Source: an uncultured Nitrosomonadales bacterium (GTDB lineage: Bacteria; Pseudomonadota; Gammaproteobacteria; Burkholderiales; Gallionellaceae). Taken from it: a stretch of 64,000 bases of DNA. The notes beneath the pieces were generated by a model. That model was not told the DNA's origin. It was given only the letters and a program-made list of their open reading frames with translations, and searched no databases. Shown in pieces: positions 1 through 64,000 of this stretch (its first letter is position 1; each line of letters starts with the position of its first letter). Made by a program: the position numbers and the translations under genes. Where the stretch lies: positions 2,205-66,204 of the forward strand of contig CAITJF010000152.1 in the NCBI GenBank assembly GCA_903892645.1, in the 5' to 3' direction.

Positions 1-2404
1 TGGGGTTTTTCTGTGCATAGCCGCGCAGGTGGATGCCTTGGCGCAGATGATCCAGCGCCGCCAGGTGTTCGCGCCAGTGCGTGTCCAGGCTTTGCAGCAT
101 GACGATACGTTCGTACTGATGCATCGCCTCTGCACCCACCTGCGCCACCTTGGCCTGGTACTGCTGTTGCGCGGCCTGCGCTACACGCAGGCGCAAGCCA
201 TTTTCGTCCAGTTGCTTATCCTGTTCCAGCCACTGCGCCAGCGGCAAGCCCAACTGGAATTCAGCAGCCAGTACTTTCTCCAGTGATGGCACATCCCACT
301 GCTCTTCCATGCTCTGTGGAACAATGTATTCGCTGATGGTGCTGTTCAACACATCTTCGCGCATTGCCGCAATGGTCTCGGAAATATCCGCACTTTCCAG
401 CAGCTCATTGCGTTGCTGGTAAATCACCTTGCGCTGGTCGTTGGCGACGTCATCGTACTCGAGAATCTGCTTGCGCATGTCGAAGTTGCGCGCCTCAACC
501 TTGCGCTGTGCATTTTCGATGGCGCGCGTCACCCACGGATGCTCGATCGCCTCGCCTTCCGGCAACTTGAATTTATTCATGATCGCCGTCACGCGGTCAG
601 AGGCGAAAATACGCAACAGCGGGTCTTCCAGTGACAGGTAGAAGCGGCTGGAGCCAGGGTCGCCTTGGCGCCCGGACCGTCCGCGCAACTGGTTGTCCAC
701 CCGGCGCGATTCATGCCGTTCGGTGCCGATGATATGCAAACCACCGCTCGCCAATACCTGCTCGTGTACTGGCCGCCATTCGGCGCGCAATTGCTCGATG
801 CGCTGGTTGCGCGTGGCGTGATCCAGGCTCTCGTCCATGCGCAGCAGTTCAATGGGTTTTTCCACGTTGCCGCCCAGCACAATGTCGGTGCCGCGGCCGG
901 CCATGTTGGTGGCAATAGTAACCATTTTGGGGCGCCCCGCCTGTGCCACAATCTCGGCTTCGCGCGCATGCTGCTTGGCATTCAGCACCTGATGCGGCAG
1001 CTTCTCTTTTTCCAGCAGTTGCGACAACAGTTCCGATGTTTCAATCGAGGTCGTGCCGACCAGCACCGGCTGGCCGCGCTGGTAGCAATCCTGAATATCC
1101 GCTATTACCGCCGTGTATTTTTCGCGCAGGGTCAGGTAGACCTTGTCCATCATGTCGCGGCGTATGGTGGGAAGGTGCGGCGGGATGATCACGGTTTCCA
1201 GATTGTAAATCTGCTGGAACTCATAGGCTTCGGTATCCGCAGTGCCGGTCATGCCTGCCAGCTTGTTGTACATGCGGAAATAATTCTGGAATGTGATGGA
1301 CGCGAGTGTCTGGTTCTCCTTCTGGATAGGCACCCCTTCCTTGGCTTCCACCGCCTGATGCAGGCCATCCGACCAGCGCCGCCCGGCCATCATCCGTCCG
1401 GTGAATTCGTCCACAATGATTACCTCGCCGTCCTGTACCACATAATGCTGGTCGCAGTGATACAGCGCATGCGCGCGCAACGCGGCATACAGGTGATGAA
1501 CCAGCGTGATGTTGGCTGGGTCATACAGGCTGCCGCCTGCCGGTAGCAGCCCGCTTTGGGCCAGTAGCTGCTCGGCGTTTTCGTGCCCGGCCTCTGTCAG
1601 CAGGATCTGGCGGTTCTTCTCATCCACACTGTAATCACCGGGCCCGTCTTCAGCCTGCTGGCGGGTAAGCTGGGGTACCAGCTTGTTCATGCGCACATAG
1701 ACATCCACATTGTCTTCTGCCTGGCCGGAAATAATCAGCGGGGTGCGCGCCTCGTCGATCAGGATGGAGTCCACCTCGTCCACAATGGCGTAATTCAGCT
1801 TGCGCTGGAAGCGCTCGCTGGCGTGGGTCGCCATGTTGTCGCGCAGATAGTCAAAACCAAATTCGTTGTTGGTGCCGTAAGTGATGTCGGCAGCATAGGC
1901 AGTTTGCTTATCGGCATGATCCATCTGTGACAGGATGACGCCAACTGAAAGGCCGAGGAAGCGATACAACCGCCCCATCCATTCGGCATCGCGGCCGGCC
2001 AGGTAATCGTTCACCGTCACCACATGCACGCCTTGGCCGGACAGCGCATTGAGATACGCGGACAGGGTCGCCATCAGGGTCTTGCCCTCGCCGGTGCGCA
2101 TTTCTGCAATCTTGCCGTAATGCAGCACCATGCCGCCGATCATCTGTTCATCGAAGTGGCGCATCTGCAATACGCGCTGGCTGGCTTCGCGCACCACGGC
2201 AAAAGCTTCCGGCAGCAATGCATCCAGTGATTCGCCTTGGGCAGCGCGCTGTTTGAAAGCGTCGGTTTTATGGCGCAATTCATCATCCGACAGCTTTGCC
2301 ATTTCAGCTTCGAGTGCGTTAATTGCCAGCACGGTCTGGCGGTATTGTTTGAGCAGGCGGTCGTTGCGGCTACCGAAAATACTTTTCAGCAAATTGGAAA
2401 TCAT
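1..2404 (-). CDS. secA: Preprotein translocase ATPase SecA (first ~800 codons; 3' end lies beyond window start)
   Basis: Reverse complement of 2342-2404 reads [21 protein letters not shown]. In-frame Walker [10 protein letters not shown] is encoded by rc of 2078-2104 (codons 101-109). The frame has no stop inside the window, so it is absent from the ORF track. The listed + ORFs here are antisense artefacts. Confidence 0.9.
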
Positions 2405-2449
2405 CTTTTAATTCTTCTTTAATTTTAATTCAGGGTCACAAAAATCTTG

Positions 2450-2492
2450 GTCACAAAAAACGAAAAGGGTGAGGCAGCCACACCTCACCCTT
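2450..2492 (-). terminator. Rho-independent terminator downstream of the M23 peptidase gene
   Basis: Perfect 10-bp stem AAGGGTGAGG (2465-2474) / CCTCACCCTT (2483-2492) with an 8-nt loop. On the minus strand it is followed by a T-rich run (TTTTCGTTTTTTGTG). Confidence 0.6.
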
Positions 2493-2510
2493 GCACAAAG
2501 CCGGCACCTA

Positions 2511-3431
2511 TCAACCTGCGGCGCTTTGCAGGAAACGCGTGGGATTCTGGGCGATGCCCTTGTATCTCACTTCAAAGTGCAGGTGATTGCCGGTAGAGCG
2601 GCCTGTGTTACCCACCTTGGCAATCTCCTGTCCGCGCCGCACTATCTGCCCGACTTTGACCAGCAATCTGGAAGCATGCGCATAACGCGTAACAATGTCA
2701 TTGCCGTGATCTATCTCAACCATATTACCATATTGCGGATGGTAGTCTGAATACACCACAATACCGCCGGCCGAAGCCAGAATGGGCGAACCCTCCGGCA
2801 CCATAAAATCCACCCCCTCGTGCATCGCGTTCTTGCCGGTAAAAGGGTCGAAGCGCCAGCCGAAATTAGAGGAATGCCAGCCGTCCCTGGTCGGTGGCAC
2901 AGAGGGGAACTGTTTCTTCTCCAGGCTGGACTGCATCAGCAGTGTTTCCAGCGCCATCAGCTTGTCATTGCGGTCATTCAGCAGCACCGACAGGCTGGCT
3001 AATTGCTGATTCATGCCGGACAAGGAAACATCTTGCTGCATGGCAGGTATATAAGGGCCGCCTTGCGCGGGCGGCTGGTCGAAGTTAAACTCCTGCGGTT
3101 TTATTCCGCCCAGTTTGGCCAAGCGGGCACCGAGCGCGTCCAAACGTAATAACTGGGCCTGCATCTGACCCATGCGGCCAGCCATGGTATCCAAACCTTC
3201 ACGCAAATAGGATTGCTGCTTCTGCTGGCCCTCAGCCTGTACGCTGGCTAACCAAGCGCGCATCTCGGTGCTCATGGCATCCGGGTGGAAGCGGATGAGG
3301 GTGTACTGCACCGCAAATACGGCCGCCAACAACAAGCCCATCGCCAACAATGCCACCAGCAGCAAGTGTGTGCCATTCAGCGTAATACTGCGAACTTTTG
3401 CAAAACGACTGGAAACCAGAATAATATTCAT
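2511..3431 (-). CDS. M23 (LytM-type) metallopeptidase with N-terminal membrane anchor
   Basis: 306-aa ORF. It has an N-terminal hydrophobic helix and the C-terminal M23 motifs HEGVDF and GNTGRSTGNHLHFEV. Confidence 0.85.
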   Translation of the reverse strand: MNIILVSSRFAKVRSITLNGTHLLLVALLAMGLLLAAVFAVQYTLIRFHPDAMSTEMRAWLASVQAEGQQKQQSYLREGLDTMAGRMGQMQAQLLRLDALGARLAKLGGIKPQEFNFDQPPAQGGPYIPAMQQDVSLSGMNQQLASLSVLLNDRNDKLMALETLLMQSSLEKKQFPSVPPTRDGWHSSNFGWRFDPFTGKNAMHEGVDFMVPEGSPILASAGGIVVYSDYHPQYGNMVEIDHGNDIVTRYAHASRLLVKVGQIVRRGQEIAKVGNTGRSTGNHLHFEVRYKGIAQNPTRFLQSAAG

Positions 3432-3459
3432 GTTCCACCTTCAGTATTAATTTGATCAA

Positions 3460-3885
3460 GTGTCAAAACGTTTGAACTCTTACTTCAGCGTCAGCCAGGA
3501 ACTGCGCCAATTATCCCGCAAGGCAGCGCAACTTGTTGCGTTGCAGCGGCATTATGAACGGCTGGCTCCCCCCTCACTGATGCGCGCCAGCCGTGTGCTG
3601 CAACTTGATCGGCAGACTCTGACGCTTGCCGCAGACAACAGCGCGGTAGCCGCAAAGCTGCGCCAGCTTGCCCCGGAACTGGCCAGCCTGTTCCAAGGCG
3701 CGGGGTGCGAGGTTACTGGAATTCAGGTGAAGGTGCAAGTTGCCAGGCCGCCCGTCATATACACGCCCATCCCCGCCTTGCTGAGCGCTACGGGACGGCA
3801 GCGACTGATTGATTTGGCTGATAAATTGCCTGATTCACCGTTGAAAAATGCATTGCAACGTCTTGCCAGAAAAAGTAATGGCTAA
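3460..3885 (+). CDS. DUF721/DciA-like protein
   Basis: 141-aa ORF. Its position between secA and lpxC and its basic helical sequence resemble DUF721 (DciA) proteins common at this locus in beta/gamma-proteobacteria. The family call is from recall only. Confidence 0.6.
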   Translation: MSKRLNSYFSVSQELRQLSRKAAQLVALQRHYERLAPPSLMRASRVLQLDRQTLTLAADNSAVAAKLRQLAPELASLFQGAGCEVTGIQVKVQVARPPVIYTPIPALLSATGRQRLIDLADKLPDSPLKNALQRLARKSNG

Positions 3886-3893
3886 GGGTGCGT

Positions 3894-4094
3894 CTAAACG
3901 AGGATACGCCAGCCGATCAGGACATAGCGTTCCAGCACGAACAGCGCGGCAAACACCAGAAGCGCAAAAGCTACGAAGCGCACTATCTGCCAAGCCAGAT
4001 TGATATAGCGGCGGTTGCGGGTGAATACATACATTCCGCCGGCCAAAATAATGGAGAGGGCAGACAGGATGAGCAACAGGCGCAAGATGAGCAT
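3894..4094 (-). CDS. Small two-helix membrane protein (hypothetical)
   Basis: 66-aa ORF with two clear hydrophobic segments (LLILSALSIILAGGMYVF, FVAFALLVFAALFVL). No family recognised. Confidence 0.4.
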   Translation of the reverse strand: MLILRLLLILSALSIILAGGMYVFTRNRRYINLAWQIVRFVAFALLVFAALFVLERYVLIGWRILV

Positions 4095-4132
4095 GGCGTT
4101 TCTCCTTGCGGGAGCGGAATGGGGGGTGTGAG

Positions 4133-5044
4133 TTAAGCAGCCTGCAATTGCAAACGCAGGAATGCTGGCGCTTCCTCAGCCCTGCCGAAAGTAACGAACT
4201 CCCACGCCTGCTCGTCAGCCAGCAGGGCGCGCAACAGGACATTGTTGAGCGCATGACCAGATTTGTAACCGGAAAACGCACCGATCAGCGGATGGCCAAG
4301 CAGGTATAAATCGCCGATGGCATCCAGCACCTTGTGCTTGACGAACTCATCCTCGAAGCGCAAGCCGTCCGGGTTGATGACACGGTACTCGTCCATCACG
4401 ATGGCATTGTCCAGATTGCCGCCCAGTGCCAGTCCTTGTGCGCGCATGGCCTCGACATCCTGCATAAAACCAAAGGTACGGGCGCGGCTTACTTCCCTGA
4501 TGTAAGAATGTTCGCCCAGATCCACCGTTACATTCTGCTTGGTGGTGGCAAATACCGGATGGGCAAAGTCGATGGTAAAGTCCAATTTGAAGCCGTTGAA
4601 CGGCTCGAAGCGCACCCACTTGTCGCTATCCTTGACCTCTACGGTTTTTTTGATGCGGATAAATTTCTTTGCGGCGGACTGCTCAACAATGCCTGCGGAT
4701 TGCAGCAGGAAAATGAACGTCCCCGCGCTGCCGTCCATAATGGGAACTTCCGCGCTGCTCAAGTCAACAAAGGCGTTATCCACGCCCAGCCCGGCAAAGG
4801 CGGACATCAAATGCTCGATGGTGGCCACACGCGCACCGCTTGCTTCCAGGCAAGTGGACAGGCGGGTATCGTGCACCGCATGCGTTTCGGCACGTATCTC
4901 CACCACCGGGACGAGATCCACGCGGCGGAACACGATGCCGCTGTTGGCGGGTGCGGGGCGCAGGGTCAGGTCAACCCTCTCGCCGGTATGCAGCCCGACC
5001 CCGGTCGCGTGTACCGGATTTTTCAGTGTGCGTTGCTTAACCAT
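4133..5044 (-). CDS. lpxC: UDP-3-O-acyl-N-acetylglucosamine deacetylase
   Basis: 303 aa. Typical LpxC N-terminus [24 protein letters not shown] and the [10 protein letters not shown] block. Canonical position next to ftsZ. Confidence 0.95.
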
Positions 5045-5126
5045 GTTGCATCAAGTCCAATCAATCAAGCGCGCAGTTTAACATGGCCGCAACACGCGGC
5101 CCAAAATACGCCAACCCGGCAATATG

Positions 5127-6284
5127 TTAATCTGCCTGTTTGCGCAGGAAGGATGGGATATCCAGCGTATCAATACCGGACTGTTTCATCGCCTCGACCG
5201 CTTCACGGTGGCGTCCGCTACGCATCACGGTCGGTTTTTCAAGCTCGTTGTAATTGACGGCGGATATCGGCTCGTCGTGCGTACCGGTACGCTCCCAGGA
5301 TACCAGCTCAGGCTTGGGTTGTTTGCTCTTCACCGGTGAACCCAGACCCGTCGCCACGATGGTTACGCGCAGTTCGTCGCCCATGCTCTCATCGAACACC
5401 GAACCGACTATCACGGTGGCATCCTCAATGGCGAACTGCACGCTGTTGGTCACTTCCCTGTATTCCCTCAGCGTGAGGCTGCAATTGGAACTGATGTTTA
5501 CCAGCACGCCGCGCGCGCCGGCCAGATCCACGTCTTCCAGCAACGGGCTGGACATGGCGCGCTCTGCCGCAAGTTTGGCGCGATCCGGCCCGGAAGCAGT
5601 GGCTGAACCCATCATCGCCATACCGTTTTCCGACATCAGGGTGCATACGTCGGCAAAGTCCACATTCACCAAGCCGGGCACATTGATTACTTCGGCAATA
5701 CCCGCCACCGCGCCCTGCAATACACCGTTGGAGGAACGGAACGCGTCCAGCAGGGTGGTGTCTTCCCCCAGCACAGTCATCAGCTTTTCGTTCGGTACGA
5801 TGATTAGCGAATCCACATATTGGCTTAACGCTTCGATGCCCTCTTGTGCCAAGCGCATGCGCTTGCCTTCGTGGGCAAATGGCTTGGTCACCACGGCCAC
5901 GGTGAGTATATCCATTTCCCTGGCTACCTGAGCCACCACGGGTGCCGCGCCGGTACCAGTGCCGCCGCCCATGCCGGCAGTGATAAACACCATGTTTGCA
6001 CCTCTGATCAATTCGGCAATGCGCTCACGGTCTTCCTCGGCAGCGGCCCGCCCGACATCCGGAACCGCCCCGGCGCCCAATCCCTTGGTGATGTTGGCAC
6101 CGATCTGCAGCTGGGTGCGTGCCTTGTTGCGTTTGAGTGCTTGGGCATCGGTGTTGATGGCGATGAACTCCACGCCCTGCACCCCCTCCTGGATCATATG
6201 ATCCACCGCATTGCCGCCGCAGCCGCCCACACCAATTACTTTAATCACGGCATCCTGAAGTTGTGCATCCATAATTTCGAACAT
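5127..6284 (-). CDS. ftsZ: Cell division GTPase FtsZ
   Basis: 385 aa. VIGVGGCGGNAV and the tubulin signature GMGGGTGTGAAP are present. Confidence 0.97.
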   Translation of the reverse strand: MFEIMDAQLQDAVIKVIGVGGCGGNAVDHMIQEGVQGVEFIAINTDAQALKRNKARTQLQIGANITKGLGAGAVPDVGRAAAEEDRERIAELIRGANMVFITAGMGGGTGTGAAPVVAQVAREMDILTVAVVTKPFAHEGKRMRLAQEGIEALSQYVDSLIIVPNEKLMTVLGEDTTLLDAFRSSNGVLQGAVAGIAEVINVPGLVNVDFADVCTLMSENGMAMMGSATASGPDRAKLAAERAMSSPLLEDVDLAGARGVLVNISSNCSLTLREYREVTNSVQFAIEDATVIVGSVFDESMGDELRVTIVATGLGSPVKSKQPKPELVSWERTGTHDEPISAVNYNELEKPTVMRSGRHREAVEAMKQSGIDTLDIPSFLRKQAD

Positions 6285-6374
6285 TATTTTTCCCCCGGTT
6301 AATTATAAAACTGAAACATCCAATAAACCACTTAAAATTGCCTGCCAAAAAACAATACGTTAAAAGTAAACCCG

Positions 6375-7610
6375 CTAAAAATTACTCTGGACCCATGCTT
6401 TCATCCTGTCCAGCACATCGCTGAACGAGCTGGAGTGTAGGCGCGCCACTCGGTGGCGATGATGTTGCTCCAGTCCGTAAAGCAGCAAGCCGACCCCGGT
6501 GGAAAAGCGCGGCGTCTTCACCACATCAGACAAGCCACCCACGTAATGCGGCAGCCCCAAACGCACCGGCATATGGAATATCTCTTCGCCCAGCTCCACC
6601 ATGCCTTGCATGGCGCTACTGCCGCCGGTGATCACGATGCCGGAGGACAGCAAGTCCTCGAAGCCGCTGCGGCGCAACTCGGCCTGCACCAGCGAATACA
6701 ATTCTTCCACGCGCGGCTCGATGACTTCCGCCAGTGTCTGGCGCGACAACATGCGCGCTCCGCGTTCGCCCACGCCCGGCACCTCGATAGGTCCATCGTC
6801 GGCAAGCTGGCGCAAGGCGCAGCCATATTTGATCTTGATATCCTCAGCGTCCTTGGTCGGGGTGCGCAGGGCCATCGCAATATCGTTGGTGATCTGGTCG
6901 CCCGCAATGGGAATCACTGCGGTATGGCGGATTGCGCCGCCGGTGAAAATTGCCACATCGGTGGTGCCGCCGCCGATGTCCACCAGGCATACCCCCAGGT
7001 CTTTCTCGTCGTCCGCCAGTACCGCCTTGCTCGATGCCAGCGGCTGCAAGATCATCTCGCGCACTTCCAGCCCGCAACGGTGCACGCACTTCATGATGTT
7101 TTGCGCCGCCGCCACCGCGCCGGTGACAATATGCACCTCGACTTCCATCTTCATGCCGCTCATGCCGAGCGGCTTCTTGATGCCCTCCTGCCCGTCAATG
7201 CTGAATTCCTGTTCCAGGATATGCAGGATTTGCTGGTCGCCCGGCAGGCTGATTGACCTGGCGGTTTCTATCACGCGGTCAATGTCGGCCTGTGCCACCT
7301 CCTTGTCCTTGATCTTGACCATGCCATTGGCGTTCTGGCTTTTGATGTGACTGCCTGCAATGCCGGTGTACACCTCGCGTATCTTGCAGTCGGCCATCAA
7401 TTCGGCATCACCCAGTGCGCGCTGGATTGCAGCCACTGTCGCGTCGATGTTGACCACCATGCCTTTCTTCATGCCGGATGATTCATGCATCCCCACGCCG
7501 ATTACTTCCAGCGTGCCTTCCGGCTTGATCTCGCCGACGATGGTGACTATCTTGGAAGTGCCTATATCCAGGCCGACGATCAAGTTTTTGGTTTCCCTGT
7601 TTTTGCTCAT
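6375..7610 (-). CDS. ftsA: Cell division protein FtsA
   Basis: The ORF track gives 6375..7640. The likely start is the internal Met (MSKNRETKNLIVGLDIGTSKI) at 7610. It has an actin-like ATPase fold motif and lies between ftsQ and ftsZ. Confidence 0.93.
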   Translation of the reverse strand: MSKNRETKNLIVGLDIGTSKIVTIVGEIKPEGTLEVIGVGMHESSGMKKGMVVNIDATVAAIQRALGDAELMADCKIREVYTGIAGSHIKSQNANGMVKIKDKEVAQADIDRVIETARSISLPGDQQILHILEQEFSIDGQEGIKKPLGMSGMKMEVEVHIVTGAVAAAQNIMKCVHRCGLEVREMILQPLASSKAVLADDEKDLGVCLVDIGGGTTDVAIFTGGAIRHTAVIPIAGDQITNDIAMALRTPTKDAEDIKIKYGCALRQLADDGPIEVPGVGERGARMLSRQTLAEVIEPRVEELYSLVQAELRRSGFEDLLSSGIVITGGSSAMQGMVELGEEIFHMPVRLGLPHYVGGLSDVVKTPRFSTGVGLLLYGLEQHHRHRVARLHSSSFSDVLDRMKAWVQSNF

Positions 7611-7641
7611 TGCATTTCTCCGATGCCACAACCCAATCAAA

Positions 7642-8475
7642 TCAACCCTGCTTCCTTTTTTCTGCTGTGTAACCCGGCAAATATGCCGCGAAGCCGTTTT
7701 GATACCGCAAATCCACGTAATTCACCGTGCGCTGCATGGAAGCCAGGCTGTACGGATACACCGCCACGAAGCGCCCCAAGCGCTGCTGTGACTGCTCGTG
7801 TCCCAACTCCAGCACCATGCCGTTGTTCAGGCGTAACTGCCAGGCATGGCGCGGCGACAGGCTGACCTGCACAATCCCCTGCTTGAGTGGCGCAAGCTGC
7901 TCGCCGAATGCGCTATATATCTGCGCCATTTCGGCAGCGGTACCGGGCTGGCCGATGAATTTCGGCAACACCTGATTCGTTTCCCCGCAAGGGGGAGGCC
8001 GATGGATACCCGATGCCCCCGCAAGGGGTGCTCCGCCGGGCACTCGGACTTCGTCCGGTCTTGGCGCAGCCTCCGGCATCACCCTCTCGCACTCTGCCGC
8101 AAACACTTCGCCGTGCGTGTTCACCAGCTCCGTGTCGTTCCAATGCGCCAACGCCAAGTGCTCTTCCAAACCCACCTCCAGCTGCCATGGGAAATGGCGC
8201 CGCACGCTTACCTTGCGTACCCAAGGTAATTTCTCAAAAGCATGCCGCGTCCTTTCCAGGTCGATGGTAAAAAAATTGCCGCGTAACTCATTGCGCACCA
8301 CCGCCTCGACCTGTGCGACATCCACCCGGTTCGGTGCGGTGCTTAACTGCACGGCACGTAGCGGGAACTCCTGCATATATAGTGCGTAGTGCAATGCACC
8401 ATACAACGCCAGTACAAGGCTGATGCCGAATAGCGCATTGGACAGTTGGCGCAATATGTCCGGTTTATCCCACAT
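7642..8475 (-). CDS. ftsQ: Cell division protein FtsQ (with an extra Pro/Gly/Arg-rich insert)
   Basis: The track ORF starts at a TTG inside a palindrome (8502). The probable start is ATG at 8475 (MWDKPDILRQ). It has a TM helix plus POTRA-like region and sits at the dcw position between ddl and ftsA. Confidence 0.85.
   Translation of the reverse strand: MWDKPDILRQLSNALFGISLVLALYGALHYALYMQEFPLRAVQLSTAPNRVDVAQVEAVVRNELRGNFFTIDLERTRHAFEKLPWVRKVSVRRHFPWQLEVGLEEHLALAHWNDTELVNTHGEVFAAECERVMPEAAPRPDEVRVPGGAPLAGASGIHRPPPCGETNQVLPKFIGQPGTAAEMAQIYSAFGEQLAPLKQGIVQVSLSPRHAWQLRLNNGMVLELGHEQSQQRLGRFVAVYPYSLASMQRTVNYVDLRYQNGFAAYLPGYTAEKRKQG
7983..8028. repeat. Two copies of the 12-nt mini-hairpin CCCCGCAAGGGG inside ftsQ
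   Basis: CCCC-GCAA-GGGG occurs at 7983-7994 and again at 8017-8028, a 34-bp offset. Both lie within the extra segment of ftsQ. Confidence 0.7.
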
Positions 8476-8485
8476 CGCCCTCTCC

Positions 8486-9442
8486 TCAACCCTCTCCCGC
8501 AAGCGGGAGAGGGGGCAAACATGAAGAGCTATTTCTAACTTCTGCCAGCTCCAGTATGCGCAACACCAGTTGTTCGAAGCTCATACCGGCCTGACGTGCC
8601 GCCATTGGCACCAGGCTGTGGTCAGTCATGCCGGGCGAGGTATTGATTTCCAGCAGATACGGTTTCCCCGCCTCGTCGACCAGAAAATCCACTCGCCCCC
8701 AGCCCGTGCCGCCTATCAGTGCGAAGCCCTGTTGCGCCAGTCGCTGCATTTCCGTTTCCTTTTCCGGCGCAAGCCCGCAGGGGCACAGGTAGCGTGTATC
8801 GTCGCGCAGGTATTTCGCCTCGTAGTCGTAAAACTCATTGGCCGGTTCGATTTTGATTACTGGCAATGTCTGATCGCCGAGAATGGCGACGGTGTATTCG
8901 CCGCCGCCGATGAACACCTCCGTAATCACCAGCTTGTCATGGCGTGCGGCTTCTTCATAAGCTGCGCGCAAATCACCCACCCGCTTCACTTTGCTGATGC
9001 CCACACTGGAGCCTTCGTTGGCCGGCTTGACGAATAGCGGCAATTCCAATCGTGCTGCGACGGCATCAAAATCGCTATTGGCCGTCAGCAATTCATATTC
9101 CGGGACGGGCAATCCAGCCGCTTGCCATACCAGCTTGCTGCGCCACTTATCCATGGCCAGCGCGCTGGCCAGCACGCCGCTGCCGGTATAAGGGATGCCC
9201 ATCAGTTCAAGCGCGCCCTGCACCGTGCCGTCCTCGCCGAAGCGCCCATGCAACGCGATGAAAACGCGCTGGTAGCCCTCGTCGAGCAAAGTGTGTAAAT
9301 CCTGCACGGCGGGATCAAAACCGTAGGCGTCGACGCCGCTCTTCCGCAAAGCGGCCAGCACCGCCGCGCCGCTCTTGAGCGACACCTCGCGCTCGGCAGA
9401 ACGCCCGCCGTACAACACCGCGACTTTGCCAAAATTCTTCAT
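8486..9442 (-). CDS. ddl: D-alanine--D-alanine ligase
   Basis: The likely start is [21 protein letters not shown] at 9442, immediately after the murB stop. It has an ATP-grasp body and the tail [16 protein letters not shown] followed by a 17-codon extension. Confidence 0.92.
8490..8513. repeat. 24-nt perfect palindrome at the ddl/ftsQ junction
   Basis: CCCTCTCCCGC-AA-GCGGGAGAGGG. It is preceded by a direct repeat of CCCTCTCC (8478-8485). Confidence 0.8.
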
Positions 9443-10374
9443 ATTCCTTTCCCTTCGATCACTGGCGCTCCGATGATGCGCACTTCGCATTGCAGGCTCA
9501 CGCCGGTCTGGCGCTGCACCGCAGCCTGCACTTCATTGATCAACTTCTCGATGTCCGTTGCTGTGGCATCGCCTGTATTCACAATGAAATTGGCGTGTTT
9601 TTCCGACACTAGCGCCCCGCCGATCTGACGACCTTTCAGCCCACACTGCTCGATTAGCCTTGCCGCGTGGTCACCCGGCGGGTTGCGGAACACCGAACCG
9701 GCATTCGGCAAATTCAATGGCTGGCTAGCAATACGTTTGCCCAACAATGCCTTGATTCCTTCGCGCGCAATTTCGCCATCCCCGGAAGGCAAGCGCAGCC
9801 ACGCGGCAGTGAACCATTCCTCGCTTGCTTCACGCAGCGCCACATGGCGGTAGCCGATCTCGTATTCCTGCGGAGTGCGTTCCAGCAAATCCCCGCTACG
9901 TGTCATCACTTGCACCCGCGCCACCACATCCCATATTTCGCTGCCATAACAACCTGCATTCATCGCCAGCATTCCGCCCACCGTGCCGGGTATCCCGGCA
10001 AAAAATTCCGCGCCGCTCAAGTTATGTAGCGCCGCAAAGCGCGCCAGCTTTGCACCGGGTATGCCGGTTTGTGCGTATACCGTGCCGTCTGCCTCCAAAC
10101 GCAGTTCGTTCAAAGCGCCATGCAGCAACAGCGCCGTGCCGTGCAGGCCGCCGTCGCGCACCAGCAAATTGCTACCCAGGCCGATTGCCATCAGCGGCTC
10201 CCCAGCTGGCAGGATGCGCAGAAATGCCGCGAGGTCGGCCAGATCTGCCGGTTGATAAACGCGTTCTGCACGGCCACCCGCGCGCCAACTGGTGAGGCGG
10301 CGCATGTCCACATCGTGGCGTAGCGTTCCGCGTAAACCTGCAGCGATGAACTGTGTCGGCTCTGTCATATTCAT
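9439..10374 (-). CDS. murB: UDP-N-acetylenolpyruvoylglucosamine reductase
   Basis: 311 aa. FAD-binding MurB-like sequence ([16 protein letters not shown]). dcw position between murC and ddl. Confidence 0.92.
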
Positions 10375-11777
10375 GTATCACCCTGAGCCATACGCTTTAC
10401 CAAACTCGGCACACCGCTGATCGAACCTGCACCCATGGTCACCACCACATCACCCGATCTGGCCATTTTCAAAATCGCTTGCGGCATGTCCTGTATCTGT
10501 TCGACGAACACAGCCTCACCCTGTCCAGCCACACGCACCGCATGCATCAACGTGCGCCCGTCCGCCGCCGCAATGGGGGCCTCACCCGCCGCATATACTT
10601 CTGCCAGCAGCAGCGCATCTACCCCGCCCAGTACCTTGACGAAATCCTCGAACAGATCGCGCGTGCGCGTGTGGCGATGCGGCTGGAATGCCAGCACCAA
10701 GCGCCGCCCCGGAAAGGCGCCGCGCACTGCGGCTATCGTGGCTGCCGTCTCGGCGGGATGGTGGCCGTAGTCATCTATCAGCGTAAACGTGCCGCCATCC
10801 ACCAGTGGAATTTCGCCATAGCGCTGGAAGCGCCGCCCAACGCCCTGGAACTCCGCCAGCGCGGCTACGATGTCATCTTCCGCCACGCCTACTTCCAGTC
10901 CCACGGCGATGGCTGCCAGCGCGTTAAGCACGTTGTGGGTGCCCGCCAGATTGAGCGTAATGTCCAAATTTACTGGCACGCTGTTGTGCCGGCACAGCGC
11001 GGTGAAGCGCATCTTCCCGCCCTCGTGGCGCACGTTGACCGCACGGATCTGCGCATCCTCGGCGAAACCGTAAGTGGTTACCGGCTTGCTGAGGCGCACC
11101 AGCAATTCGCGCACATTGGCATCGTCCACGCACAGTATGGCGCGGCCATAGAACGGCAGGCGCTCCAGGAAGTCCACGAATGCCTGCTTGAGCCGGCCAA
11201 AATCATGGCCGTAAGTTTCCATGTGGTCGGCATCGATGTTGGTGACCACTGCCAGGATGGGCGTCAGATAGAGGAATGAAGCATCGGACTCGTCCGCTTC
11301 GGCCACGATGAATTCGCCGGTTCCGAGTTTGGCATTGGTTCCGCTGCTGTTGAGGCGCCCGCCGATGACATAGGTCGGGTCGAAACCGCCTTTGGCCAGT
11401 ACGCTGGCCACCAGGCTGGTGGTAGTGGTCTTGCCATGAGTGCCCGCGATGGCGATGCCCTGGCGCAGCCGCATCAGCTCGGCCAGCATCATGGCGCGCG
11501 GCACTACCGGAATGTTGCGCGCACGCGCCGCCACCACTTCCGGATTATCGCTGCCGACAGCCGTAGACACCACCACTGCATCTGCGTTGGACAGATTCTG
11601 TTCGGCATGGCCCACATGCACTGCCGCACCAAGCTTCCGCAAACGCTGCGTGGCCGCGCTGTCGAACAGATCGGAGCCGCTCACCTGGTAGCCCAAATTG
11701 AGCAGCACTTCCGCGATGCCGTTCATGCCGGAGCCACCGATGCCCACGAAGTGAATGTTTTTAATTTTGTGTTTCAT
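10371..11777 (-). CDS. murC: UDP-N-acetylmuramate--L-alanine ligase
   Basis: The likely start is [18 protein letters not shown] at 11777, adjacent to the murG stop. Mur ligase P-loop [10 protein letters not shown]. Confidence 0.93.
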
Positions 11778-12838
11778 GCTGCCGCCAATTCTGTGCACAC
11801 CTGTGCCACGCGTGATGCCGCTGCCGGTTGCGCCACTGCGCGTGCGGCCAGCGCCATGACCAATGCGTGTGCTCGTGTCATATCCTGCAACAAATCAGCC
11901 AAACGCTGCGGGGTCAATTCACTCTGCGGCAATAAAATCGCCGCGCCGTGTTCACTCAGAAAACGCGCATTGCCGGTCTGGTGGTCGTCCACCGCAAACG
12001 GGAATGGCACCAGAATGCTCGCCACACCTGCCGCTGCCAGTTCGGCAATAGTCAAGGCTCCGGCACGGCAGATCACTACATCGGCCCAGGCATAGTGGTG
12101 CGCCATATCCTCCAGAAAAGGTTTGATCTCGGCAGACACCCCTGCTTGTTGATAGGCTGCTTGCACCGTTTCCAAATGCTGTTTACCGGTTTGGTGCGTC
12201 ACGTTGGGACGCACGGCTTGCGGCAATAAAGCCAGCGCTTGCGGCACGCATTCGTTGATCGCTTTTGCGCCCAGGCTTCCGCCGACCACCAGCACATTGA
12301 GTACGCTGTTGCGTGCGGTATAGCGCTGCTGCGGTTCGGGCAGTGCGGCGATGCTGTCGCGCACCGGATTGCCGCACCACTCGGCGCCGGGCAGTACTTT
12401 CGGGAAACCGCTCAGCACGCGTTTGGCAAAATGCGCCAATGTCTTGTTGCTCAGCCCGGCAATCGAGTTTTGCTCATGAATGACCAGCGGGCGGCGCAAC
12501 AATGCAGCCATGATGCCACCGGGAAAGGTGATGTAACCGCCCATGCCCAGCACCACATCGGGACGATGGCGCAGCAGCGCAACCGCACTTTGCCACAGCG
12601 CCACCAACAGGTTGACGGGCAGCAGCAGCTTGCGCAGCAGCCCCTTGCCGCGCAGCCCGGAGAAGCGCACCCACGCCATTTCGTAACCATGTTTGGGCAC
12701 CAGATCGGCTTCCATGCTGTTGGGTGTGCCCAGCCAAGTGACGTGCCAACCCAGTGCGCGCAGGCAATCAGCGACGGCGAGGGCTGGGAATATATGGCCG
12801 CCGGTTCCACCAGCCATAATTAAAATATTACGGCTCAT
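11774..12838 (-). CDS. murG: Undecaprenyldiphospho-muramoylpentapeptide beta-N-acetylglucosaminyltransferase
   Basis: 354 aa. N-terminal [15 protein letters not shown] motif. A GAGGAG Shine-Dalgarno lies 7-8 nt upstream. Confidence 0.95.
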
Positions 12839-12930
12839 ACATGTACTCCTCGCATGAGTCGCCTGTTTTGGCTACGCCGAAACCGCCGGATGATGCTTGC
12901 TGCATTCATCATTGCGATGACTGAATTCAT
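12835..12930 (-). CDS. 31-codon bridging micro-ORF between ftsW and murG (coding status uncertain)
   Basis: ATG 12930-12928 overlaps the ftsW TGA (ATGA). Its TGA 12837-12835 overlaps the murG ATG (ATGA). Peptide: [31 protein letters not shown]. Confidence 0.2.
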
Positions 12931-12960
12931 TTTGGCTGGCCTCTCATCATCCGGCGGTTT
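12880..12960 (-). other. Long RNA hairpin spanning the ftsW stop and the ftsW-murG spacer
   Basis: Perfect 16-bp inverted repeat AAACCGCCGGATGATG (12880-12895) / CATCATCCGGCGGTTT (12945-12960) with a 49-nt loop. The loop contains a nested TCATC/GATGA hairpin (12906-12920). Confidence 0.7.
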
Positions 12961-14090
12961 TCCCAGTCGATCCGCAGGAGTATCGCCGCTGCGATACAGT
13001 TCACCACCACGCCGCTGCCGCCGAAGCTGAGGAAGGGCAGAGTCAGACCCTTGGTGGGCAGCACGCCCATATTCACGCCGGCGTTGATCATCGCCTGCAT
13101 GCCCAACCATACGGCGATACCCTGCGCCAACAGCGCGGCGAAGCGGCGGTCGAGAAAGGCTGCCTGGCGACCGATGGCGAAGGCGCGAATGAGCAGGCCG
13201 GCAAACAGCACGATGACCGTGCCCACACCAACGAAGCCGAGTTCCTCGGCAATGACCGCGAGCAGAAAATCCGTGTGTGCTTCCGGCAGGTAAAACAATT
13301 TTTCCACGCTGGCGCCCAGCCCCACGCCGAACCACTCGCCGCGCCCGAAGGCGATCAGCGCATGGCTCAACTGGTAGCCCTTGCCAAAAGGGTCAGACCA
13401 CGGGTCCATGAAGCCGATGACGCGCTGCATGCGGTAGGGCGAGGAAATAATCAGCGCCGCAAACGCCAGCGGCAAGGCGAACACCAGCCCGCCGAATACC
13501 TTGAGATTGAAGCCGCCCAGCCATAGGGTGCACAACGCAATCGAGCAGATCACCACGAATGCGCCCATGTCCGGCTCCAGCAGCAGCAGCCAGCCAACCA
13601 GCACCATCACTGCGAACATCGGCAGGAATGCCTTGCCGAAAGTGTGTTTGACAATACCTTTGCGCACCGTGTAGTCGGCGGCATATAGCACGGCGAACAG
13701 CTTCATCAGTTCGGACGGTTGCAGGTTGACGACGAGCAGAGACAGCCAGCGGCGGCTGCCATTCACCGCACGGCCAATGCCGGGAATCAGCACCAGGATC
13801 AGCAGCACCACGCCCAGCATGAACAAGTAAGGCGCCAGTTTTTGCCAGGTTTGCACCGGTACCTGGAACGCCATCACCCCAGCCGCAATGCCGATGAAAA
13901 TAAACAGGCTGTGCCGGATCAGGTAATACGCGGGGTGGAAGCCGGTGAATTTGCTTTCCTCGGCGGTGGCGATGGAAGCCGAGTACACCATCACCAGTCC
14001 GATGGACAGCAGCGCGAGCACGATCCACGCCAGCATTTCGTCGTATTCCGCCAGCGCAGGGCGGGGGACGCTCAGGCTTGCGACGCGCAT
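12927..14090 (-). CDS. ftsW: Peptidoglycan glycosyltransferase FtsW (SEDS family)
   Basis: 387-aa polytopic membrane protein at the dcw position between murD and murG. Confidence 0.92.
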
Positions 14091-15463
14091 GCCGCCCCCA
14101 TTTGTAGTTTATGCACTGCGCCGACGAATACCTCGGCGCGATGCGCATAGTTGCGGAACATGTCGAAGCTGGCACAGGCCGGCGACAGCAGCACCGCATC
14201 ACCCGGCTGCGCCAACATAGCACTTTGCTGTACCGCATCAGCCATATTGCTGGCATGTACCACAGGCACATCGCAATTTTCCAATACCGCCGCGATCCTG
14301 TCCGCATCGCGTCCGATCAGCACCACCGCGCGCGCGTGTTGCGCCACCACCGGATTGAGCGGCGTAAAGTCCTGTCCCTTGCCGTCCCCGCCTGCTATCA
14401 ATATAGCGAGCCGCCCCAAGCCTTGCAGCGCGGCTACGGTAGCGCCGACATTGGTGCCCTTGGAATCGTCGTAATAGATCACGCCATTGATTTCCGCCAC
14501 CGGCTCCATGCGGTGCGGCAGGCCCTTGAAAGCGCGCAATGCATCCAGCAAGGGAGCTAGCGGCAAACCGCTGGCGCAGCATAGCGCCAGCGCAGCCAAC
14601 GCGTTCGCCACATTGTGCAACCCGGCCACTTGCAACTCATTGGCATTCAGCACGCGCTGTTGCCCCTGGGTTAACCAGATGTCGCTGCCGCTACGATCCA
14701 TGCCCCAGTCATGCTCGCTGAGTGGTTCATTCAAACCAAAGGTCACATGCTTGCGCCCCGGCAATACCATACCCAGGCTGCGTGCATCGTCGCGGTTAAG
14801 CACCTGCACGCCTGCACCCCGAAAAATACGCGCCTTGGCGGCCGCGTAGGCATCCATATCAGCATAACGGTCGAGATGATCTTCGCTGACATTCAGCACC
14901 GTGGCCGCATCGGCATTCAGGGAAGAAGTTGTTTCCAGCTGGAAGCTGGACAGTTCCAGCACCCATACATCCGGTTGCCGTTCACCACGCTGTAGCAGTG
15001 CATCCAGCGCCGCAGGTGAGATATTGCCGGCCACTGCCGCGTCCAGCCCCGCCGCACGGCACATCGCACCGACCATGCTGGTCACCGTGGTCTTGCCGTT
15101 GACGCCGGTGACGGCAATAACTTTTGGCCTCGGGTTTTGGGTTTCGAGTTGCCGGGCAAACAGCTCAATATCCCCAACCACCGGAATGCCGCGCGCAACA
15201 GCACGCGCCACGAATGTATCGGCCAGCGGCACGCCGGGGCTGATGGCAATCAAATCAACGTTGCTGAAAATTTCATCGCAGAATGCGCCGCAATGAATTT
15301 CCACCTGCGGCAATTCCATGCGCAAGGTGGCGAATGCGGGCGGCAACTTGCGGCTGTCGGCGACGCGCACGCGCGCACCCTGCGCCACCAGCCAGCGCGC
15401 GAGCGACAAACCGGTCTCACCGAGACCGAGCACCAGCACCGATTTGTTCGCCAATTCCATCAT
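14072..15463 (-). CDS. murD: UDP-N-acetylmuramoylalanine--D-glutamate ligase
   Basis: 463 aa. N-terminal Rossmann GLGETG and P-loop [12 protein letters not shown]. Confidence 0.94.
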
Positions 15464-16563
15464 CGCAATTTCAGCGTCGCCAATCCCACCAGCACCAGCA
15501 GCATGGTGATAATCCAGAACCGGACCACTACCTGCGTCTCTTTCCAGCCCTTCTGTTCGAAGTGATGGTGCAATGGCGCCATCAGCAGGATGCGCTTTCC
15601 TTTACCGTAAACTTTTTTGGTGTATTTGAAATACGATACTTGCAGCATCACCGAAACCGCCTCGACCACAAACACGCCGCCCATGATGAACAGCACCAGC
15701 TCCTGCCGGATGATCACTGCCACCGTTCCCAGCGCCGCGCCCAGCGCCAGCGCCCCCACGTCGCCCATGAACACTTCCGCCGGATAGGCGTTGAACCACA
15801 GGAAGGCCAGCCCCGCTCCGGCAATTGCGCTGCAGAACACCGCCAGCTCGCCCGCGCCGGGAACGTGCGGCACACCGAGATATTTGGCGAACACCGCATG
15901 GCCCGCGATATAAGCGAACAGGGCCAGCGCGCTGCTCACCATCACCGTGGGCATGATCGCCAACCCATCCAGACCATCGGTCAGATTCACCGCGTTGCTG
16001 CTGCCGACGATGACCAGATAAGTCAGCAAGATGAACAGGGTCGCGCCCAACGGGAACACCAGAAACTTGAAGAACGGCACGATGAGTTCGGTATGCGCAG
16101 GCAGGCTGGAATGCCGCCACAGGTACACCGCAACAACCAGCGCAATAATGGACTGCCAGGACATCTTGGTCCTGGCCGACAGACCCTTGGGATTGCGGTG
16201 CACCACCTTGCGGTAATCGTCCACCCAACCGATGGCGCCGAAACCCAGGGTGGTGAGCAGCGCCACCCATATATAGGGGTTGGTGAGGTCGCCCCACAAC
16301 AGCGTGGTGATGACTATCGAGGTGAGAATCAGCGCGCCGCCCATGGTCGGTGTCCCGGCCTTTACCAGATGGGTCTGCGGGCCGTCGTCGCGCACCGCCT
16401 GGCCGATCTTGTAGGCGGTCAGCTTGCGGATCATCATCGGCCCCACCATGAAGGAAATAAACAGCGCGGTCATCGCGGCCAGCACGGCGCGCAACGTGAT
16501 GTAGCCGAACACGTTGAACGTCCTGATGTCTTGCGCCAGCCATTGTGAGAGCGCCAGTAACAT
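15460..16563 (-). CDS. mraY: Phospho-N-acetylmuramoyl-pentapeptide transferase
   Basis: 367-aa polytopic membrane protein with [13 protein letters not shown] and [10 protein letters not shown] motifs. Confidence 0.95.
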
Positions 16564-16571
16564 AACCCCCC

Positions 16572-17933
16572 TTATTGCGGCGCGGTGCAGTGCTGCACCA
16601 CCCGCTCCATGCGCATGAAACGCGAACCCTTTACCAGCACCGTGCTGCCTGCGCCCATATTTTTGTCCAGCGCGGCGAGCAAATCCTCAATGCGTTCAAA
16701 ATGGCGCGCACCCGCGCCGAATTCATGCACGGTATGGGCAGTCAATTCCCCGAGCGCCAGCAACTCGTCCACCCCCAAGCGGCGGGCTTCCGCGCCGATC
16801 TCGCCATGCAGGCGCACCGCAGCGGCCCCCAGTTCGCCCATGTCGCCCAGCACCAAAATTTTCTTGCCGGCAGCCTGCGCCAGCACCTTGAGTGCGGCGT
16901 GCAGCGAGGCAGGGTTGGCGTTGTAGCTGTCGTCGATCAGCACTGCACCGTGCAACGCTGTCTTGCGCTGCAAGCGCCCGCCTACGCCGCAAAATTTTTC
17001 CAGCCCCGCCGCAATATCGGCCAGGCCTATGTGCAGAGCCGCTGCCGCTGCGGTGGCGGCCAGCGCGTTGCGCACGTTGTGCACTCCAGGCACCTGCAAC
17101 TTTGCGCTGAAGCTGCCCTGCGGCGTGCTCACTTCGATGTGCGCGCCATGCCCTTGCGGCTGCCATTGCGCATGGACTGCCACATGGCGTTCCATGCCGA
17201 ATTCAATCACCGCATGGGTGCCTGCCAGCTCGCGCCACAGCGGGGCATGGGCATCGTCAGCGTTGATCACCGCGATACCGTTATCCGGCAAGCCTGAAAA
17301 AATCTCCCCCTTGGCGCGCGCCACCGCATCCACCGAGCCGAGTCCGGCCAGGTGCGCGCTGCCCGCATTGTTGACGACGGCCACATCCGGGCGCGCCAGG
17401 CGCGCCAGGTAATCAATTTCGCCGGGATGGTTCATGCCCATCTCGATCACCGCATAGCGGTGTGTGGCGCGCAGCTTCAGCAGCATGAGCGGCATGCCGA
17501 TGTCGTTATTCAAATTCCCTTGCGTCGCCAATACCGCATCCGTGCTGCCCGCCGCGCTGCGCAAGATACCCGCCAGCATTTCCTTCACCGTGGTTTTGCC
17601 GTTGCTGCCGGTCACCGCCACCAGCGGAATATCAAACCGCCCACGCCAATGCGCCGCCAGACGCCCCAGGGCGAGACGCGTGTCCTCCACCAGCAACAGC
17701 GGGCACGGCGGCTCGACGCCGTGATAGCTTGACGCGTTTACCAGCGCAGCCACCGCACCGCTTTGCGCGGCACCGGCGACGAATTCGCTGCCGTCAAAAT
17801 TTTCCCCTTGCAGCGCCACGAACAAATCGCCGGGAGCAATCTTGCGGCTGTCGCTGGATACGGCGGTGAACAGCGTATTCTGGCCGATCAGTTTGCCGCC
17901 TAATACCTGCGCAGCTTGTGACAGCAGCATCAT
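16572..17933 (-). CDS. murF: UDP-N-acetylmuramoyl-tripeptide--D-alanyl-D-alanine ligase
   Basis: 453 aa. P-loop [12 protein letters not shown]. Its start overlaps the murE stop (ATGA). Confidence 0.94.
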
Positions 17934-19543
17934 TCCTTAATGCCCCGAATGTCCTGAACCTGTCGAAGGACGTGCCAGGCTTGCAGCGCGCGTTGCGCCA
18001 CCTCGGTATCGCTGAACGGATACTTCACGCCATTGATTTCCTGATAGGGCTCATGCCCCTTGCCCGCTACCAGCACGGTGTCTGTCGCCCGCGCATGGAC
18101 GATGGCTTGTTCAATCGCCTGTGTGCGGTCTTCAATGATTTGATAATTCCATTTGCCCATGCCGGAAACGATGGCAGCGATAATGTCGCGCGGCTCCTCA
18201 TTGCGCGGGTTATCGCTGGTAACAATGCAGCTATCCGCCAGCCTGGCCGCGATGGTGCCCATCATCGGGCGCTTGCCCCGGTCGCGGTCGCCGCCGCAAC
18301 CGAACACGCAAATCAGCTTGCCGCCGCTGGCCTCGGCTACTTCACGCAAGGCCTGCAACACTTTTTCCAAGGCATCCGGGGTATGCGCATAATCCACCAC
18401 AACAGATGGGCATCCATCCCCGCCAAGCGTCTGCATGCGCCCTGGCACTGCCTGCACCCGCGCCAGTTCGCGCAGTGCATCGTCCAGTGCTATCCCGCTC
18501 AGCAATAACACCGCCAGCACCCCGAGCAGATTGGCGGCATTGAATCGCCCAAGCAGCGCACTGCGTAGCACAGCGCCACCCCAACTGGAATGCACTTGCA
18601 GGCTGAGTCCTTGCGCATCCATATGCAGCGCGCCGCCATATACCATGCGCAGGCCGAGGCGTTCCGCCAGCGCCAGCGCGGCGTCGCTCAAGCCATAACC
18701 CACCACCTCCACTTCCACATCCTGCTGCGAGAGGGTGGCGGCAGAGCCGCCGGGCACCCCCCGGCGTACCTCTTGCAGGTGCAACTGTTCGGCAAGCTCC
18801 GCGCCGAATGTGTCATCCAGGTTGAGCACGGCATACTTGAGCTGTTGCCAGTCGAACAAACGGCGCTTGGCCGCCGCGTAATGCTGCATGTTGCCGTGGT
18901 AATCCAGATGGTCGCGGCTGAGGTTGGTGAGCAGTGCCACGTCAAATTTCACGCCATTCGCGCGCCCTTGTTCCAGAGCATGGGAGGACACTTCCATCGC
19001 CACTGCCTGGGCGCCTTGCACCAGATAATCGGCCAGCAATCCATGCAAGTTGACGGCATCGGGTGTGGTGTTCAACGCAGGCTGCAAGGCGCCAAAAAAG
19101 CCATTGCCCAATGTGCCGACCAGCGCAGTTTTCTTGTTCAGCGCACCGAAGGATTGTGCGATCCAGTGGCTGCATGAAGTCTTGCCGTTGGTGCCGGTGA
19201 CACCCACCACCCACAATTTTCCGGAGGGGTTGCCGTAAACGTAATCGGCGATTTCTCCCGCGCGCTGACGCAGGCCGGCAACCGCCAGATAAGGCACTTG
19301 CCATGCCCCGTTCCAGCTGAAGCAGTGCGCCTCCCAGATCACTGCATTTGCGCCATTGGCGATGGCCTGCGCAATGAACAGACGCCCATCCGCTTTATCA
19401 CCGGGATAGGCGACGAAGGTGTCGCCCGGTTTTACTGCGCGGCTATCCGTCACCAACCGTGTGATCGTCACACCAAGAGAGGCGAGCAGTTCAGGATGGA
19501 AGCCTGTTTTGAGCGCTGTTTGGTTTTGAGTCGAAGGACTCAT
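17930..19543 (-). CDS. murE: UDP-N-acetylmuramoyl-L-alanyl-D-glutamate--2,6-diaminopimelate ligase
   Basis: 537 aa. P-loop GVTGTNGKTSCS and the DNPR motif (TSDNPRNE). Confidence 0.93.
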   Translation of the reverse strand: MSPSTQNQTALKTGFHPELLASLGVTITRLVTDSRAVKPGDTFVAYPGDKADGRLFIAQAIANGANAVIWEAHCFSWNGAWQVPYLAVAGLRQRAGEIADYVYGNPSGKLWVVGVTGTNGKTSCSHWIAQSFGALNKKTALVGTLGNGFFGALQPALNTTPDAVNLHGLLADYLVQGAQAVAMEVSSHALEQGRANGVKFDVALLTNLSRDHLDYHGNMQHYAAAKRRLFDWQQLKYAVLNLDDTFGAELAEQLHLQEVRRGVPGGSAATLSQQDVEVEVVGYGLSDAALALAERLGLRMVYGGALHMDAQGLSLQVHSSWGGAVLRSALLGRFNAANLLGVLAVLLLSGIALDDALRELARVQAVPGRMQTLGGDGCPSVVVDYAHTPDALEKVLQALREVAEASGGKLICVFGCGGDRDRGKRPMMGTIAARLADSCIVTSDNPRNEEPRDIIAAIVSGMGKWNYQIIEDRTQAIEQAIVHARATDTVLVAGKGHEPYQEINGVKYPFSDTEVAQRALQAWHVLRQVQDIRGIKE

Positions 19544-21270
19544 GCCTCCTCCTTGATAATGTCAGCGGGCGGCATCATCACATTGCCGAGCGGCGCATCA
19601 TTGGGCACGTTGAGCAGGCGCAACGCCGAGCCCATCACATTGCTGAACACTGGCGCAGCGACCTGGCCGCCATAGTATTGCTCGCCGCTTGGCTCGTTGA
19701 TCATCACCGCCACGATCAGGCGCGGGTTGGACGCGGGCGCCAGCCCGACAAACGAGGCGATATAGCGGTTAACATAATGTCCGCCTTCCAATTTATGTGC
19801 TGTGCCGGTTTTGCCCGCCACGCGGTAACCGTTGATCTGCGCCAGCGGCGCGGTTCCGCCGGGCTTGACCACCAGCTCCAGCATGTCGCGTACCGCGCGT
19901 GCCGTGGCCTGGGAATACACCTTCTTGCCGACAGTCGGCACATCCTGCTTGAGCAGCGTCACTAATTTCAGGTCGCCGTCGTTGGCGAATACGGTATAGG
20001 CGCGCGCCAGTTGCAGCAGGTTGACCGAGATGCCGTTGCCATATGACATGGTGGCTTGCTCGATGGGTTGCCATTTTTTGTAATCGCGCAGCCTACCCGC
20101 CGCCTCGCCGGGAAACGCACTGCCGGTTTGCGCGCCGAAGCCGGTTTCGCTCAGACTGCGCCAGAAGGTTTCAGGCGGCAGCGACAGCGCGATCTTGGCC
20201 GCGCCCACGTTGCTGGATTTCTGGATTACCTGCGACACGGTGAGCGTTGCTTCCGGGTGGGTGTCATGAATCTTGCGCCCGCCAACGGCGAATACGCCGT
20301 TCTCGGTGTTAATGACGGTCTGTGGCGTTACCTTGCCCGCCTCCAGCGCAGCCGCCACGGTAAACGGCTTCATCGTGGAGCCCGGCTCGAACAGGTCAGT
20401 CACCGCATGGTTGCGCAACACCTTGAGGTTAGGTTTGTCGCGGTTGTTGGGGTTGTAACTCGGCCAATTGGCCAGCGCCAGCACCTCGCCACTCTTTGCA
20501 TCCAGCACCACGATGGAACCCGCCTTGGCGTTATGCTGCTCGACCGCCAGCTTGATCTCGCGGTAAGCCAGATACTGCATCTTGCTGTCTATGCTCAGCG
20601 CCAGGTCGCTACCCGGCTTGGGCGCGCGTATGCTGGCCACGTCTTCGACGATATGCCCGCGCCTGTCCTTGATGACGCGCTGGCTGCCGGCCTTGCCGCC
20701 AAGCTGATCCTGTAATGCCAGCTCGATACCCTCCTGCCCATTGTCGTCCACATCGGTGAAGCCCAGCAGATGCGCCGTCACATCCGCCTCTGGATAATAG
20801 CGGCGGTATTCACGGCGTAGCGACACGCCCGGCACTCCCAGCTTCACGATCTTTTCCGCCTGCTCGGGCGGCAGTTGGCGCTTGAGATAAACGAAATCGC
20901 GCGAGGTATCGAACAAACGGTTTTTCACTTCTTCGACATCCATGCCCACGATCTGCGCCAACTTTTTCACTTGTTGCGGTGTCGCCTCCACATCCTGCGG
21001 GCTGACCCAGATGGATTCCACTGGCGTGCTGATGGCGAGCGGTTCGCTATAGCGGTCGGTAATCATGCCACGGTGCGCATTAATGTCGACGACACGGCCA
21101 TAACGCGCATCACCTTTCTGTTGCAGGAAGTCGTTGTGTATGCCTTGCAGGTACACCGCGCGCACCATCAGCGCGCACAGGCCCAGCAGCAGCAGCACAA
21201 ACAACAGACGGGAACGCCACGGCGGTAATTCCTTGAGCCCTGTCGTCTGTATGCCGCTGGCGTAATTCAT
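19540..21270 (-). CDS. ftsI: Division-specific transpeptidase PBP3/FtsI
   Basis: 576 aa. N-terminal TM helix and the penicillin-binding motifs STMKPF, SSN and KTGT. Confidence 0.94.
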   Translation of the reverse strand: MNYASGIQTTGLKELPPWRSRLLFVLLLLGLCALMVRAVYLQGIHNDFLQQKGDARYGRVVDINAHRGMITDRYSEPLAISTPVESIWVSPQDVEATPQQVKKLAQIVGMDVEEVKNRLFDTSRDFVYLKRQLPPEQAEKIVKLGVPGVSLRREYRRYYPEADVTAHLLGFTDVDDNGQEGIELALQDQLGGKAGSQRVIKDRRGHIVEDVASIRAPKPGSDLALSIDSKMQYLAYREIKLAVEQHNAKAGSIVVLDAKSGEVLALANWPSYNPNNRDKPNLKVLRNHAVTDLFEPGSTMKPFTVAAALEAGKVTPQTVINTENGVFAVGGRKIHDTHPEATLTVSQVIQKSSNVGAAKIALSLPPETFWRSLSETGFGAQTGSAFPGEAAGRLRDYKKWQPIEQATMSYGNGISVNLLQLARAYTVFANDGDLKLVTLLKQDVPTVGKKVYSQATARAVRDMLELVVKPGGTAPLAQINGYRVAGKTGTAHKLEGGHYVNRYIASFVGLAPASNPRLIVAVMINEPSGEQYYGGQVAAPVFSNVMGSALRLLNVPNDAPLGNVMMPPADIIKEEA

Positions 21271-21584
21271 GGTTGCGTTGCTAGCCCTTTCAACTGTTCG
21301 CCACGGATAAACTGAATCTGCCCGCTCTTCGGCAACTGCATCTGCAACTTGGCCCCGGCGATCTTTTCCACGCGCACCGGCATCGCCCAGGTACTCTGCT
21401 CAAGCTGCAACTGGCCCCATTCCACTTCCATCCGTTGCGCCTCGTCTTTTTCTTTTTGCAGTTCGGTAAACAATTTGCGCGCCTTGTGCTGTGAAGTCAC
21501 CACACCCAACGCGCAAGCGATCACCACAAGCAGGAGCAACAGGTGCGATCTAGCCACCCGCGTCTCCCGCGTACTCGGCCACAC
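21267..21584 (-). CDS. ftsL: Cell division protein FtsL (start codon uncertain)
   Basis: Small bitopic protein ([17 protein letters not shown] followed by a coiled-coil) between rsmH and ftsI. The track start overlaps the rsmH 3' end. Confidence 0.65.
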
Positions 21585-22509
21585 GCATCACCGCACTGCG
21601 CGCACGCGGGTTTACTGCCACCTCCTGCGGCGCAGCGCGCAACGCCTTGCCAACCAAACGCAGCCTGCCCTTGGGTACCTCGGCGGCGCGGATCGGCAGC
21701 TTGTGCGGCAGCTTGTCGCCCTGTGCCATGTCGCGCAAAAAATGCTTCACCATGCGGTCTTCCAGCGAATGGAAGCTGATAATCACGATGCGCCCTTCCG
21801 GTCTCAGGCAATCCACGCATTGCGGCAAAATCCGCGCAAGCTCTTCGAGTTCCTGATTGAGATAAATCCGTATAGCCTGAAAGGTGCGCGTTGCCGGATT
21901 TTTCCCGGGCTCACGCGTGCGCACAGCCTTGGCGACGATTTCACTGAGTTGGTGCGTGGTAACGATGGGCTGTTCCTGGCGCGCCGCAACAAGCGCTCTT
22001 GCAATCTGTTTAGCAAACCGTTCCTCGCCGAAGTCACGTATCACCTCCCCAAGCAAACCTTCTTCTACCGAAGCCAGCCACTGCGCTGCGGTTTGCCCGC
22101 TGCTGGTGTCCATGCGCATGTCCAGCGGCGCATCAAAACGAAAACTGAACCCGCGCTGTTTGTCGTCCAGCTGCGGCGACGACATGCCCAAATCGAGTAG
22201 CACGCCATCCACTTTTTCAACTGACAACCTGTGCAGTACTTCGGCCAAATGCGCGAACCCGCTATGCACCATGATGAAACGCGGATCTGCAATCGCTTGC
22301 CCTGCTGCCACTGCCGCCGGGTCTTTGTCCAGCGCAATCAAGCGGCCATGCGCGCCCAGTTTTTCCAGAATCAACCGGCTATGTCCGCCGCGCCCGAAAG
22401 TGCCGTCCACATAAACACCTTCCGGTTTCACCTGCAACGCTTCGGCTGCTTCGTGCAACAACACCGTTTCATGCAATACTTTGGGCGCGTGGGGCAAGCC
22501 CACACTCAT
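21550..22509 (-). CDS. rsmH: 16S rRNA (cytosine1402-N4)-methyltransferase
   Basis: 319 aa. [14 protein letters not shown]-binding motif. Position after mraZ. Confidence 0.94.
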
Positions 22510-22514
22510 AAAAA

Positions 22515-22647
22515 CCTCTGCACAACGTTACGAGCGAAGCTGAGGCAAGGCAAAAAATGGCGAGGAACCAGAATGTACATTTCAGTACATGAGGGTTTCG
22601 AGCCATTTTTTAACGCCGCATCAGTGAGCGTAGTAGTTGTGCAGAGG
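22515..22647. repeat. 133-bp imperfect palindromic (MITE/REP-like) element in the mraZ-rsmH spacer
   Basis: The termini CCTCTGCACAAC (22515-22526) / GTTGTGCAGAGG (22636-22647) are perfect. The arms also share AAAAAATGGC and ATGTAC blocks. By eye the arms are about 70 percent complementary. Confidence 0.75.
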
Positions 22648-22651
22648 TCTT

Positions 22652-23098
22652 TCACAGCGTAAATCCCTCCAGCTCAGGTGGCAAATCCCCATCGGTAAAG
22701 CCACTCATCTTCTCGTGCTGTGCCTGCCAGCGTGTTTCGTCCCATACCTCGCACTTATTGCCTTGCCCGACCAGCATCACGCGCTTATCCAGCACGGCAT
22801 AGCTGCGTAACGTCGGGGAGATCAGCACACGGCCTGCGGCATCCATCACCACATCTTCCGCATGGCCGACCAGAAAGCGCTGCAAAGCGCGAATGCGAGG
22901 ATTGAAAGCCGAGAGCCGCATCAGTTTTTCGCGAATGGGCTGCCACTCGGGTTGGGGATATAGCAGCAGGCAACCATCCGCATCAGTGGTTAGCACCAAC
23001 TGGCCGGCGCAATGCGCGAGCAGCATGTCGCGATACCGTGCCGGTATCGCGAGCCTGCCCTTGCTATCCAGACTGAGTTGCGCTGCCCCCTGAAACAT
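22652..23098 (-). CDS. mraZ: Transcriptional regulator MraZ
   Basis: The start is the ATG at 23098 (MFQGAAQLSLDSKGRLAIP). It has a duplicated SpoVT/AbrB-like fold and is the first gene of the dcw cluster. Confidence 0.93.
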   Translation of the reverse strand: MFQGAAQLSLDSKGRLAIPARYRDMLLAHCAGQLVLTTDADGCLLLYPQPEWQPIREKLMRLSAFNPRIRALQRFLVGHAEDVVMDAAGRVLISPTLRSYAVLDKRVMLVGQGNKCEVWDETRWQAQHEKMSGFTDGDLPPELEGFTL

Positions 23099-23121
23099 CA
23101 CTTTATCCCTGAGCTTATTTA

Positions 23122-23156
23122 CCCACTAAAACCCACTTTTTACCACCTTTGCCCAC
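23122..23156 (-). promoter_or_regulatory. Four 10-bp-phased MraZ-box repeats (GTGGG/GTGGT on the gene strand)
   Basis: + strand CCCAC at 23122, 23132 and 23152, and ACCAC at 23142. The period is exactly 10 bp. They lie between the -10 element and the mraZ ATG, matching the GTGGG direct-repeat operator described for E. coli MraZ. Confidence 0.7.
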
Positions 23157-23183
23157 TATATTGAAAAAACCGCCATCGGTCAA
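23155..23183 (-). promoter_or_regulatory. Sigma70-type dcw promoter (Pmra-like)
   Basis: The minus strand reads TTGACC (23183-23178), a 17-nt spacer, then TATAGT (23160-23155). The -10 overlaps the first MraZ box. Confidence 0.65.
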
Positions 23184-23380
23184 GCAACAAAACAGGTTTT
23201 TTCTTTGCGGGACAAGTAGTTAGCGCGAAAAGCTAATGTTATATGAATTTCTTTAATAAAGAACGAATTGCGCAAACAAGCTCAAGTTGCTTGTGATGAA
23301 TAGGTCTAGATATTTTGGAAAAACGGAAAGAAAAGGGAGTGGGCTAGTTAAACAAAATCAATTCGGCCACAGGGGGTTAA

Positions 23381-23548
23381 AGATTTAAAGCAGAGAGTGC
23401 AAAAGAGCTTATTCTCGTGGCACTCGCCGAAGCGAGTGGCAACAAAAGCACTGTGGCGGAAAAGCTCGGCATGTCGCGCATTATCTTGTGGAAGCGCTTG
23501 AAGCAATATGGCATTACCGACGATACCTTAATGTACGGGGCGAATTGA
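23381..23548 (+). pseudogene. Remnant of the C-terminal Fis-type HTH of an NtrC-family (sigma54-dependent) regulator
   Basis: Between the stops at 23378-23380 and 23546-23548 the frame reads ...KELILVALAEASGNKSTVAEKLGMSRIILWKRLKQYGITDD. No AAA+ or receiver coding sequence lies upstream, where the DNA is AT-rich and non-coding. Confidence 0.6.
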
Positions 23549-23799
23549 AAGGAAACGTGATTCTGCCACCAATGATAAGCCTATTCTGCTTGTCAGCGGG
23601 GCGCGGGGCCATGGTATATTGGCAACCATGTTTTGCGATAGCAGGGTTAAGCAAAGGACGCTTCAGCAAGTGGGAGATATTTGCGAGCAGATGTGGGATT
23701 TTTGAAACAGTAATTTTACGAGTAAACCCTTTCCGCTAATGAGCACCTCTAAAAATTTGCCGGAATGACAAGCTCTGCATTTTTAGAGGCACACTAATA

Positions 23800-24306
23800 A
23801 TGAATAGATTAAGAAATTCACTGGTCATTGGAGTTGCGTGCATGGCCTTCGCAATTATTCCGGCAACCGGATGGGCGGATACTGCGCCATGCGAAAAGAA
23901 TTTCACTGTCAAGGATGGCTTGTTTGACAGTAAAATTTACAAGACATGGCAAGACCTGGTGGCGCTCACTCAGCAAATGATTTTCAATCGTACATATGCA
24001 TACTTGGTGAAAGACGGTTGGGTGATAAACAGGACGGACAAGGAATCTGGAGTAATTTCTGCTTCACAAGTGGAAGAGTCAACTGGCGGAGTGGGAAAAG
24101 TGGCAAACCTGAATATTCTTATCGAGAATGCCGGTAATTATTATGGAGGGTTGCCAAGCGGGAGAGGAGTGCCTGGCGGGTTCAGGGTCACAATGACTTT
24201 CTCGATACCCAGCGGGCTTAATGCACATGAAGAGATGGTACGAAAAAACTTTTGCGATATCTTGGCGGAAATTAAGGGCGGGACTTACGGGGCTAATTTA
24301 AAATAG
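23800..24306 (+). CDS. Hypothetical secreted protein
   Basis: 168-aa ORF with a signal-peptide-like N-terminus (VACMAFAIIPATGWA-DT). It lies in a visibly AT-richer stretch. No family recognised. Confidence 0.5.
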   Translation: MNRLRNSLVIGVACMAFAIIPATGWADTAPCEKNFTVKDGLFDSKIYKTWQDLVALTQQMIFNRTYAYLVKDGWVINRTDKESGVISASQVEESTGGVGKVANLNILIENAGNYYGGLPSGRGVPGGFRVTMTFSIPSGLNAHEEMVRKNFCDILAEIKGGTYGANLK

Positions 24307-24370
24307 GGCGAGGCTAATTTGTAGTAGTCGCGATAGATAGGGTCTGGCCAAAGGGGGGCTCACCACCAGC

Positions 24371-27300
24371 CTACACTGACTGATCCGCCACTAAAGTTTT
24401 TTCCTGCCACCATGCATAGACGACAGGTATGACGATGAGGGAGAGTAGGGGTGCGGAAATCATGCCACCCACCAGCGGCGCGGCAATGCGCTTCATCACA
24501 TCCGCGCCGGTGCCTGAGCTGACCATCACCGGAATCAACCCGGCCACGATCACCGATACCGTCATCATTTTCGGGCGGATACGCAGCAACGCCCCGTGAA
24601 TGATGGCCTGTTGCAAACTTTGGCGGTTTACCGGCTGGCCGGATTGGCGCAGTTCCGCGATGGCATGATCCAGATAGAGCAACATGACCACGCCGAACTC
24701 TGCCGCCACCCCGGCCAAGGCGATAAACCCCACAGCGACAGCCACAGACCGGTGATAATCCAGCAAATACACTAGCCAGAAGCCACCCGACAGGGAAAAT
24801 GGCAAGCACAGCAACACCAGCAGCACTTTGCCGCTGTGGCGGAAATTCAAATAAAGCAATGCCACCACCAACAGCAGCGTGAGCGGTATCACCCACAATA
24901 AACGCTCCTTGGCGTGCTGCAGGTTGGCATATTGCCCCGTCCAGGCGATGGCATAGCCCGGTTGCAGCTCGATGGTTTTTGCCACTGCGGCTTGTGCCTT
25001 GGCGATATAGCCATCTATGTCGCGCGCGGCAGAATCAATGTAAATATAAGCCACAAGGCGGCCATTTTCGCTTTTAATTTCGACCGGTCCGTCATTCACA
25101 CTTATGCTCGCCACCGTGCCCAGCGTTACTTGCGCACCGGAAGGCGTCATGATGCGGCTTGCCGCAAGCGCGGTGAGCGAATCACGGAACGCGCGCGGGT
25201 AGCGCAAATTGATAGGGAAGCGGTTGCGTCCTTCGATCACCATGCCGATATTTTCTCCGCCAATGGCACTCTGCACCAAGCGCTGTACATCGGCTGCGGT
25301 AATGCCGTAGCGTGCCGCTTGGACGCGATCCAAAGTAATATCCACGTAGCGTCCACCGGAAGCGCGGTCAGCAAAAGCGTTGCGCGTGTCTGGCATGGTC
25401 TCGATGACCTCCTCGACTTTCCTGGCCAATAAACTGACTTCTTCCAGGTCGGGGCCGGTAACCTTGATGCCCAGCGGTGTGCGGATACCGGTAGATAGCA
25501 TATCTATGCGCGTGCGGATGGGGTACCCCCAAGAATTGGTCAGCCCCGGCAAGCGTACCTGGCTGTCCAGCTTGCGGATCAAATTTTCCATGGTTTCGCC
25601 GGGCGGCCACTGCTCGCGCGGCTTGAGCTGAATGGTAGTTTCCAGCATCGAGAGCGGTGCAGGGTCGGTAGCGGTATCGGCGCGCCCGGCTTTGCCAAAC
25701 ACGCGCTCGACCTCGGGCATTTGCGCAATCAGACGGTCGGTGATTTGCAGGATGTTTGATGCTTCGTCTATCGATACGCCGGGCAGGGTGGTGGGCATAT
25801 ATAGCAGATCACCCTCGTTGAGCGACGGCATGAATTCGCTGCCCAGTTTTGCGAGCGGCCATGCGGCGCTCAGCAGCAGCAGCAGGCAAAGCGACAGGGC
25901 AAGTTTACGTTTTTGCAGCGCGGCCAGCAGCAGCGGGCGATAAAGCGCATGCAGCACCCGGTTCAACGGGTTGCTTTGTTCGCGGGTAATGCGCCCACGG
26001 ATAAAATATCCCATTAACACCGGAGCCAGGGTGATGGCGAGCACCGCGCTGGCCGCCATGGCATAAGTCTTGGTGTAGGCGAGCGGAGCGAATAGCTTGC
26101 CTTCCTGCCCGGTTAGGGTCAGTACCGGCAGGAAAGATGCGGTGATGACCAGCAGCGAAAAAAACAGCGCCGGCCCCACTTCAAGCGCGCTCTGCCGGGT
26201 GATTTCCCAATAATCGGGGTGATCCCCTGCGCGCTCCAGATGCTTATGCATGTTTTCTATCATTACCACTGCGGCATCCACCATGGCGCCGATGGCGATG
26301 GCGATGCCGCCCAGCGACATGATGTTGGCGGTTACGCCTTGGTTTTCCATCACGATGAAAGCGGCCAAAATGCCGATGGGCAGCGTGATTACCGCTACCA
26401 GTGAGGAGCGCAGGTGAAATAAGAATGCGAGGCATACCAAAGCGACGATAAGCGATTCCTCGACCAGTTTTTCACTCAGCGTTTTGATGGCGCGCTTGAT
26501 TACGCCGGAGCGGTCGTAAGTAACGACCAGTTCGACTCCCGGCGGCAGGCCGCTTTGCAACTCATTCAATCGTGCCTTGACGTGCGTGATGGTCTGGAGC
26601 GCATTTTCGCCGTAGCGCATGATTACGATGCCGCCGGTCACTTCGCCTTGCCCATCCAGATCGGTTACGCCACGGCGCAATTCATGTCCGATTTGAATTT
26701 GCGCCACATCTTCCAGGCGGATGGGCACACCATGCGCGTTGACCCCCAATGGAATGTGCCGGAAATCGTCCAGGTTCTTCAAGTAATTTTGCGCGCGTAC
26801 AACGTATTCGGCATGCCCCATTTCCATTACCGAGCCGCCGCCAGTCATATTGCTGTCGCGGATTGCTTGCTCGACACGTTCCAGGTTCAGGCTATATGCC
26901 GCCAGGCGGTTGGGGTTCACTTCGATCTGGAATTGCCGCACCATGCCGCCGACGCTGGCGACTTCGGCTACACCATGCAGGCTTTGCAGTTCGTATTTGA
27001 GGAAGGAATCCTGCACCGCGCGCAATTGATCGGCATCGTAGCGGTGATGCCGATCCACCAAGGCGTATTCGAACACCCAGCCCACGCCCGAAGCGTCCGG
27101 CCCCAACGTGGGAATGATTTTTTCAGGTAGGCGATCCTTAATCTGGCTTAAATATTCCAGCACGCGCGAGCGCGCCCAATACGGATCGGTGCCATCCTGA
27201 AAAATCACGTAAACATATGATTCGCCGAACATGGAAAAACCGCGTACTGCGGTTGAGCCAGGTACCGACAACAACTCCGAGGTAATCGGGAAAGTGACTT

Positions 27301-27502
27301 GATCCTCCACCACCTGTGGTGGTTGGCCCGGATAAGCGGTTTTGATGATGACCTGCACGTCGGAAAGGTCGGGAATGGCATCCAGTGCCATTTGACGCGA
27401 GGAATATATTCCCCATCCGGCCAGCAGCAGGGCGCCCAACAGCACCAACAGGCGGTTTTTCAGCGACCATTCGATGATGCGCGCAATCATGCTTGAGTCC
27501 AA
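24371..27502 (-). CDS. Heavy-metal efflux RND transporter, CusA/CzcA family
   Basis: 1043-aa 12-TM RND protein with a typical HME N-terminus (IARIIEWSLKNRLLVLLGALLLAGWG) and AIGAMVDAAVVMIENMHKHL. Confidence 0.9.
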   Translation of the reverse strand: MDSSMIARIIEWSLKNRLLVLLGALLLAGWGIYSSRQMALDAIPDLSDVQVIIKTAYPGQPPQVVEDQVTFPITSELLSVPGSTAVRGFSMFGESYVYVIFQDGTDPYWARSRVLEYLSQIKDRLPEKIIPTLGPDASGVGWVFEYALVDRHHRYDADQLRAVQDSFLKYELQSLHGVAEVASVGGMVRQFQIEVNPNRLAAYSLNLERVEQAIRDSNMTGGGSVMEMGHAEYVVRAQNYLKNLDDFRHIPLGVNAHGVPIRLEDVAQIQIGHELRRGVTDLDGQGEVTGGIVIMRYGENALQTITHVKARLNELQSGLPPGVELVVTYDRSGVIKRAIKTLSEKLVEESLIVALVCLAFLFHLRSSLVAVITLPIGILAAFIVMENQGVTANIMSLGGIAIAIGAMVDAAVVMIENMHKHLERAGDHPDYWEITRQSALEVGPALFFSLLVITASFLPVLTLTGQEGKLFAPLAYTKTYAMAASAVLAITLAPVLMGYFIRGRITREQSNPLNRVLHALYRPLLLAALQKRKLALSLCLLLLLSAAWPLAKLGSEFMPSLNEGDLLYMPTTLPGVSIDEASNILQITDRLIAQMPEVERVFGKAGRADTATDPAPLSMLETTIQLKPREQWPPGETMENLIRKLDSQVRLPGLTNSWGYPIRTRIDMLSTGIRTPLGIKVTGPDLEEVSLLARKVEEVIETMPDTRNAFADRASGGRYVDITLDRVQAARYGITAADVQRLVQSAIGGENIGMVIEGRNRFPINLRYPRAFRDSLTALAASRIMTPSGAQVTLGTVASISVNDGPVEIKSENGRLVAYIYIDSAARDIDGYIAKAQAAVAKTIELQPGYAIAWTGQYANLQHAKERLLWVIPLTLLLVVALLYLNFRHSGKVLLVLLCLPFSLSGGFWLVYLLDYHRSVAVAVGFIALAGVAAEFGVVMLLYLDHAIAELRQSGQPVNRQSLQQAIIHGALLRIRPKMMTVSVIVAGLIPVMVSSGTGADVMKRIAAPLVGGMISAPLLSLIVIPVVYAWWQEKTLVADQSV

Positions 27503-27562
27503 AAAATATCCGCGCCAAAGTCGCGAGAAATTGGTGTTCCTTCGTGGCGAGACTCTTTGTGT

Positions 27563-28978
27563 CTAATGGTCGCCCGCATCATGATTGTGCAGGCGCTGGG
27601 CAGCATCGCTCATCGAGGCAGCCGCGTCCAGTAAAAATTGCCCATTCACCGCAACCTGATCGCCTGCCCGCAAGCCGGCAGTGATCTCAATGGAATCTGT
27701 GGTTTCGATGCCGGTTTCCACTTTTACCGGAGTGAAATACCCGCCGTTGGATAGCATTACCAGATCACCCTTGCCGGTGCGCATCACGGCCGAGCGAGGT
27801 ATGGCAAGCGCCTTGTGGGGGTTGGCATGGATTACGACGTCAAGAAAAGCCCCAATAGGCAGTGGATTTTTGGCATTATTGACGCTCAGCCGCGCCTGCA
27901 CGGTGCGCGTTGCACTATCAACTACCGGGGGGATCAATTGCAGGCGTGCCTTGATTTCCGGTGCATTCGATAGCGGCAGCCTCACAATTGCCTCATCCCC
28001 TTCCTTTACCCAAACCAGTTGATCGGGATAAAGCGGCACATCGACCCATACCCGTGACAGGTTAGCGAAGGAAAACAGGTTGTCCATCGGTTTGACCGTG
28101 CTGCCTTCATGAACCTCGATTTTGGTGACAAAACCGGACTGCGGTGCGCGTATCTCAACCACATTCTTTGATCTATAGGTTTTGGTCAACTCGTCTATCA
28201 GTTCATTGCCAACATCGGCATAGAGAAGCCTGTCGCGGACAAGAACACGCTTGCCGGCATTCGTCCTTATGTCCATCATGTCATCTTCAGGCATGCCCTT
28301 GCCGTTTGTATGAGCATCCTCAGCTTCCATTGGCGCAACAAGAATATCTTTTTCCCTTAGCAGGTCGATGTACTCTTCTTGGGACTTAAGTAATTCCGGG
28401 GAATAAATCTCATACAGCACTTGCCCCTCACGGACTTGCTGACCAACAGAACTTACATGTAGTTTTCTGACCACCCCTTCAACCTTCGCGCTGAGGTTGA
28501 AAACCAGGCTTTCATCAACAGCCACATTGCCATAGGCATGAATATCCTGGCTCAGGGTTTGCCATTTTGCTGCGGCCAGACGCACGCCGAGTCTTTGCTG
28601 CGTGGCTGTATCAATGCGCACACCGTGACCGTGTGCGGGTTGGGGTATGCCCGGCTGCTCCATTTCCACCAGATCCATGCCGCAGATCGGGCATGAACCA
28701 GGCTGATCCTGAATAACCTCGGGATGCATGGGGCACACCCAAAGTTTCTTTGCCGGTTTCGTTGAATTCTTGCCGGTGGGTGCTATGGGGTCAAGGTTTG
28801 AACTGGCTACAGGAGCGGCATAAGTATTGCCCACAAGCTGGGTTGCCGCATGATCGCCGTGGGTAAAGCCAATAATTATCAGAAGAGCGGCTGCAAATAT
28901 GCCGAACCACAGCCTCACATATTTGAAGGCTTCAGCGCAGAGCAATCCGGGGTGCCATTCTTTTCTAAGCCATGCCAT
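27563..28978 (-). CDS. RND periplasmic adaptor (CusB-like) with N-terminal heavy-metal-binding motif
   Basis: 471 aa. It has a membrane anchor, then [23 protein letters not shown], then an adaptor beta-barrel/lipoyl region. Confidence 0.85.
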
Positions 28979-28985
28979 GTTTTTG

Positions 28986-29456
28986 TCAATTCAGTAACCG
29001 CGCCCTGATTTCAGCGAGAATTCTGGGAGGGGATAATGACCTTAAATCAAAAGGCGGCAACTCCAGTGCATCCAGAGTATTTTTCACCAGCAGGCCAAGC
29101 TCGGTATCGCCTTCCATACACAGGCGGCGGCTGAAAAAAAGTGTATCCGGATCTTCCTTGCGCAGGGCAAGCATCAGAAAATCATAGGCGCTGGCGCTGA
29201 TGGTCAAGTCCGGCTCCCTGATGCGTCGGCAGGCAACCAGGCCTTTAGGGGTGAGGGTGAAATGATAAGCCACCCCGGCATCGGTCACCCGGATGCTGAT
29301 GAGCTTGTCCTGCAGGGGTTGCATCACTTCAGAGCGTAAAGCGCCACCCACTGCCAGATTAACCGCTTGAACAAACAGCAAGGTCTGCGGATACTTTGGC
29401 AACACGGACAGAATATCGCTGATTGGTTTGGGAAGAAGAAAAGGCTGGTTGCTCAT
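28986..29456 (-). CDS. ubiT: SCP2-domain ubiquinone biosynthesis accessory factor UbiT (YhbT-like)
   Basis: 156 aa. SCP2 sterol-carrier-like sequence ([20 protein letters not shown]) directly downstream of the ubiU-ubiV pair. Confidence 0.75.
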
Positions 29457-29537
29457 AATATCTGTTTGGTTGGTGTCTTCTCAAGGCGTTCAATTCCTAT
29501 TTGCTAAGTATAATCCCCTTTCAACCATTGCGGCATC

Positions 29538-30449
29538 TCATTCATGTTGCACGGCGCTGGCGAGGAACATCTGCTCCATCCCCGGACGTCCATGCCAGTA
29601 GCCGTTGCAGGCTGCTTCCGGCATCACGCTTTCCATTTGTTGCATGGCGATTTCGGGGCTTGTCCGTTGCTCTATGCAGTCGCGGAACTGGCGGATAATT
29701 TCTGCGCTGTGTTCGGCTTGCGGGCTGATGCGCAGCACGTCCACACCGGCATTGCGGAGGGTGTCCAGATCGCCGAGCAAGTTGTACATCAGGGCGGACT
29801 GGGTCTGTGTGCCGTTGATCACCAGGAATGGTTTACCTTCGCGGGTGCGCATGGTCTTGCCGTCTGGGTCATCAATGCAGAGAAAACGGCAATCGTCCTT
29901 GGGCAGGTTGTGAAAGCGCGCGGTGAAACAGCGCGAAGAAAAAGCCAGCGGTAATCTGCCATAGGAGAACACTTCCGTTTCCAGTCCCGCAGGCCGCGAT
30001 TGCTGTAGCGGCTGTAGTCCTTCAAGCGACATTTCTACCGGCATGACCCAGCGCTTGGCGCCGAGAGATGCGATCAGTTGCAGAGTCTGCTGGTTGTAAA
30101 TATTGAGATAAGGCCCGGCAATGAATGGCATGCGCCCCGCCAGGCGGTGAACGGCACCCATGTCATTGGCTTCCACCATGAAGTCGCTATTTTCCGCAAT
30201 TTTGCGTAGCGACTTCAGGTCGGATTCGGACTCGATCAATGTCAGGGTGGAGAGAACCACTGTCTTGCCGGCGGCGGCAAGCATCTTCGCTATTTCCAGC
30301 CAGTCTGGCAGGCGCATGATATGGCGCCGCGAGCAAACCGTTTCTCCGAGATAAACGATATCTACCGGAGCAGCGGCGATTTCTACATAGAATTCCTGTA
30401 GCTTTTCCTGCGTCCAGTAATAAAGAATAGGGCCGAGCGAGAGCTTCAT
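29538..30449 (-). CDS. ubiV: U32-family O2-independent ubiquinone hydroxylase subunit UbiV (YhbV-like)
   Basis: The N-terminus [21 protein letters not shown]...[12 protein letters not shown] closely parallels E. coli YhbV/UbiV as recalled. Confidence 0.8.
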
Positions 30450-30459
30450 GGTTTCCTCA

Positions 30460-31473
30460 TTATTTCCATGGCCGGTGATATGCGCCCAAGGTGTGTTGCT
30501 GGCCTTCGGAGACTTTGCCCAGTTCGACAGTCCATGCGGGTTTGACGGAAAACCCCCCGGGGTTTTTCATGCATTGGTCAATCGCCTCGCGCCAGACACG
30601 AGTGACTTGCCCCACATAGGCCGGGCTTCTCTGCCGCCCTTCGATCTTGAGGCCGCGCACTTTGATGCGCAGCAGTTCCGGCAGCAGTTCCATGGTGTTC
30701 AGGCTGGTAGGTTCTTCCATGGCGTAGTAGGTTTCTCCTTCCACCTCGAAGCGTCCCTTGCACAGGGTGGGATAGCCAGTGTTTTCATCATCGGCGTAGC
30801 GGTCGATGAGTACGCCGTTGAGGCGCGATTCCAGGCCTTGGGCGGTCTTCTGCCAGCGTACGGCTTTGGGCGGCGAGCATACGCCGCAGTTGTTGGGGGA
30901 TTCGCCCGTGACATAGGAGGAAAGTGAACAGCGCCCTTCGACCATGACGCACAGCCCGCCGAAGCCAAAGAGTTCCAGTTCCACCGGCGTGCCGGCGGCC
31001 AGTTCTTCAACCTGGGCAAATGACAGCACGCGCGGCAATACTGCGCGACGGATGCCAAAATACTCGTGGTAGAAATTGATCGCCTCGTAATTGGTGGCGG
31101 AACCCTGCACCGAGAGATGGAGGTGCAACTGGGGATGGGTCCTCATGGCATATTGCATGAGGCCGGGGTCGGCCAGGATGATCGCGTCCATGCCATTATC
31201 GGCGGCCTGGTCTATCGCCTTCGTCCAGCGCTCCCAGCCATGAGACTTGGGGTAGGTATTCAGCGCCAGAAATACTTTCGCACCTTTTTCATGCGCATAT
31301 TCGACACCCGCGCGCGCATTTGCCGCATCGAAATTCAGCCCGGTGAAGTTGCGTGCATTCGTGTCGTCGCGAAAGCCGAGATAGACGCAGTCCGCACCGT
31401 TGTCTACGGCCACTTTCAGCGCCGGCAGGCTGCCTGCCGGGCACACCAGTTCCAGTTTGTATTCAGGCGGCAT
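30460..31473 (-). CDS. ubiU: U32-family O2-independent ubiquinone hydroxylase subunit UbiU (YhbU-like)
   Basis: The likely start is [43 protein letters not shown] at 31473 (the track ORF begins at 31530). Peptidase U32 family. Confidence 0.8.
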
Positions 31474-32464
31474 AAGGGATTTTCTCTTGTTCAAGCGACA
31501 GCTTGGCAAATTCGCCTTGGCGATGGCCACGGCGTTTCAGTTCAAACTCGATCCCATTCAGGATGTTCCACTTTTGCGAACACCAGGATGGAGCAAGCAG
31601 GATGTCTTTTGAGGCAGTGCCGGTGACGCGGTGGTAGACGATATGGGGCGGGGTGCACTCGATCAGGTCAGCCGCGATGCGGATGTAGTCGGCCACTTCC
31701 AGTGGCTGATATTCGCCGCGCCGCCACTCGGCGGCCAGCACGGTATTTTTGACCACATGCAGCGGATGCAGTTTAAGGCCGTCTGTTCCCAAGGCAAGCA
31801 CGGTATCGAGCGAGGAGTGGTAATGGTGTTCCGTTTCTCCGGGAAGGCCGATGATCAGGTGAGTGCATACCGGGATGCCGCGTTTTCTTGCGGCTATTAC
31901 CGTTTTCTCATATTCCTTAAGTCCATGGCCGCGGTTCACCCGCTTGAGAGTCTCGTCAAAGGCTGATTGCAGGCCGAGTTCCAGCCATACCACCAGCCCG
32001 CGCCGCTGATAATCCACCAGCAAATCCAGCACCGCTTCAGGAACGCAGTCAGGGCGCGTGCCGATGGACAGGCCTGCCATATCCGGCTCGGATAATGCTT
32101 CTTCATAGAGTGCTGCCAGTTCGGCGACATCGGCGTAGGTGTTGGTATAGGCCTGAAAATAGGCAAGGAAGCGACGCGCCCGGGTGCGTTTGCCAATAGC
32201 GTGTTTGCCGCTTCTGATTTGCTCGGAAAGTGAAGGCGGGGTGCGCCCATTGGGGCTGAAAGAGGCATTGTTGCAGAAGGTGCATCCTCCCATCCCCTTG
32301 GCGCCATCGCGGTTGGGGCAGGTAAGGCCTGCATCAAGCGCGATCTTGTGCACCCGCTCGCCATGCTGCTGCAACATGTGTTGCCCGAAGGTAAGGATAT
32401 AGTCAGAAAGTGCCATTGATCCGGCACAGTTCGTGAGTGGTGAGCGGAGTAATGGCACCCGCAA
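31463..32464 (-). CDS. TIGR01212-type radical SAM protein (YhcC-like)
   Basis: LTCPNRDGAKGMGGCTFCNN cluster motif. The start may be the internal Met at 32416. Its stop lies 8 nt after the ubiU ATG, an 11-nt overlap. Confidence 0.75.
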   Translation of the reverse strand: MRVPLLRSPLTNCAGSMALSDYILTFGQHMLQQHGERVHKIALDAGLTCPNRDGAKGMGGCTFCNNASFSPNGRTPPSLSEQIRSGKHAIGKRTRARRFLAYFQAYTNTYADVAELAALYEEALSEPDMAGLSIGTRPDCVPEAVLDLLVDYQRRGLVVWLELGLQSAFDETLKRVNRGHGLKEYEKTVIAARKRGIPVCTHLIIGLPGETEHHYHSSLDTVLALGTDGLKLHPLHVVKNTVLAAEWRRGEYQPLEVADYIRIAADLIECTPPHIVYHRVTGTASKDILLAPSWCSQKWNILNGIEFELKRRGHRQGEFAKLSLEQEKIPYAA

Positions 32465-32532
32465 ATTTACCCATCGTGGGTTTGTCGATTTTTTTCTGCG
32501 CTGGAAAAATCATTGGCTATTACACGCAATGG

Positions 32533-32880
32533 TTACTGTTTGCCAGGGGCTTTGTAATCCGGATTTAAGTAGCAAAAACCCACTTTTTTCTCGGCGGTCT
32601 TGTTGCATGTCTCGTAGTCATAGTATTTGCATTCAATGCCCCACGTCACTATGCAATAAGGTGCTATCTCCGGCGCTGGAGATACTCCGGTCGTGTCGGC
32701 CACGCAATTTGTCTGGCTTCCTGCTGTGCGCTTGCACTCATCGTAAGAAGCATACTTGCACTCATCCATACGAACTTTCCCTTCCGGTGTTGTTGCGCAG
32801 AATGCACCAGCAAACGCATATTGCGGGAGTCCGATGGCAACGCACAACAACAGGCCGACAAGATTTTTTTTAGCTCTCAC
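32533..32880 (-). CDS. Secreted cysteine-rich protein, tandem DUF3551-like modules
   Basis: Signal peptide, then two 4-Cys modules. The second reads PYCIVTWGIECKYYDYETCNKTAEKKVGFCYLNPDY, which resembles the PWC...C...C...C..NP.Y pattern recalled for DUF3551. Confidence 0.55.
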   Translation of the reverse strand: MRAKKNLVGLLLCVAIGLPQYAFAGAFCATTPEGKVRMDECKYASYDECKRTAGSQTNCVADTTGVSPAPEIAPYCIVTWGIECKYYDYETCNKTAEKKVGFCYLNPDYKAPGKQ

Positions 32881-33120
32881 AGTGATCTCCTTTAGTATTA
32901 CCAGGCAACCGAAGCCAAGGGATATATCCCGAGCGGCTCATTCCATCCGGTTGCAGTCAACAGCAACAGTTCTGCGCAAATTTCGAATGAATGCAACGCC
33001 AATAGTTCCATTCAAACTTGAGCAAACACAGCTTCGGGAAATGGCAAATCCGATATGGAATTTATGAGCGACGGAACTGGCTAAATTCATGCTATTTCAA
33101 GAATAGCCATTTTACACAAA

Positions 33121-33729
33121 TCAGTTGAGCAATAGCTTAATATCATGCACAAGGGCATCCGCTCCTTGTCCATAAGCCGCGTGCAGGCGCAATCTCCCCG
33201 ACGGGTCGTAAATATAGGTTCCGACCGAGTGATCCAACGTATAGTTGGCGGGGCTCTTACCCGGTTCCTTGCTATAAAACAGGTGGTATTCCTTGGCGGT
33301 CTCGGCAATTTGTGCCGGCGTACCGTAGAGGCCCATGAATTTTGGATTAAACGAGGGAACGAATTGAGCCAGAAGTGCCTGAGTATCGCGCTCGGGGTCC
33401 AGGGTTATGAACAGAACCTGCACCTTGTCCGCGTCGGGACCGAGGCGTTTCATTACGAGAGCAAGCTCCGATAATGTATTCGGGCAGGCTTCAGGGCAAT
33501 GCGTGTACCCGAAAAACAATACAACAACTTTACCCTTAAAGTCAGATAAGGTGCGTGGTTTTCCCTGATGATCGGTCAACCGGAAATCTTTTCCGGAGTC
33601 GATCCCGGTAACATTGGTAGACTTGAACGGTTGTGCCGCTTGCGGCTGATTGCAGCCGCACAGGGATGCTATGGCCAGGCTCACAAGTAAAGATTTCAGG
33701 AACGGTTTAAAAAAAGCTGCTCTTGTCAT
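33121..33729 (-). CDS. SCO1/SenC-family copper chaperone / thiol-disulfide protein
   Basis: 202 aa. Lipoprotein-like signal (LAIASLCGC), the CPEAC (CxxxC) motif and a downstream His (LDHSVGTY). Confidence 0.85.
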   Translation of the reverse strand: MTRAAFFKPFLKSLLVSLAIASLCGCNQPQAAQPFKSTNVTGIDSGKDFRLTDHQGKPRTLSDFKGKVVVLFFGYTHCPEACPNTLSELALVMKRLGPDADKVQVLFITLDPERDTQALLAQFVPSFNPKFMGLYGTPAQIAETAKEYHLFYSKEPGKSPANYTLDHSVGTYIYDPSGRLRLHAAYGQGADALVHDIKLLLN

Positions 33730-33929
33730 GACGTTGTCGCGTTCGTCCTCACGATTTTTACAGGTTTAAATTCCATACATTGCCAGCAACATCGCCGCAA
33801 ACATATCCGCCAGATGACTGTTCGAATTGTCCCATACGCTGGCGCGCTACTATAATGACGGTGCATTATAAACCGCAAGGCGGGTTGGACGGGCTTTGTC
33901 CGTGATTAAAATTTATCGGCCATGAATTC

Positions 33930-34316
33930 ATGAATTTGTTATGGGTAAAAAACATTCACATTACTTGTGTGGCGTTGAGCTACACGTTGTTTTTCTTGCG
34001 CGGGGTGTGGCTGATTCAAGGCTCGCCCCGGCTGCGCCAGCGCTGGGTGAAAATTGTCCCGCATGTGATGGATACGCTGCTGTTGGCAAGCGCCATTACG
34101 CTTGCGATCGGCATCCGGCAATATCCCGGCGTGAATGCCTGGCTTACCGCCAAAGTGGTCGGCCTGCTGTTCTACATCGGGTTTGGCATGATGGCGTTTC
34201 GTTTTGGCAAAACCATGCGCGCAAGAATCTCGGCATGGGTAGCAGCGCAACTGGTATTTTTTTATATCGTGGCGGTCGCACTCACACATAATCCACTGCC
34301 TTTTTCCGTGCTATAA
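33930..34316 (+). CDS. SirB2-family inner-membrane protein
   Basis: 128 aa, four hydrophobic helices, N-terminus NIHITCVALSYTLFFLRG typical of the SirB2 family. The call is from recall. Confidence 0.6.
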   Translation: MNLLWVKNIHITCVALSYTLFFLRGVWLIQGSPRLRQRWVKIVPHVMDTLLLASAITLAIGIRQYPGVNAWLTAKVVGLLFYIGFGMMAFRFGKTMRARISAWVAAQLVFFYIVAVALTHNPLPFSVL

Positions 34317-34357
34317 GTATCTTGATTGGCGCGAATACATCAGTTGTTCTGGCAGGT

Positions 34358-34867
34358 CTATTTTTCCCAGCATGCCTTGGCAAGTTGCGGCAGGTAAGCG
34401 GATAATCCGGCAACGGCGAACTCGGTTTGTACGGGAGCGCTACCGAAGGGAGAGAATTCGAATATAAGTTTTCGAGACTGGGCAAGCCGCTTGATTAACG
34501 TAGCTGCATCGCGTGCGGAAATCGTTGCATTGGTCACTTCGCGCCAGCTCTGGGGGAAGGGTTTGTTGTCATCAAGCTGGAGGTTTACGAGTTGCTTATC
34601 AACCACGGTAACCTCCAGTGCCATCCCGGTTTCAACGTAAACAGATGCTTTTCCTTTTACACATTGAATGGTCAGGACGGGAAAGGAAGTTTTCATCCAG
34701 CCCTCTACCGCCTTTTCTGCCTTAAGCGATAAAGTCAGAGATTCTTCAGCTGTCGAAGGTGTGGGTGAGACCTGCCACTTAGACGATTGCGGTGCGGCTT
34801 CAGCGGCAATCGGGATGGCACAAACGAATAGCAGCAAGAAAGTGCGAACGTATGGGGTAAGCCACAT
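34358..34867 (-). CDS. Hypothetical periplasmic protein
   Basis: The likely start is MWLTPYVRTFLLLFVCAIPIAAEA at 34867 (signal peptide); the track ORF starts at 34927. The C-terminal pattern F.V.GL...L..L..AC is reminiscent of VasI-like proteins, but this is unverified. Confidence 0.5.
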   Translation of the reverse strand: MWLTPYVRTFLLLFVCAIPIAAEAAPQSSKWQVSPTPSTAEESLTLSLKAEKAVEGWMKTSFPVLTIQCVKGKASVYVETGMALEVTVVDKQLVNLQLDDNKPFPQSWREVTNATISARDAATLIKRLAQSRKLIFEFSPFGSAPVQTEFAVAGLSAYLPQLAKACWEK

Positions 34868-35102
34868 AACATCTTTTTTGCAAAACATTTTTTGGCTACA
34901 GTGCTCTTTGTTAAAAAGGGGGGGCATCAGGTTATTCCTCAGTTTTTCGGGATGAGCCAGTGTACCGCAAGAAATATATAATGGTCACGGCGCATATCTG
35001 GTTGTTACGATTTGGTAGCGGTTCGGCGTCTTTAAAAGCTTAAAGCTAAAGGCTGCCATCTCTATGAAAGTTCCTCTCAAGAGCGCTCCATTTTCATGAA
35101 AC

Positions 35103-35116
35103 TTGATATACATCAA
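35103..35116 (+). promoter_or_regulatory. Perfect FNR box TTGAT-ATAC-ATCAA (class II-type position)
   Basis: TTGATATACATCAA. A -10-like GAAAAT sits at 35139-35144, 22 nt after the box. This is the only strong signal upstream of the heme-copper cluster. Confidence 0.7.
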
Positions 35117-35206
35117 AGAAACTTGGTGCTTGGGCAACGAAAATTGCCATCGCTAAAAGCGGTACCCGAATTTCATTCAATTACCATTCACCCGGAGAAC
35201 TAACCG

Positions 35207-35347
35207 ATGGAAGCAACAAAGCAAGGCGGGATTGAAACAACCGGTGGGCAAGGAACGCGGATGTCCAGCTGGCGCATGAGTTTCATAGGTGTGATGTGCT
35301 TAGTGGTTTTTTACGTAGTTTGGGGTATCGTCAAAATGATTTTGTAG
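35207..35347 (+). CDS. 46-aa single-TM micro-protein (below ORF-track cutoff)
   Basis: GGAGA lies 7 nt upstream of the ATG. Peptide: MEATKQGGIETTGGQGTRMSSWRMSFIGVMCLVVFYVVWGIVKMIL. Confidence 0.4.
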   Translation: MEATKQGGIETTGGQGTRMSSWRMSFIGVMCLVVFYVVWGIVKMIL

Positions 35348-35407
35348 TTAGATTTTTGGAACTTTTTTTTGGAACTATTTTTTAGTTATCGTGCCAGGGA
35401 GGCCATT

Positions 35408-35557
35408 ATGTCAAATGAAGAGAGTTTTAGACCCACCGTCTTGCAACGCATCCTCGACGACATCAATTTTATGATGTGTTTGGGGTTGGTTATACCGACG
35501 GTGTTTTACACATTGTGGGGAGTCATGGAAGTTGCCACCATCCCATTGGGCAAATAA
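35408..35557 (+). CDS. 49-aa single-TM micro-protein (possible small oxidase subunit)
   Basis: GGGAGG lies 6 nt upstream of ATG 35408. Peptide: MSNEESFRPTVLQRILDDINFMMCLGLVIPTVFYTLWGVMEVATIPLGK. The track lists a TTG-extended form from 35369. Confidence 0.45.
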   Translation: MSNEESFRPTVLQRILDDINFMMCLGLVIPTVFYTLWGVMEVATIPLGK

Positions 35558-35609
35558 CCGCATTCACGCTGGATTTATTTTAATTTTTTCTTTTTAAGAG
35601 GGGGCTTCA

Positions 35610-36155
35610 ATGGGTTATTCATTCACAGCACCAGCAAAGAATTGGGCGACCGAACCGATCGAGCGTACCGAAATCTTATGGATCGTTATCGCAGGTTCGT
35701 GGTGTCTTTTCATGTTTTGCTGGATGATTGCCTGGCACTGGATTGGCAATCAAAACATGGCCAACGAAGCGTATAAAACTACGCCGGAAGCTTACGCTAA
35801 AAAAGTCGAGGAATTCACCGCGAAATATACCGTGCGCCAAGACAAGAGCGATCCCAGTTTGCCGGTGGTGGCTCCGCCTCCCGGCAGTGACGTTTATCTG
35901 GCGGCAAGCCGTTGGCAATGGCGTCCGATAGTGGAGTTCCAGAAGGGTAAATCCTACCGTGTGCATATTTCGTCACTGGATTGGGATCATGGCTTTTCCC
36001 TGCAGCCGGAGAATATCAATTTCACGGCTTATCCCGGATACGATGCAGTTGTGACCATGACACCCAACAAGACTGGCACATTTGGCATTGTGTGTAATGA
36101 ATATTGCGGCATCGGTCACCACACCATGCTCGGCAGAATTTACGTAAAGGAGTAG
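35610..36155 (+). CDS. Heme-copper oxidoreductase subunit II, ba3-like, CuA centre intact
   Basis: 181 aa, one N-terminal TM helix and a cupredoxin domain. CuA ligands: H127 (DHGF) and C162-x3-C166-x3-H170-x2-M173 in CNEYCGIGHHTMLGRIYVKE. Confidence 0.85.
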   Translation: MGYSFTAPAKNWATEPIERTEILWIVIAGSWCLFMFCWMIAWHWIGNQNMANEAYKTTPEAYAKKVEEFTAKYTVRQDKSDPSLPVVAPPPGSDVYLAASRWQWRPIVEFQKGKSYRVHISSLDWDHGFSLQPENINFTAYPGYDAVVTMTPNKTGTFGIVCNEYCGIGHHTMLGRIYVKE

Positions 36156-36158
36156 GAA

Positions 36159-37856
36159 ATGGCTATAACTACCGCACAATCACCCTTTCGCACGGACCCG
36201 CTGACCGGTCTGCGCATTGACCTGACCGCCCAAGCACTGGTGAAGGTCAATGCAGTACTCGCCGTCGTGTTCCTGCTGGTCGGCGGAACTGCCGGCTTGC
36301 TGGTCGCCTTGACGCGCTGGCCGGCGGTGCACTTGCTGCCCGCTGACCTGTTCTATATGGCGCTCACCGCACACGGCATTGTAGCGCTCATGGTGTGGAT
36401 CATCTTTTTCGAAATAGCGGTGCTGTATTTCGTAGCCTCGACCTTGCTTAGCTGCCGGTTGGCGGCGCCAAAACTGGCTTGGACGCAGGTTGTGCTGATG
36501 GTTGTTGGCGCAGCCATGACTTTTGTCGCAATCCTGCAAGGCGATTCCAGCGTCATGATGACGTCTTATGTGCCGATGAATGCCGCCCCGCATTTCTACC
36601 TGGGCTTGATCCTGTTTGCGGTGGGTGCGCTAATTGGTTGCGGCGTATTCTGGGGTACATTAGTGATCGCTGCGGAAGAAAAGACCTACGAAGGCACGTT
36701 GCCGCTGACGGTGTATGGTTGCGTAATCGCCACGATTATCGCGGTTTTCACCATCGCTTCTGGTGCCATCATCCTGATCCCGACGTTCCTGTGGTCGCTG
36801 GGCCTGATCAAGAGCATAGACCCGATGATGTATCGCGTAATCTGGTGGGCGTTCGGCCACTCGTCGCAGCAAATCAACGTGACCGCCCATATTACGATTT
36901 GGTACACGGTTGCCGGTCTGGCGTTCGGCGCCAAGCCGATGTCGGAAAAAGTGAGCCGTACCGCTTTCCTGTTGTATATCTGCTTCCTGCAATTTGGTTC
37001 GGTGCACCACTTGTTGTCCGATCCGGGATTGAGCTCGGCGTGGAAAATCTTCAACACCAGCTACATGATGTATCTGGCGGTGTTGGCCAGCTTGATTCAC
37101 GGTCTGACCGTGCCTGGTTCGATCGAAGTGGCGCAGCGCAGGAGCGGGTTGAACAATGGCCTGTTCGAGTGGCTGCGTAAATGTCCCTGGGGCAATCCGG
37201 TATTCTCCTCCACGATCCTGTCGATCATCATTTTCGGCTTTATCGGCGGCGTTACCGGGGTGGTGATGAGTGTGGAGCAAGTTAATATGATCATCCACAA
37301 CACCATCTATGTGCCGGGGCATTTCCACGGTACGGTGGCGGGCGGTACTACGCTGGCTTTCATGGGACTGACCTACTATCTGATCCCGGTGCTGTTTCAG
37401 CGCCAAGTCATCATGAAGCCGTTGGCAGCCTTGCAGCCTTGGTTGTTTGGCATCGGGACATCGATATTCGCGATTGCCATAATGGGTGCGGGAACCTTGG
37501 GTGTGCCACGCCGTCATTGGGATGTCACTTTTGCTGGGCAGGCGCTGGGTTTTGAATGGCCCGGTATGGCGCAAATGATGTTAGCCATCGGCGAAATAGG
37601 CGGTGTCATAGCGGTGTTGGGTGGCGCATTGTTCTGCGTGATCGTGGTGGGTTCCATCCTGATCGGCGAGCCGGTTCCAGCAAATGCCAAGAATATCGTG
37701 GCGCCTCCCGCCGATGCGGGCGGTCACAAGGAAATCGGTATGGGTGGCTTCGAAGCCCCAGGTACCTTTATCTTGGCCATGGTGCTGTTTGTAACCCTCG
37801 TGCTCTACTACTTCGTCAACTTCAAGTATCTGGCCACTCTGTGGACATTGACCTGA
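36159..37856 (+). CDS. Heme-copper oxidoreductase subunit I, B-family-like but lacking the cross-link tyrosine (candidate NO reductase)
   Basis: 565 aa. Ligand set H72, H234, H283/H284 and H388/H390. The residue four positions after the first CuB His is Gln (GHSSQQ, codon 36870-36872) rather than the Tyr of GHPxVY. Confidence 0.85.
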   Translation: MAITTAQSPFRTDPLTGLRIDLTAQALVKVNAVLAVVFLLVGGTAGLLVALTRWPAVHLLPADLFYMALTAHGIVALMVWIIFFEIAVLYFVASTLLSCRLAAPKLAWTQVVLMVVGAAMTFVAILQGDSSVMMTSYVPMNAAPHFYLGLILFAVGALIGCGVFWGTLVIAAEEKTYEGTLPLTVYGCVIATIIAVFTIASGAIILIPTFLWSLGLIKSIDPMMYRVIWWAFGHSSQQINVTAHITIWYTVAGLAFGAKPMSEKVSRTAFLLYICFLQFGSVHHLLSDPGLSSAWKIFNTSYMMYLAVLASLIHGLTVPGSIEVAQRRSGLNNGLFEWLRKCPWGNPVFSSTILSIIIFGFIGGVTGVVMSVEQVNMIIHNTIYVPGHFHGTVAGGTTLAFMGLTYYLIPVLFQRQVIMKPLAALQPWLFGIGTSIFAIAIMGAGTLGVPRRHWDVTFAGQALGFEWPGMAQMMLAIGEIGGVIAVLGGALFCVIVVGSILIGEPVPANAKNIVAPPADAGGHKEIGMGGFEAPGTFILAMVLFVTLVLYYFVNFKYLATLWTLT

Positions 37857-37881
37857 TGGGCGCAAGTTGACCTAAGGCGTG

Positions 37882-37918
37882 CCAAAACGGTGGGAGGTTT
37901 TTTCTCCTGCCGTTTTGG
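37882..37918 (+). other. Stem-loop between subunit I and the heme O synthase gene
   Basis: Perfect 9-bp stem CCAAAACGG (37882-37890) / CCGTTTTGG (37910-37918), extended by a partial inner GGGAG/CTCC pairing. No trailing U-run follows. Confidence 0.4.
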
Positions 37919-37971
37919 AGTTAAAGGCACAAGGTGTGGATATTTCACGCCCAACCACTTGGGGTTTGTAT

Positions 37972-38829
37972 ATGGGAACAGCTATTAAACAAGTTACCGA
38001 TTTGTTCAAGTTAAGGATCGGTATCGTCATCAGCTTCACTGCATTGGCTGGTGTGGCGGTAACGCCGGGTTCGCTGGCTGGCTGGAAAATTGTATTGTTG
38101 GGGCTTGCGGTGTTGATTTCTTCAGCCAGCGCGGGTGCATTCAATCAATACGTTGAGCGGGATATTGACGTGCGCATGGCGCGCACCTGTAAGCGTCCCT
38201 TTGTCACCGGCACGCTTCAGCATGGCCCGTTCTGGCTGTGCGTGATTCTTGTCATGCTGGCAGGTTCGGTGTCGGCGGCAGTAGTGGCGCTCAATTCCGT
38301 CTCGGCCCTGTTTGTATTTTTGGGGGCGTTTTTCTATGCTGTGGTTTACACAGTTTGGTTGAAACGTCGTACCTGGATGAACATCGTGATCGGCGGATTG
38401 GCCGGTAGTTTCGCGGTGCTGGCAGGAGCCGCTGCGGTAAACCCGCAGCTAAGCTCGCAAGCGTTGATTCTGGCAGGAATATTGTTTTTGTGGACACCAC
38501 CGCATTTCTGGAGCTTGGCAATCGCCTATCACAAGGATTACGATGCCGCAAAAGTCCCCATGTTGCCGGTGGTGGTGGGTGACGAACGCGCTGCACGCAT
38601 TATTTTTGGCAGCACTGTGCTGCTGGTGGCGACTTCGTTGATGCCGGTTTTCTACGGCATGGGCTGGATTTATTTCATTGGTGCGGCGAGCGGCGGTGCG
38701 TATTTTCTGCTGAAAAGCGTGCAGTTGATGCGTATGCCAAATCGTGCAACAGCGATGTCATGCTTCCATGCTTCACTCATGCAATTGAGTCTATTGCTGA
38801 CCGCAGCGATGATAGACGCGTCTTTGTAG
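37972..38829 (+). CDS. ctaB: Protoheme IX farnesyltransferase (heme O synthase)
   Basis: The likely start is MGTAIKQVTDLFKLRIGIVISFTALAG at 37972 (track ORF from 37879). UbiA-family motif NQYVERDIDVRMARTCKRPFVTG. Confidence 0.88.
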   Translation: MGTAIKQVTDLFKLRIGIVISFTALAGVAVTPGSLAGWKIVLLGLAVLISSASAGAFNQYVERDIDVRMARTCKRPFVTGTLQHGPFWLCVILVMLAGSVSAAVVALNSVSALFVFLGAFFYAVVYTVWLKRRTWMNIVIGGLAGSFAVLAGAAAVNPQLSSQALILAGILFLWTPPHFWSLAIAYHKDYDAAKVPMLPVVVGDERAARIIFGSTVLLVATSLMPVFYGMGWIYFIGAASGGAYFLLKSVQLMRMPNRATAMSCFHASLMQLSLLLTAAMIDASL

Positions 38830-38837
38830 TTTTGCCG

Positions 38838-39686
38838 ATGCGTCTATGGCTGTTGCTGGGCCTGTTGGGGATGGCGGGAGCGGCGTTTGCCTCAGGGGGA
38901 AACGTTCAACCCGCAGCACCCGTTAAATTCGATCAAAAATCTGCATTGCAATTCAGTCAAAGTGTAGTCGGCCAGCAGATGGCCGACTATGCCTTGCTTG
39001 ACCGCAACGGTCAGGCAGTCAGGCTTTCCAGTTATCGCGGCAAGCCGGTGCTGGTGAGCTTTATTTATACCGGTTGTTCGGTAACCTGCCCCGCCACCAC
39101 ACAATATCTTGCCAAAGCGGTCAAATACATGCAGAACGCTCTTGGTGCTGACAGCTTCCAGGTGTTGACTGTCGGCTTCAATGCCCCTTGGGATTCGCCA
39201 CAGGCGATGCGCGATTTTGCTTCACGGCAAAATATCAAGTTGCCACACTGGGAGTTTCTGAGTGCAGATGCGGCAACCATGCAGAATTTCACGCGAGACC
39301 TCGGATTCAGCTACGCCTATTCGGTCACTGGTTTCGATCATATTTCCCAGCTCACCTTGCTTGACCAGGAAGGCAAGGTTTATCGCCAAATATACGGTGA
39401 TAATTTCGAGTTGCCTCAGATGGGTGAGCCGTTAAAAAAACTGGTGGGCAATGTGCAAACCCAGTATCCCGGTTGGGAGGGTTTGAGCAACCGCATTCGC
39501 TTGTTCTGTACCGTTTATGATCCCAGCACGGGATCCTATACCACCGATTATTCGTTTTTCTTCGGCATATTTATCAGCTTGGTGATGACTTATTACTTCG
39601 TCAAATGGATTGTCCGTGAATGGCGCCGCGCCCCACGCCGCAACCCTCCCAAAGCCAATGAGGCAGTTGAAATAAAACCATCCTAG
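38838..39686 (+). CDS. SCO1/SenC-family protein with C-terminal membrane helix
   Basis: The likely start is MRLWLLLGLLGMAGAAFA at 38838. It has the thioredoxin-like CSVTC (CxxxC) motif, a conserved His (FDHISQ) and the C-terminal TM FFFGIFISLVMTYYFV. Confidence 0.8.
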   Translation: MRLWLLLGLLGMAGAAFASGGNVQPAAPVKFDQKSALQFSQSVVGQQMADYALLDRNGQAVRLSSYRGKPVLVSFIYTGCSVTCPATTQYLAKAVKYMQNALGADSFQVLTVGFNAPWDSPQAMRDFASRQNIKLPHWEFLSADAATMQNFTRDLGFSYAYSVTGFDHISQLTLLDQEGKVYRQIYGDNFELPQMGEPLKKLVGNVQTQYPGWEGLSNRIRLFCTVYDPSTGSYTTDYSFFFGIFISLVMTYYFVKWIVREWRRAPRRNPPKANEAVEIKPS

Positions 39687-39785
39687 CCATGCCTGCGCTC
39701 AGTGCTGAGTTCAGTAGTTGTGTAATCACGATCATTTTGAGCGATGCCATGGTTTATGCCTGTGAAGTAGGCGGTAAAACAAAAA

Positions 39786-39814
39786 TTGCAACCAGGAAAA
39801 TCAGCTGTCATAAT
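39786..39814 (+). promoter_or_regulatory. Candidate sigma70 promoter for the second half of the cluster
   Basis: TTGCAA (39786-39791), a 17-nt spacer, then CATAAT (39809-39814), in the 177-bp AT-rich spacer after the SCO gene. Confidence 0.45.
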
Positions 39815-39863
39815 GCTAAAAGGTATATTATTAATACATCTTTTATAATATGATTAATATGGG

Positions 39864-41795
39864 GTGGTCATGATCAAGTTGATACAGCGTATTGGGCAGG
39901 GTCTGTTGCTGCGTGTGGAAAAAGGATTCAATGCCATTTTCGGCGCGGAGCTGAATCCGTTGTACCAGCTTGGCGCCATTTTGTTTTTCCTGTTCTGGGT
40001 GGTATTGGGGAGCGGGTTTTATCTTTACGCGTTTTATCGCACCGGAGTAAGCGAGGCGTATTCTTCGGTCGATAAAATCACCCACGAACAATGGTATCTG
40101 GGCGGTATCATGCGCAGCCTGCACCGCTATGCCTCGGATGGCATGGTGGTCTTGGTGCTGGTGCACATGGCGCGCAATTTTGTGATGAACCGCTTGAGCG
40201 GCTTCCGTGCTTTTTCCTGGCTTACCGGTATCGTGCTCCTGCTACTGTTAATTATTTCCGGCATCAATGGCTACTGGCTGGTGTGGGATCAGCTTGCGCA
40301 ATTCGTTGCCGTGGCCAGCACGGAATTCCTGGACTGGCTGCCGGTTTTCGTCTCCCCATTGGTGCGCAATTTCCTGACCCCGGACAGCATCAATGACCGT
40401 TTCTTCTCGTTGCTGTCTTTCATGCATTTGGGCATTCCGCTTGGGATGCTGATTTTCATCATGGTTCACACCCAACGGGTGAGCGGAGCCAAGACCCAGC
40501 CTTCGAGGCCACTTGCGATTGGACTAGGCCTTACGCTGCTGGTGCTGGCTCTGGTTAAGCCAGCTTTGAGCCAGGGCGGCCAGGCTGACCTGAGCACGAT
40601 TGCCGCGCAAATCAAGCTGGACTGGTTTTTCATGGCGGTTTACCCACTGATTTATATGTGGTCGCCGAACCAGTTGTGGGCGCTGGTTGGTGGCTTCCTG
40701 GCTTTTCTCCTGCTGTTGCCATTGCTGGCGCGCACCAAACGCATGAGCGAAGGTTTCCAGATCACCACTGCGCCGAGCATGCGCACCTTTACGGCCAAGC
40801 CGGGTGAAACTGTATTGGAAGCAGCGTTGCGTCAGGATATTCGGCTGCCTTACACATGTCGCGATGGAGCCTGCGGAAATTGCAAGGGCACCATTCTGCA
40901 TGGGGCGGTTGATTATGGCGTGCATCAGGAAGATGCCTTGAGCGAGCAGGACAAGCAGGCAGGCAAGGCGTTGTTCTGCTGCGCCACGCCGTTGTCCGAT
41001 ATGGAAATTGAATATTACGAAAATGAAACACTGAAACAAGTCCCAGTGAAGCTCATGCAGTGCCGTGTACATAAGATGGTGCGCGCCACGCCGGATGTGA
41101 TGGTGCTGTATTTGAAAATGCCGCAGGGCAGTAAACTGCAATTTTTTGCCGGCCAATATCTCGACATTCTGCTGGAGGATGGTGCACGCAGAAGCTTCTC
41201 GTTCGCCAATGCCCCGCACGATGACGGATTTATCCAATTGCACATCCGTCTAATTCCAGGCGGCAAGTTCACCAATCATGTGTTCACGCAAATGAAGGAA
41301 GGCGACGAGCTGAGCTTTGAAGGCCCGCTTGGTACTTTCTTCCTGAACGAGAAAAGTGATATGCCGATAATTTTTGTGGCCGGCGCTACTGGCTTCGCAC
41401 CAGTGAAAAGTATGTTGGATCACGCTTTTTACACTGGCTCCAAGCGCCGTATGCTGTTGTACTGGGGGGTGAAAATGCGCAAAGATTTATACATGGCCGA
41501 TTTGCCGGAGCTCTGGCAACGGGAGCACGACAATTTTACTTTTATACCGGTGCTGTCCGAGCCGGGGCCGGATGATAACTGGCAGGGGCGTACCGGCTTG
41601 GTGCATGAGGCCATTTTGCAGGATCACCCTGACCTGAGTGGCTTCCAGGTTTATGCTTGCGGCTCGATGCTAATGGTACAGGCAGCGCGTCCGGCTTTTC
41701 TCGCGCAGGGGTTGCCGGAAAATGCATGTTTTTCGGATGCCTTCCTGTTGCCTACACATAAGGTAGCGCAACCTGCCGTGGAGGTGCAACCATGA
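39864..41795 (+). CDS. Fusion protein: cytochrome b-type membrane domain + plant-type 2Fe-2S ferredoxin + FNR-like FAD/NAD(P)H reductase
   Basis: Start at GTG 39864 or ATG 39870. Four heme-ligand His sit in cytochrome b context (SLHRYASD, LVHMARNF, FMHLGIP, MVHTQR). Also present: CRDGACGNC...CC, then RSFSF, GPLG and GATGFAP motifs. Confidence 0.8.
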   Translation: MVMIKLIQRIGQGLLLRVEKGFNAIFGAELNPLYQLGAILFFLFWVVLGSGFYLYAFYRTGVSEAYSSVDKITHEQWYLGGIMRSLHRYASDGMVVLVLVHMARNFVMNRLSGFRAFSWLTGIVLLLLLIISGINGYWLVWDQLAQFVAVASTEFLDWLPVFVSPLVRNFLTPDSINDRFFSLLSFMHLGIPLGMLIFIMVHTQRVSGAKTQPSRPLAIGLGLTLLVLALVKPALSQGGQADLSTIAAQIKLDWFFMAVYPLIYMWSPNQLWALVGGFLAFLLLLPLLARTKRMSEGFQITTAPSMRTFTAKPGETVLEAALRQDIRLPYTCRDGACGNCKGTILHGAVDYGVHQEDALSEQDKQAGKALFCCATPLSDMEIEYYENETLKQVPVKLMQCRVHKMVRATPDVMVLYLKMPQGSKLQFFAGQYLDILLEDGARRSFSFANAPHDDGFIQLHIRLIPGGKFTNHVFTQMKEGDELSFEGPLGTFFLNEKSDMPIIFVAGATGFAPVKSMLDHAFYTGSKRRMLLYWGVKMRKDLYMADLPELWQREHDNFTFIPVLSEPGPDDNWQGRTGLVHEAILQDHPDLSGFQVYACGSMLMVQAARPAFLAQGLPENACFSDAFLLPTHKVAQPAVEVQP

Positions 41796-42304
41796 GCCAG
41801 CCGCTGAAATACTTGGGGCAAGGGCTAGCCTACGCGCTGTTCGCCGTGGTGCTTGGTTATTTCTCCACTTCACCGGAGTACGCGCACTTGCCGGCGGATT
41901 CCGCGCTGCTTAAGCTGAGTTTCAACCACGCGGCCCAGCGAAAGAAACCGTGCCACGAGCGCACCGACGAGGAAATGGCCAAGCTGGCAAAAAATATGCG
42001 GATACGCAAGGATTGTCCGCGCGAACGCTCCGACGTGGTGGTGGAGTTGGAGATGGACGGCAAGCAGTTGTACCATGTCGTGCTGCACCCGCCCGGCCTG
42101 TCGCATGACGGTGCCGCTTCAATATATCGCCGCCTGCCGGTGCCGGCAGGCCCCCATCGTTTCGTGGCGCGCCTGAAGGATATGGAGGGGGGCGATTTCA
42201 GCTTTGTGCACGAGGAAAACATTACTCTTGGCGCCGGCAAGGTAATGGTGATTGATTTCAAGGCCGACGTTCCCGGCGCCCCCGGCTTTATGTTTAAGAG
42301 TTAG
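41792..42304 (+). CDS. Membrane-anchored hypothetical protein, translationally coupled to the preceding gene
   Basis: Its ATG overlaps the upstream TGA (ATGA at 41792-41795). It has an N-terminal TM (LAYALFAVVLGYF) and a ~130-aa soluble domain with two Cys. No family recognised. Confidence 0.6.
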   Translation: MSQPLKYLGQGLAYALFAVVLGYFSTSPEYAHLPADSALLKLSFNHAAQRKKPCHERTDEEMAKLAKNMRIRKDCPRERSDVVVELEMDGKQLYHVVLHPPGLSHDGAASIYRRLPVPAGPHRFVARLKDMEGGDFSFVHEENITLGAGKVMVIDFKADVPGAPGFMFKS

Positions 42305-42310
42305 GACAAC

Positions 42311-43717
42311 ATGACTATTCCCGTGGAAGCGAACTCTCCTTATGATGCGCCGCCGGATGTTGGCGGTGTGTATGCGTTGCCCACGCCGCATCAAGCCAGC
42401 CAGCGCTTGGCTGCCGGCTGGCTGTGGCTGAGTTTTGCCGCACTGGTGGGGGCAGGTTTTTTTGCTCTGCTGGTAGTGATGGCGCGTACACCTTATGTGT
42501 CCGATATTTTTCCCACGGTAGATTTTTTCCGTAGCGCCCTGGTGGTGCATGTGGATTTGTCGGTGCTATTGTGGTTCTTTGCTTTCGCCGGTGTGCTGTG
42601 GGGTGCAGCCTCCCCTCCAAAGTGGATGCCCCTCGGTTGGGTAGCGCTGTTGCTGGCGGTGGTAGGCGTGATAGTGGTTGTGGTTTCGCCGTTTGTCAGC
42701 ACCGGCGGGCCGCTCATGAATAACTATATTCCGGTGCTGGAAAACAGGGTGTTCCTTACCGGTTTGTTCCTGTTTGGTTGCGGTATCGGGTTGCTTGCCT
42801 TGCGTGGCCTGCTGACGATTCCCCTCACCGGGTTTGGTGCAAATAGAGATGGCGGCATACTTTGTTTCGGCCTTTATACTGCCGCAGTGGCGACGACGAT
42901 GGCGCTCATCGCATTTTCCTGGGCATTCGCAACCATTCCGTTTTTTGTGCGCGGTCTTCCTTATTACGAGGCGCTGTTTTGGGGTGGTGGGCATGTGATG
43001 CAATTCGCCTATACCCTGCTGATGTTGGTTGGCTGGTTGTGGCTGTCCTCTGAATGCGGTGCCCAGGTGCCATTAACTCCGCGCATATCACTGTTCCTGT
43101 TCGCCTTGGGGGTTGCACCGGTGCTGTTTACACCGCTGATCTACGCCCTTTATGAGACCAATACCGGCGATAACATGGGAATGTTCATCTGGATGATGAA
43201 AATCGGTGGCAGCCTGGCGGCTGTGCCGATTGGGCTGGCGGTAGCGTATGCAATGGGGAACCGTGGCTATCCTGACCCTTCGAAGCGTCCGCTGTTTGCT
43301 GCCTTGCTGTGTTCGATGGTTTTGTTTGCGGTGGGCGGTGGCATTAGCCTCATGATCAAGGATAGCAACACCATCATCACCGCGCATTATCATGGTACCG
43401 GGGGCGCTGTGAGCCTGGCTTTCATGGGGCTGGCTTTTGTGCTGCTGCCCAAGCTGGGGTTTCGTGCGCCTGATTTGAAGCTTGCCAGCTGGCAGCCTTA
43501 TGTGTACGGTATCGGGCAGTTGCTGCACATCATCGGGCTGCTGTGGTCGGGTGGGTACGGCGTGCAACGCAAGGTCGCTGGAGCAGCCCAGGAATTGCAC
43601 AGTTTCGGGCAGGTCGCCGGAATGGGATTGATGGGAATAGGCGGGTTAATCGCCGTGATCGGCGGCCTGATGTTTCTGGTGGTGGTGTTTCGTGCAATGA
43701 GGGGGCGAACACGTTAG
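42311..43717 (+). CDS. Heme-copper subunit-I-like 12-TM protein lacking two CuB histidines
   Basis: 468 aa. It retains H80 (VVHVDLSVLLWFF), H228 (WGGGHVMQF) and H359/H361 (AHYHGT). The HH position, 49/50 residues after H228, is I277-Y278 (codons 43139-43144). Confidence 0.75.
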   Translation: MTIPVEANSPYDAPPDVGGVYALPTPHQASQRLAAGWLWLSFAALVGAGFFALLVVMARTPYVSDIFPTVDFFRSALVVHVDLSVLLWFFAFAGVLWGAASPPKWMPLGWVALLLAVVGVIVVVVSPFVSTGGPLMNNYIPVLENRVFLTGLFLFGCGIGLLALRGLLTIPLTGFGANRDGGILCFGLYTAAVATTMALIAFSWAFATIPFFVRGLPYYEALFWGGGHVMQFAYTLLMLVGWLWLSSECGAQVPLTPRISLFLFALGVAPVLFTPLIYALYETNTGDNMGMFIWMMKIGGSLAAVPIGLAVAYAMGNRGYPDPSKRPLFAALLCSMVLFAVGGGISLMIKDSNTIITAHYHGTGGAVSLAFMGLAFVLLPKLGFRAPDLKLASWQPYVYGIGQLLHIIGLLWSGGYGVQRKVAGAAQELHSFGQVAGMGLMGIGGLIAVIGGLMFLVVVFRAMRGRTR

Positions 43718-43804
43718 CGCCGCAGGCGGCCATTACGCCACGCTTTTCGGCTTTGTAGCTCGTTACGACTTCTCTTATTTTGACAGCAACGTAGTTTGCA
43801 TAGA

Positions 43805-45382
43805 ATGCGCAAATATCTACAAAACTTGTTGCTGCGTCTGGAAAACGCATTCAATGCGCCGTTCGGTCAGGCATTGAATCCTTGGTACCACCTCGGCGCG
43901 ATCACCTTTTATCTGTTCTGGATCGTGGTGGTAAGCGGCGTTTATCTCTATATCTTTTACCGAACCGGGGTGGATGAAGCCTACCAGTCGGTCGAACGCC
44001 TTACCCATGATCAATGGTATGCCGGCGGCGTGATGCGCAGCCTGCACCGCTATGCTTCTGACGGCATCGTGGTGACGATGCTGCTGCATATGCTGCGCAA
44101 TTTTATTACCGGACGTTTCCACAGCTTCCGCTGGTTTTCCTGGGTGAGCGGGGTTTTTCTGATCTGGCTGGTTTACACTTGCGGCATCAACGGCTACTGG
44201 ATGGTGTGGGACAGGCTGGCGCAATTCATTGCCGTGGGCACTGCGGAATGGTTCGATTGGATGCCGCTGTTCAGCCAGCCGCTGGCGCGCAACTTTCTCG
44301 TGCAAGGCGATGTCAATGATCGCTTCTTTGCACTGCTGTCGTTTGCCCACATCACCATTCCGCTGGTATTGCTGCTGTTCATGTGGATACATACCAAGCG
44401 CATGAACCACGCCGAAACCAACCCTCCCCTGCGCCTTGCGGTCGGCACGCTGCTTATGCTGCTGGCGCTGTCGCTGGTCAAGCCGGCGCTAAGCCACGCA
44501 CATGCCGATCTGGCGCTGTTGCCTGATGTGATCCGACTTGACTGGTTTTATCTGGCGCCGTATCCGCTGCTTTATATCTGGTCGCCTGGCGCGGTGTGGG
44601 TGTTGGTTGGCGGGATTACCGCGCTGCTCCTATTGGTGCCGTGGTTATTCAGGCCGCGCACGCGCCCTGCGGTGGCGGAGGTGCATCTGGACAATTGCAA
44701 CGGTTGTGCACGTTGCGCTGCCGACTGTCCTTATTCGGCCATTGTGATGCATCCGCGCCAGGACGGCAGGCCGCACCAATTACAGCCAGTGGTAGATCCG
44801 GACTTGTGCGCAAGTTGCGGCATTTGCGTCGGTGCCTGTCCATCTTCCATGCCGTTCCGCAGTAACGAACTGGTGAGCGGTATCGAGTTGCCGGATCAGG
44901 AGTTGGCGACGCTACGTGCAGGTATTGATCGTACACTGGCGGTGTTGCACGGCGATGCGCGCGTTATGGTGTTTGGCTGCGATTGTGCCTACGATGTGCA
45001 TGCATTGCAGTCGGAGGGAGTGGCGGCGCTTTCGCTCCCCTGCATCGGCATGCTGCCACCAGCGTTTATTGACTACGTGCTGCGCGACGCACGTGTTGAT
45101 GGGGTGATGGTTGCCGGTTGCCGTGAAGGGGATTGCCAATACCGTCTTGGCATCCGCTGGACGGAGTTGCGCCTGGCACGCCAGCGAGTACCGCATTTGC
45201 GCCAGCGAGTGCCACTTCAGCGTATCGAGTTTTGTTGGGCCGGCATACAGGATGATGAGCGGGCACGCGCGGAACTCGGCACTCTGCGTGCGCGGGTGGC
45301 GCAACTGCCGCGAGAAATAATCATGGAAGAGGATTCGCGAGAGCATGAACGCCAGTCCGGTGACAAAAACCAACCTGATTAA
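43805..45382 (+). CDS. Fusion protein: cytochrome b-type membrane domain + 2x[4Fe-4S] ferredoxin + MvhD/FlpD-like domain
   Basis: The likely start is ATG 43805 (MRKYLQNLLLRLENAF, parallel to its paralogue); the track ORF starts at 43796. The N-terminal half is a paralogue of 39864..41795 with the same four His. Then come CNGCARCAADCP and CASCGICVGACP, then FGCDC...LPCIGML...VAGCREGDCQYRLG. Confidence 0.8.
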   Translation: MRKYLQNLLLRLENAFNAPFGQALNPWYHLGAITFYLFWIVVVSGVYLYIFYRTGVDEAYQSVERLTHDQWYAGGVMRSLHRYASDGIVVTMLLHMLRNFITGRFHSFRWFSWVSGVFLIWLVYTCGINGYWMVWDRLAQFIAVGTAEWFDWMPLFSQPLARNFLVQGDVNDRFFALLSFAHITIPLVLLLFMWIHTKRMNHAETNPPLRLAVGTLLMLLALSLVKPALSHAHADLALLPDVIRLDWFYLAPYPLLYIWSPGAVWVLVGGITALLLLVPWLFRPRTRPAVAEVHLDNCNGCARCAADCPYSAIVMHPRQDGRPHQLQPVVDPDLCASCGICVGACPSSMPFRSNELVSGIELPDQELATLRAGIDRTLAVLHGDARVMVFGCDCAYDVHALQSEGVAALSLPCIGMLPPAFIDYVLRDARVDGVMVAGCREGDCQYRLGIRWTELRLARQRVPHLRQRVPLQRIEFCWAGIQDDERARAELGTLRARVAQLPREIIMEEDSREHERQSGDKNQPD

Positions 45383-46299
45383 CGCCTGCGCAGCCGGTAG
45401 TTAAGTGACACCAGAATGAGCAGCAGGAATGCCGCTGTGGCGTTATGAAGCAGCACCAGAAAAAGCGGCAGGCTGTATGCCACGGCGCTGATTCCCAGAG
45501 CGACTTGCAGCGTGAGCGCGGCGATCAGCAGCATGCCGCTGCGCCGCAAATTTTCCCGGATCAGGCAGGCTCCTAACCAGGCAAGATAACAAAACACCAG
45601 CAGCGCGGAGAAACGGTGCGCCATGTGCAAAGTCTGCTGCGCAGCACCCGGAATGAAGTTGCCGCCCTGTGGCACTTTCAACACCTGAAAAGGATTGAAG
45701 TCCGCCAGTGATGCGTGCTGTAGCCATCCATCGCAGCCGGATGGACCGGTGCAGCTTAAGGCAGCGAAACTCGCACTGACCATGCCCCCCAGCGTTATTT
45801 GTACCACGAGCAGCCCCAACCCCAGTGATACCCACCTGCGCAAACGTGAAGAGGCAGCGTATCGAGGCACGTATCCGAGATGTAATCGCCACAGCAGCGC
45901 CAGCATTCCCAGGCCGCCGAGCAGGTTGCCGAGCGCAACCGCTGGCAGGTGTGCGTTGTGCGTCCATTTGCCGAGCACTGCAAGGAAAGCCGTTAGCCCC
46001 AATAATGCCAGCGCAGGCGGAAAATCACCGGGTGCCACGCGGCGGCGGCGCCAGGCGAGTGAGGTAATGGCAAGGGCGGTAAAACCCATGGTGCTCGCCG
46101 CAATGCGGTGAGTGGTATTTATCCAGTTCGGATGGGGAGGGGCAAGGCCAGCCAGATTGTGTCCATAACATGCAGGCCGGTCGGGGCAGCCCAACCCGGC
46201 GCCAGTCAGGCGCATGTGGGCACTTAGCAAGATGATTATCGCCATTAGTGCGAAGGTGAACAGCACCAAGCCGTGGAATACGCGATTACCGTCAGCCAT
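45379..46299 (-). CDS. ctaA: Heme A synthase (COX15/CtaA family)
   Basis: 306-aa polytopic protein with N-terminal LLSAHMRLTGAGLGCPDRPACYG and paired His-containing helices. Its stop overlaps the convergent gene's stop (TTAA at 45379-45382). Confidence 0.8.
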   Translation of the reverse strand: MADGNRVFHGLVLFTFALMAIIILLSAHMRLTGAGLGCPDRPACYGHNLAGLAPPHPNWINTTHRIAASTMGFTALAITSLAWRRRRVAPGDFPPALALLGLTAFLAVLGKWTHNAHLPAVALGNLLGGLGMLALLWRLHLGYVPRYAASSRLRRWVSLGLGLLVVQITLGGMVSASFAALSCTGPSGCDGWLQHASLADFNPFQVLKVPQGGNFIPGAAQQTLHMAHRFSALLVFCYLAWLGACLIRENLRRSGMLLIAALTLQVALGISAVAYSLPLFLVLLHNATAAFLLLILVSLNYRLRRR

Positions 46300-46336
46300 G
46301 TGACCTCAGAAGGCGAACCTTACCTGAATCTCTTTT

Positions 46337-46516
46337 TCAGGGATTAATGAAGGTAATTATTTGGGAGGTGGTTACCGCAAGAACCGAGATGATAACCAAA
46401 AAAACCAGGCTACGATATTTGAAGCGGCCACCGTAGGCGTTCTCGAGACGGTCAAGCAGCCAGTCTGATACGAAATAAAGACCAAGGGCGATCAGGGTGT
46501 AATAAAGGTAAGCCAT
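46337..46516 (-). CDS. 59-aa two-TM micro-protein upstream of ctaA (below ORF-track cutoff)
   Basis: Hand translation: MAYLYYTLIALGLYFVSDWLLDRLENAYGGRFKYRSLVFLVIISVLAVTTSQIITFINP. There is no clear Shine-Dalgarno, so coding status is uncertain. Confidence 0.3.
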   Translation of the reverse strand: MAYLYYTLIALGLYFVSDWLLDRLENAYGGRFKYRSLVFLVIISVLAVTTSQIITFINP

Positions 46517-46639
46517 GAATTATAAATGTCCGTCAGCACGTTATTATCTTCGACATCAAGATGGTTGCACAATATGGGCTGTTCTTATGTGCTTGGCGCA
46601 AGTTGCCGGGAGTGACTACCTGACCACACTAGGCCGCGC

Positions 46640-46680
46640 AAAAAAGACAATGGCGCACCGGGAAAAACCAGTAGTGCGCC
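46640..46680 (-). terminator. Rho-independent terminator after the cytochrome c gene
   Basis: The stem GGCGCAC (46652-46658) / GTGCGCC (46674-46680) is followed on the minus strand by ATTGTCTTTTTT. Confidence 0.55.
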
Positions 46681-46734
46681 ATGTGTCCAGTTATGCAGTT
46701 GCGAGAAACCGCTGCTGCATTGGTTCGTTCGTTA

Positions 46735-47049
46735 TTACAGCGAAAGAATCCAACCCACTGTGGACTTTATTTCAGCATCGGTCATCTTGCCTTTTTGCGC
46801 TGGCATTGGCATGGTGCCCCATACTCCGGAGCCGCCTTCTGTTACCTTTTTGATCAGCTTGGCTTCGGCAGTAGCGTCACCTTTGTATTTTGCGGCCACT
46901 TCCTTATATCCTGGCCCGACGAGTTTCATGTCCACTGCGTGGCAGTTCAGGCAGCCGGCTTTTTTGGCGAGGTCTTTCCCATCTTCGGCAAATGCCGGTG
47001 CGCTGAGGAAACAAGCGGTAATTCCTGCAATGATCAAAACTCTTTTCAT
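46735..47049 (-). CDS. Soluble class I cytochrome c (c551/c552-type)
   Basis: The likely start is MKRVLIIAGITACFLSAPAFA at 47049 with a GGAGA Shine-Dalgarno. Heme motif CLNCH and distal Met in WGTMPMP. Confidence 0.88.
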   Translation of the reverse strand: MKRVLIIAGITACFLSAPAFAEDGKDLAKKAGCLNCHAVDMKLVGPGYKEVAAKYKGDATAEAKLIKKVTEGGSGVWGTMPMPAQKGKMTDAEIKSTVGWILSL

Positions 47050-47144
47050 TTTATTTCTCCACGAGGTTAAAAAATCTGACGACAGTTGGTGAGATAGCCT
47101 AATTTCAGCCATAAGCATTTTGTGGCAAAACAACCATGTATTAC

Positions 47145-47158
47145 TTGATGTAAATCAA
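47145..47158 (-). promoter_or_regulatory. Perfect FNR box TTGAT-GTAA-ATCAA upstream of the cytochrome c gene
   Basis: TTGATGTAAATCAA. On the gene strand a -10-like CAAAAT (47122-47117) lies 22 nt downstream of the box. Confidence 0.65.
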
Positions 47159-47318
47159 ATTTCGACAGGTCAGCGCTACCGGTAACACTTGCTCTCGATG
47201 GTATGGGAGAGAAAAATGGCAAGGCGACAACCGCAACCAAAACAACTGGGTAAGGTAAGCAAGTTTCTCACCCATATGCTTTAACGAACGGTTCCGTTTT
47301 GCGTTGACAGTATGGCTG

Positions 47319-48053
47319 CTAGAGGAATTGCGGCGGCGGGCCGACGTAGGCTTGTAACCCAGGCAGATTATGAAGCTCCACCGATTTGTTGCGTATGTTA
47401 ATCAACCCGATCCCCTGGAAGTGTGACAGTGTGCGGCTGACCGTTTCCAGCTTCATCCCGAGATAGCTGCCGATTTCCTGGCGCGTCATGCGCAAATGGA
47501 ATGATGTGGGCGAGTAACCGCGTGTGGCAAAGCGCTGCGACAGGTTAAGCAGGAAGGCAGCCAAACGCTCTTCTGCGCGCATCGAGCCGAGCAGCAGCAT
47601 GATGCCTTGGTCACGCACGATCTCGCGGCTCAGGATGCGGTGCAGGTGGCGTTGCAGAGAGGGTAATTTGCGGCTGAGTTCCTCCAGTTGGCTAAAAGGG
47701 ATCTCGCATACCTCGCTGTCTTCCAAGGCGATCGCATCGCAGGTATGTGCATCGCTGCTGATGGCATCCAACCCGATGATTTCCCCTGCCATTTGGAAGC
47801 CGGTGACCTGTTCGCGGCCATCTTCGTGCAGCACTTGGGTCTTGAAAAAACCGGTACGGATGGCATATAGAGACTGGAATTTTGCGCCACTGCGGTATAA
47901 GTAATCGCCGCGCTGGTATGCGTGCTTCAGGCTGATTAAGTCATCCAGCTGCTCCAAGTCAGCCTCAGTGAGTTTCCTGGGCAGGCACAGCTCACGCAAG
48001 TTACAGCCGGAACAGGCGACTCTTAGCGGGGTTAGAGAGACGGATTTTTGCAC
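47319..48053 (-). CDS. fnr: FNR-type O2-sensing Crp/Fnr family regulator
   Basis: 244 aa. N-terminal Cys cluster ACSGCNLRELCLP plus an internal Cys. cNMP-like domain and the HTH recognition motif ETVSRTL (E--SR). Confidence 0.88.
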   Translation of the reverse strand: MQKSVSLTPLRVACSGCNLRELCLPRKLTEADLEQLDDLISLKHAYQRGDYLYRSGAKFQSLYAIRTGFFKTQVLHEDGREQVTGFQMAGEIIGLDAISSDAHTCDAIALEDSEVCEIPFSQLEELSRKLPSLQRHLHRILSREIVRDQGIMLLLGSMRAEERLAAFLLNLSQRFATRGYSPTSFHLRMTRQEIGSYLGMKLETVSRTLSHFQGIGLINIRNKSVELHNLPGLQAYVGPPPQFL

Positions 48054-48107
48054 GTTTTTCTTGAGTTAGGCAGCATAATTTTTATAGGCATAATTATGAC
48101 AGGGATT

Positions 48108-48121
48108 TTGACCTATATCAA
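48108..48121 (+). promoter_or_regulatory. FNR box TTGAC-CTAT-ATCAA in the fnr-hemN divergent spacer
   Basis: 9 of 10 consensus half-site positions match. CATAAT sits at 48143-48148, 21 nt after the box and about 30 nt before the hemN ATG. Confidence 0.65.
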
Positions 48122-48178
48122 ACGCACGCCATGGCTTGCTAGCATAATCCGATAACTTAGTGAGCCAGCAGAATTATC

Positions 48179-49582
48179 ATGTCCTCAAATATAAAAGCAT
48201 CATCCGAATTAGAAGTTGATCTGGAGTTAATCCGCAGGCTGGACAAGAACGGCCCGCGTTACACCTCCTATCCTACCGCCGACCGTTTTGTCGAGGCGTT
48301 CAATGCCGAAAGCTACCGCAATTGGGTGGCCAAGCGCGAGATTGGCGGTATCAACCGTCCGCTGTCGTTGTATGTGCACATTCCATTCTGCAATACACTG
48401 TGCTTTTACTGCGCCTGCAACAAGGTGATCACCAAAGATCGCAGCAGGGCGGAAGATTATGTCCGCTACCTGATCAAGGAGCTGGCCATGCAGGCTGCCT
48501 TGCTGGGCGATGGGCAGCGCGTTGAACAGTTGCATTGGGGTGGCGGCACCCCAACCTTTCTGAGCGACGACCTGATGCGCGAATTAATGGGTGCTACCCG
48601 AAAGCATTTCAAGCTGGTGGAAAATGGTGAGTATTCCATTGAAATAGACCCGCGCAAAGTCAGCGACCAGACCATCATCCTGCTTGGCGAATTGGGCTTC
48701 AATCGTATCAGCATCGGTGTGCAGGACTTTGATCCGTTGGTGCAGCGCGCGGTAAATCGTATCCAAAGTGAGGCAGAAACGCTGCAGGTGATCCGCGCGG
48801 CGCGTGCCAACGGCTTCAAGTCGGTTAGTCTCGATCTCATTTATGGGTTGCCCAAGCAGACCCTGACGGGCTTTAAAGCCACTCTGGAGAAGGTGATTGC
48901 CGCCAATCCGGATCGCCTGTCCATCTACAACTATGCGCACATGCCCACCATTTTCAAGCCGCAGCGCCGTATCCACGAGGAAGACTTGCCCTCGCCGCAG
49001 GTCAAGCTGGATATTCTCAGCCTCGCGGTCAAGACGCTGACTGATGCCGGTTATGTGTATATCGGCATGGATCACTTTGCCAAGCCAGATGATGAGTTGG
49101 CGATAGCGCAGCGCCAAGGCAGGCTGCACCGCAATTTCCAGGGCTATTCCACGCATTCCGACTGTGACCTGGTGGCGATAGGGGTGAGTTCCATCGGCAA
49201 GATCGGCCCTACCTACAGCCAGAATTTCCGTGAGCTGGAAGATTACTACGACGCGCTTGACCGTGACGAATTGCCCATCATGCGCGGCATGGAACTGAAT
49301 TCAGACGACCTGGTGCGTCGCGCCATCATCCAGGCCCTGATGTGCCATTTCGAGCTTTCCAAGGAATCTTTCAACATCGCCTACCTCATCGACTTTGATC
49401 GCTACTTCGCCACCGAACTCGGTGAGCTGAAGGAATACGAGCGCGAAGGGCTGCTCAAGCTCACGCCGGAGTGGATCAGCGTCACGCCAAAGGGGCGCAT
49501 GCTAATCCGCAATATCTGCATGGTGTTCGACAAATATCTGCGCACGAGACAGGAACATGCACGCTATTCCAAGGTCATATAG
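48179..49582 (+). CDS. hemN: Oxygen-independent coproporphyrinogen III oxidase (radical SAM)
   Basis: 467 aa. HIPFCNTLCFYCAC (CxxxCxxC) and GGGTPTFL motifs. Confidence 0.93.
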   Translation: MSSNIKASSELEVDLELIRRLDKNGPRYTSYPTADRFVEAFNAESYRNWVAKREIGGINRPLSLYVHIPFCNTLCFYCACNKVITKDRSRAEDYVRYLIKELAMQAALLGDGQRVEQLHWGGGTPTFLSDDLMRELMGATRKHFKLVENGEYSIEIDPRKVSDQTIILLGELGFNRISIGVQDFDPLVQRAVNRIQSEAETLQVIRAARANGFKSVSLDLIYGLPKQTLTGFKATLEKVIAANPDRLSIYNYAHMPTIFKPQRRIHEEDLPSPQVKLDILSLAVKTLTDAGYVYIGMDHFAKPDDELAIAQRQGRLHRNFQGYSTHSDCDLVAIGVSSIGKIGPTYSQNFRELEDYYDALDRDELPIMRGMELNSDDLVRRAIIQALMCHFELSKESFNIAYLIDFDRYFATELGELKEYEREGLLKLTPEWISVTPKGRMLIRNICMVFDKYLRTRQEHARYSKVI

Positions 49583-49600
49583 CGGCATGATTCGCAAGGG

Positions 49601-50851
49601 ATGGTAATGAAATGCGTAGATGATTTTCGCTTGCGCTTAGGCAAGCAGGAACTGGTGCCGATTATGGTCGGCGGGATGGGCGTAGATATATCGACCGCCG
49701 ATCTTGCGTTGGAGATTGCCCGCCTAGGCGGTGTAGGCCACATTTCCGACGCAATGTTGCCTACTGTTACAGATCGGCGCTACGACACCGATTTCGTTAA
49801 AAACAAACTCCAGCAGTACAAATACAACCTCGACAACTCCGATAAATCTGCAGTGAAATTCGATCTCGGCCAGGTTGCCGAGGCCACGCGTTTGCACGTG
49901 AGCCATGCCATGCAATCCAAGCGCGGAGAGGGCATGATTTTCATCAACTGCATGGAAAAGCTTACCATGAATGCGCCACGCGAGACGCTTACCGTGCGCT
50001 TGCGCACCGCACTGGATGCCGGTATAGACGGCATTACGCTGGCCGCCGGACTGCATCTGGGTTCGTTCGCGATGATAGAAGACCACCCGCGTTTTCGCGA
50101 TGCCAAGCTTGGCATCATCGTCTCCTCGCTACGTGCGTTGCAGCTGTTCCTGCGCAAAAACGCCAGAACCAGCCGTCTGCCGGATTTTATCGTGGTGGAA
50201 GGCCCGCTTGCAGGTGGCCATTTGGGTTTTGGTATGGACTGGGCAAAATACGATCTGCGTACCATCGTGAACGAGATTTACCTGTATCTGCAAGCCGAGC
50301 ATCTGGATATTCCAGTCATCCCCGCAGGAGGGATTTTTACCGGCAGCGACGCTGTATCTTTTCTCGAGGAAGGTGCTGCGGCAGTGCAAGTGGCGACGCG
50401 CTTTACCGTGGCGCACGAATGCGGCTTGCCGCAGGACGTGATGCAGGAATATTTCAAGGCCGGTGAAGACGATATCGTGGTTAACACCATCTCGCCCACC
50501 GGTTACCCGATGCGTATGTTGAAAAACACCCCGGCCATCGGTTCGGGCATCCGCCCCGGTTGCGAATCCTACGGCTACCTGCTCGATGCCAACGGCAACT
50601 GCTCCTACATTGATGCGTATAACCGCGAGGTCGCGGCGCACCCGGACGCAAAGACAATTTCCGTGATGGATAAGACCTGTCTGTGTACTCACATGCGCAA
50701 CTATAAGTGCTGGACCTGCGGGCACTACACCTACCGATTAAAGGACACCACACGCCGCTTGCCAGACGGTAGCTATCAGGTTCTCAGTGCGGAACAAGTG
50801 TTTCATGACTACCAGTTCAGTGCTGACAATAAAATTGCTTTGCCTGATTAG
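49601..50851 (+). CDS. Nitronate monooxygenase/NPD-like FMN oxidoreductase with Cys-rich C-terminal extension
   Basis: 416 aa. TIM-barrel NPD-like motifs (PIMVGGMGVDIS, VVEGPLAGGHLG, IPAGGI). The extra C-terminus has CLCTHMRNYKCWTCGH. The start may be ATG 49607. Confidence 0.7.
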   Translation: MVMKCVDDFRLRLGKQELVPIMVGGMGVDISTADLALEIARLGGVGHISDAMLPTVTDRRYDTDFVKNKLQQYKYNLDNSDKSAVKFDLGQVAEATRLHVSHAMQSKRGEGMIFINCMEKLTMNAPRETLTVRLRTALDAGIDGITLAAGLHLGSFAMIEDHPRFRDAKLGIIVSSLRALQLFLRKNARTSRLPDFIVVEGPLAGGHLGFGMDWAKYDLRTIVNEIYLYLQAEHLDIPVIPAGGIFTGSDAVSFLEEGAAAVQVATRFTVAHECGLPQDVMQEYFKAGEDDIVVNTISPTGYPMRMLKNTPAIGSGIRPGCESYGYLLDANGNCSYIDAYNREVAAHPDAKTISVMDKTCLCTHMRNYKCWTCGHYTYRLKDTTRRLPDGSYQVLSAEQVFHDYQFSADNKIALPD

Positions 50852-50985
50852 TCTCATACCTTACATGCACTCACGGTAAATCCGTAGCGTGTAAGTGTTT
50901 CGCCCGAGTTATCTAACATCTCACTAGCCTTCAGCAGGTTTTGGCTTCGTTTATAATCGCCCCATCACTTTCAAGAGGTGGCGCC

Positions 50986-53016
50986 ATGAATAAATTCCTC
51001 AAATATGGCTTATTGGGCGCAGGTGGCATTGGCGTGTTGGCGGCGGCAGGTGTGGCTTATATTGCCGCGACATTCAATCCCAACGACTATAAGGCACAGA
51101 TCATCCAGGTCGTGAAGGACAAAAAGCAGCGCACCCTCAAGCTGGATGGCGACATCAAGCTGACTTTCTTTCCCGGCATAGGCGCCAACATCGGCAAGAT
51201 TTCCCTCTCCGAATTCAAGAGCGAAAAAGAATTCGTTGCAATTGAGGGTGCCCATGTTTCGCTGGCACTGCTACCGCTGTTTTCCAGGCAGGTGGTGGTG
51301 GACGAGGTGGTGGTCAGCGGCCTGAAGGCCACGCTGGTGAAACTTAAAGACGGCAAGACCAATATTGAGGACCTGCTGGGCAAGGAGGGGGGCAAGGCCG
51401 GAATCAAGGCTGAAGATACGCAGATGAAATTCGACATCGCTTCGGTGCGCGTGGAAAAAGCCGGGTTGACTTATCACGATGAAACCAGCGGTGCACAGTA
51501 TGCGCTGAAAGACATCAACCTCAAAACCAGTCGTGTCGCTAATGGCGTACCGTGCAAGATTGATTTCGCGGCGGTGATCCAGTCTAGCCAGCCCAAGCTG
51601 GACATCATTACACAACTGAAGACCACGCTCACTTTCGATTTTGGAAAGCTAATCTACCGTCTGGAAGGGCTGGATTTGCAGGCTAAAGGTGTGGCACCAG
51701 GCATTGATAATCTTGCGGCCAGTCTTGCGCTTCCCATGCTGGAAGGCAATGCAAAATCGTTCAAGGCCAGTATGTTGACGCTGGGATTGGACATGAAGCA
51801 ACCAGAGCAGGCGTTCAAGGTGAAGCTCTCATCTCCTGTGAATGGCAACCTTGAAATACCGCAATTCAATCTGTCCGATCTCACGGTCGCGGTAAATGCC
51901 ACAGGCGACAAACTGCCGAACAAATCGGTCAGCAGCGAGATGAAGGGTAGCGTGCAGGTGGATGCCGGGCGGGAGAGCGTGCAGATCAATCTTGCGGGAG
52001 GCTTGTTGCAAAGCCAGGTAAAGGCCAGAGTGGCGTTGAATAGCTTTTCCAACCCGGTTGTCCGTTTTGATGTGGACGTAGATCAGTTCGATGCCGACCT
52101 GTATCTGCCGAAGAAATCCGAAAATGGTTCTGCCAAGGTTAATGCCGCAGCATCGGAGCAACCGCTGGATCTTTCCGCTTTGAGAAGACTCAATCTGGAT
52201 GGCAGTTTGCGCATCGGTACCCTCAAGGCTGCCAATATAAAATCGTCGCAGCTGCGCCTCGGCATGAAGGCACACAATGGAGTGCTCGACATCAATCCGC
52301 TGTCCGCTAATCTGTATCAGGGCAGTATGAGTGGCAGCGTTACGGTTAATGCCGTACCAGTCAAGCCCAGCTTCGCCATCAACGAAAATCTCAGTGGCAT
52401 TAACATCGCGTCGTTGCTCAAGGATGCCGCCAATTTTGATACGCTGGAAGGCAAGGGCAATGTGTCGCTCAACCTCAACACGCAGGGCGGCACTGTGACT
52501 GCGCTCAAGCAGGCACTTAACGGCAGCATGGCGCTAAGCTTGGCCGATGGCGCGGTCAAGGGCATCAACATCGCCAAAAAATTGCGCGATGCGAAAGACC
52601 TGTTTGGCAAAGGCGGTGTGGCACAGACTCATGCGGCCAACAAGGACGAGAAGACCGACTTCAGCGAGCTTAAGGCCAGCTTCAAGGTGAACAGCGGCGT
52701 GGCGCACAACGACGATCTCTCGCTGAAATCGCCGCTGCTGCGCTTGTCCGGCAATGGCGACATCAACATCGGCAACGACAGCATCAACTATCTGGCCAAG
52801 GCCACGCTGGCAACCACGCTGCAAGGCCAGGGCGGCAGGGACAATGTCGGCGGCATCACCGTGCCGGTGCGATTGAGCGGGCCATTCACCGACCTCAAAT
52901 ACACACTGGATTTCGGCGCGATGGTATCCGACGCGGTGAAGCAGAAGGTTCAAACAGAGGTCAAGACCAAGCTGCAAGACCAGCTCAAAGAAGGCATGAA
53001 GGGGTTGTTCAAATAA
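50986..53016 (+). CDS. AsmA-family outer-membrane assembly protein
   Basis: The likely start is MNKFLKYGLLGAGGIGVLAAAG (TM anchor) at 50986. It has a long beta-rich body and the AsmA-like C-terminal block VPVRLSGPFTDLKY. Confidence 0.7.
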   Translation: MNKFLKYGLLGAGGIGVLAAAGVAYIAATFNPNDYKAQIIQVVKDKKQRTLKLDGDIKLTFFPGIGANIGKISLSEFKSEKEFVAIEGAHVSLALLPLFSRQVVVDEVVVSGLKATLVKLKDGKTNIEDLLGKEGGKAGIKAEDTQMKFDIASVRVEKAGLTYHDETSGAQYALKDINLKTSRVANGVPCKIDFAAVIQSSQPKLDIITQLKTTLTFDFGKLIYRLEGLDLQAKGVAPGIDNLAASLALPMLEGNAKSFKASMLTLGLDMKQPEQAFKVKLSSPVNGNLEIPQFNLSDLTVAVNATGDKLPNKSVSSEMKGSVQVDAGRESVQINLAGGLLQSQVKARVALNSFSNPVVRFDVDVDQFDADLYLPKKSENGSAKVNAAASEQPLDLSALRRLNLDGSLRIGTLKAANIKSSQLRLGMKAHNGVLDINPLSANLYQGSMSGSVTVNAVPVKPSFAINENLSGINIASLLKDAANFDTLEGKGNVSLNLNTQGGTVTALKQALNGSMALSLADGAVKGINIAKKLRDAKDLFGKGGVAQTHAANKDEKTDFSELKASFKVNSGVAHNDDLSLKSPLLRLSGNGDINIGNDSINYLAKATLATTLQGQGGRDNVGGITVPVRLSGPFTDLKYTLDFGAMVSDAVKQKVQTEVKTKLQDQLKEGMKGLFK

Positions 53017-53024
53017 ACACCGCA

Positions 53025-53046
53025 GGGGCGCGATTAATCGCGCCCC
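53025..53046 (+). terminator. 22-nt perfect palindrome after asmA (possible terminator)
   Basis: GGGGCGCGATTAATCGCGCCCC. No U-run follows, so terminator function is uncertain. Confidence 0.35.
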
Positions 53047-53062
53047 ACAGAACAATTCATCT

Positions 53063-53629
53063 ATGAGTAATTTTGCAACGTGCCTCATTCGCTGGCAACG
53101 CCAGTATGGCCGCCACGGCTTGCCGTGGCAGGGTGCGGATGCCTACTGTGTGTGGCTGTCCTAGATCATGTTGCAGCAGACCCAGGTCGCCACCGTCATC
53201 CCTTATTACCAGCGCTTCGTAACAAGTTTCCCGGATATTGCCGCGCTCGCAGCGGCGAGCGAGGACGACGTGCTGGCGCACTGGAGCGGGCTGGGCTACT
53301 ACTCGCGTGCGCGCAATCTGCACCGTGCGGCGCAGCTCATCATGCAGCGGCATGACGGAAAATTTCCATATCACTTCGACGATATCCTCGCACTGCCCGG
53401 CATAGGCCGTTCCACCGCCGCCGCCATCAGCGCCTTGGTGTTCCATGAGCGGCGCGCGATTCTCGATGGCAACGTCAAACGCGTACTGGCGCGCTACCGC
53501 GCCATCGAAGGTTACACTGGCGAGAAAAAAACTGAGGCGCAACTCTGGCAACAGGCGGAAGCGTTGTTGCCAGTGCGCGACGTGGCGACTTACACGCAAG
53601 GCCTGATGGACTTGGGCGCGTTGCTCTGA
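53063..53629 (+). pseudogene. mutY: A/G-specific adenine glycosylase MutY, inactivated (in-frame amber plus 3' truncation)
   Basis: The frame from ATG 53063 reads ...GLPWQGADAYCVWLS-TAG(53162-53164)-IMLQQTQVATVIPYY... The canonical motif is WLSEIMLQQTQV. Homology ends at ...QGLMDLGALL-stop, before the Fe-S loop and the C-terminal domain. Confidence 0.8.
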
Positions 53630-54316
53630 TGTCAGGCTGGAAACCCGAGAGCCATCCAGAAGACCTGCTTCATCCGGGAGTTCACAATGATAAACCGCAG
53701 TTGCCAGCACTTCTGGCAATCCCCATTCCATCAGCAAGGTAGAGGCCAATTCACGGTGGTCGGTATCAAAGGCTTCCCGCTCTAACGCTAGCTGTTTATG
53801 AATCTCGTTATCCGATGTGGAAATAATTTCACCATAGCGCTCGGGAAAGATGGAGGCTAGAGCCAATTCCCCAACGCTGCATAACAGTCCGGCAGTAAAG
53901 TTTTCTTCAGGAGTAATCTGGGCATAATGAGCCAGTGCCTGTGCTGAAATGGCGGCTGCCAAGGCGCGTGACCAGAATCGCTTATAGTCAAATTGAGGAC
54001 AGTTGCCGCTACGATGATTATGCAACACAGAGAGGGCGAGAACGAGAACGCGCACCCGAAGAGTGCCAAGTGTGGTGACGGCTTTCGAAAGCGAGACAAT
54101 GGGACGGTTATGGCCGTAGGAAGCAGCATTGGAAAACTTCAGTAGATCCCCCGCAATTGCCGGATCGGACTGTACCAAGCGAACTAGATCGTCGATTTTG
54201 TAATCGTCACACTGCAGTAGCTTGGCGATAGCCAAGCCTACGCCCTTAGGGGAGGGCAACTGCCCCGAGGCCTTGAGTTGCTTGTAAAGTGCTGGATCAA
54301 CCAACTGCACAATCAC
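53630..54316 (-). CDS. HDOD-domain protein, 3' end replaced (ORF runs on antisense through mutY to 53057)
   Basis: The first ~228 codons are HDOD-like (LPSPKGVGLAIAKLL...DDLVRLVQSDPAIAGDLLKFSNAASYG...SLSKAVTTLG). The remaining ~190 codons of the track ORF are the reverse complement of mutY and are not credible coding sequence. Confidence 0.6.
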
Positions 54317-54599
54317 TCTCCTTCTGGAGCGTACATCAGTGGCTCCTTCGAATGCTACATGTCGAGGGGGTCTATTTCAGCGACGACTCCAACACCTGGC
54401 TACCTTCTCAAAGTATTGAGTTAGCCCGGTACGGATTAATTTTGATCGTCAGTCACCATCATAATGAGAATCGTCATGACCATCGCTGTCTTACCCCTAA
54501 ACAAAAACTCATCAGGGAGAAGCTACTCCTGTTTTTGGTTAATTCATATATGCCAAAAGGCCTATATATTTTGACGTAGGGGGAAGAGAGAGGTTTGTG

Positions 54600-54947
54600 T
54601 CAGTGTTTGTCTGACAGGATGCAGGTATCCGGCAGGGGTCGCTTTCCGCCCACCGGCGGATGAATGTCATTTTTGGATAGAGCTAAGCAGGTGGATTTCG
54701 CGGCATACCGGTCAGATGGAAGGTACGCTTCCGCAATTACTTGGGCCGGTAAGAAGCAATCGTCCTGCCTTCTGTATCTACAACCAGCCAGGATTCTTCC
54801 CCTTGGCGAGCCGGAATGTCGGACTTTCTGCCTAATTTGATAGCAGGGATGCCGTTGACGAATAAGATGAACATGATTTTCTCCATTGAGTGAGTGCATC
54901 CAGATTACCGCTTTAAAATGGAATTGCATGAGAGGATAAGATGGCAA
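54600..54947 (-). pseudogene. Decayed HUH/Y1 (IS200/RAYT-like) transposase remnant
   Basis: The translation contains NGENHVHLIRQ (the MxNHxHLL HUH block), then GRILAGCRYRRQ (similar to GhLfqgRYk) and NDIHPPVGG (similar to RYIhxNPV). Spacing is shortened and the sequence is degenerate. Confidence 0.4.
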
Positions 54948-54977
54948 AAAGGGTAGTATTTCTGCACTGGAAAAATT

Positions 54978-55250
54978 ATGGGGATCGCCATAAAAAGACT
55001 GAAAAATGAAGCGGCATTGTTTAAAGAAGCGTTACTCGCAGGGGTGAAGTATGCGGAGGGGCGAGGCGTAGTCGAGTTTGAAGCAACTGATTCGGCGAGC
55101 AAGAAAATTTTATATATCTACAGGCGGCTGGCCCACGATAAAGTCATTCAGCTATTGCCGGAAGATCGGGTTGCCGAAAAATCCTTGCGGCACAAACTTG
55201 CAATCTGGTATTCAAAACAATTGCCCATGGACCATTCGCTTTTAAAGTAA
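54978..55250 (+). CDS. Hypothetical protein (weak)
   Basis: 90-aa ORF in the AT-richer patch. No motif recognised. Confidence 0.25.
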   Translation: MGIAIKRLKNEAALFKEALLAGVKYAEGRGVVEFEATDSASKKILYIYRRLAHDKVIQLLPEDRVAEKSLRHKLAIWYSKQLPMDHSLLK

Positions 55251-55405
55251 AAGAGTCGCCCAGTTGATCTTGCCGATACACACGTGCCACGGGTTTATTT
55301 CATGCTGCAAAAGGCTCAGCCTGGAATGGATCTGGCGATGAATGGTAAACTTTGGCCTAGGTAGCGATATCCATGAGTGCATGGTGTTTCAACGAATAGG
55401 TAGAT

Positions 55406-55921
55406 TTGTACATGAAAGCAATTTTTCTGGTTTTTTTCTGGGCATCAGCAATATCTGTAACTGCATTTGCGAGTACACCAGGCGAGGTTGAGGTCGGTGG
55501 CTATCTTCGCGAGGCGACGTTACATGGGTTTTCCGGTAATTCAAAAAGGTTCTCCGACTACCGTGGGAAACCCTTGGTCATTAACGTTTGGGCCAGTTGG
55601 TGTGCCCCCTGCCGGGCAGAAATGGGTTCGCTGGAGCGGCTTTACCGCCGGTATGGTGGAAAGCAATTCAATGTTATCGGCATCTCAACCGACGACGATG
55701 GCAGCGCAGCCGCAGCATTTATCAAGAAATCAAAGATTACGTTTGTTAACTATCTTGATAGCAAGGTGTTCCTGGAAAACATGTTGGGAGCCAATATGAT
55801 TCCATTGACCATTCTGGTGGATGCCAACGGTCGCGTGGTTGAGAAAGTTCATGGGGCTCATGAATGGGATAGCCCGGAATTTATTGAGGCGATAGGAAAA
55901 ACGTTTCACATAAAGATGTAA
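55406..55921 (+). CDS. TlpA/ResA-like periplasmic thiol:disulfide oxidoreductase
   Basis: Signal peptide plus the thioredoxin motif WASWCAPC. Confidence 0.85.
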   Translation: MYMKAIFLVFFWASAISVTAFASTPGEVEVGGYLREATLHGFSGNSKRFSDYRGKPLVINVWASWCAPCRAEMGSLERLYRRYGGKQFNVIGISTDDDGSAAAAFIKKSKITFVNYLDSKVFLENMLGANMIPLTILVDANGRVVEKVHGAHEWDSPEFIEAIGKTFHIKM

Positions 55922-55984
55922 CATTAAGCCAGCAGCGCACCACCCTAGTGTAGTGTCTTGCAATCACCTTTGCTTTCCGCAAGG

Positions 55985-56104
55985 CCGTTCGTGCTGAGCC
56001 TGTTCTGAGCATGTCGAAGTGGTATGAATGGCAACCACTTGGCAAGCCGCCTTTGGGTTGCTTAGTGGGATGGCTAGTCGTTTTATCAGGCTCAGGCCGA
56101 ACGG
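55985..56104. repeat. MITE/REP-like element with 18-bp terminal inverted repeats
   Basis: CCGTTCGTGCTGAGCCTG (55985-56002) against CAGGCTCAGGCCGAACGG (56087-56104), 16 of 18 complementary. It lies in the convergent spacer between the tlpA-like and pseudouridine synthase genes. Confidence 0.6.
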
Positions 56105-56133
56105 GTATGCGAAGCCATTTACGAGGCACTGCA

Positions 56134-56865
56134 CTAGAATTTTTCATCCTCGCGCAGGTAACGCCACTGTCCGGTCGGCAAGTCGCCCAGCTTGACCTTG
56201 CCGATACGCACGCGCTTTAACCCGGTGACTTTCAGCCCGACCAGTTCGCACATGCGGCGGATCTGGCGTTTCTTTCCTTCGTGCAAGATAAAATGCAACT
56301 GGTCGTCATTCTGCCAGCTTACTTTGGCGGGTTTGAGCGCTTCGCCGTCCAGCTTCAGGCCGAGGTTCAACATTTGTAAACCGTTGCCCGCAATCTTGCC
56401 TTGTATGCGCACCAGGTATTCCTTGTCGATGGCGGAATCTTCGCCGATGAGTTGTTTGGCGATGCGGCCATCCTGAGTCAGCACCAGCAAGCCCTGCGAA
56501 TCAATATCCAGGCGGCCTGCTGGGGCGAGGCCTTTCAAATGCGCCGGGCTGAAACGCAGCGGTGATTGATCACTGGCAAAGTGTGAAGCCGCGTTGATCA
56601 GGGTGACGGCGGGCTTGTGGTTATCCTCCGCCTGCCCGGAAACATAGCCGATGGGCTTGTTCAGCAGGATGGTCACACGCGTGTGTTGCTGGGTTTGTGC
56701 GGCACGATTCAGGGTGATGCGCTGCGCGGGGTCAATCCTGATGCCCAGTTCGGTGACCGGTTTGCCATCTACCAGCACCCAACCGCGTTCGATATAGCTA
56801 TCCGCCTCGCGGCGGGAGCACAGGCCTTGTTCAGACATCAGCTTGGAGAGGCGGATTTTTTCCAT
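56134..56865 (-). CDS. rRNA pseudouridine synthase, RsuA/RluB/RluF family
   Basis: N-terminal S4 domain ([30 protein letters not shown]) and catalytic block [17 protein letters not shown]. Confidence 0.88.
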
Positions 56866-57494
56866 TAGTGAGGTGGATGGATACCATCGTTTGGTTTAAT
56901 TGCAGCAAGTCCTTCTTCGGCGAGCGCAGTACGGAGCTCTTCCAGTCTGGCATGAAAGTCCGCCGCTTCGCCATAATCCAGAAAGCGGGCGTAGCGCGAG
57001 TGGGAACCGAGAACCTTGCGCGCATGTTTGATTGGGCAGAAAAACTGTTCGGTTCGCGCTGTGATCTCACGGGCGTAGCCAAGCAGCCCATTGGCATACG
57101 AGCAATAGATGCAGTGGAATTTTTCAAAGATATTGAGATATGCCAGGTGCTGGTGATCAATCACGATGTAATTCGATCGTCTGGCCTTGGGGATACCGTA
57201 AATCGGGAAGCAGGTCACCTGATAAAGCGTGACACAGCAGTCCAGAAAAACCAATGGGATGATCATACCGTAGATGATGGGCGCGGTGAGCAGCTGCTGC
57301 GGGCGCACAGTAAGGAACCAGCGGAAAATCCCCATCTTTAGCCGGAGATGCGTTTCCCTGATGGAGCGTTCGAATTCGACGCGCTTGCCTTCGATTTGGT
57401 ACAGGAAACGGCCCTCCTGTTCATGGAGAGCCGTCCGCAGTTCATCTTCGAGCGAGGTTATTTGGTTCAGGATATGGCGAATCCGCTCATTCAT
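56865..57494 (-). CDS. Hypothetical membrane protein with Cys/His motifs
   Basis: 209 aa. N-terminal coiled-coil, two hydrophobic helices, then [10 protein letters not shown]...FFCPIKHA. No family recognised. Confidence 0.5.
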
Positions 57495-57538
57495 AAGATT
57501 GCGCTCCCGGCGCGGTCGGCAAGGCGATCGGTAGCGCG

Positions 57539-58015
57539 CTAGATTTGATGATCGACCAACCTGCCATCGGCCATGCGCAGCCTTTTTGAAAGCGAGACCG
57601 CCACCGCGCGGATTACCTTGGCTGCGGTTCTTGGCACCTCGGTCAGCATCTTGTCTAGTGAGTCTTTTGTTAATGTCAGCAAGGTGCAGTCCGTTGCCGC
57701 GACGCAGGTGGCGGAGCGCCTCTCGCCATCCAGCACCGCCATTTCGCCGAATGCCCGCCCCTTGTGCAAAGTGGCGATATCGACAGCTTCCTCATCCATG
57801 TTGACTTTCAGTATGGAAACATTGCCGGAATTGACAATACACATGAAGGTGCCGTCATCGCCCTCCTTGAAGATTGTTTCTCCCTCCCCAATTTTGCTGA
57901 CGCTGAAATAGCGCGCAGCCGACTGGATCTCGGCAGAGGGGAAATTGTTGAAGAGGTCGCATTCCATCAGCATTTCGCCGATGTCTTCAATGAGGAGGGA
58001 GTTTTCCGGCGTCAT
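57539..58015 (-). CDS. Stand-alone cyclic-nucleotide-binding domain protein
   Basis: 158 aa. cNMP-binding signature GRAFGEMAVLDGERRSATCVA. Confidence 0.8.
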   Translation of the reverse strand: MTPENSLLIEDIGEMLMECDLFNNFPSAEIQSAARYFSVSKIGEGETIFKEGDDGTFMCIVNSGNVSILKVNMDEEAVDIATLHKGRAFGEMAVLDGERRSATCVAATDCTLLTLTKDSLDKMLTEVPRTAAKVIRAVAVSLSKRLRMADGRLVDHQI

Positions 58016-58110
58016 AGTCGCAAGGATGTCGGGTTATGCAGCGTTCCTGCGGATTCTAGCAAATGTTCATCCTGCCCATGCGGACTTTTTCAGATGCTGC
58101 CGTGTGTGTA

Positions 58111-58860
58111 TCATTTCTGGGCGCAGGCAGAACAGGTTTTATCCTTGATGAGTTTAATGGTGCGCAGCTCCATGTGCAGCGCGCCCAGCAGCAGCAATTT
58201 TCCACAAAGTGAGGTGCCCGCGTCCAGCAGCAATTTGAGCGCCTCGGTGGCTTGCAGGCTGCCGATGATGCCGACCAGCGGGGCAAACACGCCCATCACC
58301 GCGCAACGCGTTTCTTCGGCTTCGGTCTGTTCCGGATACAGGCAATGGTAGCAGGGGCTATGCGGATGGCGCAGGTCGAACACGGTTACCTGTCCATCGA
58401 AGCGGGTAGCGGCGCCGGATACCAAAGGTTTTTTCAGTTGCACACAGACCCGGTTAAGCGCGTAGCGCGTGGCGAAGTTGTCGCTGCAATCCAGCACTAT
58501 GTCGGCTTGTGCCGCCAGTTCAAGCAGACGCGTTTCATTCACACGTTCATTCAGCGCGATGACGCGCACTTCGGGATTGATCTCGGCAAGCGCGATCTGC
58601 GCAGAAGTTGCCTTGAGCATGCCGATGCTGGAAGTGCGGTGCAAAATCTGGCGTTGCAGATTGGTCAGGTCTACCGTATCACCATCGCACAGCGTCAAGG
58701 TGCCAACGCCGCTGGCGGCCAAGAACAGGGCGGCGGGAGAACCCAGCCCGCCGGTGCCGATTACCAGCGCGTGTGCACCCAGCAGTTTTTGTTGGCCCTC
58801 GATGCCGATTTCCGGCAACAGGATATGTCGGCTGTATCGCAGCAGTTGTTGGTCATTCAT
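58111..58860 (-). CDS. moeB: Molybdopterin-synthase adenylyltransferase (MoeB/ThiF family)
   Basis: The likely start is MNDQQLLRYSRHILLPEIG at 58860 (track ORF from 58881). GTGGLGSPAALFLAASGVG nucleotide loop and CYHC/CSAC zinc motifs. Confidence 0.85.
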   Translation of the reverse strand: MNDQQLLRYSRHILLPEIGIEGQQKLLGAHALVIGTGGLGSPAALFLAASGVGTLTLCDGDTVDLTNLQRQILHRTSSIGMLKATSAQIALAEINPEVRVIALNERVNETRLLELAAQADIVLDCSDNFATRYALNRVCVQLKKPLVSGAATRFDGQVTVFDLRHPHSPCYHCLYPEQTEAEETRCAVMGVFAPLVGIIGSLQATEALKLLLDAGTSLCGKLLLLGALHMELRTIKLIKDKTCSACAQK

Positions 58861-58861
58861 A

Positions 58862-58990
58862 CCTAAAAATCCACATTTCATCCCAACTGCTGCGTTGCGT
58901 AAAAAATTTCTTGCTTACATATAAAGCATATGCGGCGCGGCGAAATTTTTTACGCGCCTTGCATTTGGGCGAACTCTGGATTTTTAGAGG
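58862..58990. repeat. 129-bp nested imperfect palindrome in the S41 protease-moeB spacer
   Basis: Outer arms CCTAAAAATCCA (58862-58873) / TGGATTTTTAGAGG (58977-58990). Inner perfect 14-bp arms GCGTAAAAAATTTC (58897-58910) / GAAATTTTTTACGC (58942-58955). Confidence 0.75.
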
Positions 58991-59010
58991 CTCCCTATGG
59001 CGAACTGCGC

Positions 59011-60426
59011 TTACTTTCCGTGCAGAATATTCATCCCCTTCAGCACATTCAAGGCTTGGTTCAGCTGGTAATCATTTTTTGAGCCAAACTCTGTGATTTC
59101 CGGTTTGGTTGTTTCGCCTTCCTTGGATTTGGCAGCCGGAGCTTTAGCCGGGGTTGCAGGTTTTTCGCCATCCACTTTATCCTCGGATTGGCGATTATTG
59201 ATCAGGTGGCGCTCCAAATCGGCTTCGCGCATGTTTATGTGAAAGTCGCCAGCCGCCGGGTCTTCCACGGCGATGTCGGGGACAATACCCTTGGCCTGGA
59301 TGGAGCGTCCGTTGGGCGTGAAGTAACGCGCAGTGGTAAGTTTGATCGCGGTGTTGTTGCCAAGCGGCAGGATGGTCTGCACCGAACCTTTGCCGAAAGT
59401 TTGCGTACCCATAATGACGGCGCGTTTATGGTCTTGCAATGCACCGGCGACGATTTCTGAGGCAGACGCGGAACCGCCGTTTACCAGCACGATCATCGGC
59501 ACATCCTTAATCGCTGGTGGCAGATCTTTCAGGTAATCGGCCTTATCGTTATGACCGCGCGCGTAGTTGTCCGGAGAAGCAGTCAGGCGCATCTTTGCAT
59601 CCGCATTGCGCCCTTCGGTATAAACCACCAGCGCATCCTTGGGCAGGAAGGCGGCGGACACGCCCACCGCGCTGTTGAGCAGGCCGCCCGGGTCGTTGCG
59701 CAAGTCCAGCACCAGGCCTTTCAGCCCCCCTTCGCTCTGCTTGGATAAAGTGTCCAGCGCGACGGCAAGATTTTCACCGGTGCGTTCCTGGAACTGGGTG
59801 ATGCGGATAAAGGCATAGCCGGGCTCGACCAGCTTGGATTTGACGCTCTGCACCTTGATGACAGCGCGCGTCAGGGTGAAGGTCAGTTGATGGGGTTCGT
59901 TCTTGCGGATCACCATCAGGGTGATTTTGCTGCCCGGCTTGCCGCGCATGCGTTTGACCGCATCGTTCAGCGACAGTCCTTTTACCAGCGTGTCGTCAAG
60001 CTTGAAGATCAGGTCGCCGCTCTTTATGCCTGCCTGGTATGCTGGCGTGTCTTCGATCGGCGAGACGACTTTTACCAGGCCATCTTCCATGCCGACCTCT
60101 ATGCCCAGGCCGCCGAATTCGCCTTGGGTGCCGACTTGCAGCTCTTTGTAGCCCTCGGCATCCAGATAAGCGGAATGCGGATCCAAGCCGCTCAACATGC
60201 CGGTGATAGCTTCGGTGATCAGCTTCTTGTCGCTGACCGGTTCCACGTAGTCACTCTTGATGCGGCCGAATACCTCGGAAAAGGCGCGCAGTTCTTCGAC
60301 CGGCAGGGTCGTTTCGGTATCCTTGTCGGCAATGGCGGAGAAGTGCAGACCGGCCAGTATGCCAGCGATCAGGCCCAGCCCGATCAATCCAGTTTTTTCG
60401 ATACGACTACGCATGTATAACCTCAT
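59011..60426 (-). CDS. Carboxy-terminal processing (S41) protease
   Basis: 471 aa. PDZ region plus S41 motifs GGSASASEIVAGAL and TFGKGSVQ. Confidence 0.9.
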   Translation of the reverse strand: MRLYMRSRIEKTGLIGLGLIAGILAGLHFSAIADKDTETTLPVEELRAFSEVFGRIKSDYVEPVSDKKLITEAITGMLSGLDPHSAYLDAEGYKELQVGTQGEFGGLGIEVGMEDGLVKVVSPIEDTPAYQAGIKSGDLIFKLDDTLVKGLSLNDAVKRMRGKPGSKITLMVIRKNEPHQLTFTLTRAVIKVQSVKSKLVEPGYAFIRITQFQERTGENLAVALDTLSKQSEGGLKGLVLDLRNDPGGLLNSAVGVSAAFLPKDALVVYTEGRNADAKMRLTASPDNYARGHNDKADYLKDLPPAIKDVPMIVLVNGGSASASEIVAGALQDHKRAVIMGTQTFGKGSVQTILPLGNNTAIKLTTARYFTPNGRSIQAKGIVPDIAVEDPAAGDFHINMREADLERHLINNRQSEDKVDGEKPATPAKAPAAKSKEGETTKPEITEFGSKNDYQLNQALNVLKGMNILHGK

Positions 60427-60453
60427 TGAGTGATATTTTTCTACGCCCCGGTT

Positions 60454-61626
60454 TTACCGGATGACCCATTTCATCGGATCCATGGGCTTTCCCTCGTGGC
60501 GCAGTTCGAAGTATAAACCGGAATCCTCATTTCCGCCGCTGTTGCCGACGGCTGCTATGGTATCGCCTCCGCGCAAAACGTCGCCCACTTGTTTGTACAG
60601 CGTTTCATTATTGCCATACAAGCTCATGTAGCCTTTGCCATGATCTATGATCAATAAGTTCCCGAAGCCGCGCAGCCAGTCGGCAAATACTACCCGCCCT
60701 GCCGCCACGGCTTTGACCGACTGGTTGGCGGTAGCGCGCAGAAACAGGCCTTTCCACAGCACTGTACTGTCCGGGCGCGCATTGCCGAACTTGTTGCTCA
60801 CTTCGCCTTTCACCGGTAGCGTCAGCTTGCCCTTGAGTTGCTCGAACGGGCTGCCGTCGAAACGGCCGTCGGGCAAATTGTCGTTGCTGAACATCCCCTT
60901 GCTTTTCGGCTGCGCCAGCATTCTGGAGAGTTTTTCCACCAGTTGAGCCAGATGGTTCTCGTCGCGTTGCAGGCGGCCGATCTCGCGGCGCTGTTGCTTG
61001 AGCTGCAACGCAATTTTGCCGAGTACCTGTTGATGCGTGCGCTTATCTTCTTCCAGGGTTTGTTTCTGCAATTTTTGCTCTTCCTGTAGCGCGGTGATCT
61101 CTGCGCTTTTCTGCATGGTCTGGGTAGTGACCGTATTCAACTGTGCCAGGTTGTTGCGCAGGGTTTTGAGCCATGCCGCGCGGCTGCGGGCGATGTATTC
61201 GTAATACTGCATTTCGCGCGCAGCCTGATTGGGATCATGATTGTTCAGCAGCAGTTTGAGATACTCCTGTTTGCCGCCCAGATATTGCTGGTAGAGCATT
61301 TCCCCCAGCAGCATCTGCTGTCCTTGGATGTCCCGTTTCAGTTGCCGTGCCTGCTGTTGCAATTGCACCAGTGTGCGTCCCGCTTCACGGTGTTGTTGCG
61401 CCAGATCAGCCAGCTTGCGGTTGCTGTCGCTGATGGCGCGTTCCGATTCGCGTAGCGCGTCTGCCACCTCCGATCTGGATTCGCTGGTCTTCTCCAGTTC
61501 CTGTTGCAGCCCGGCAATGCGCTTGCGCAGATTTTCCAGTTCATCCTGCTGCGAAGCATGCGTGCTTCCGGTGCCTGCCACCAGGCAGATGCACAGCAGC
61601 AGCGTGAGTCGGGTGCGAGTGGTCAC
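60454..61626 (-). CDS. envC: Murein hydrolase activator EnvC-like (coiled-coil + degenerate M23 domain)
   Basis: The proposed GTG start at 61626 overlaps the gpmI TGA (GTGA). This gives the signal peptide [23 protein letters not shown], a long Q/E/L-rich coiled-coil and a C-terminal LytM domain. The track ORF extends spuriously to 61962. Confidence 0.8.
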
Positions 61627-63152
61627 TGGAGGTTGATAAGCGGCTTGCCCGTCATTTCCGGCGGTTGCGGCAGGCCCATCATGGCGAGCAGGGTGGGCGC
61701 GACATCCCGCAATGAGCCGCCGTCTATCATGCCCGCCTTGCGGCCTATGTACAGGAACGGCACCAGATTCAAAGTATGCGCGGTATGCGCCTGATGGGTA
61801 GTGTGATCGATCATCTGTTCGGCATTGCCGTGGTCGGCGGTAATCACTACTTCGCCGCCGCATTCCAGCATCGCGTTCACCACGCGGCCAATGCAACCAT
61901 CCAGTGTCTCGATAGCCTCGACCGCCGCTGCCAGGATACCGGTGTGGCCGACCATGTCGCAATTGGCGTAGTTGCAGATGATGGCTTGATACTGCCCACT
62001 AAGGATTGCCGCCTCGAGTTTGCCGGTGACTTCGACCGCGCTCATCTCCGGCTGCAAGTCGTAGGTCGCCACTTTCGGTGAGGGAACCAGGATGCGGTCT
62101 TCGCCGGGGTAGGGTTGTTCCGTGCCGCCATTGAAAAAGTAAGTGACGTGCGCATACTTCTCCGTCTCCGCGATGCGCAACTGCTTGAGTCCCAGATTGG
62201 CGACATATTCGCCGAAACCGTTGTGGATAGCTGAAGGCGAGAAGGCGGCAGGCAAGTGGCTGAAATCCTCGCCATAGCTGCTCAGCATGACGTAGTCCGC
62301 CAGCTTGGGGAAGCGCTTGCGCGTGAACTTGTCGAATGCCGCATCGGTCAGGGCGCGAGTCATTTCACGCGCGCGGTCGGCGCGGAAATTCATGAACACT
62401 ACCGCGTCGCCATCCTGCATGGCAGCCGATTCACCGATGACGGTGGCCTTCACGAACTCGTCGTTTTCGTCGCGCGCATAGGCCTGCTGCAAACCTTCTA
62501 AAGCCGTGGCAGCACTGAATGCAGCCTTGCCTTGGGTCAGCATATCGTAAGCCGGCTGTACCCGCTCCCAGCGGTTGTCCCTGTCCATCGCATAGTAACG
62601 CCCGACAATGGAGGCGATGCGCCCGACGCCGAGCGCGGTACACTTATCCTGCAAGCGTTGCAGCGAATGTTCGGCGCTGCGCGGCGGCGTATCGCGCCCG
62701 TCGAGGAAGGCGTGCAGGAATATTTTGCGCAGCCCGGAGTGTGCCGCCAGTTCCAGCAGGGCGTGGATATGATTTTCGTGGCTGTGCACCCCGCCGGGCG
62801 ACAATAGCCCCATGATATGCAGCGCCGTACCGTTATTTTTGGCTTGCGCGATGGCATGGATAAACGCCGCATTGGTGTTGAAACTGCCGTCCTGAATCGC
62901 CAAGTCCACGCGCGTGAGCTCTTGATAAACCACACGGCCCGCGCCGATGTTGAGGTGACCGACTTCGGAATTGCCCATCTGCCCTCTGGGTAAACCCACC
63001 GACAATTCGGAAGCATTAATCAGAGTATGCGGGTAACTGTTCCATAGCCGGTCCCAGTTCGGCTTGCGTGCTTGGGCGATGGCGTTGTGGTCGGGGTCTT
63101 CGCTGTAACCAAAGCCGTCGAGAATGAGCAGGAGGACAGGGGTAACTTTCAT
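61623..63152 (-). CDS. gpmI: 2,3-bisphosphoglycerate-independent phosphoglycerate mutase
   Basis: 509 aa. [15 protein letters not shown] and ADHGNAE motifs. Confidence 0.95.
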
Positions 63153-63266
63153 GCTGGCTTTTGCGTTATCAAAGTATCAGAATGTAAAAGGTTGCTAATT
63201 TAGCGTGCTATCTTAGCCGATTTCTGGGTGTCGCATGATGCTGGGCAGGGAAGGTAATGGTAGATC

Positions 63267-63569
63267 GTGAAGAAAAAATTAATCGATAAAGACGAAGATA
63301 TTTTGCAGGCTTCGCTGGCGGTCAAGGCAATTGCCCACCCGCTGCGATTGAAAATACTGTGCGTGCTGGGCGACAAGGAGGTCAGCGTGCAGGACATCGT
63401 TGCCGAAGTCGGCACCTCGCAGAGCAATATCTCGCAGCACCTCGCCATCCTGCGCGACAAGGGTGTGCTGACCACGCGCAAGGATGCCAACCGCGTGTAC
63501 TACCGCATCGGCGACCCCCGCACCATCAAGCTGGTGGGGATGATGCGCGAAGTGTTTTGTACCAGATAG
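63267..63569 (+). CDS. ArsR/SmtB-family transcriptional regulator
   Basis: 100 aa, GTG start. HPLRLKILCVL...VSVQDIVAEVGTSQSNISQHLAILRDKGVL winged HTH. Confidence 0.85.
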   Translation: MKKKLIDKDEDILQASLAVKAIAHPLRLKILCVLGDKEVSVQDIVAEVGTSQSNISQHLAILRDKGVLTTRKDANRVYYRIGDPRTIKLVGMMREVFCTR

Positions 63570-63582
63570 GGTTTGCGCTTCT

Positions 63583-63608
63583 CAATATATTAGGATATGC
63601 TAATATTG
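63583..63608. promoter_or_regulatory. Imperfect AT-rich inverted repeat, possible ArsR-family operator
   Basis: CAATATATTAG-gatatg-CTAATATTG lies between the arsR-family stop and the RND adaptor start. Confidence 0.3.
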
Positions 63609-63632
63609 TAACTTTCAATGTGGGTGGTTCGC

Positions 63633-64000
63633 ATGGGGTATCGCACGTTATTCATGCTGGCTTTGGGTTTTGCATTCACATCCGTTGCGCAGGCGGCGGA
63701 GAAGCTTGCCGTTGCGCCGGTGCAATACCGCGAGGTGGCGCAAAGCTATAGCGCCGAGGGTGTGGTTGAGGCGGCGCGGCAATCCACCGTGTCGGCGCAG
63801 ATCACCGGGCGCGTGAAGGAGATTCTGTTCGACGTCGGCGACACGGTCAGGAAGGGCCAGGTTATCCTGCGTATAGACGAGCGCGAAGCGGCTCAGACAC
63901 TGGCCGGTAGCCAGGCGCAGGTGATGCAGGCGCAGGCCGCCATGCAGAATGCCAAGTCCAATTACGAGCGCTCGCGCCAGTTGTTCGCGCAGAAATTCAT
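63633..64000 (+). CDS. RND/efflux periplasmic adaptor subunit (5' part; continues beyond window)
   Basis: ATG 63633. Signal peptide MGYRTLFMLALGFAFTSVAQA, then the adaptor N-terminal pattern ...VSAQITGRVKEILFDVGDTVRKGQVILRIDERE. No stop falls in the window. Confidence 0.75.
   Translation, partial: MGYRTLFMLALGFAFTSVAQAAEKLAVAPVQYREVAQSYSAEGVVEAARQSTVSAQITGRVKEILFDVGDTVRKGQVILRIDEREAAQTLAGSQAQVMQAQAAMQNAKSNYERSRQLFAQKF

Follow-up and report, generated by a model that had tools for sequence, protein, structure and literature searches.

The DNA analysed here, a 64,000-nucleotide stretch that we call the window, contains a forward-strand operon in which a paralogue of heme-copper oxidase (HCO) subunit I lies among genes of an eNOR-type nitric oxide reductase and of heme-a enzyme biogenesis. 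Genes for a small cupredoxin/COX2-like eNOR subunit II (35610..36155, + strand) and for eNOR subunit I (36159..37856, +) are followed by those for the heme O synthase CtaB/CyoE (37879..38829, +; TIGR01473, 272 bits) and the copper chaperone SCO1/SenC (38760..39686, +). The SCO1 coordinates are those of the longest open reading frame, and its true start is probably further 3' because this frame overlaps ctaB. The eNOR subunit I carries H72, H234, H283/H284 and H388/H390; its HH pair at 283/284 and the Gln that it has at the Tyr position (GHSSQQ) mark it as eNOR, and it is 66% identical to its Ferrigenium straubiae orthologue. Next come a cytochrome b-FNR fusion (39864..41795, +), in which a diheme cytochrome b is joined to domains for FAD, for NAD(P) and of the plant-type [2Fe-2S] ferredoxin kind, and a 170-residue protein, p170 (41792..42304, +), made up of an N-terminal transmembrane (TM) helix and a beta-sandwich. 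The paralogue itself (42311..43717, +) is followed by a cytochrome b-Fer4-FlpD fusion (43796..45382, +) with a b6-like diheme cytochrome b, two [4Fe-4S] motifs and an FlpD/MvhD-like domain. The heme A synthase gene COX15/CtaA (45379..46299, −) is convergent with the operon end and overlaps it by 4 nt, and a Crp/Fnr-family regulator gene (47319..48053, −) lies 3' of the cluster and is mentioned for context only. Promoter and terminator scans of the operon were not clearly above shuffled sequences (8 versus 8.2 for promoters, 22 versus 15.5 ± 3.8 for terminators), and we treated internal sites as uninformative.

The paralogue starts with ATG, is preceded 8 nt 5' by an AGGA Shine-Dalgarno sequence, and encodes 468 residues. 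The residues singled out in an earlier, sequence-only reading of this DNA are all correct in the translated frame: H80 in helix II (VVHVDLSVLLWFF), H228 in helix VI (FWGGGHVMQF), the H359/H361 pair in helix X (AHYHGT), I277-Y278 (ATC TAC, 43139-43144), and a Phe, F232, at +4 from H228. That reading also placed the HH pair of the neighbouring subunit I 49/50 residues after its helix VI His, which is the spacing from H234 to H283/H284. The protein further keeps the heme-propionate Arg-Lys pair (R420/K421) and an H228-x2-Q231 motif, and its seven His residues lie at 27, 80, 228, 359, 361, 406 and 430, with none at 229-358.

Its identity as a 12-helix subunit I paralogue, first proposed from an alignment by eye, is supported by several independent comparisons. 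The Pfam COX1 profile matches just above its threshold (E = 4.6e-10, 39.4 bits against a cut-off of 34.8) and does so over its full length, residues 34-435 of the protein corresponding to profile positions 3-423 of 436. Comparison with the window eNOR subunit I (36159-37856) by hhalign gave a probability of 99.1% (E = 5.8e-19), and the AF2 model (pLDDT 80, pTM 0.85) contains 12 long TM helices and found ba3 and aa3 subunit I as its top Foldseek matches (TM-score 0.65-0.74, probability 1.0). Homology to subunit I is therefore far beyond chance, and the Pfam, hhalign and Foldseek results rule out an unrelated transporter. Antisense frames within the gene (43088-43600, 42566-43003, 42119-42550 and 43530-43850, all −) have no Pfam match and were treated as spurious.

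PDB sequence searches with the single protein or with a close-family profile returned no matches, but a profile built from 112 diverse family sequences reached ba3 by HMMER at E ~1e-20. B-family ba3 enzymes were its only PDB matches, an A-family COX1 was not matched, and the window eNOR subunit I scored 174 bits. No NCBIfam model matches the paralogue or p170, and the sole Pfam match of the paralogue is the generic COX1, in line with the earlier reading, which could not assign it to a described family. On sequence grounds, the family appears to be a large, still uncharacterised offshoot of the B-family/eNOR branch within the HCO superfamily.

The paralogue differs from these enzymes chiefly at the second metal site, which is better termed CuB/FeB given that a nitric oxide reductase of the eNOR type is encoded next to it. 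When the 112-sequence profile is aligned by HMMER with T. thermophilus ba3, H80 and H361 fall on H72 and H386 (the bis-His ligands of the low-spin heme), H359 on H384 (the proximal His of the high-spin heme) and R420/K421 on R449/R450, whereas Ile and Tyr (I277/Y278) stand in place of H282/H283. Aligned by hhalign with the window eNOR subunit I, Y278 again takes the place of the second His, with a gap opposite the first His and I277 on the preceding Val. Of the three CuB/FeB His ligands, H228, the equivalent of ba3 H233, is the only one kept. F232 occupies the position of the cross-link Tyr, Y237 in ba3 (Gln in eNOR), as does Phe in 113 of 150 cluster representatives, and Y278 takes up a His position on helix VII, which to our knowledge is no known cross-link site. 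Two independent alignments pair the ba3 K-path residues Y248, S309, T312 and T315 with the non-polar Leu/Trp, Val/Pro, Gly/Leu and Val/Leu, a result that is provisional at the ~15-30% identity of these alignments. The protein is also ~100 residues shorter than ba3 or eNOR subunit I, with short p-side loops, and no cupredoxin subunit II adjoins it as one does in those enzymes, although it shares their 12-TM fold and, like the window eNOR, has Gln three residues after the helix VI His. The HH pair cannot simply be shifted, as there is no His at 229-358 and no conserved His column in that interval among orthologues. Judged from these alignments, which bear out the earlier proposal, the ligands of two hemes appear to be kept and a canonical CuB/FeB site or His-Tyr cofactor cannot form. 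Because the ligands of two hemes persist without the His-His pair, the Tyr (or eNOR Gln) or the polar K-path residues, conventional O2 or NO reduction should be impossible, and the protein is predicted to be a two-heme holder.

We found the same pattern throughout the family. Among 81 species-level sequences, H80, H228, Q231, Y278, H359, Y360, H361, H406, R420 and K421 are invariant, and H80, H228, Q231, H359, H361, R420 and K421 remain near-universal when 150 sequences, each representing a 50%-identity cluster, are compared; W224 is strictly conserved in the family. An HH pair was found in none of the 81 orthologues and none of the 150 distant representatives. As for conservation of the Ile-Tyr substitution itself, a question posed by the sequence-only reading, Y278 is invariant among the 81. 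Across the 150 representatives His hardly ever occurs at position 277, where the residue is mostly hydrophobic, and position 278 is Y, F, H or Q, with Asp outside the commonest residues at either position. The family, which has a signature of its own, comprises ~718 clusters at 50% identity (E <= 1e-30) and extends over several proteobacterial orders and a metagenome-assembled genome labelled Bacteroidota.

The loss of two metal ligands out of three, and of the catalytic Tyr/Gln, might suggest that the gene is a copy of the adjacent subunit I gene that is decaying or has no function. This is extremely improbable: dN/dS is 0.09-0.15, the level of the catalytic eNOR subunit I (0.09-0.13), the frame is unbroken both here and at each of the 80 related genome loci, the ~718 clusters have their signature in common, identity to the neighbouring subunit I is only ~29%, and an orthologous protein has been detected by proteomics. 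We exclude a pseudogene on the dN/dS, family size and proteomic evidence; the ligand loss is a fixed trait across the family, under purifying selection and not decay.

The sequence-only reading described the gene as flanked by two cytochrome b fusions and as having no subunit II of its own. The downstream flank is as described, but the immediate upstream gene is p170, which that account did not mention. The start of p170 overlaps the stop of the gene before it (ATGA) and its end lies 6 nt before the paralogue, which is probably translationally coupled to it; p170 is directly 5' of the paralogue at 66 of the 75 genome loci scored, and its C54 and C75 are invariant. No cupredoxin subunit II adjoins the paralogue, but the wider claim that it has no subunit II of its own is not established, as p170 could serve as one. 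Comparisons that looked for a cryptic cupredoxin or subunit II in p170 were negative: it has no similarity to the window COX2 (hhalign probability 0.3%), no Foldseek match in the PDB at E <= 1e-3 (the nearest being the TM plus beta-sandwich N-terminus of HGSNAT) and no Pfam match.

We then examined the genomic company of the family. Among the 53 genome loci whose flanks both reach 5 kb or more, eNOR subunit I was present in 49, the cytochrome b-Fer4-FlpD fusion in 51, p170 in 49, SCO1 in 50, CtaB in 49 and CtaA in 24; CtaA lies within 10 kb at only ~45% of close genome loci. More diverse metagenome loci with flanks of at least 5 kb (n=21) had either an eNOR-type (14) or a CtaA/CtaB/aa3-type context (7) and never neither, and the active-site signature is identical in both classes. 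In some loci CtaA is immediately 5' of the paralogue or divergent from it, with gene orders such as CtaA-CtaA-SCO1-[paralogue]-PCuAC and hemerythrin-CtaA-x-SCO1-[paralogue], and in others the paralogue adjoins aa3 operons with CtaA, CtaB and SURF1. The earlier reading had asked whether homologues always neighbour the cytochrome b fusions, and they do not: in some lineages the paralogue adjoins genes for heme A synthase and aa3 oxidase, and cytochrome b is absent from the vicinity. Several family representatives carry a fused extra TM helix and periplasmic TPR domain, and one family member is fused with heme O synthase (P0320). The family thus always sits amid heme-a enzyme biogenesis genes, beside eNOR or aa3 operons, at the loci examined, although such neighbours are partly expected of any gene in an oxidase or NOR operon.

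The protein has been noticed before and is nevertheless uncharacterised. A literature search on copper-less subunit I paralogues, the term 'heme-copper oxidase family protein' and assembly-factor reviews found only a 2026 preprint (bioRxiv 10.64898/2026.01.22.701106), in which the F. straubiae orthologue is named 'eNOR scaffold protein' of unknown function; the accessible text of the preprint gives the name and no function, residue analysis or evidence for a scaffold. This orthologue (strain KS, L023 9935-11350; 60% identity over 96% of its length to the window protein) corresponds to IMG gene 2878407321, annotated K02274 and labelled as a scaffold protein. The F. straubiae gene order is the same as that of the window: eNOR II, eNOR I, heme o synthase, Sco1, cytochrome b-FNR, a hypothetical protein, the paralogue and cytochrome b-FeS. 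As far as its accessible text goes, the preprint treats both cytochrome b fusions as unusual, whereas we found that the Fer4-FlpD fusion accompanies the family across phyla as a conserved partner.

Among described enzymes, eNOR (Hemp & Gennis 2008; Murali et al. 2024) has three His plus Gln and a CuA subunit II, compared to one His plus Phe here. A parallel to the ligand loss is gNOR (Murali et al. 2024, PMC11214002), also a B-family-side HCO member with an otherwise invariant active-site His replaced. In gNOR one His is exchanged for Asp, which can still ligate a metal, and the enzyme, with its cupredoxin subunit, is predicted still to reduce NO; the present family, in contrast, replaces two His, one of them by a non-ligating aliphatic residue, and lacks the proton path.

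Autotrophic Fe(II) oxidisers require reverse electron flow, and one proposal to which this lends weight is that the paralogue is a structural scaffold for a respiratory supercomplex of eNOR and both cytochrome b fusions that couples NO reduction to uphill NAD+ reduction. The idea is raised in the accessible text of the Ferrigenium preprint (bioRxiv 10.64898/2026.01.22.701106), which also reports eNOR I and II, SCO1, both fusions and the paralogue in the proteome under Fe(II)/nitrate, and synteny of all these parts is kept in Gallionellaceae. We regard it as improbable. The window cytochrome b domains have neither the Qo-forming C-terminal half nor the PEWY motif, and so offer no obvious site for quinol:NAD+ chemistry; the cytochrome b-ferredoxin-FNR fusion occurs mainly in Gallionellaceae-like lineages, and most paralogue-bearing lineages do without it; and outside denitrification contexts, members of the family are found with aa3 and CtaA genes. 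Transfer from the p-side to cytoplasmic NAD+ would in addition be uphill both electrically and in redox terms.

A stronger competitor, although one that we still consider doubtful, is a separate membrane redox enzyme in which the paralogue is a heme-only catalytic or electron-sink subunit. Electrons from cytoplasmic NAD(P)H or Fe-S donors would pass through FNR/ferredoxin or Fer4-FlpD, cross the membrane by way of two b hemes and reach the two hemes of the paralogue, and a small molecule such as NO, O2 or a related species would be reduced or otherwise transformed at a copper-free pocket lined by H228, Q231 and Y278. The strict conservation of these three residues, of both heme sites, of R420/K421 and of W224 fits such an enzyme, as do the alignment of Y139 with a Tyr of eNOR subunit I and that of Q231 with ba3 V236, which we take to be the end of the gas channel. 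Several V236 mutants of ba3 have been crystallised, as the PDB hit list shows. All four heme His residues are kept in both cytochrome b domains (H87/H101/H188/H202 in the FNR fusion, H84/H98/H185/H199 in the Fer4-FlpD fusion), these fusions adjoin the apparently coupled p170-paralogue pair, and a cytochrome b-paralogue fusion exists (P0241). In other lineages the cluster lies amid denitrification genes (NirS, NosR), and the orthologue is fairly abundant in the F. straubiae proteome as given in the accessible preprint data, at 28.0 compared to 31.6 for eNOR I and II and above SCO1. However, a protein with the same signature occurs by CtaA or aa3 genes in neighbourhoods that lack cytochrome b, p170 and denitrification genes, conservation does not extend to the K-type proton path, the FNR fusion is limited to some lineages, and only one His remains at the second metal site. 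We know of no HCO chemistry with a single His at that site.

The reading that we favour, with a probability of about one half, is that the paralogue is a non-catalytic, heme-binding accessory protein in the maturation of heme-a enzymes. The clade keeps the 12-helix scaffold with the low-spin bis-His pair, the second heme's proximal His and the propionate Arg-Lys pair; it would be occupied by heme without a second metal, and would act with CtaA, CtaB and SCO1 in making heme-a enzymes, eNOR here and aa3 elsewhere. It may hold or hand over heme a or As, or relay electrons during heme a synthesis and insertion. In the window operon it would probably sit in a membrane complex with p170 and the diheme cytochrome b fusions, which would connect it with NAD(P)H and with Fe-S centres on the cytoplasmic side. 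According to the eNOR literature, eNOR carries heme As at each of its two heme sites and needs the O2-requiring CtaA; heme As is reported there for the R. marinus enzyme, which is active in vitro when isolated. The company of CtaA, CtaB, SCO1, SURF1, Cox11 and PCuAC, and the proposed handling of heme a between synthase and subunit I, may recall Surf1/Shy1 with CtaA-CtaB. This is a functional analogy only: Surf1, a protein of two TM helices plus a periplasmic domain, is unrelated to the paralogue in sequence or fold, the only Pfam match of the latter being COX1. Several considerations weigh against the maturation reading. The retained heme sites, the strictly conserved distal H228/Q231/Y278, the tight coupling to diheme cytochrome b/Fe-S proteins, the cytochrome b fusion and the protein abundance match a redox or catalytic role no less well than that of a passive chaperone. 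CtaA is near the paralogue at only the ~45% of close genome loci given above, and in F. straubiae, by the accessible account of its genome, the CtaA genes are located elsewhere.

A further reading, which we put forward as speculative, is that the clade is a copper-free two-heme redox protein on the oxidase fold and CtaA's missing partner in bacteria, one that relays electrons or activates the oxidant. It would allow heme a (As) to be made for eNOR and aa3 enzymes when oxygen is very low. The cytochrome b/Fe-S fusions, and ferredoxin-FNR where present, would then provide NAD(P)H-driven transmembrane electron input analogous to that of Arh1/Yah1 for mitochondrial Cox15, and hemerythrins of the same operons would serve as O2 carrier.

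In the literature consulted, functionally assigned heme-copper superfamily members place a heme beside a second metal with three ligands, gNOR being the first reported exception. Here a large clade keeps both heme pockets under strong selection although two ligands, the Tyr/Gln and the proton path are gone, and therefore appears to have re-used the oxidase scaffold for a purpose different from O2 or NO reduction, which is also relevant to annotation. Because its company is constant (heme A synthase, heme O synthase, SCO1, PCuAC and hemerythrin, with cytochrome b/Fe-S fusions added in eNOR operons), the family is a candidate for two problems of heme-a biology: how heme a is supplied to and inserted into bacterial enzymes, including the electron donor to CtaA, and how denitrifiers may mature eNOR when oxygen is nearly absent.

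The paralogue is encoded by an ORF at 42311-43717 (+) that starts with ATG, preceded by an AGGA Shine-Dalgarno sequence 8 nt 5' of the start codon, and yields a 468-aa product. Every residue named in the sequence-only reading lies where that reading had put it: H80 in VVHVDLSVLLWFF, H228 in FWGGGHVMQF with F232 at the +4 position, H359/H361 in AHYHGT, and I277-Y278 encoded by ATC TAC at 43139-43144. The neighbouring subunit I (36159-37856) has its helix VI His at H234 and its HH pair at H283/H284, which confirms the claimed spacing of 49/50 residues. The target contains seven histidines in all (27, 80, 228, 359, 361, 406 and 430) and none between residues 229 and 358, so an HH pair that is present but shifted is excluded outright.

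Homology to subunit I, claimed earlier together with twelve helices, is borne out by three concurring lines: Pfam COX1 covers the target at full length (39.4 bits versus a cut-off of 34.8), hhalign pairs it with the window subunit I at 99.1% probability, and an AlphaFold2 model (pLDDT 80, pTM 0.85) has twelve long helices and finds ba3 and aa3 subunit I as its top PDB matches (TM-score 0.65-0.74). When the PDB was searched with a family profile built from 112 diverse members, only B-family ba3 oxidases matched (E ~1e-20). In this profile alignment, target H80, H228 and H359/H361 fall on ba3 H72, H233 and H384/H386, R420/K421 on R449/R450, Q231/F232 on V236/Y237, and I277/Y278 on H282/H283. Hhalign against the window subunit I likewise sets Y278 on the second His and leaves the first unpaired. 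At the ba3 positions of the B-family K-path (Y248, S309, T312 and T315) the target has non-polar residues. The same profile scores the window eNOR subunit I at 174 bits and does not detect an A-family COX1, which places the origin of the paralogue clade, within the superfamily, on the B-family/eNOR side. Among characterised proteins, eNOR and ba3 subunit I are its nearest relatives; the target does not have the features that define them (three His; Tyr or Gln; K-path). With H228 retained and I277/Y278 at the HH positions, the target can offer two heme pockets but lacks the ligands of a canonical second metal, much as first proposed, along with the Tyr or Gln and a proton path; we infer that terminal reduction of O2 or NO is not its function.

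Loss of the HH pair is a family trait and not decay. A word-indexed search returned more than 5,000 relatives, and when 1.84 billion cluster representatives were searched exhaustively with HMMER, 1,593 matched at E <= 1e-3, 718 of them at E <= 1e-30. Across 81 species-level sequences H80, H228, Q231, P275, Y278, H359, Y360, H361, H406, R420 and K421 are invariant, with no further conserved His column. Among the best 150 HMMER cluster representatives (32-50% identity to the window protein) nearly all show the H...H-x2-Q...HYH...RK pattern; the residue at position 277 is mostly hydrophobic and only exceptionally His (two sequences), position 278 is Tyr in 76, Phe in 17, His in 12 and Gln in 7, besides others, and HH at 277-278 occurs in none. 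A decaying pseudogene is rejected: comparison with seven close relatives gives dN/dS of 0.09-0.15, level with that of eNOR subunit I (0.09-0.13), and the Ferrigenium straubiae orthologue (locus L023, 9935-11350; 60% identical) is reported as transcribed in a preprint, where the proteome of culture KS lists the paralogue at 28.0, eNOR I and II at 31.6 and Sco1 at 24.7 (bioRxiv 10.64898/2026.01.22.701106).

In the window, the paralogue belongs to a forward-strand cluster of a COX2-like subunit II (35610-36155), the subunit I, heme O synthase (37879-38829), SCO1 (38760-39686), a cytochrome b fused to [2Fe-2S] ferredoxin, FAD and NAD domains (the FNR fusion, 39864-41795), the 170-aa protein p170 (41792-42304), the target, and a cytochrome b fused to two [4Fe-4S] motifs and a FlpD/MvhD-like domain (cyt b-Fer4-FlpD, 43796-45382); heme A synthase CtaA (45379-46299, -) is convergent with it. 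The two cytochrome b fusions had been said to flank the target; this holds downstream, whereas p170 intervenes upstream. The subunit I motif GHSSQQ carries Gln at the cross-link Tyr position, the published diagnostic of eNOR nitric oxide reductases, and the F. straubiae orthologue of this subunit is classed as eNOR in the preprint (bioRxiv 10.64898/2026.01.22.701106). The SCO1 coordinates are those of the longest ORF, which overlaps the heme O synthase end by 70 nt (38760-38829); the true start is probably a codon further downstream. The eNOR operon has, 2 kb upstream, a strong second SCO1/SenC gene (152 bits; 33121-33729, -), and a 189-aa ORF lacking a family match (34358-34927, -) lies between them.

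Around the cluster, besides this second SCO1, are two Peptidase_U32 genes (29538-30449 and 30460-31530, -) and a radical-SAM gene (31463-32464, -) upstream, and a Crp/Fnr regulator (47319-48053, -) and HemN (48179-49582, +) downstream, suggesting a low-oxygen gene set. We take the U32 pair to resemble the O2-independent ubiquinone hydroxylases UbiU/UbiV, and the eNOR cluster therefore seems to be part of a low-oxygen biosynthesis island. A radical-SAM and two-U32 set likewise adjoins a distant family member (locus L170).

p170 begins at an ATGA overlap with the upstream stop and ends 6 nt before the target, and it stands directly upstream of the paralogue in 66 of 75 scorable loci. One TM helix at the N-terminus is followed by a beta-sandwich that is modelled with confidence (pLDDT 88); the protein has two invariant cysteines and showed no detectable relation to cupredoxins or to PDB entries. 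All four heme His are retained in each cytochrome b domain (H-x13-H in each of two helices). Neither domain has a PEWY motif, so they resemble transmembrane electron wires and not bc-type cytochromes that oxidise quinol; 'Cytbc1-like', as the preprint names them, may be misleading. Two further TM helices are predicted in both beyond the four-helix diheme core. The FNR fusion is confined to certain lineages, and only cyt b-Fer4-FlpD, p170 and the paralogue occur in more distant taxa. The idea that the paralogue scaffolds an eNOR-cytochrome b supercomplex is weakened both by the absence of parts forming a Qo site from these domains and by the absence of the FNR fusion from most lineages. In F. 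straubiae (L023), a 567-aa ORF (11678-13381, -) almost fully overlaps the cyt b-Fer4-FlpD gene (11753-13312, +), and in the preprint's gene list a 'PerM' gene (2878407322), which went undetected in the proteome, separates the paralogue from the second cytochrome b fusion (bioRxiv 10.64898/2026.01.22.701106); one of these gene calls may be spurious.

We retrieved 80 loci from species-representative genomes of Gallionellaceae, other Nitrosomonadales, other Burkholderiales, Acidiferrobacterales, Chromatiales, Thiotrichales, Ca. Parabeggiatoa and Muproteobacteria. In the 53 that extend 5 kb or more to each side, cyt b-Fer4-FlpD occurs in 51, SCO1 in 50, eNOR I, p170 and CtaB in 49 each, the FNR fusion in 43 and CtaA in 24. 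Distant members (33-41% identity) occupy two kinds of setting. The first runs eNOR II, eNOR I, CtaB, SCO1, cyt b-Fer4-FlpD, p170-like, sometimes hemerythrin, then the paralogue, often followed by NosR and NirS genes. The second has no eNOR, cytochrome b or p170. There the paralogue immediately adjoins heme A synthase or lies next to aa3 oxidase operons that carry CtaA, CtaB, SURF1 and Cox11; homologues thus do not always neighbour the fusions. Mixed arrangements also occur (CtaA-CtaA-SCO1-[paralogue]-PCuAC; hemerythrin-CtaA-x-SCO1-[paralogue]). Metagenome loci with at least 5 kb flanks (n=21) divide into 14 of the eNOR kind and 7 of the CtaA/aa3 kind, with none outside both, and the active-site signature is identical in the two settings. 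Hemerythrin-domain genes inside the module in other lineages (L081 4818-5210; L084 9571-9972; L087 9435-9836; L171 7037-7426; L068 6178-6657) lie between cyt b-Fer4-FlpD or p170 and the paralogue, or head the hemerythrin-CtaA-x-SCO1-paralogue operon; none is present in the window. A hemerythrin, able to bind O2 or NO, next to an O2-dependent heme A synthase may be meaningful. Eight representatives (P0247, P0276, P0305, P0318, P0347, P0350, P0359 and P0369) add a thirteenth TM helix and a periplasmic TPR domain, and P0320 is fused to a C-terminal UbiA/heme O synthase.

Machinery for heme-a-containing enzymes is the single feature shared by all settings, and we therefore favour an accessory role in maturing these enzymes, with a probability of about 0.5. 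Like eNOR, aa3 oxidases require heme a. eNOR is described as holding As, a variant of heme a, at both of its heme sites and as dependent on O2-requiring CtaA. The paralogue could hold heme a/As or pass it on, or alternatively serve as an electron relay while heme a is made and inserted; where it lies in an eNOR operon, p170 and the diheme cytochrome b/Fe-S fusions would act as partners in the membrane and connect it to reductant in the cytoplasm. A role as a catalytic or electron-sink subunit free of copper, with NAD(P)H as the electron source via the cytochrome b fusions, would suit the strictly conserved H228/Q231/Y278 cluster, the protein's abundance and its natural fusion to an N-terminal diheme cytochrome b (P0241), but the missing proton path and the CtaA and aa3 settings free of cytochrome b make this main rival rather unlikely.

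The observation holds, and the sequence-only reading of it was right: the paralogue would belong to a heme-only clade of the oxidase fold. That reading knew of no described family; NCBIfam models gave no match, and in the literature searched we found the protein mentioned once only, where the F. straubiae orthologue is labelled 'eNOR scaffold protein ... of unknown function' and said to be common in eNOR operons (bioRxiv 10.64898/2026.01.22.701106). The preprint notices the clade in passing and leaves it uncharacterised, and our literature search found, in the text searched, no residue analysis of it and no CtaA/aa3 link, fusions or experiment. gNOR was described as the first superfamily member with an active-site His replaced, by a metal-ligating Asp (Murali et al., 2024; PMC11214002); the paralogue clade goes further than this single exchange. 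Database entries P0003, P0015, P0071, P0085, P0117, P0395, P0416, P0455 and others are family members whose annotations are at issue: a metabolic reconstruction of an iron oxidiser or a denitrifier would, going by these annotations, count them among the terminal oxidases.

What the first reader, a model, noticed from the sequence alone, without database searches (positions are those of the whole stretch)
43796..45382. Paralogous cytochrome b module fused to a 2x[4Fe-4S] ferredoxin and an MvhD/FlpD-like domain
The N-terminal half is a clear paralogue of 39864..41795. For example, MRSLHRYASDGIVVTMLLHMLRNF and FALLSFAHITIPLVLLLFMWIHTKRM retain the same four His.

The C-terminal half has two CxxCxxCxxxCP motifs (CNGCARCAADCP, CASCGICVGACP). 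After them comes a Cys-rich block, VMVFGCDCAYD...LPCIGMLPP...VMVAGCREGDCQYRLG. That block resembles the delta subunit of methyl-viologen-reducing hydrogenase (MvhD/FlpD), a module best known from heterodisulfide-reductase-linked, flavin-based electron-bifurcating complexes of anaerobes.

A membrane cytochrome b tethered to such a module, next to a sister protein tethered to an NAD(P)H reductase, suggests two electron entry or exit points of different potential feeding the same membrane unit.
Basis: partly seen in the sequence, partly recalled or inferred. Interest (0 to 1): 0.8.

Follow-up and report, generated by a model that had tools for sequence, protein, structure and literature searches.

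The report
Cytochrome b–iron-sulfur wire of eNOR operons
This gene encodes a membrane cytochrome b fused to three cytoplasmic iron-sulfur clusters; it always travels with one clade of nitric-oxide reductase (eNOR) genes, so it is probably an uncharacterised electron wire for that enzyme.

Summary
ORF 43796..45382 (likely start ATG 43805) has three parts:
- a bc1/b6-type di-haem cytochrome b with four invariant His;
- a 2x[4Fe-4S] ferredoxin domain with eight invariant Cys;
- an MvhD/FlpD domain with four invariant Cys (Pfam 38 bits against a cut-off of 22; profile against solved MvhD chains E = 3e-12).

Its cytochrome b part is 59% identical to that of 39864..41795, which carries [2Fe-2S]-FAD-NAD instead.

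The gene lies in an operon for an eNOR-type nitric-oxide reductase: a CuA subunit II, a subunit I with Gln in place of the active-site Tyr, and a perfect FNR box upstream.

- In 82 fetched loci (80 from genomes of Alpha-, Beta- and Gammaproteobacteria) the fusion is almost always next to eNOR, SCO and a 170-aa β-sandwich protein.
- In the converse test it was present in 21 of 22 eNOR loci of this subclade and in 0 of 13 distant eNOR loci.
- The FNR-fused sister is a single, mainly betaproteobacterial offshoot (about 20 loci).
- No Rieske, HdrA or hydrogenase gene is nearby.

It is most likely a transmembrane electron wire between a cytoplasmic partner and the quinone/eNOR side. The direction of flow is unresolved. 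A 2026 preprint on Ferrigenium already flagged both genes, so this is a new variant of a known kind.

The parts
43796..45382 (+). Gene for the cytochrome b-2x[4Fe-4S]-MvhD-like fusion. It is 528 aa from TTG 43796; the likely true start is ATG 43805, giving 525 aa.
   Evidence: The AF2 model has pLDDT 88 and pTM 0.85.
43796..44650 (+). Membrane module, residues 1-285: a bc1/b6-type cytochrome b with helices A-F. Haem ligands are H84/H185 (P-side haem) and H98/H199 (N-side haem). D249-W250-F251 lies in the PEWY position.
   Evidence: Pfam. Profile against the PDB: b6 at 6e-29, and mitochondrial cytochrome b aligned up to residues 285-292. Foldseek top hits are bc1 cytochrome b with about 290 aligned columns. 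TM helices come from the model.
44675..44851 (+). Cytoplasmic 2x[4Fe-4S] ferredoxin domain, residues 294-352, with motifs CNGCARCAADCP and CASCGICVGACP.
   Evidence: Together with the next domain it matches the C-terminal part of HdrA2, positions 568-771.
44960..45307 (+). MvhD/FlpD-like domain, residues 389-504, with invariant C395, C416, C442 and C447. It is a presumed [2Fe-2S] site.
39864..41795 (+). Sister fusion: the same cytochrome b module followed by plant-type [2Fe-2S], FAD and NAD(P) domains (BenC/MmoC-like reductase).
   Evidence: It is present in about 20 of 82 loci. Its cytochrome b part forms one clade.
41792..42304 (+). 170-aa protein with one TM helix and a β-sandwich domain. 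C54, C75, H46, R77 and R79 are invariant or nearly so. It is the most constant neighbour of the fusion.
   Evidence: Found in 79 of 82 loci. Invariant residues. No Pfam or NCBIfam hit. AF2 pLDDT 89, with no significant PDB match.
42311..43717 (+). eNOR-I-derived paralogue of 468 aa. It keeps a GGGH..Q motif and a HYHG motif but lacks the HH pair of the CuB/FeB site.
   Evidence: It is present in roughly 30 loci at 37% identity or more.
35610..36155 (+). eNOR subunit II, a cupredoxin with the CuA motif CNEYCGIGHHTM.
36159..37856 (+). eNOR subunit I, a derivative of B-family haem-copper oxidases. It has GHSSQQ where oxidases have GHPxVY.
   Evidence: The Gln signature of eNOR is taken from PMC8756737, Table A4.
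37879..38829 (+). Haem O synthase (CtaB/UbiA family). Named from its position in the operon and by homology; Pfam was not run on the window copy itself.
   Evidence: The ORF is. The equivalent gene in related loci L083/L084 scores PF01040 UbiA, and the gene is co-located in 51 of 82 loci.
38760..39686 (+). SCO1/SenC copper chaperone with a C-terminal TM segment.
   Evidence: Co-located in 75 of 82 loci.
45379..46299 (-). Haem A synthase (CtaA/COX15), convergent with the fusion gene and overlapping it by 4 nt.
35103..35116 (.). Perfect FNR/Dnr-type box TTGATATACATCAA upstream of the operon.
   Evidence: There are only two perfect boxes in the 64 kb, both at this locus. At one mismatch or fewer there are 8 sites against 2.1 expected.
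47319..48053 (-). CRP/FNR-family regulator next to the operon.

Best explanation
**What it is.** The gene encodes an integral-membrane di-haem cytochrome b of the bc1/b6 type.
- It has helices A-F.
- The P-side quinol pocket (Qo type) is retained in outline.
- No Rieske partner is encoded nearby.

Its C-terminus lies in the cytoplasm and carries a three-cluster wire: two [4Fe-4S] clusters and an MvhD-type [2Fe-2S] cluster.

**What it belongs to.** It is a fixed component of the operon of one proteobacterial clade of eNOR-type nitric-oxide reductases. The operon is expressed from an FNR-box promoter under low oxygen.

**How it works.** It acts as a transmembrane electron wire linking a cytoplasmic redox partner to the P-side quinone pocket, and through that pocket or directly to the CuA of eNOR.

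**Direction I consider most likely (inferred, not shown).** Flow is cytoplasm to membrane:
1. reduced ferredoxin-like donor;
2. [2Fe-2S];
3. two [4Fe-4S];
4. N-side haem;
5. P-side haem;
6. quinone or eNOR;
7. NO.

The betaproteobacterial sister does the same job with NAD(P)H through its own FAD/[2Fe-2S] reductase. This would give the NO reductase an electron supply from cytoplasmic reductant.

**Shown by sequence and comparison:** the domains, the ligands, the topology and the operon linkage.

**Inferred:** cofactor occupancy, physical association with eNOR, the identity of the partner and the direction of flow.
For: **Domains and ligands.**

**Topology.** The model shows six TM helices (29-54, 74-105, 110-135, 175-201, 212-228, 264-284). 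By the known topology of cytochrome b, the C-terminal Fe-S domains are therefore on the N side. pTM is 0.85.

**bc-type fold through helix F.**
- Foldseek matches about 290 columns to bc1 cytochrome b.
- HMM alignments to mitochondrial cytochrome b run to residues 285-292.
- By the alignment offset this places the invariant D249-W250 at the E-W of PEWY.
- The GYWxxWD motif before the cd helices is conserved.

**Linkage to eNOR.**
- tblastn on 82 loci found hyp170 in 79, SCO in 75, eNOR I in 67 and eNOR II in 63. The loci lacking them are mostly short contigs.
- Converse test: 21 of 22 eNOR loci with subunit I at 52% identity or more to the window carry the fusion, against 0 of 13 below 52%.

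**eNOR identity.**
- Gln replaces the cross-linked Tyr (PMC8756737).
- NO-reductase activity of an eNOR was shown for Rhodothermus marinus (PMC11214002).

**Denitrification context in related loci.** Neighbours include cd1 nitrite reductase-family genes, NirJ and NirDL, NnrS, a NosR-like protein and hemerythrin.

**Regulation.** There is a perfect FNR box upstream and a CRP/FNR regulator alongside.

**Direction of flow.**
- The sister's module is a BenC/MmoC/NqrF-type reductase. By established knowledge of this family, all characterised members oxidise NAD(P)H.
- Its [2Fe-2S] domain sits directly after helix F, in the same position as the Fer4 domain here.

**Expression.** Both proteins were detected in the F. 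straubiae proteome under denitrifying Fe(II) oxidation (preprint).
Against: - No cytoplasmic donor is encoded in the conserved neighbourhood, so the partner of the MvhD-like end is unknown.
- A Qo-type pocket is a quinol-oxidising site in every characterised bc complex. That favours the opposite direction of flow.
- In Fe(II)-oxidising autotrophs, which are the lineages that carry the FNR sister, spending NAD(P)H on NO reduction looks wasteful, whereas making NAD(P)H would be valuable.
- eNOR already has a CuA entry for periplasmic donors. Distant eNOR operons work without this gene.
- No complex model, cofactor distances or redox potentials could be obtained here.
Confidence: 0.4

Rival explanations
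1. **Rieske-less bifurcating quinol oxidation.** Quinol is oxidised at the Qo-type pocket. One electron goes to the high-potential arm (eNOR CuA, then NO). The other crosses the two b haems to the cytoplasmic Fe-S wire and reduces ferredoxin, or NAD(P)+ in the FNR sister. NO reduction would thereby pay for reverse electron flow.
For: - Features of the Qo-type pocket are conserved: D249-W250 in the PEWY position and cd-helix motifs.
- The FNR sister is confined to Gallionellaceae and related, mostly autotrophic, lineages that need NAD(P)H from high-potential electrons.
- The same idea was proposed for this operon in F. straubiae (preprint).
- It was also proposed for anammox Rieske/cytochrome b complexes that carry an N-side Fe-S/FAD NAD(P) reductase (PMC12954380).
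- My own estimate from standard potentials: 2 QH2 + 2 NO + NAD+ is exergonic, about +0.34 V per electron with ubiquinone.
Against: - No Rieske protein is encoded in the window or in any of 164 loci. CuA has never been shown to act as a first acceptor at a Qo site.
- With ubiquinone at about +90 mV and CuA at about +250 mV, the low-potential electron would not reach -320 mV, and it must also move against the membrane potential.
- The fusion is common in heterotrophic Alpha- and Gammaproteobacteria, which have no special need for reverse flow.
- BenC-type reductases normally oxidise NAD(P)H.
Confidence: 0.22
2. **NarI/QmoC/HdrE-style redox loop.** Quinol is oxidised on the P side. Electrons cross to the cytoplasmic clusters and reduce a cytoplasmic acceptor of higher potential, for example a di-iron or hemerythrin-type NO/O2-handling protein. 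This conserves energy and is independent of the eNOR catalytic core.
For: - The layout is the same as in NarGHI and QmoC: a di-haem b anchor wired to cytoplasmic Fe-S centres. The QmoC description is in PMC3333476.
- A hemerythrin gene directly follows hyp170 in 20 Alpha/Gamma loci.
Against: - The FNR sister cannot run this way, because quinol to NAD(P)+ is uphill and would also generate pmf.
- No acceptor gene is universally linked.
- The strict linkage to one eNOR clade is left unexplained.
Confidence: 0.12
3. **Maturation helper.** The fusion supplies electrons for cofactor biogenesis of eNOR, for example the conversion of haem O to haem A(s) by CtaA. In mitochondria that step needs ferredoxin plus ferredoxin reductase.
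For: - The operon is rich in assembly genes: haem O synthase, SCO and an adjacent CtaA.
- eNOR uses a modified haem A (PMC11214002).
- The sister is literally a ferredoxin plus ferredoxin-reductase fusion.
- The dependence of Cox15 on Yah1/Arh1 is established knowledge; it was not checked here.
Against: - ctaA is within 10 kb in only 16 of 82 loci.
- A complete di-haem bc-type cytochrome b with a conserved quinol pocket is far more than a chaperone-type role requires.
- Distant eNOR operons also need haem A yet lack the gene.
Confidence: 0.1

Closest known systems
QmoC of the QmoABC complex (together with the MvhD-like domain of QmoB) in sulfate reducers
   Same: It is a single polypeptide that fuses a di-haem membrane cytochrome b to a cytoplasmic Fe-S electron-transfer domain. 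An MvhD-type [2Fe-2S] module belongs to the same wire. It links the quinone pool with a cytoplasmic partner (PMC3333476).
   Different: - The cytochrome b of QmoC is of the HdrE/NarI type. Here it is the bc1/b6 type with a Qo-like pocket.
- The Fe-S part of QmoC is HdrC-like and the MvhD domain sits on another subunit. Here an HdrA-C-terminal-like ferredoxin and MvhD are fused in cis.
- The context is APS reductase there and an eNOR NO reductase here.
- No HdrA-like flavoprotein is present here.
Anammox Rieske/cytochrome b complexes with an N-side NAD(P) oxidoreductase (Kuste4569-4574, Kustd1480-1485)
   Same: A bc/b6-type cytochrome b is wired on the cytoplasmic side to a chain of Fe-S clusters, with FAD/NAD(P) as in the sister gene. 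Both are embedded in N-oxide metabolism. A bifurcation function has been proposed but not proven (PMC12954380).
   Different: - The anammox complexes have Rieske proteins, subunit IV and multihaem cytochromes c, and the reductase is a separate subunit.
- Here there is no Rieske and no cytochrome c1 or f.
- The Fe-S modules are fused to a cytochrome b that stops after helix F.
- The high-potential neighbour is a haem-copper NO reductase.
MvhD, δ subunit of methyl-viologen-reducing hydrogenase, and the C-terminal half of HdrA2
   Same: The C-terminal 215 residues are homologous to the unit formed by the HdrA C-terminal ferredoxin domain plus MvhD. The [2Fe-2S] Cys pattern is the same.
   Different: - No hydrogenase or Hdr genes are nearby.
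- The hosts are aerobic or denitrifying Proteobacteria.
- The module is tethered to a membrane cytochrome instead of bridging MvhG and HdrA.
- There is no flavin for flavin-based bifurcation.
The eNOR operon of Ferrigenium straubiae KS (bioRxiv 10.64898/2026.01.22.701106)
   Same: The gene order is the same: eNOR II, eNOR I, haem O synthase, sco1, cytochrome b-FeS-FAD-NAD, then cytochrome b-FeS. The preprint proposes a supercomplex that couples NO reduction to NAD+ reduction, and the proteins were seen in a proteome.
   Different: - The preprint calls the second protein only 'cytochrome b and [Fe-S] cluster domain' and regards both genes as unusual for eNOR operons.
- Here the MvhD-type domain is identified.
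- The Fer4-FlpD form is shown to be the rule for a whole Alpha/Beta/Gamma eNOR subclade, and the FNR form to be the lineage-specific exception.

Membership tests
MvhD/FlpD (Pfam PF02662) | The profile HMM score is above the curated threshold. | tested here: met
   38.1 bits against a gathering score of 22.3, residues 406-504, profile positions 25-122 of 123. The family profile against solved MvhD chains gives E = 3e-12 and 2.5e-10.
MvhD/FlpD (Pfam PF02662) | The Cys ligands of the [2Fe-2S] cluster are conserved. | tested here: met
   C395, C416, C442 and C447 are invariant in 75 homologues. C416, C442 and C447 align to the Cys of MvhD 'MCSG' and 'GCHxGDCHY'. C395 falls where the profile aligns to residue 18 of 5odc_D. 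Cluster occupancy itself was not tested.
MvhD/FlpD (Pfam PF02662) | It is associated with a [NiFe] hydrogenase (MvhAG) and/or an HdrA-type flavoprotein. | tested here: not met
   No such family is among the neighbours shared by several of the 84 loci clustered within ±10 kb. The neighbours are eNOR, SCO, CtaB, hyp170, nir genes, hemerythrin and NnrS.
Cytochrome b of Rieske/cytochrome b (bc1/b6f) complexes | A four-helix bundle carries two bis-His haems, with His pairs on helices B and D 14 residues apart. | tested here: met
   H84/H98 and H185/H199 are invariant. PF00033 gives E = 1e-18. Cytochrome b6 gives 6e-29. Foldseek top hits are bc1 cytochrome b.
Cytochrome b of Rieske/cytochrome b (bc1/b6f) complexes | The Qo site has a PEWY motif on the ef loop. 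| tested here: inconclusive
   The aligned position reads L-D-W-F, with D249 and W250 invariant. An acidic residue and the Trp are kept, but Pro and Tyr are not. Function as a quinol site is untested.
Cytochrome b of Rieske/cytochrome b (bc1/b6f) complexes | Partner Rieske [2Fe-2S] protein and cytochrome c1 or f are encoded with it. | tested here: not met
   There is no C-x-H-x-G-C...C-x-C-H motif in any frame of the window or of 164 related loci. No c1 or f gene is in the operon.
Cytochrome b of Rieske/cytochrome b (bc1/b6f) complexes | The full C-terminal domain (helices E-H, or subunit IV) and Qi-site residues are present. | tested here: not met
   Only helices E and F are present, and the chain then enters the ferredoxin domain. 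PF00032 is not detected. The loop after H199 is short, and the position five residues after the haem ligand, where the Qi-site His lies in bc1 (from memory), is not conserved.
eNOR nitric-oxide reductase operon (context, not the protein itself) | Subunit I is derived from the B family and has Gln in place of the cross-linked Tyr. Subunit II carries CuA. | tested here: met
   GHSSQQ aligns against GHP(V/L)VY of ba3-type oxidases. The signature is taken from PMC8756737 Table A4. The CuA motif CNEYCGIGHHTM is present. The sNOR signature (Asn) is absent.
ExtP b-type cytochrome (NCBIfam NF040969) | The score is above the curated cut-off. | tested here: not met
   109.5 bits against a cut-off of 290.
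QmoC / HdrE / NarI-type cytochrome b fusions | The membrane domain has a NarI/HdrE-type fold. | tested here: not met
   The membrane domain is bc1/b6 type by HMM and by fold. No NarI-type cytochrome b family was among the Pfam hits at E 0.01 or better. The resemblance is functional only.

The most novel reading that the evidence does not exclude
The fusion, eNOR, hyp170 and (in Betaproteobacteria) the FNR sister form a supercomplex. A Qo-type site without a Rieske protein bifurcates quinol electrons. One electron goes to NO through CuA and eNOR. The other crosses the membrane to the MvhD-type wire and makes reduced ferredoxin or NAD(P)H. This would be a quinone-based, NO-driven route of reverse electron flow in denitrifying chemolithoautotrophs and beyond.
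Probability: 0.18. Interest if true: 0.9.

Novelty: new variant of a known kind. Interest (0 to 1): 0.6.

Why it matters
eNOR enzymes are estimated to be a large, long-overlooked share of environmental NO reductases and N2O sources (PMC11214002). How they receive electrons is not known.

This work shows that one whole proteobacterial eNOR clade carries a dedicated membrane cytochrome b wired to cytoplasmic iron-sulfur clusters. That gives a concrete, testable candidate for its electron supply.

If the current runs the other way, it is instead a candidate for coupling NO reduction to the production of low-potential reductant. That would change energy budgets for nitrate-dependent Fe(II) oxidisers.

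The protein is also a natural experiment: a bc-type cytochrome b working without a Rieske protein.

Tried and rejected
1. **sNOR idea (the norSY-senC-orf1 cluster of ammonia oxidisers).** Rejected. Subunit I has the Gln signature of eNOR, not the Asn of sNOR. Literature look-ups for NE0686 and similar tags found nothing useful.
2. **Protein search with eNOR subunit I.** It listed only close relatives, at 64% identity or more, so it could not serve the converse test. The representative search plus a metagenome scan replaced it.
3. **hyp170.** No Pfam or NCBIfam family matched. The AF2 model is confident, but the best Foldseek E-value is 4e-3 to unrelated β-sandwich domains. No cofactor motif and no functional clue emerged.
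4. **Promoter and terminator scan of 34900..47400.** Counts were not clearly above the shuffled expectation, and no distinct internal signal stood out.
5. **Model coordinates.** They are not exposed to scripts. Haem-to-cluster distances and domain docking could not be measured, and no multimer prediction was possible.
6. **Search for a conserved cytoplasmic partner** (HdrA, hydrogenase, flavoprotein) among neighbour families: none found.
7. **Rieske motif scan:** none found.
8. **NJ tree of the cytochrome b modules.** It is distance-based and midpoint-rooted. It is used only for the statement that the FNR-type modules form one clade.
Full report

Yes. The window has an ORF at 43796..45382 on the + strand, 528 aa from a TTG. 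Public gene calls and all homologues begin three codons later, at the ATG at 43805, giving 525 aa.

Pfam finds three parts:
- Cytochrome_B, residues 23-200, E = 1e-18.
- A 4Fe-4S dicluster domain, residues 300-350, E = 1e-9.
- FlpD (PF02662), residues 406-504, 38.1 bits against a gathering score of 22.3.

An alignment of 75 homologues at 51-87% identity has these invariant residues:
- the four His (H84, H98, H185, H199);
- all eight Cys of the two CxxCxxCxxxCP motifs;
- four Cys of the last domain (C395, C416, C442, C447).

The N-terminal 266 residues are 59% identical to the product of 39864..41795 (E = 1e-102). That product continues with Fer2, FAD_binding_6 and NAD_binding_1 domains and resembles BenC, MmoC and NqrF reductases.

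**2. Anatomy of the protein**

The family profile matches cytochrome b6 best (6e-29). It aligns with mitochondrial cytochrome b as far as residues 285-292, that is through helices E and F.

An AlphaFold2 model built on the 75-sequence alignment is confident: mean pLDDT 88, pTM 0.85. It has an N-terminal surface helix and six transmembrane helices (29-54, 74-105, 110-135, 175-201, 212-228, 264-284). Foldseek against the PDB returns bc1 cytochrome b chains with about 290 aligned columns.

With the known topology of cytochrome b, several things follow:
- The C-terminal domains are cytoplasmic. This fits Fe-S domains that have no export signal.
- H84/H185 bind the P-side haem and H98/H199 bind the N-side haem.
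- By the alignment offset to yeast cytochrome b, the invariant D249-W250-(F251) occupies the E-W-Y of the Qo-site PEWY motif.
- The GYWxxWD motif at the end of helix C is also conserved, so the P-side quinol pocket is kept in outline.
- The loop after H199 is short, and the usual Qi-site His position is not conserved. That is the place where the ferredoxin domain begins.

The last 215 residues match the C-terminal part of HdrA2, which is a ferredoxin domain plus MvhD. They also match solved MvhD chains: 9sw2_D at 3e-12 and 5odc_D at 2.5e-10. 'LPCIG' and 'GCREGDCQY' align on the MvhD Cys motifs.

The polypeptide therefore reads as two b haems, then two [4Fe-4S] clusters, then one [2Fe-2S] cluster. 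Cofactor occupancy is inferred, not shown.

**3. Context in the window**

The gene is the last in a co-directional row:
- two small membrane ORFs;
- a cupredoxin subunit II with a CuA motif (35610..36155);
- a haem-copper subunit I (36159..37856);
- a haem O synthase-type gene (37879..38829, named from the UbiA hit on its counterpart in L083/L084);
- SCO;
- the cytochrome b-FNR sister;
- a 170-aa protein;
- a 468-aa subunit-I paralogue without the HH pair;
- then this gene.

Subunit I is closest to B-family oxidases. It has GHSSQQ where they have GHPxVY. Gln in place of the cross-linked Tyr is the published signature of eNOR; sNOR has Asn (PMC8756737, Table A4). An eNOR from Rhodothermus marinus has been shown to reduce NO (PMC11214002).

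A perfect FNR/Dnr box (TTGATATACATCAA, 35103..35116) lies upstream. Only one other perfect box exists in the 64 kb. It sits in front of the neighbouring cytochrome c gene, next to a CRP/FNR regulator and hemN. Simple scans show no clear internal promoter or terminator.

**4. Comparative evidence**

Their taxa are:
- Betaproteobacteria: Gallionellaceae, Nitrosomonadales, Burkholderiales, Rhodocyclales and the isolate Noviherbaspirillum sp. ST 5-3.
- Gammaproteobacteria: Acidiferrobacterales, Sulfuricaulis and Halieaceae.
- Alphaproteobacteria: Rhodospirillales, Hyphomicrobiales and Bradyrhizobium.

A Methylomirabilis-labelled protein also appears in the protein search.

tblastn with the window's proteins over 82 loci (these 80 plus two public contigs carrying the identical protein) found these next to the fusion:

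| Neighbour | Loci (of 82) |
|---|---|
| 170-aa protein | 79 |
| SCO | 75 |
| eNOR I | 67 |
| eNOR II | 63 |
| CtaB | 51 |
| FNR sister | about 20 |

The loci that lack these neighbours are mostly short contigs. The usual order is eNOR II, eNOR I, (CtaB), SCO, fusion, hyp170. The loci with the FNR sister are nearly all Betaproteobacteria.

In a distance tree, the cytochrome b parts of the FNR fusions form one clade beside the window-type Fer4-FlpD proteins. This fits a single duplication followed by a domain swap.

Other recurrent neighbours are denitrification genes: the cd1 nitrite reductase family, NirJ and NirDL, NnrS and a NosR-like protein. A hemerythrin gene lies directly after hyp170 in 20 loci.

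For the converse test I took distant eNOR subunit I sequences from an exhaustive representative search. I used them to fetch 80 metagenome loci. Among loci with at least 4.5 kb downstream:

| eNOR I identity to the window | Loci | With the fusion |
|---|---|---|
| 52% or more | 22 | 21 |
| below 52% | 13 | 0 |

One distant locus inspected by Pfam has only a regulator, a YwiC-like protein, subunits II and I, and haem O synthase.

The gene is therefore a hallmark of one eNOR subclade, not of eNOR in general. No Rieske motif occurs in the window or in any of 164 loci. No HdrA, hydrogenase or other flavoprotein family is shared among the neighbours.

**5. How it most likely works**

Shown by sequence and comparison:
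- a di-haem bc-type membrane module;
- a cytoplasmic three-cluster extension;
- obligate operon linkage to an eNOR clade;
- an anaerobic-type promoter box.

Inferred: it is a transmembrane electron wire joining a cytoplasmic partner to the P-side quinone pocket and/or eNOR.

I favour flow from the cytoplasm into the membrane (confidence 0.4), for three reasons:
- The domain-swapped sister carries a reductase type that, in every characterised relative, oxidises NAD(P)H and passes electrons out through its [2Fe-2S] centre.
- That centre sits exactly where the Fer4 domain sits here.
- A downhill path from NAD(P)H or ferredoxin through Fe-S centres, the N-side haem and the P-side haem to quinone or CuA needs no unusual potentials.

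The main rival (0.22) is the reverse: a Rieske-less Qo site bifurcates quinol electrons between eNOR and the cytoplasmic wire. This has been proposed for the same operon in Ferrigenium straubiae (bioRxiv 10.64898/2026.01.22.701106) and, with Rieske proteins, for anammox complexes (PMC12954380).
- In its favour: the conserved Qo-type pocket, and the restriction of the FNR sister to lineages that are mostly chemolithoautotrophs.
- Against it: there is no Rieske protein, the potentials of CuA and ubiquinone are unfavourable, electrons must move against the membrane potential, and the fusion is common in heterotrophs.

Two weaker rivals remain:
- A NarI/QmoC-like redox loop to a cytoplasmic acceptor such as the adjacent hemerythrin (0.12).
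- A role in haem A or cofactor maturation (0.1).

**6. Comparison with what is known**

- Closest in design is QmoC, with the MvhD-like domain of QmoB (PMC3333476). It has a different cytochrome b fold, a different Fe-S module and a different pathway.
- Closest in membrane module and in idea are the anammox Rieske/cytochrome b complexes with an N-side NAD(P) reductase. They have Rieske and cytochrome c subunits, and the reductase is separate.
- The C-terminal unit is a genuine member of the MvhD/FlpD family by profile and by Cys pattern. It lacks that family's usual hydrogenase or Hdr company.
- The protein is not a member of ExtP (109 bits against a cut-off of 290) or of HdrA2 (59 against 1100).
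- The same two genes were noticed in Ferrigenium in a May 2026 preprint, which reported both proteins in a proteome. That preprint did not recognise the MvhD domain and called the genes unusual for eNOR operons. The present survey shows that the Fer4-MvhD form is the rule for a large Alpha/Beta/Gamma eNOR clade.

**7. Verdict**

This is a widespread, biochemically uncharacterised respiratory component, and it is a new variant of a known kind: a cytochrome b anchor wired to cytoplasmic Fe-S centres. Its interest lies in the unknown electron supply of eNOR and in a bc-type cytochrome b that works without a Rieske protein.

The direction of flow, the cytoplasmic partner and physical association with eNOR all remain to be tested.

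Noticed in passing
window 42311..43717 (+): A 468-aa paralogue of eNOR subunit I with a weak COX1 hit (39 bits). It keeps a GGGH..Q motif and a HYHG haem-ligand motif but lacks the HH pair of the CuB/FeB site. Representatives of the same kind (P0343, P0385) turned up in the exhaustive search. It occurs in roughly 30 of the 82 loci. It may be a catalytically dead, haem-binding scaffold derived from eNOR.
   Followed up: partly
window 41792..42304 (+): A 170-aa protein with one TM helix and a β-sandwich domain. It has two invariant Cys (C54, C75), plus H46, R77 and R79. It matches no Pfam or NCBIfam family and no significant PDB fold. It is the most constant neighbour of the fusion (79 of 82 loci).
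   Followed up: yes
window 35207..35347 and 35409..35558 (+): Two small ORFs for single-helix membrane peptides lie between the FNR box and eNOR subunit II. The second (49 aa, ending ...PTVFYTLWGVMEVATIPLGK) recurs upstream of subunit II in other loci. It may be a small eNOR subunit.
   Followed up: partly
window 35103..35116, 47145..47158, 48108..48121: FNR/Dnr-type boxes lie in front of the eNOR operon (perfect), the cytochrome c gene 46735..47133 (perfect) and hemN (one mismatch). A CRP/FNR regulator gene (47319..48053) sits among them. Together they look like a small anaerobic regulon.
   Followed up: partly
related loci, e.g. L017 12040..12480, L070 12047..12469, L008 8305..8751: In 20 Alpha/Gamma loci a roughly 140-aa hemerythrin gene (PF01814) directly follows hyp170 in the eNOR operon. 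It could be a cytoplasmic partner or an NO/O2-binding accessory. It is absent from the window.
   Followed up: partly
window 33121..33729 (-): A second, canonical SCO1/SenC gene (152 bits) lies 2 kb upstream of the operon. This is in addition to the divergent operon-internal SCO (38760..39686), which has an extra C-terminal membrane segment.
   Followed up: no
alignment A4: eNOR-like subunit I sequences fall into two active-site types: GHxxQQ (the window clade) and GHxxQY. The Gln three residues after the His is the constant feature. The residue at the classical Tyr position is Q or Y. The published 'Tyr to Gln' signature may therefore depend on a one-residue alignment choice.
   Followed up: no
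PMC8756737, Table A3: That table lists one protein, RME88945.1, under three domains at once: cytochrome b6 (PRK03735), DMSOR_beta-like and FlpD. It appears in a table of ORF domains from the paper's sequence survey and is not discussed there. A protein with the same three-domain make-up has therefore been recorded before. Whether it also carries a cytochrome c domain could not be judged from the passage read.
   Followed up: no
window 1..22000 versus 22000..64000: G+C is about 0.58-0.63 over roughly the first 22 kb and about 0.48-0.59, mostly below 0.57, afterwards. The boundary was not examined.
   Followed up: no

Follow-up and report, generated by a model that had tools for sequence, protein, structure and literature searches.

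A doubly disabled mutY pseudogene, truncated together with a convergent HDOD-REC-GGDEF gene, in an uncultured Gallionellaceae genome

Introduction

In an uncultured Nitrosomonadales bacterium of the family Gallionellaceae, the gene mutY is interrupted by an amber codon and ends well short of its usual length, raising the question of whether this lineage still possesses a working MutY and, if it does not, how the gene was lost. The locus lies in a stretch of 64,000 nucleotides of contig CAITJF010000152.1 (assembly GCA_903892645.1), hereafter referred to as the window. An earlier note on this DNA, made from the letters alone, claimed that mutY had been knocked out by an amber codon at the catalytic glutamate and by the loss of its 3' half, and expected a G:C>T:A mutator phenotype as the consequence.

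MutY proteins are defined by a set of motifs comprising a catalytic Glu, an Asp and an Asn, four Cys, and a C-terminal H-x-FSH motif (PMC11078426). The catalytic role of the Glu is attributed to E37 in Escherichia coli and to E43 in G. stearothermophilus in two sources (bioRxiv 10.64898/2026.01.22.701053; PMC11078426). In this work, the remnant and its surroundings were compared with the corresponding loci of relatives, and the rest of the assembly, a metagenome-assembled genome (MAG) of 2.68 Mb in 268 contigs with 99.99% completeness and 3.47% contamination, was searched for a replacement. Our results indicate that mutY is a real, doubly disabled pseudogene and the sole copy of the gene in this near-complete genome.

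Results

The mutY remnant and its amber codon

The left part of the locus comprises the following features, given in window coordinates:

50941..53016, forward strand: asmA-family gene, upstream neighbour of mutY (PF05170 AsmA at 2.6e-63)
53063..53629, forward strand: mutY pseudogene, codons 1-188 of about 345 (TIGR01084, identity with mutY of relative G004, alignment with E. coli MutY)
53162..53164, forward strand: amber codon TAG in the slot of the catalytic Glu codon (E37, E. coli numbering)

Read from the ATG at 53063 on the forward strand, the frame encodes MSNFATCLIRWQRQYGRHGLPWQGADAYCVWLS, is interrupted by TAG (53162-53164) directly after the residues YCVWLS, resumes with IMLQQTQVATVIPYY and runs to TQGLMDLGALL before a TGA (53627-53629). 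A profile search of the genome matched the fragment to TIGR01084 (mutY) at E = 1.4e-79 over profile positions 2-203; taken as a 188-aa protein, it covered positions 2-188 with 265 bits. With 265-267 bits against a TIGR01084 cut-off of 286.5, it does not reach the level set for a whole MutY protein, and it obtained 258.8 bits for NF008132, whose cut-off is 427. A protein search with the read-through fragment returned, as one of its two best matches, the intact MutY P0061 (359.6 bits for TIGR01084, 412.7 for NF008132), encoded on ENA contig ERZ27279563 k141_2632727 (L138), which also carries the HDOD-REC-GGDEF protein P0183.

The HhH-GPD fold is still encoded, though interrupted by the stop (PF00730 at 7e-22, PF00633 at 3e-5), and in an alignment with the catalytic-domain structures of E. 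coli MutY (1MUY/1KG2) the fragment covered residues 4-191 (E = 5.5e-61). In this alignment, residue 34 of the fragment, the TAG, falls on E37, the position to which the earlier note had assigned it, while the last residue, L188, falls on I191, which precedes the first cluster cysteine. The catalytic Asp and the supporting Asn are retained in ILDGNVKRV, which is aligned with ILDGNVKRV of E. coli; these residues are D138 in E. coli and D144/N146 in G. stearothermophilus. The catalytic Glu codon is absent, TAG standing where relatives have GAG, and none of the four Cys ligands of the Fe-S cluster (C-x6-C-x2-C-x5-C) is present (0/4), the fragment ending at the residue preceding the first of them. 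In relatives, this Cys loop is what comes next after the breakpoint (CTRNKPQCILCPLQKNC in L138). Furthermore, PF14815, the C-terminal NUDIX-like 8-oxoG-recognition domain, had no match at the mutY locus, and the C-terminal motif FTHTFTHF of relatives (G004, L138/P0061) is missing from the fragment. Each lesion removes features that define a working MutY, namely the catalytic Glu in one case and the Fe-S cysteines, linker and C-terminal domain in the other, and the gene is indeed knocked out, as had been claimed.

Intact mutY genes of close relatives allowed the amber change to be traced. The mutY of G004, from the same genus, encodes an intact protein of 345 aa containing CVWLSEIMLQQ and is 91.8% identical to the fragment in nucleotide sequence over the length of the fragment; at the TAG position it has GAG, so that the nucleotide alignment shows a single G>T difference. 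WLSEIMLQQ is common to G001, G002, G003 and P0061/L138, and the codon thus encodes Glu in all these relatives, which bears out the proposed change from GAG to TAG. A mutY scoring above the family cut-off was present in 28 of the 30 relatives searched, and the genomes of the other two, which gave no match, are 68% and 81% complete; because the gene is near-universal in the clade and both exceptions are incomplete genomes, a clean mutY null in a near-complete genome stands out. The pairing of asmA with mutY is conserved: the same-genus genomes have it, as do most of the other loci examined from Gallionellaceae and related betaproteobacteria.

One deletion between convergent genes

To the right of the last mutY base, the window contains:

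53628..53629, no strand: deletion junction, with G 53628 as the last base of mutY and A 53629 as the first of the convergent gene
53630..54316, reverse strand: 5' remnant of an HDOD-REC-GGDEF gene, 229 codons, HDOD only (PF08668 at 5e-45, profile positions 1-192 of 196)
53057..53629, reverse strand: continuation of the truncated HDOD ORF, antisense to the mutY remnant and about 190 codons long
54737..54874, reverse strand: 45-aa ORF between the HDOD gene and the DUF5062 gene, predicted at the corresponding place both in the ENA contig and in L138
54978..55250, forward strand: DUF5062 gene, native right-hand neighbour (PF16691 at 3e-33)

The unbroken arrangement is found in L138, where the gene order is asmA', mutY (345 aa, forward), HDOD-REC-GGDEF (634 aa, reverse), the 45-aa ORF (without a Pfam match in the window), DUF5062, redoxin, RluF-like, cNMP-binding and ThiF, which is the window's own order; DUF5062 lies downstream of the mutY slot in G001 and G004 as well. 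By blastn, window 52835-53628 corresponds to L138 1-801 and window 53628-55252 to L138 2519-4133. The part missing from the window, L138 802-2518, amounts to 1717 nt, of which 472 nt come from mutY, 23 nt from the spacer and 1222 nt from the convergent gene; the codons lost are 189-345 of mutY and 228-634 of the HDOD-REC-GGDEF gene (L138 numbering). Identity between the HDOD remnant and P0183 (634 aa) is 86% over residues 1-227 of the latter, and the homology of the remnant to other HDOD proteins ends sharply at residue 229. The REC and GGDEF domains, which occupy residues 313-633 of P0183 (TIGR00254, 172.7 bits) and lie wholly within the deleted stretch, are absent from it.

Nucleotide homology of the mutY side to G003, G004 and L138 stops at 53619-53628. 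Microhomology at the breakpoints is at most 1 nt, and neither flanking repeats nor transposon ends were found at the junction. The earlier claim that homology ends before the Fe-S cysteines and the C-terminal domain is upheld by the end at 53628, one residue before the first Cys; the stop placed there stands in another light, as the closing TGA is not an old mutY codon, having arisen at the junction from the TG of a Cys codon and an A from the other side. On the alignment with L138, the loss of the mutY 3' half is thus one clean deletion of about 1.7 kb between convergent genes.

An insertion of the HDOD piece into mutY as foreign DNA had first been suspected because G003 and G004 have an unrelated gene after mutY, and G001 an island; this was rejected, L138 showing that the HDOD-REC-GGDEF gene is the native neighbour. 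An apparent continuation of HDOD homology for 30 residues into antisense mutY was rejected as a weak alignment tail.

Together, the HDOD remnant and the antisense mutY frame form a chimeric ORF of 417-419 aa. The same antisense frame is open over the intact mutY of G004 (a 206-aa ORF), which makes the chimeric ORF a by-product of composition and no evidence for a new gene; expression of the 417-aa chimera, in which an antisense-mutY tail follows the HDOD domain, as a new protein is a rather remote possibility. It does constitute an annotation pitfall, since gene callers chose the 417-aa antisense chimera and left the mutY pseudogene unflagged.

Variation around the locus

The slot between mutY and DUF5062 varies within the genus (window 53629-54977; L024 4540-5521; L126, G001:C3 about 399100-412600). 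It holds the HDOD-REC-GGDEF gene in L138 and the window, a 1-kb EEP (endonuclease/exonuclease/phosphatase) gene in G003/G004, and in G001 an island of 13.5 kb, which carries type I restriction-modification genes together with Fic and a transposase fusion of DruA/Tn5-like type. The EEP cassette of G003/G004 also occurs on contig C105 of the bacterium's own assembly (L129; 2658-3634, 3745-3795 and 13440-13515), between acnA and an integrase-bearing element of about 9.7 kb that has 51-nt direct repeats at its bounds and is located at tRNA-Val(CAC); in G002, acnA and the tRNA fragment are merely 78 nt apart. Contig C105 may belong to a co-binned relative, and a linked translocation of the EEP cassette to it was considered and set aside as not needed for the explanation.

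Two further elements were observed in the window. At 54541-54632, a promoter-like AATTCATATATGCCAAAAGGCCTATATATTTTG is followed by the palindrome TGTCAG-TGTTTGT-CTGACA; this stretch had no Rfam family match, its promoter-like part has 87-96% matches in seven related genomes, and exact copies of the palindrome are present on at least three further contigs of the own genome, with copies at 1-2 mismatches on two more. In addition, a 209-aa ORF with predicted membrane segments (56865-57494, reverse strand) lies between the RluF-like and cNMP-binding genes; it had no Pfam match and is absent from that place in L138, G004 and G001.

Search for a second copy and other repair genes

An intact paralogue elsewhere in the genome had been named as the main way in which the knock-out could be refuted. 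Searches with TIGR01084 and PF14815 revealed neither a second mutY nor a MutY C-terminal domain in the 99.99%-complete assembly, and tblastn with the full-length G004 MutY returned only the window fragment and Nth. The remaining TIGR01084/PF14815 matches were Nth (endonuclease III, contig C30), a Nudix protein (C230), a histidine kinase and a ferredoxin. Contig C230, with its PF14815 match and weak TIGR01084 matches, was rejected as the place of the mutY 3' half, the gene there encoding a 326-aa MutT-ThiE-type Nudix protein (NF006530, 399 bits), the sole PF14815 match above cut-off in the genome; the weak matches on C104 and C91 were rejected as mutY, corresponding to the histidine kinase and the ferredoxin. 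This genome has intact Fpg (C220), MutS and MutL as well as an intact MutT-type Nudix hydrolase, and family-1 ung is absent from it and from nearly all relatives.

Regarding suppression of the amber codon, TAG closes 292 of the 1431 long ORFs of the genome, and no tRNA with anticodon CTA was found in it, hence no amber-suppressor tRNA; the interval 52500-56500 yielded neither tRNA genes nor Rfam families.

Mutational footprint and timing

Substitutions were polarised over the 17.7 kb (window 35828-53572) shared by the window, G004, G003 and G001. The G:C>T:A class accounts for 56/726 changes on the own branch (7.7%) vs 7.4% and 7.5% in the sister species G004 and G003, respectively, and no predicted G:C>T:A mutator footprint is detectable on the own lineage in this four-genome comparison. 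It follows that the loss of mutY is recent relative to the species-level branch, or that its effect is small or undetectable. The state of the 564-nt remnant is likewise in keeping with a recent loss: it has no frameshift and no stop besides the amber, and its 18 own-branch substitutions comprise 10 synonymous changes and 8 that are not, the amber being the only G:C>T:A among them. The amber is a G:C>T:A transversion, as had been pointed out, yet this class is weak evidence and at most suggestive on the order of the lesions, because it includes 17 of the 65 substitutions by which the fragment could acquire a nonsense codon.

Other features of the substitution pattern were also observed. The own branch is longer than that of G004 (726 vs 435 changes), and G:C>A:T exceeds A:T>G:C on it by 393 vs 177 (G004, 189 vs 140; G003, 243 vs 212), an imbalance equivalent to a net GC loss of about 1.3%. 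The lack of family-1 ung does not explain this excess, because the gene is absent from nearly all relatives too.

Independent records of the locus

Window 52611-53635, which contains the TAG and extends 7 nt beyond the junction, is matched at 100% identity by the Logan contig L035 (run ERR4194647). The amber codon is documented by the MAG contig and this Logan contig, both of which may come from one sample. The exact junction-spanning 417-aa ORF is recorded for three contigs, two of which measure 68,929 nt and 7,647 nt (the latter in ERZ1426593). These records speak for the junction only and not for the amber, since the antisense frame reads Leu from CTA and CTC alike. For a Logan bridging product that had been guessed (53606-54055), no record was found. 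No intact same-species mutY allele more than 93% identical was found among 5.8 billion proteins, and no record exists of the 188-aa fragment in an amber-free form; in the 90% protein cluster of the fragment, the other member is a more distant 414-aa MutY.

Within the assembly, 32 contig pairs overlap at 80-97% identity, for a total of 29 kb and many of them at contig ends (for instance C105/C20 in acnA, and C152/C18). The bin is accordingly stitched from closely related co-occurring lineages, or from recombinant segments. These overlaps imply that related lineages co-occur, so that an intact mutY might exist in a minority strain.

Alternative explanations

The locus could be an assembly artefact, in which the contig is chimeric or 1.7 kb was skipped at 53628, the TAG is a consensus error and mutY is in fact normal. 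We regard this as very improbable. The MAG is fragmented (268 contigs) and derives from a mixed population, which speaks for such errors, and L035 stops just 7 nt beyond the junction; however, the sequence to the right of the junction is exactly that which follows mutY in L138, with order and orientation unchanged, which a random chimera would not yield, and breakpoints sharing at most one nucleotide offer no repeated k-mer on which a (de Bruijn) assembler could jump. Moreover, the junction ORF on three contigs, together with an L035 that holds both the junction k-mers and the TAG, argues against an error of one assembly; the 3' half of mutY is nowhere in the bin, and it is unlikely that errors would produce two independent lesions in a single gene. 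If the null allele is accepted as real, it may still be unfixed, the assembler having reported one haplotype (a mutator sub-lineage) that lives beside cells with an intact mutY. The contig-end overlaps between co-occurring lineages fit this reading, as does a lineage that has accumulated no G:C>T:A excess, the pattern that a young or transient allele should leave; transience is frequent among mutator alleles. Nevertheless, we consider it unlikely, as the 68.9-kb contig runs unbroken through the junction with no alternative mutY 3' contig binned, the protein records contain neither an intact allele above the 93% level nor an amber-free 188-aa form, and the identical junction recurs on three contigs.

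MutY function might also have been kept, either by amber read-through combined with a truncated 'clusterless' enzyme, or by an unrelated glycosylase acting on A:8-oxoG. The lack of a G:C>T:A excess on the lineage would agree with retained function, and clusterless MutY enzymes do exist; these enzymes, though, retain the C-terminal domain that is deleted here (PMC12631127). TAG is a normal stop in this genome, which has no CTA-anticodon tRNA, and Nth was the only other HhH-GPD gene found. Altogether, retained function is hardly credible.

Discussion

The question raised by this locus can thus be answered as follows: mutY is very probably a genuine and recently inactivated pseudogene, the only copy in the genome, that carries two independent lesions, an amber codon and a deletion of about 1.7 kb. 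The lesions, the architecture of the deletion and the absence of a second copy are observed directly; the loss would be recent, and the null allele is presumably fixed in the population.

In the explanation that we favour, a G>T transversion turned the GAG of the catalytic Glu into the amber TAG, and one deletion joined mutY tail to tail with the convergent gene. From MutY, the deletion took all four Fe-S cysteines as well as the linker and the 8-oxoG-recognition domain of NUDIX-like type; lost with them were the 23-nt spacer and, from the neighbouring protein, the domains REC and GGDEF. Neither remnant can encode a working protein of its original type. An A mispaired with 8-oxoG would no longer be removed and a raised G:C>T:A rate would be expected, which the intact Fpg and MutT-type Nudix hydrolase would probably buffer only in part. 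By analogy with bacteria in which mutY has been knocked out, the cell should therefore show raised G:C>T:A mutation; the summary of the GO system on which this expectation from other bacteria draws is given in PMC551534.

A more far-reaching reading is that a free-living Gallionellaceae population has been caught as a natural MutY-null mutator soon after the loss, with the amber as the first footprint of the defect caused by the deletion. We offer this only tentatively and consider it rather doubtful. If it were true, metagenomic time series would let the rise, persistence or purging of a wild mutator lineage be watched. If the null allele dominates the population, it would represent a G:C>T:A mutator under iron-cycling, oxidant-rich conditions, and its persistence would show, as a test set by nature, for what length of time such lineages survive outside the laboratory. 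The lost c-di-GMP signalling gene may matter as much to the cell as the lost repair. Pseudogenes of repair genes are a well-known type of event, and natural loss of mutY is known from Prochlorococcus MED4 (PMC551534); the present locus adds another instance.

Comparison with known systems places the remnant more precisely. With E. coli MutY, it shares the helix-hairpin-helix and the D-G-N catalytic Asp motif, whereas it has a stop at E37 and is without everything from C192 onwards, that is, the Fe-S loop, the linker and the C-terminal domain. The intact genes of G004 and L138 (P0061) have the same upstream asmA, and L138 also the same downstream gene order, but they possess the GAG, the Cys loop and the FTHTFTHF motif, all of which are missing from the window. 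Mutator alleles of mutY occur in Pseudomonas aeruginosa and Neisseria isolates, and reportedly also arose in the E. coli long-term evolution experiment, where mutation rates and spectra are said to have been measured. These experimental and clinical mutators resemble our case in that a single-copy mutY is inactivated by simple point mutations or deletions; they differ in that rates were measured there, while the window represents an uncultured population known by its sequence.

The clusterless MutY enzymes (MutYX, PMC12631127) are likewise MutY-type proteins without the four Fe-S cysteines, but they are full-length and active, with the catalytic Glu and a domain for OG recognition at their C-terminal end, neither of which the remnant has. 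Finally, Prochlorococcus MED4 (PMC551534) is also a free-living bacterium that has lost MutY and kept other GO-system genes; its gene is wholly absent from a reduced, AT-rich genome, whereas the window, with no shift towards G:C>T:A, presents what would be a fresh loss in which the mutY remnant is still recognisable.
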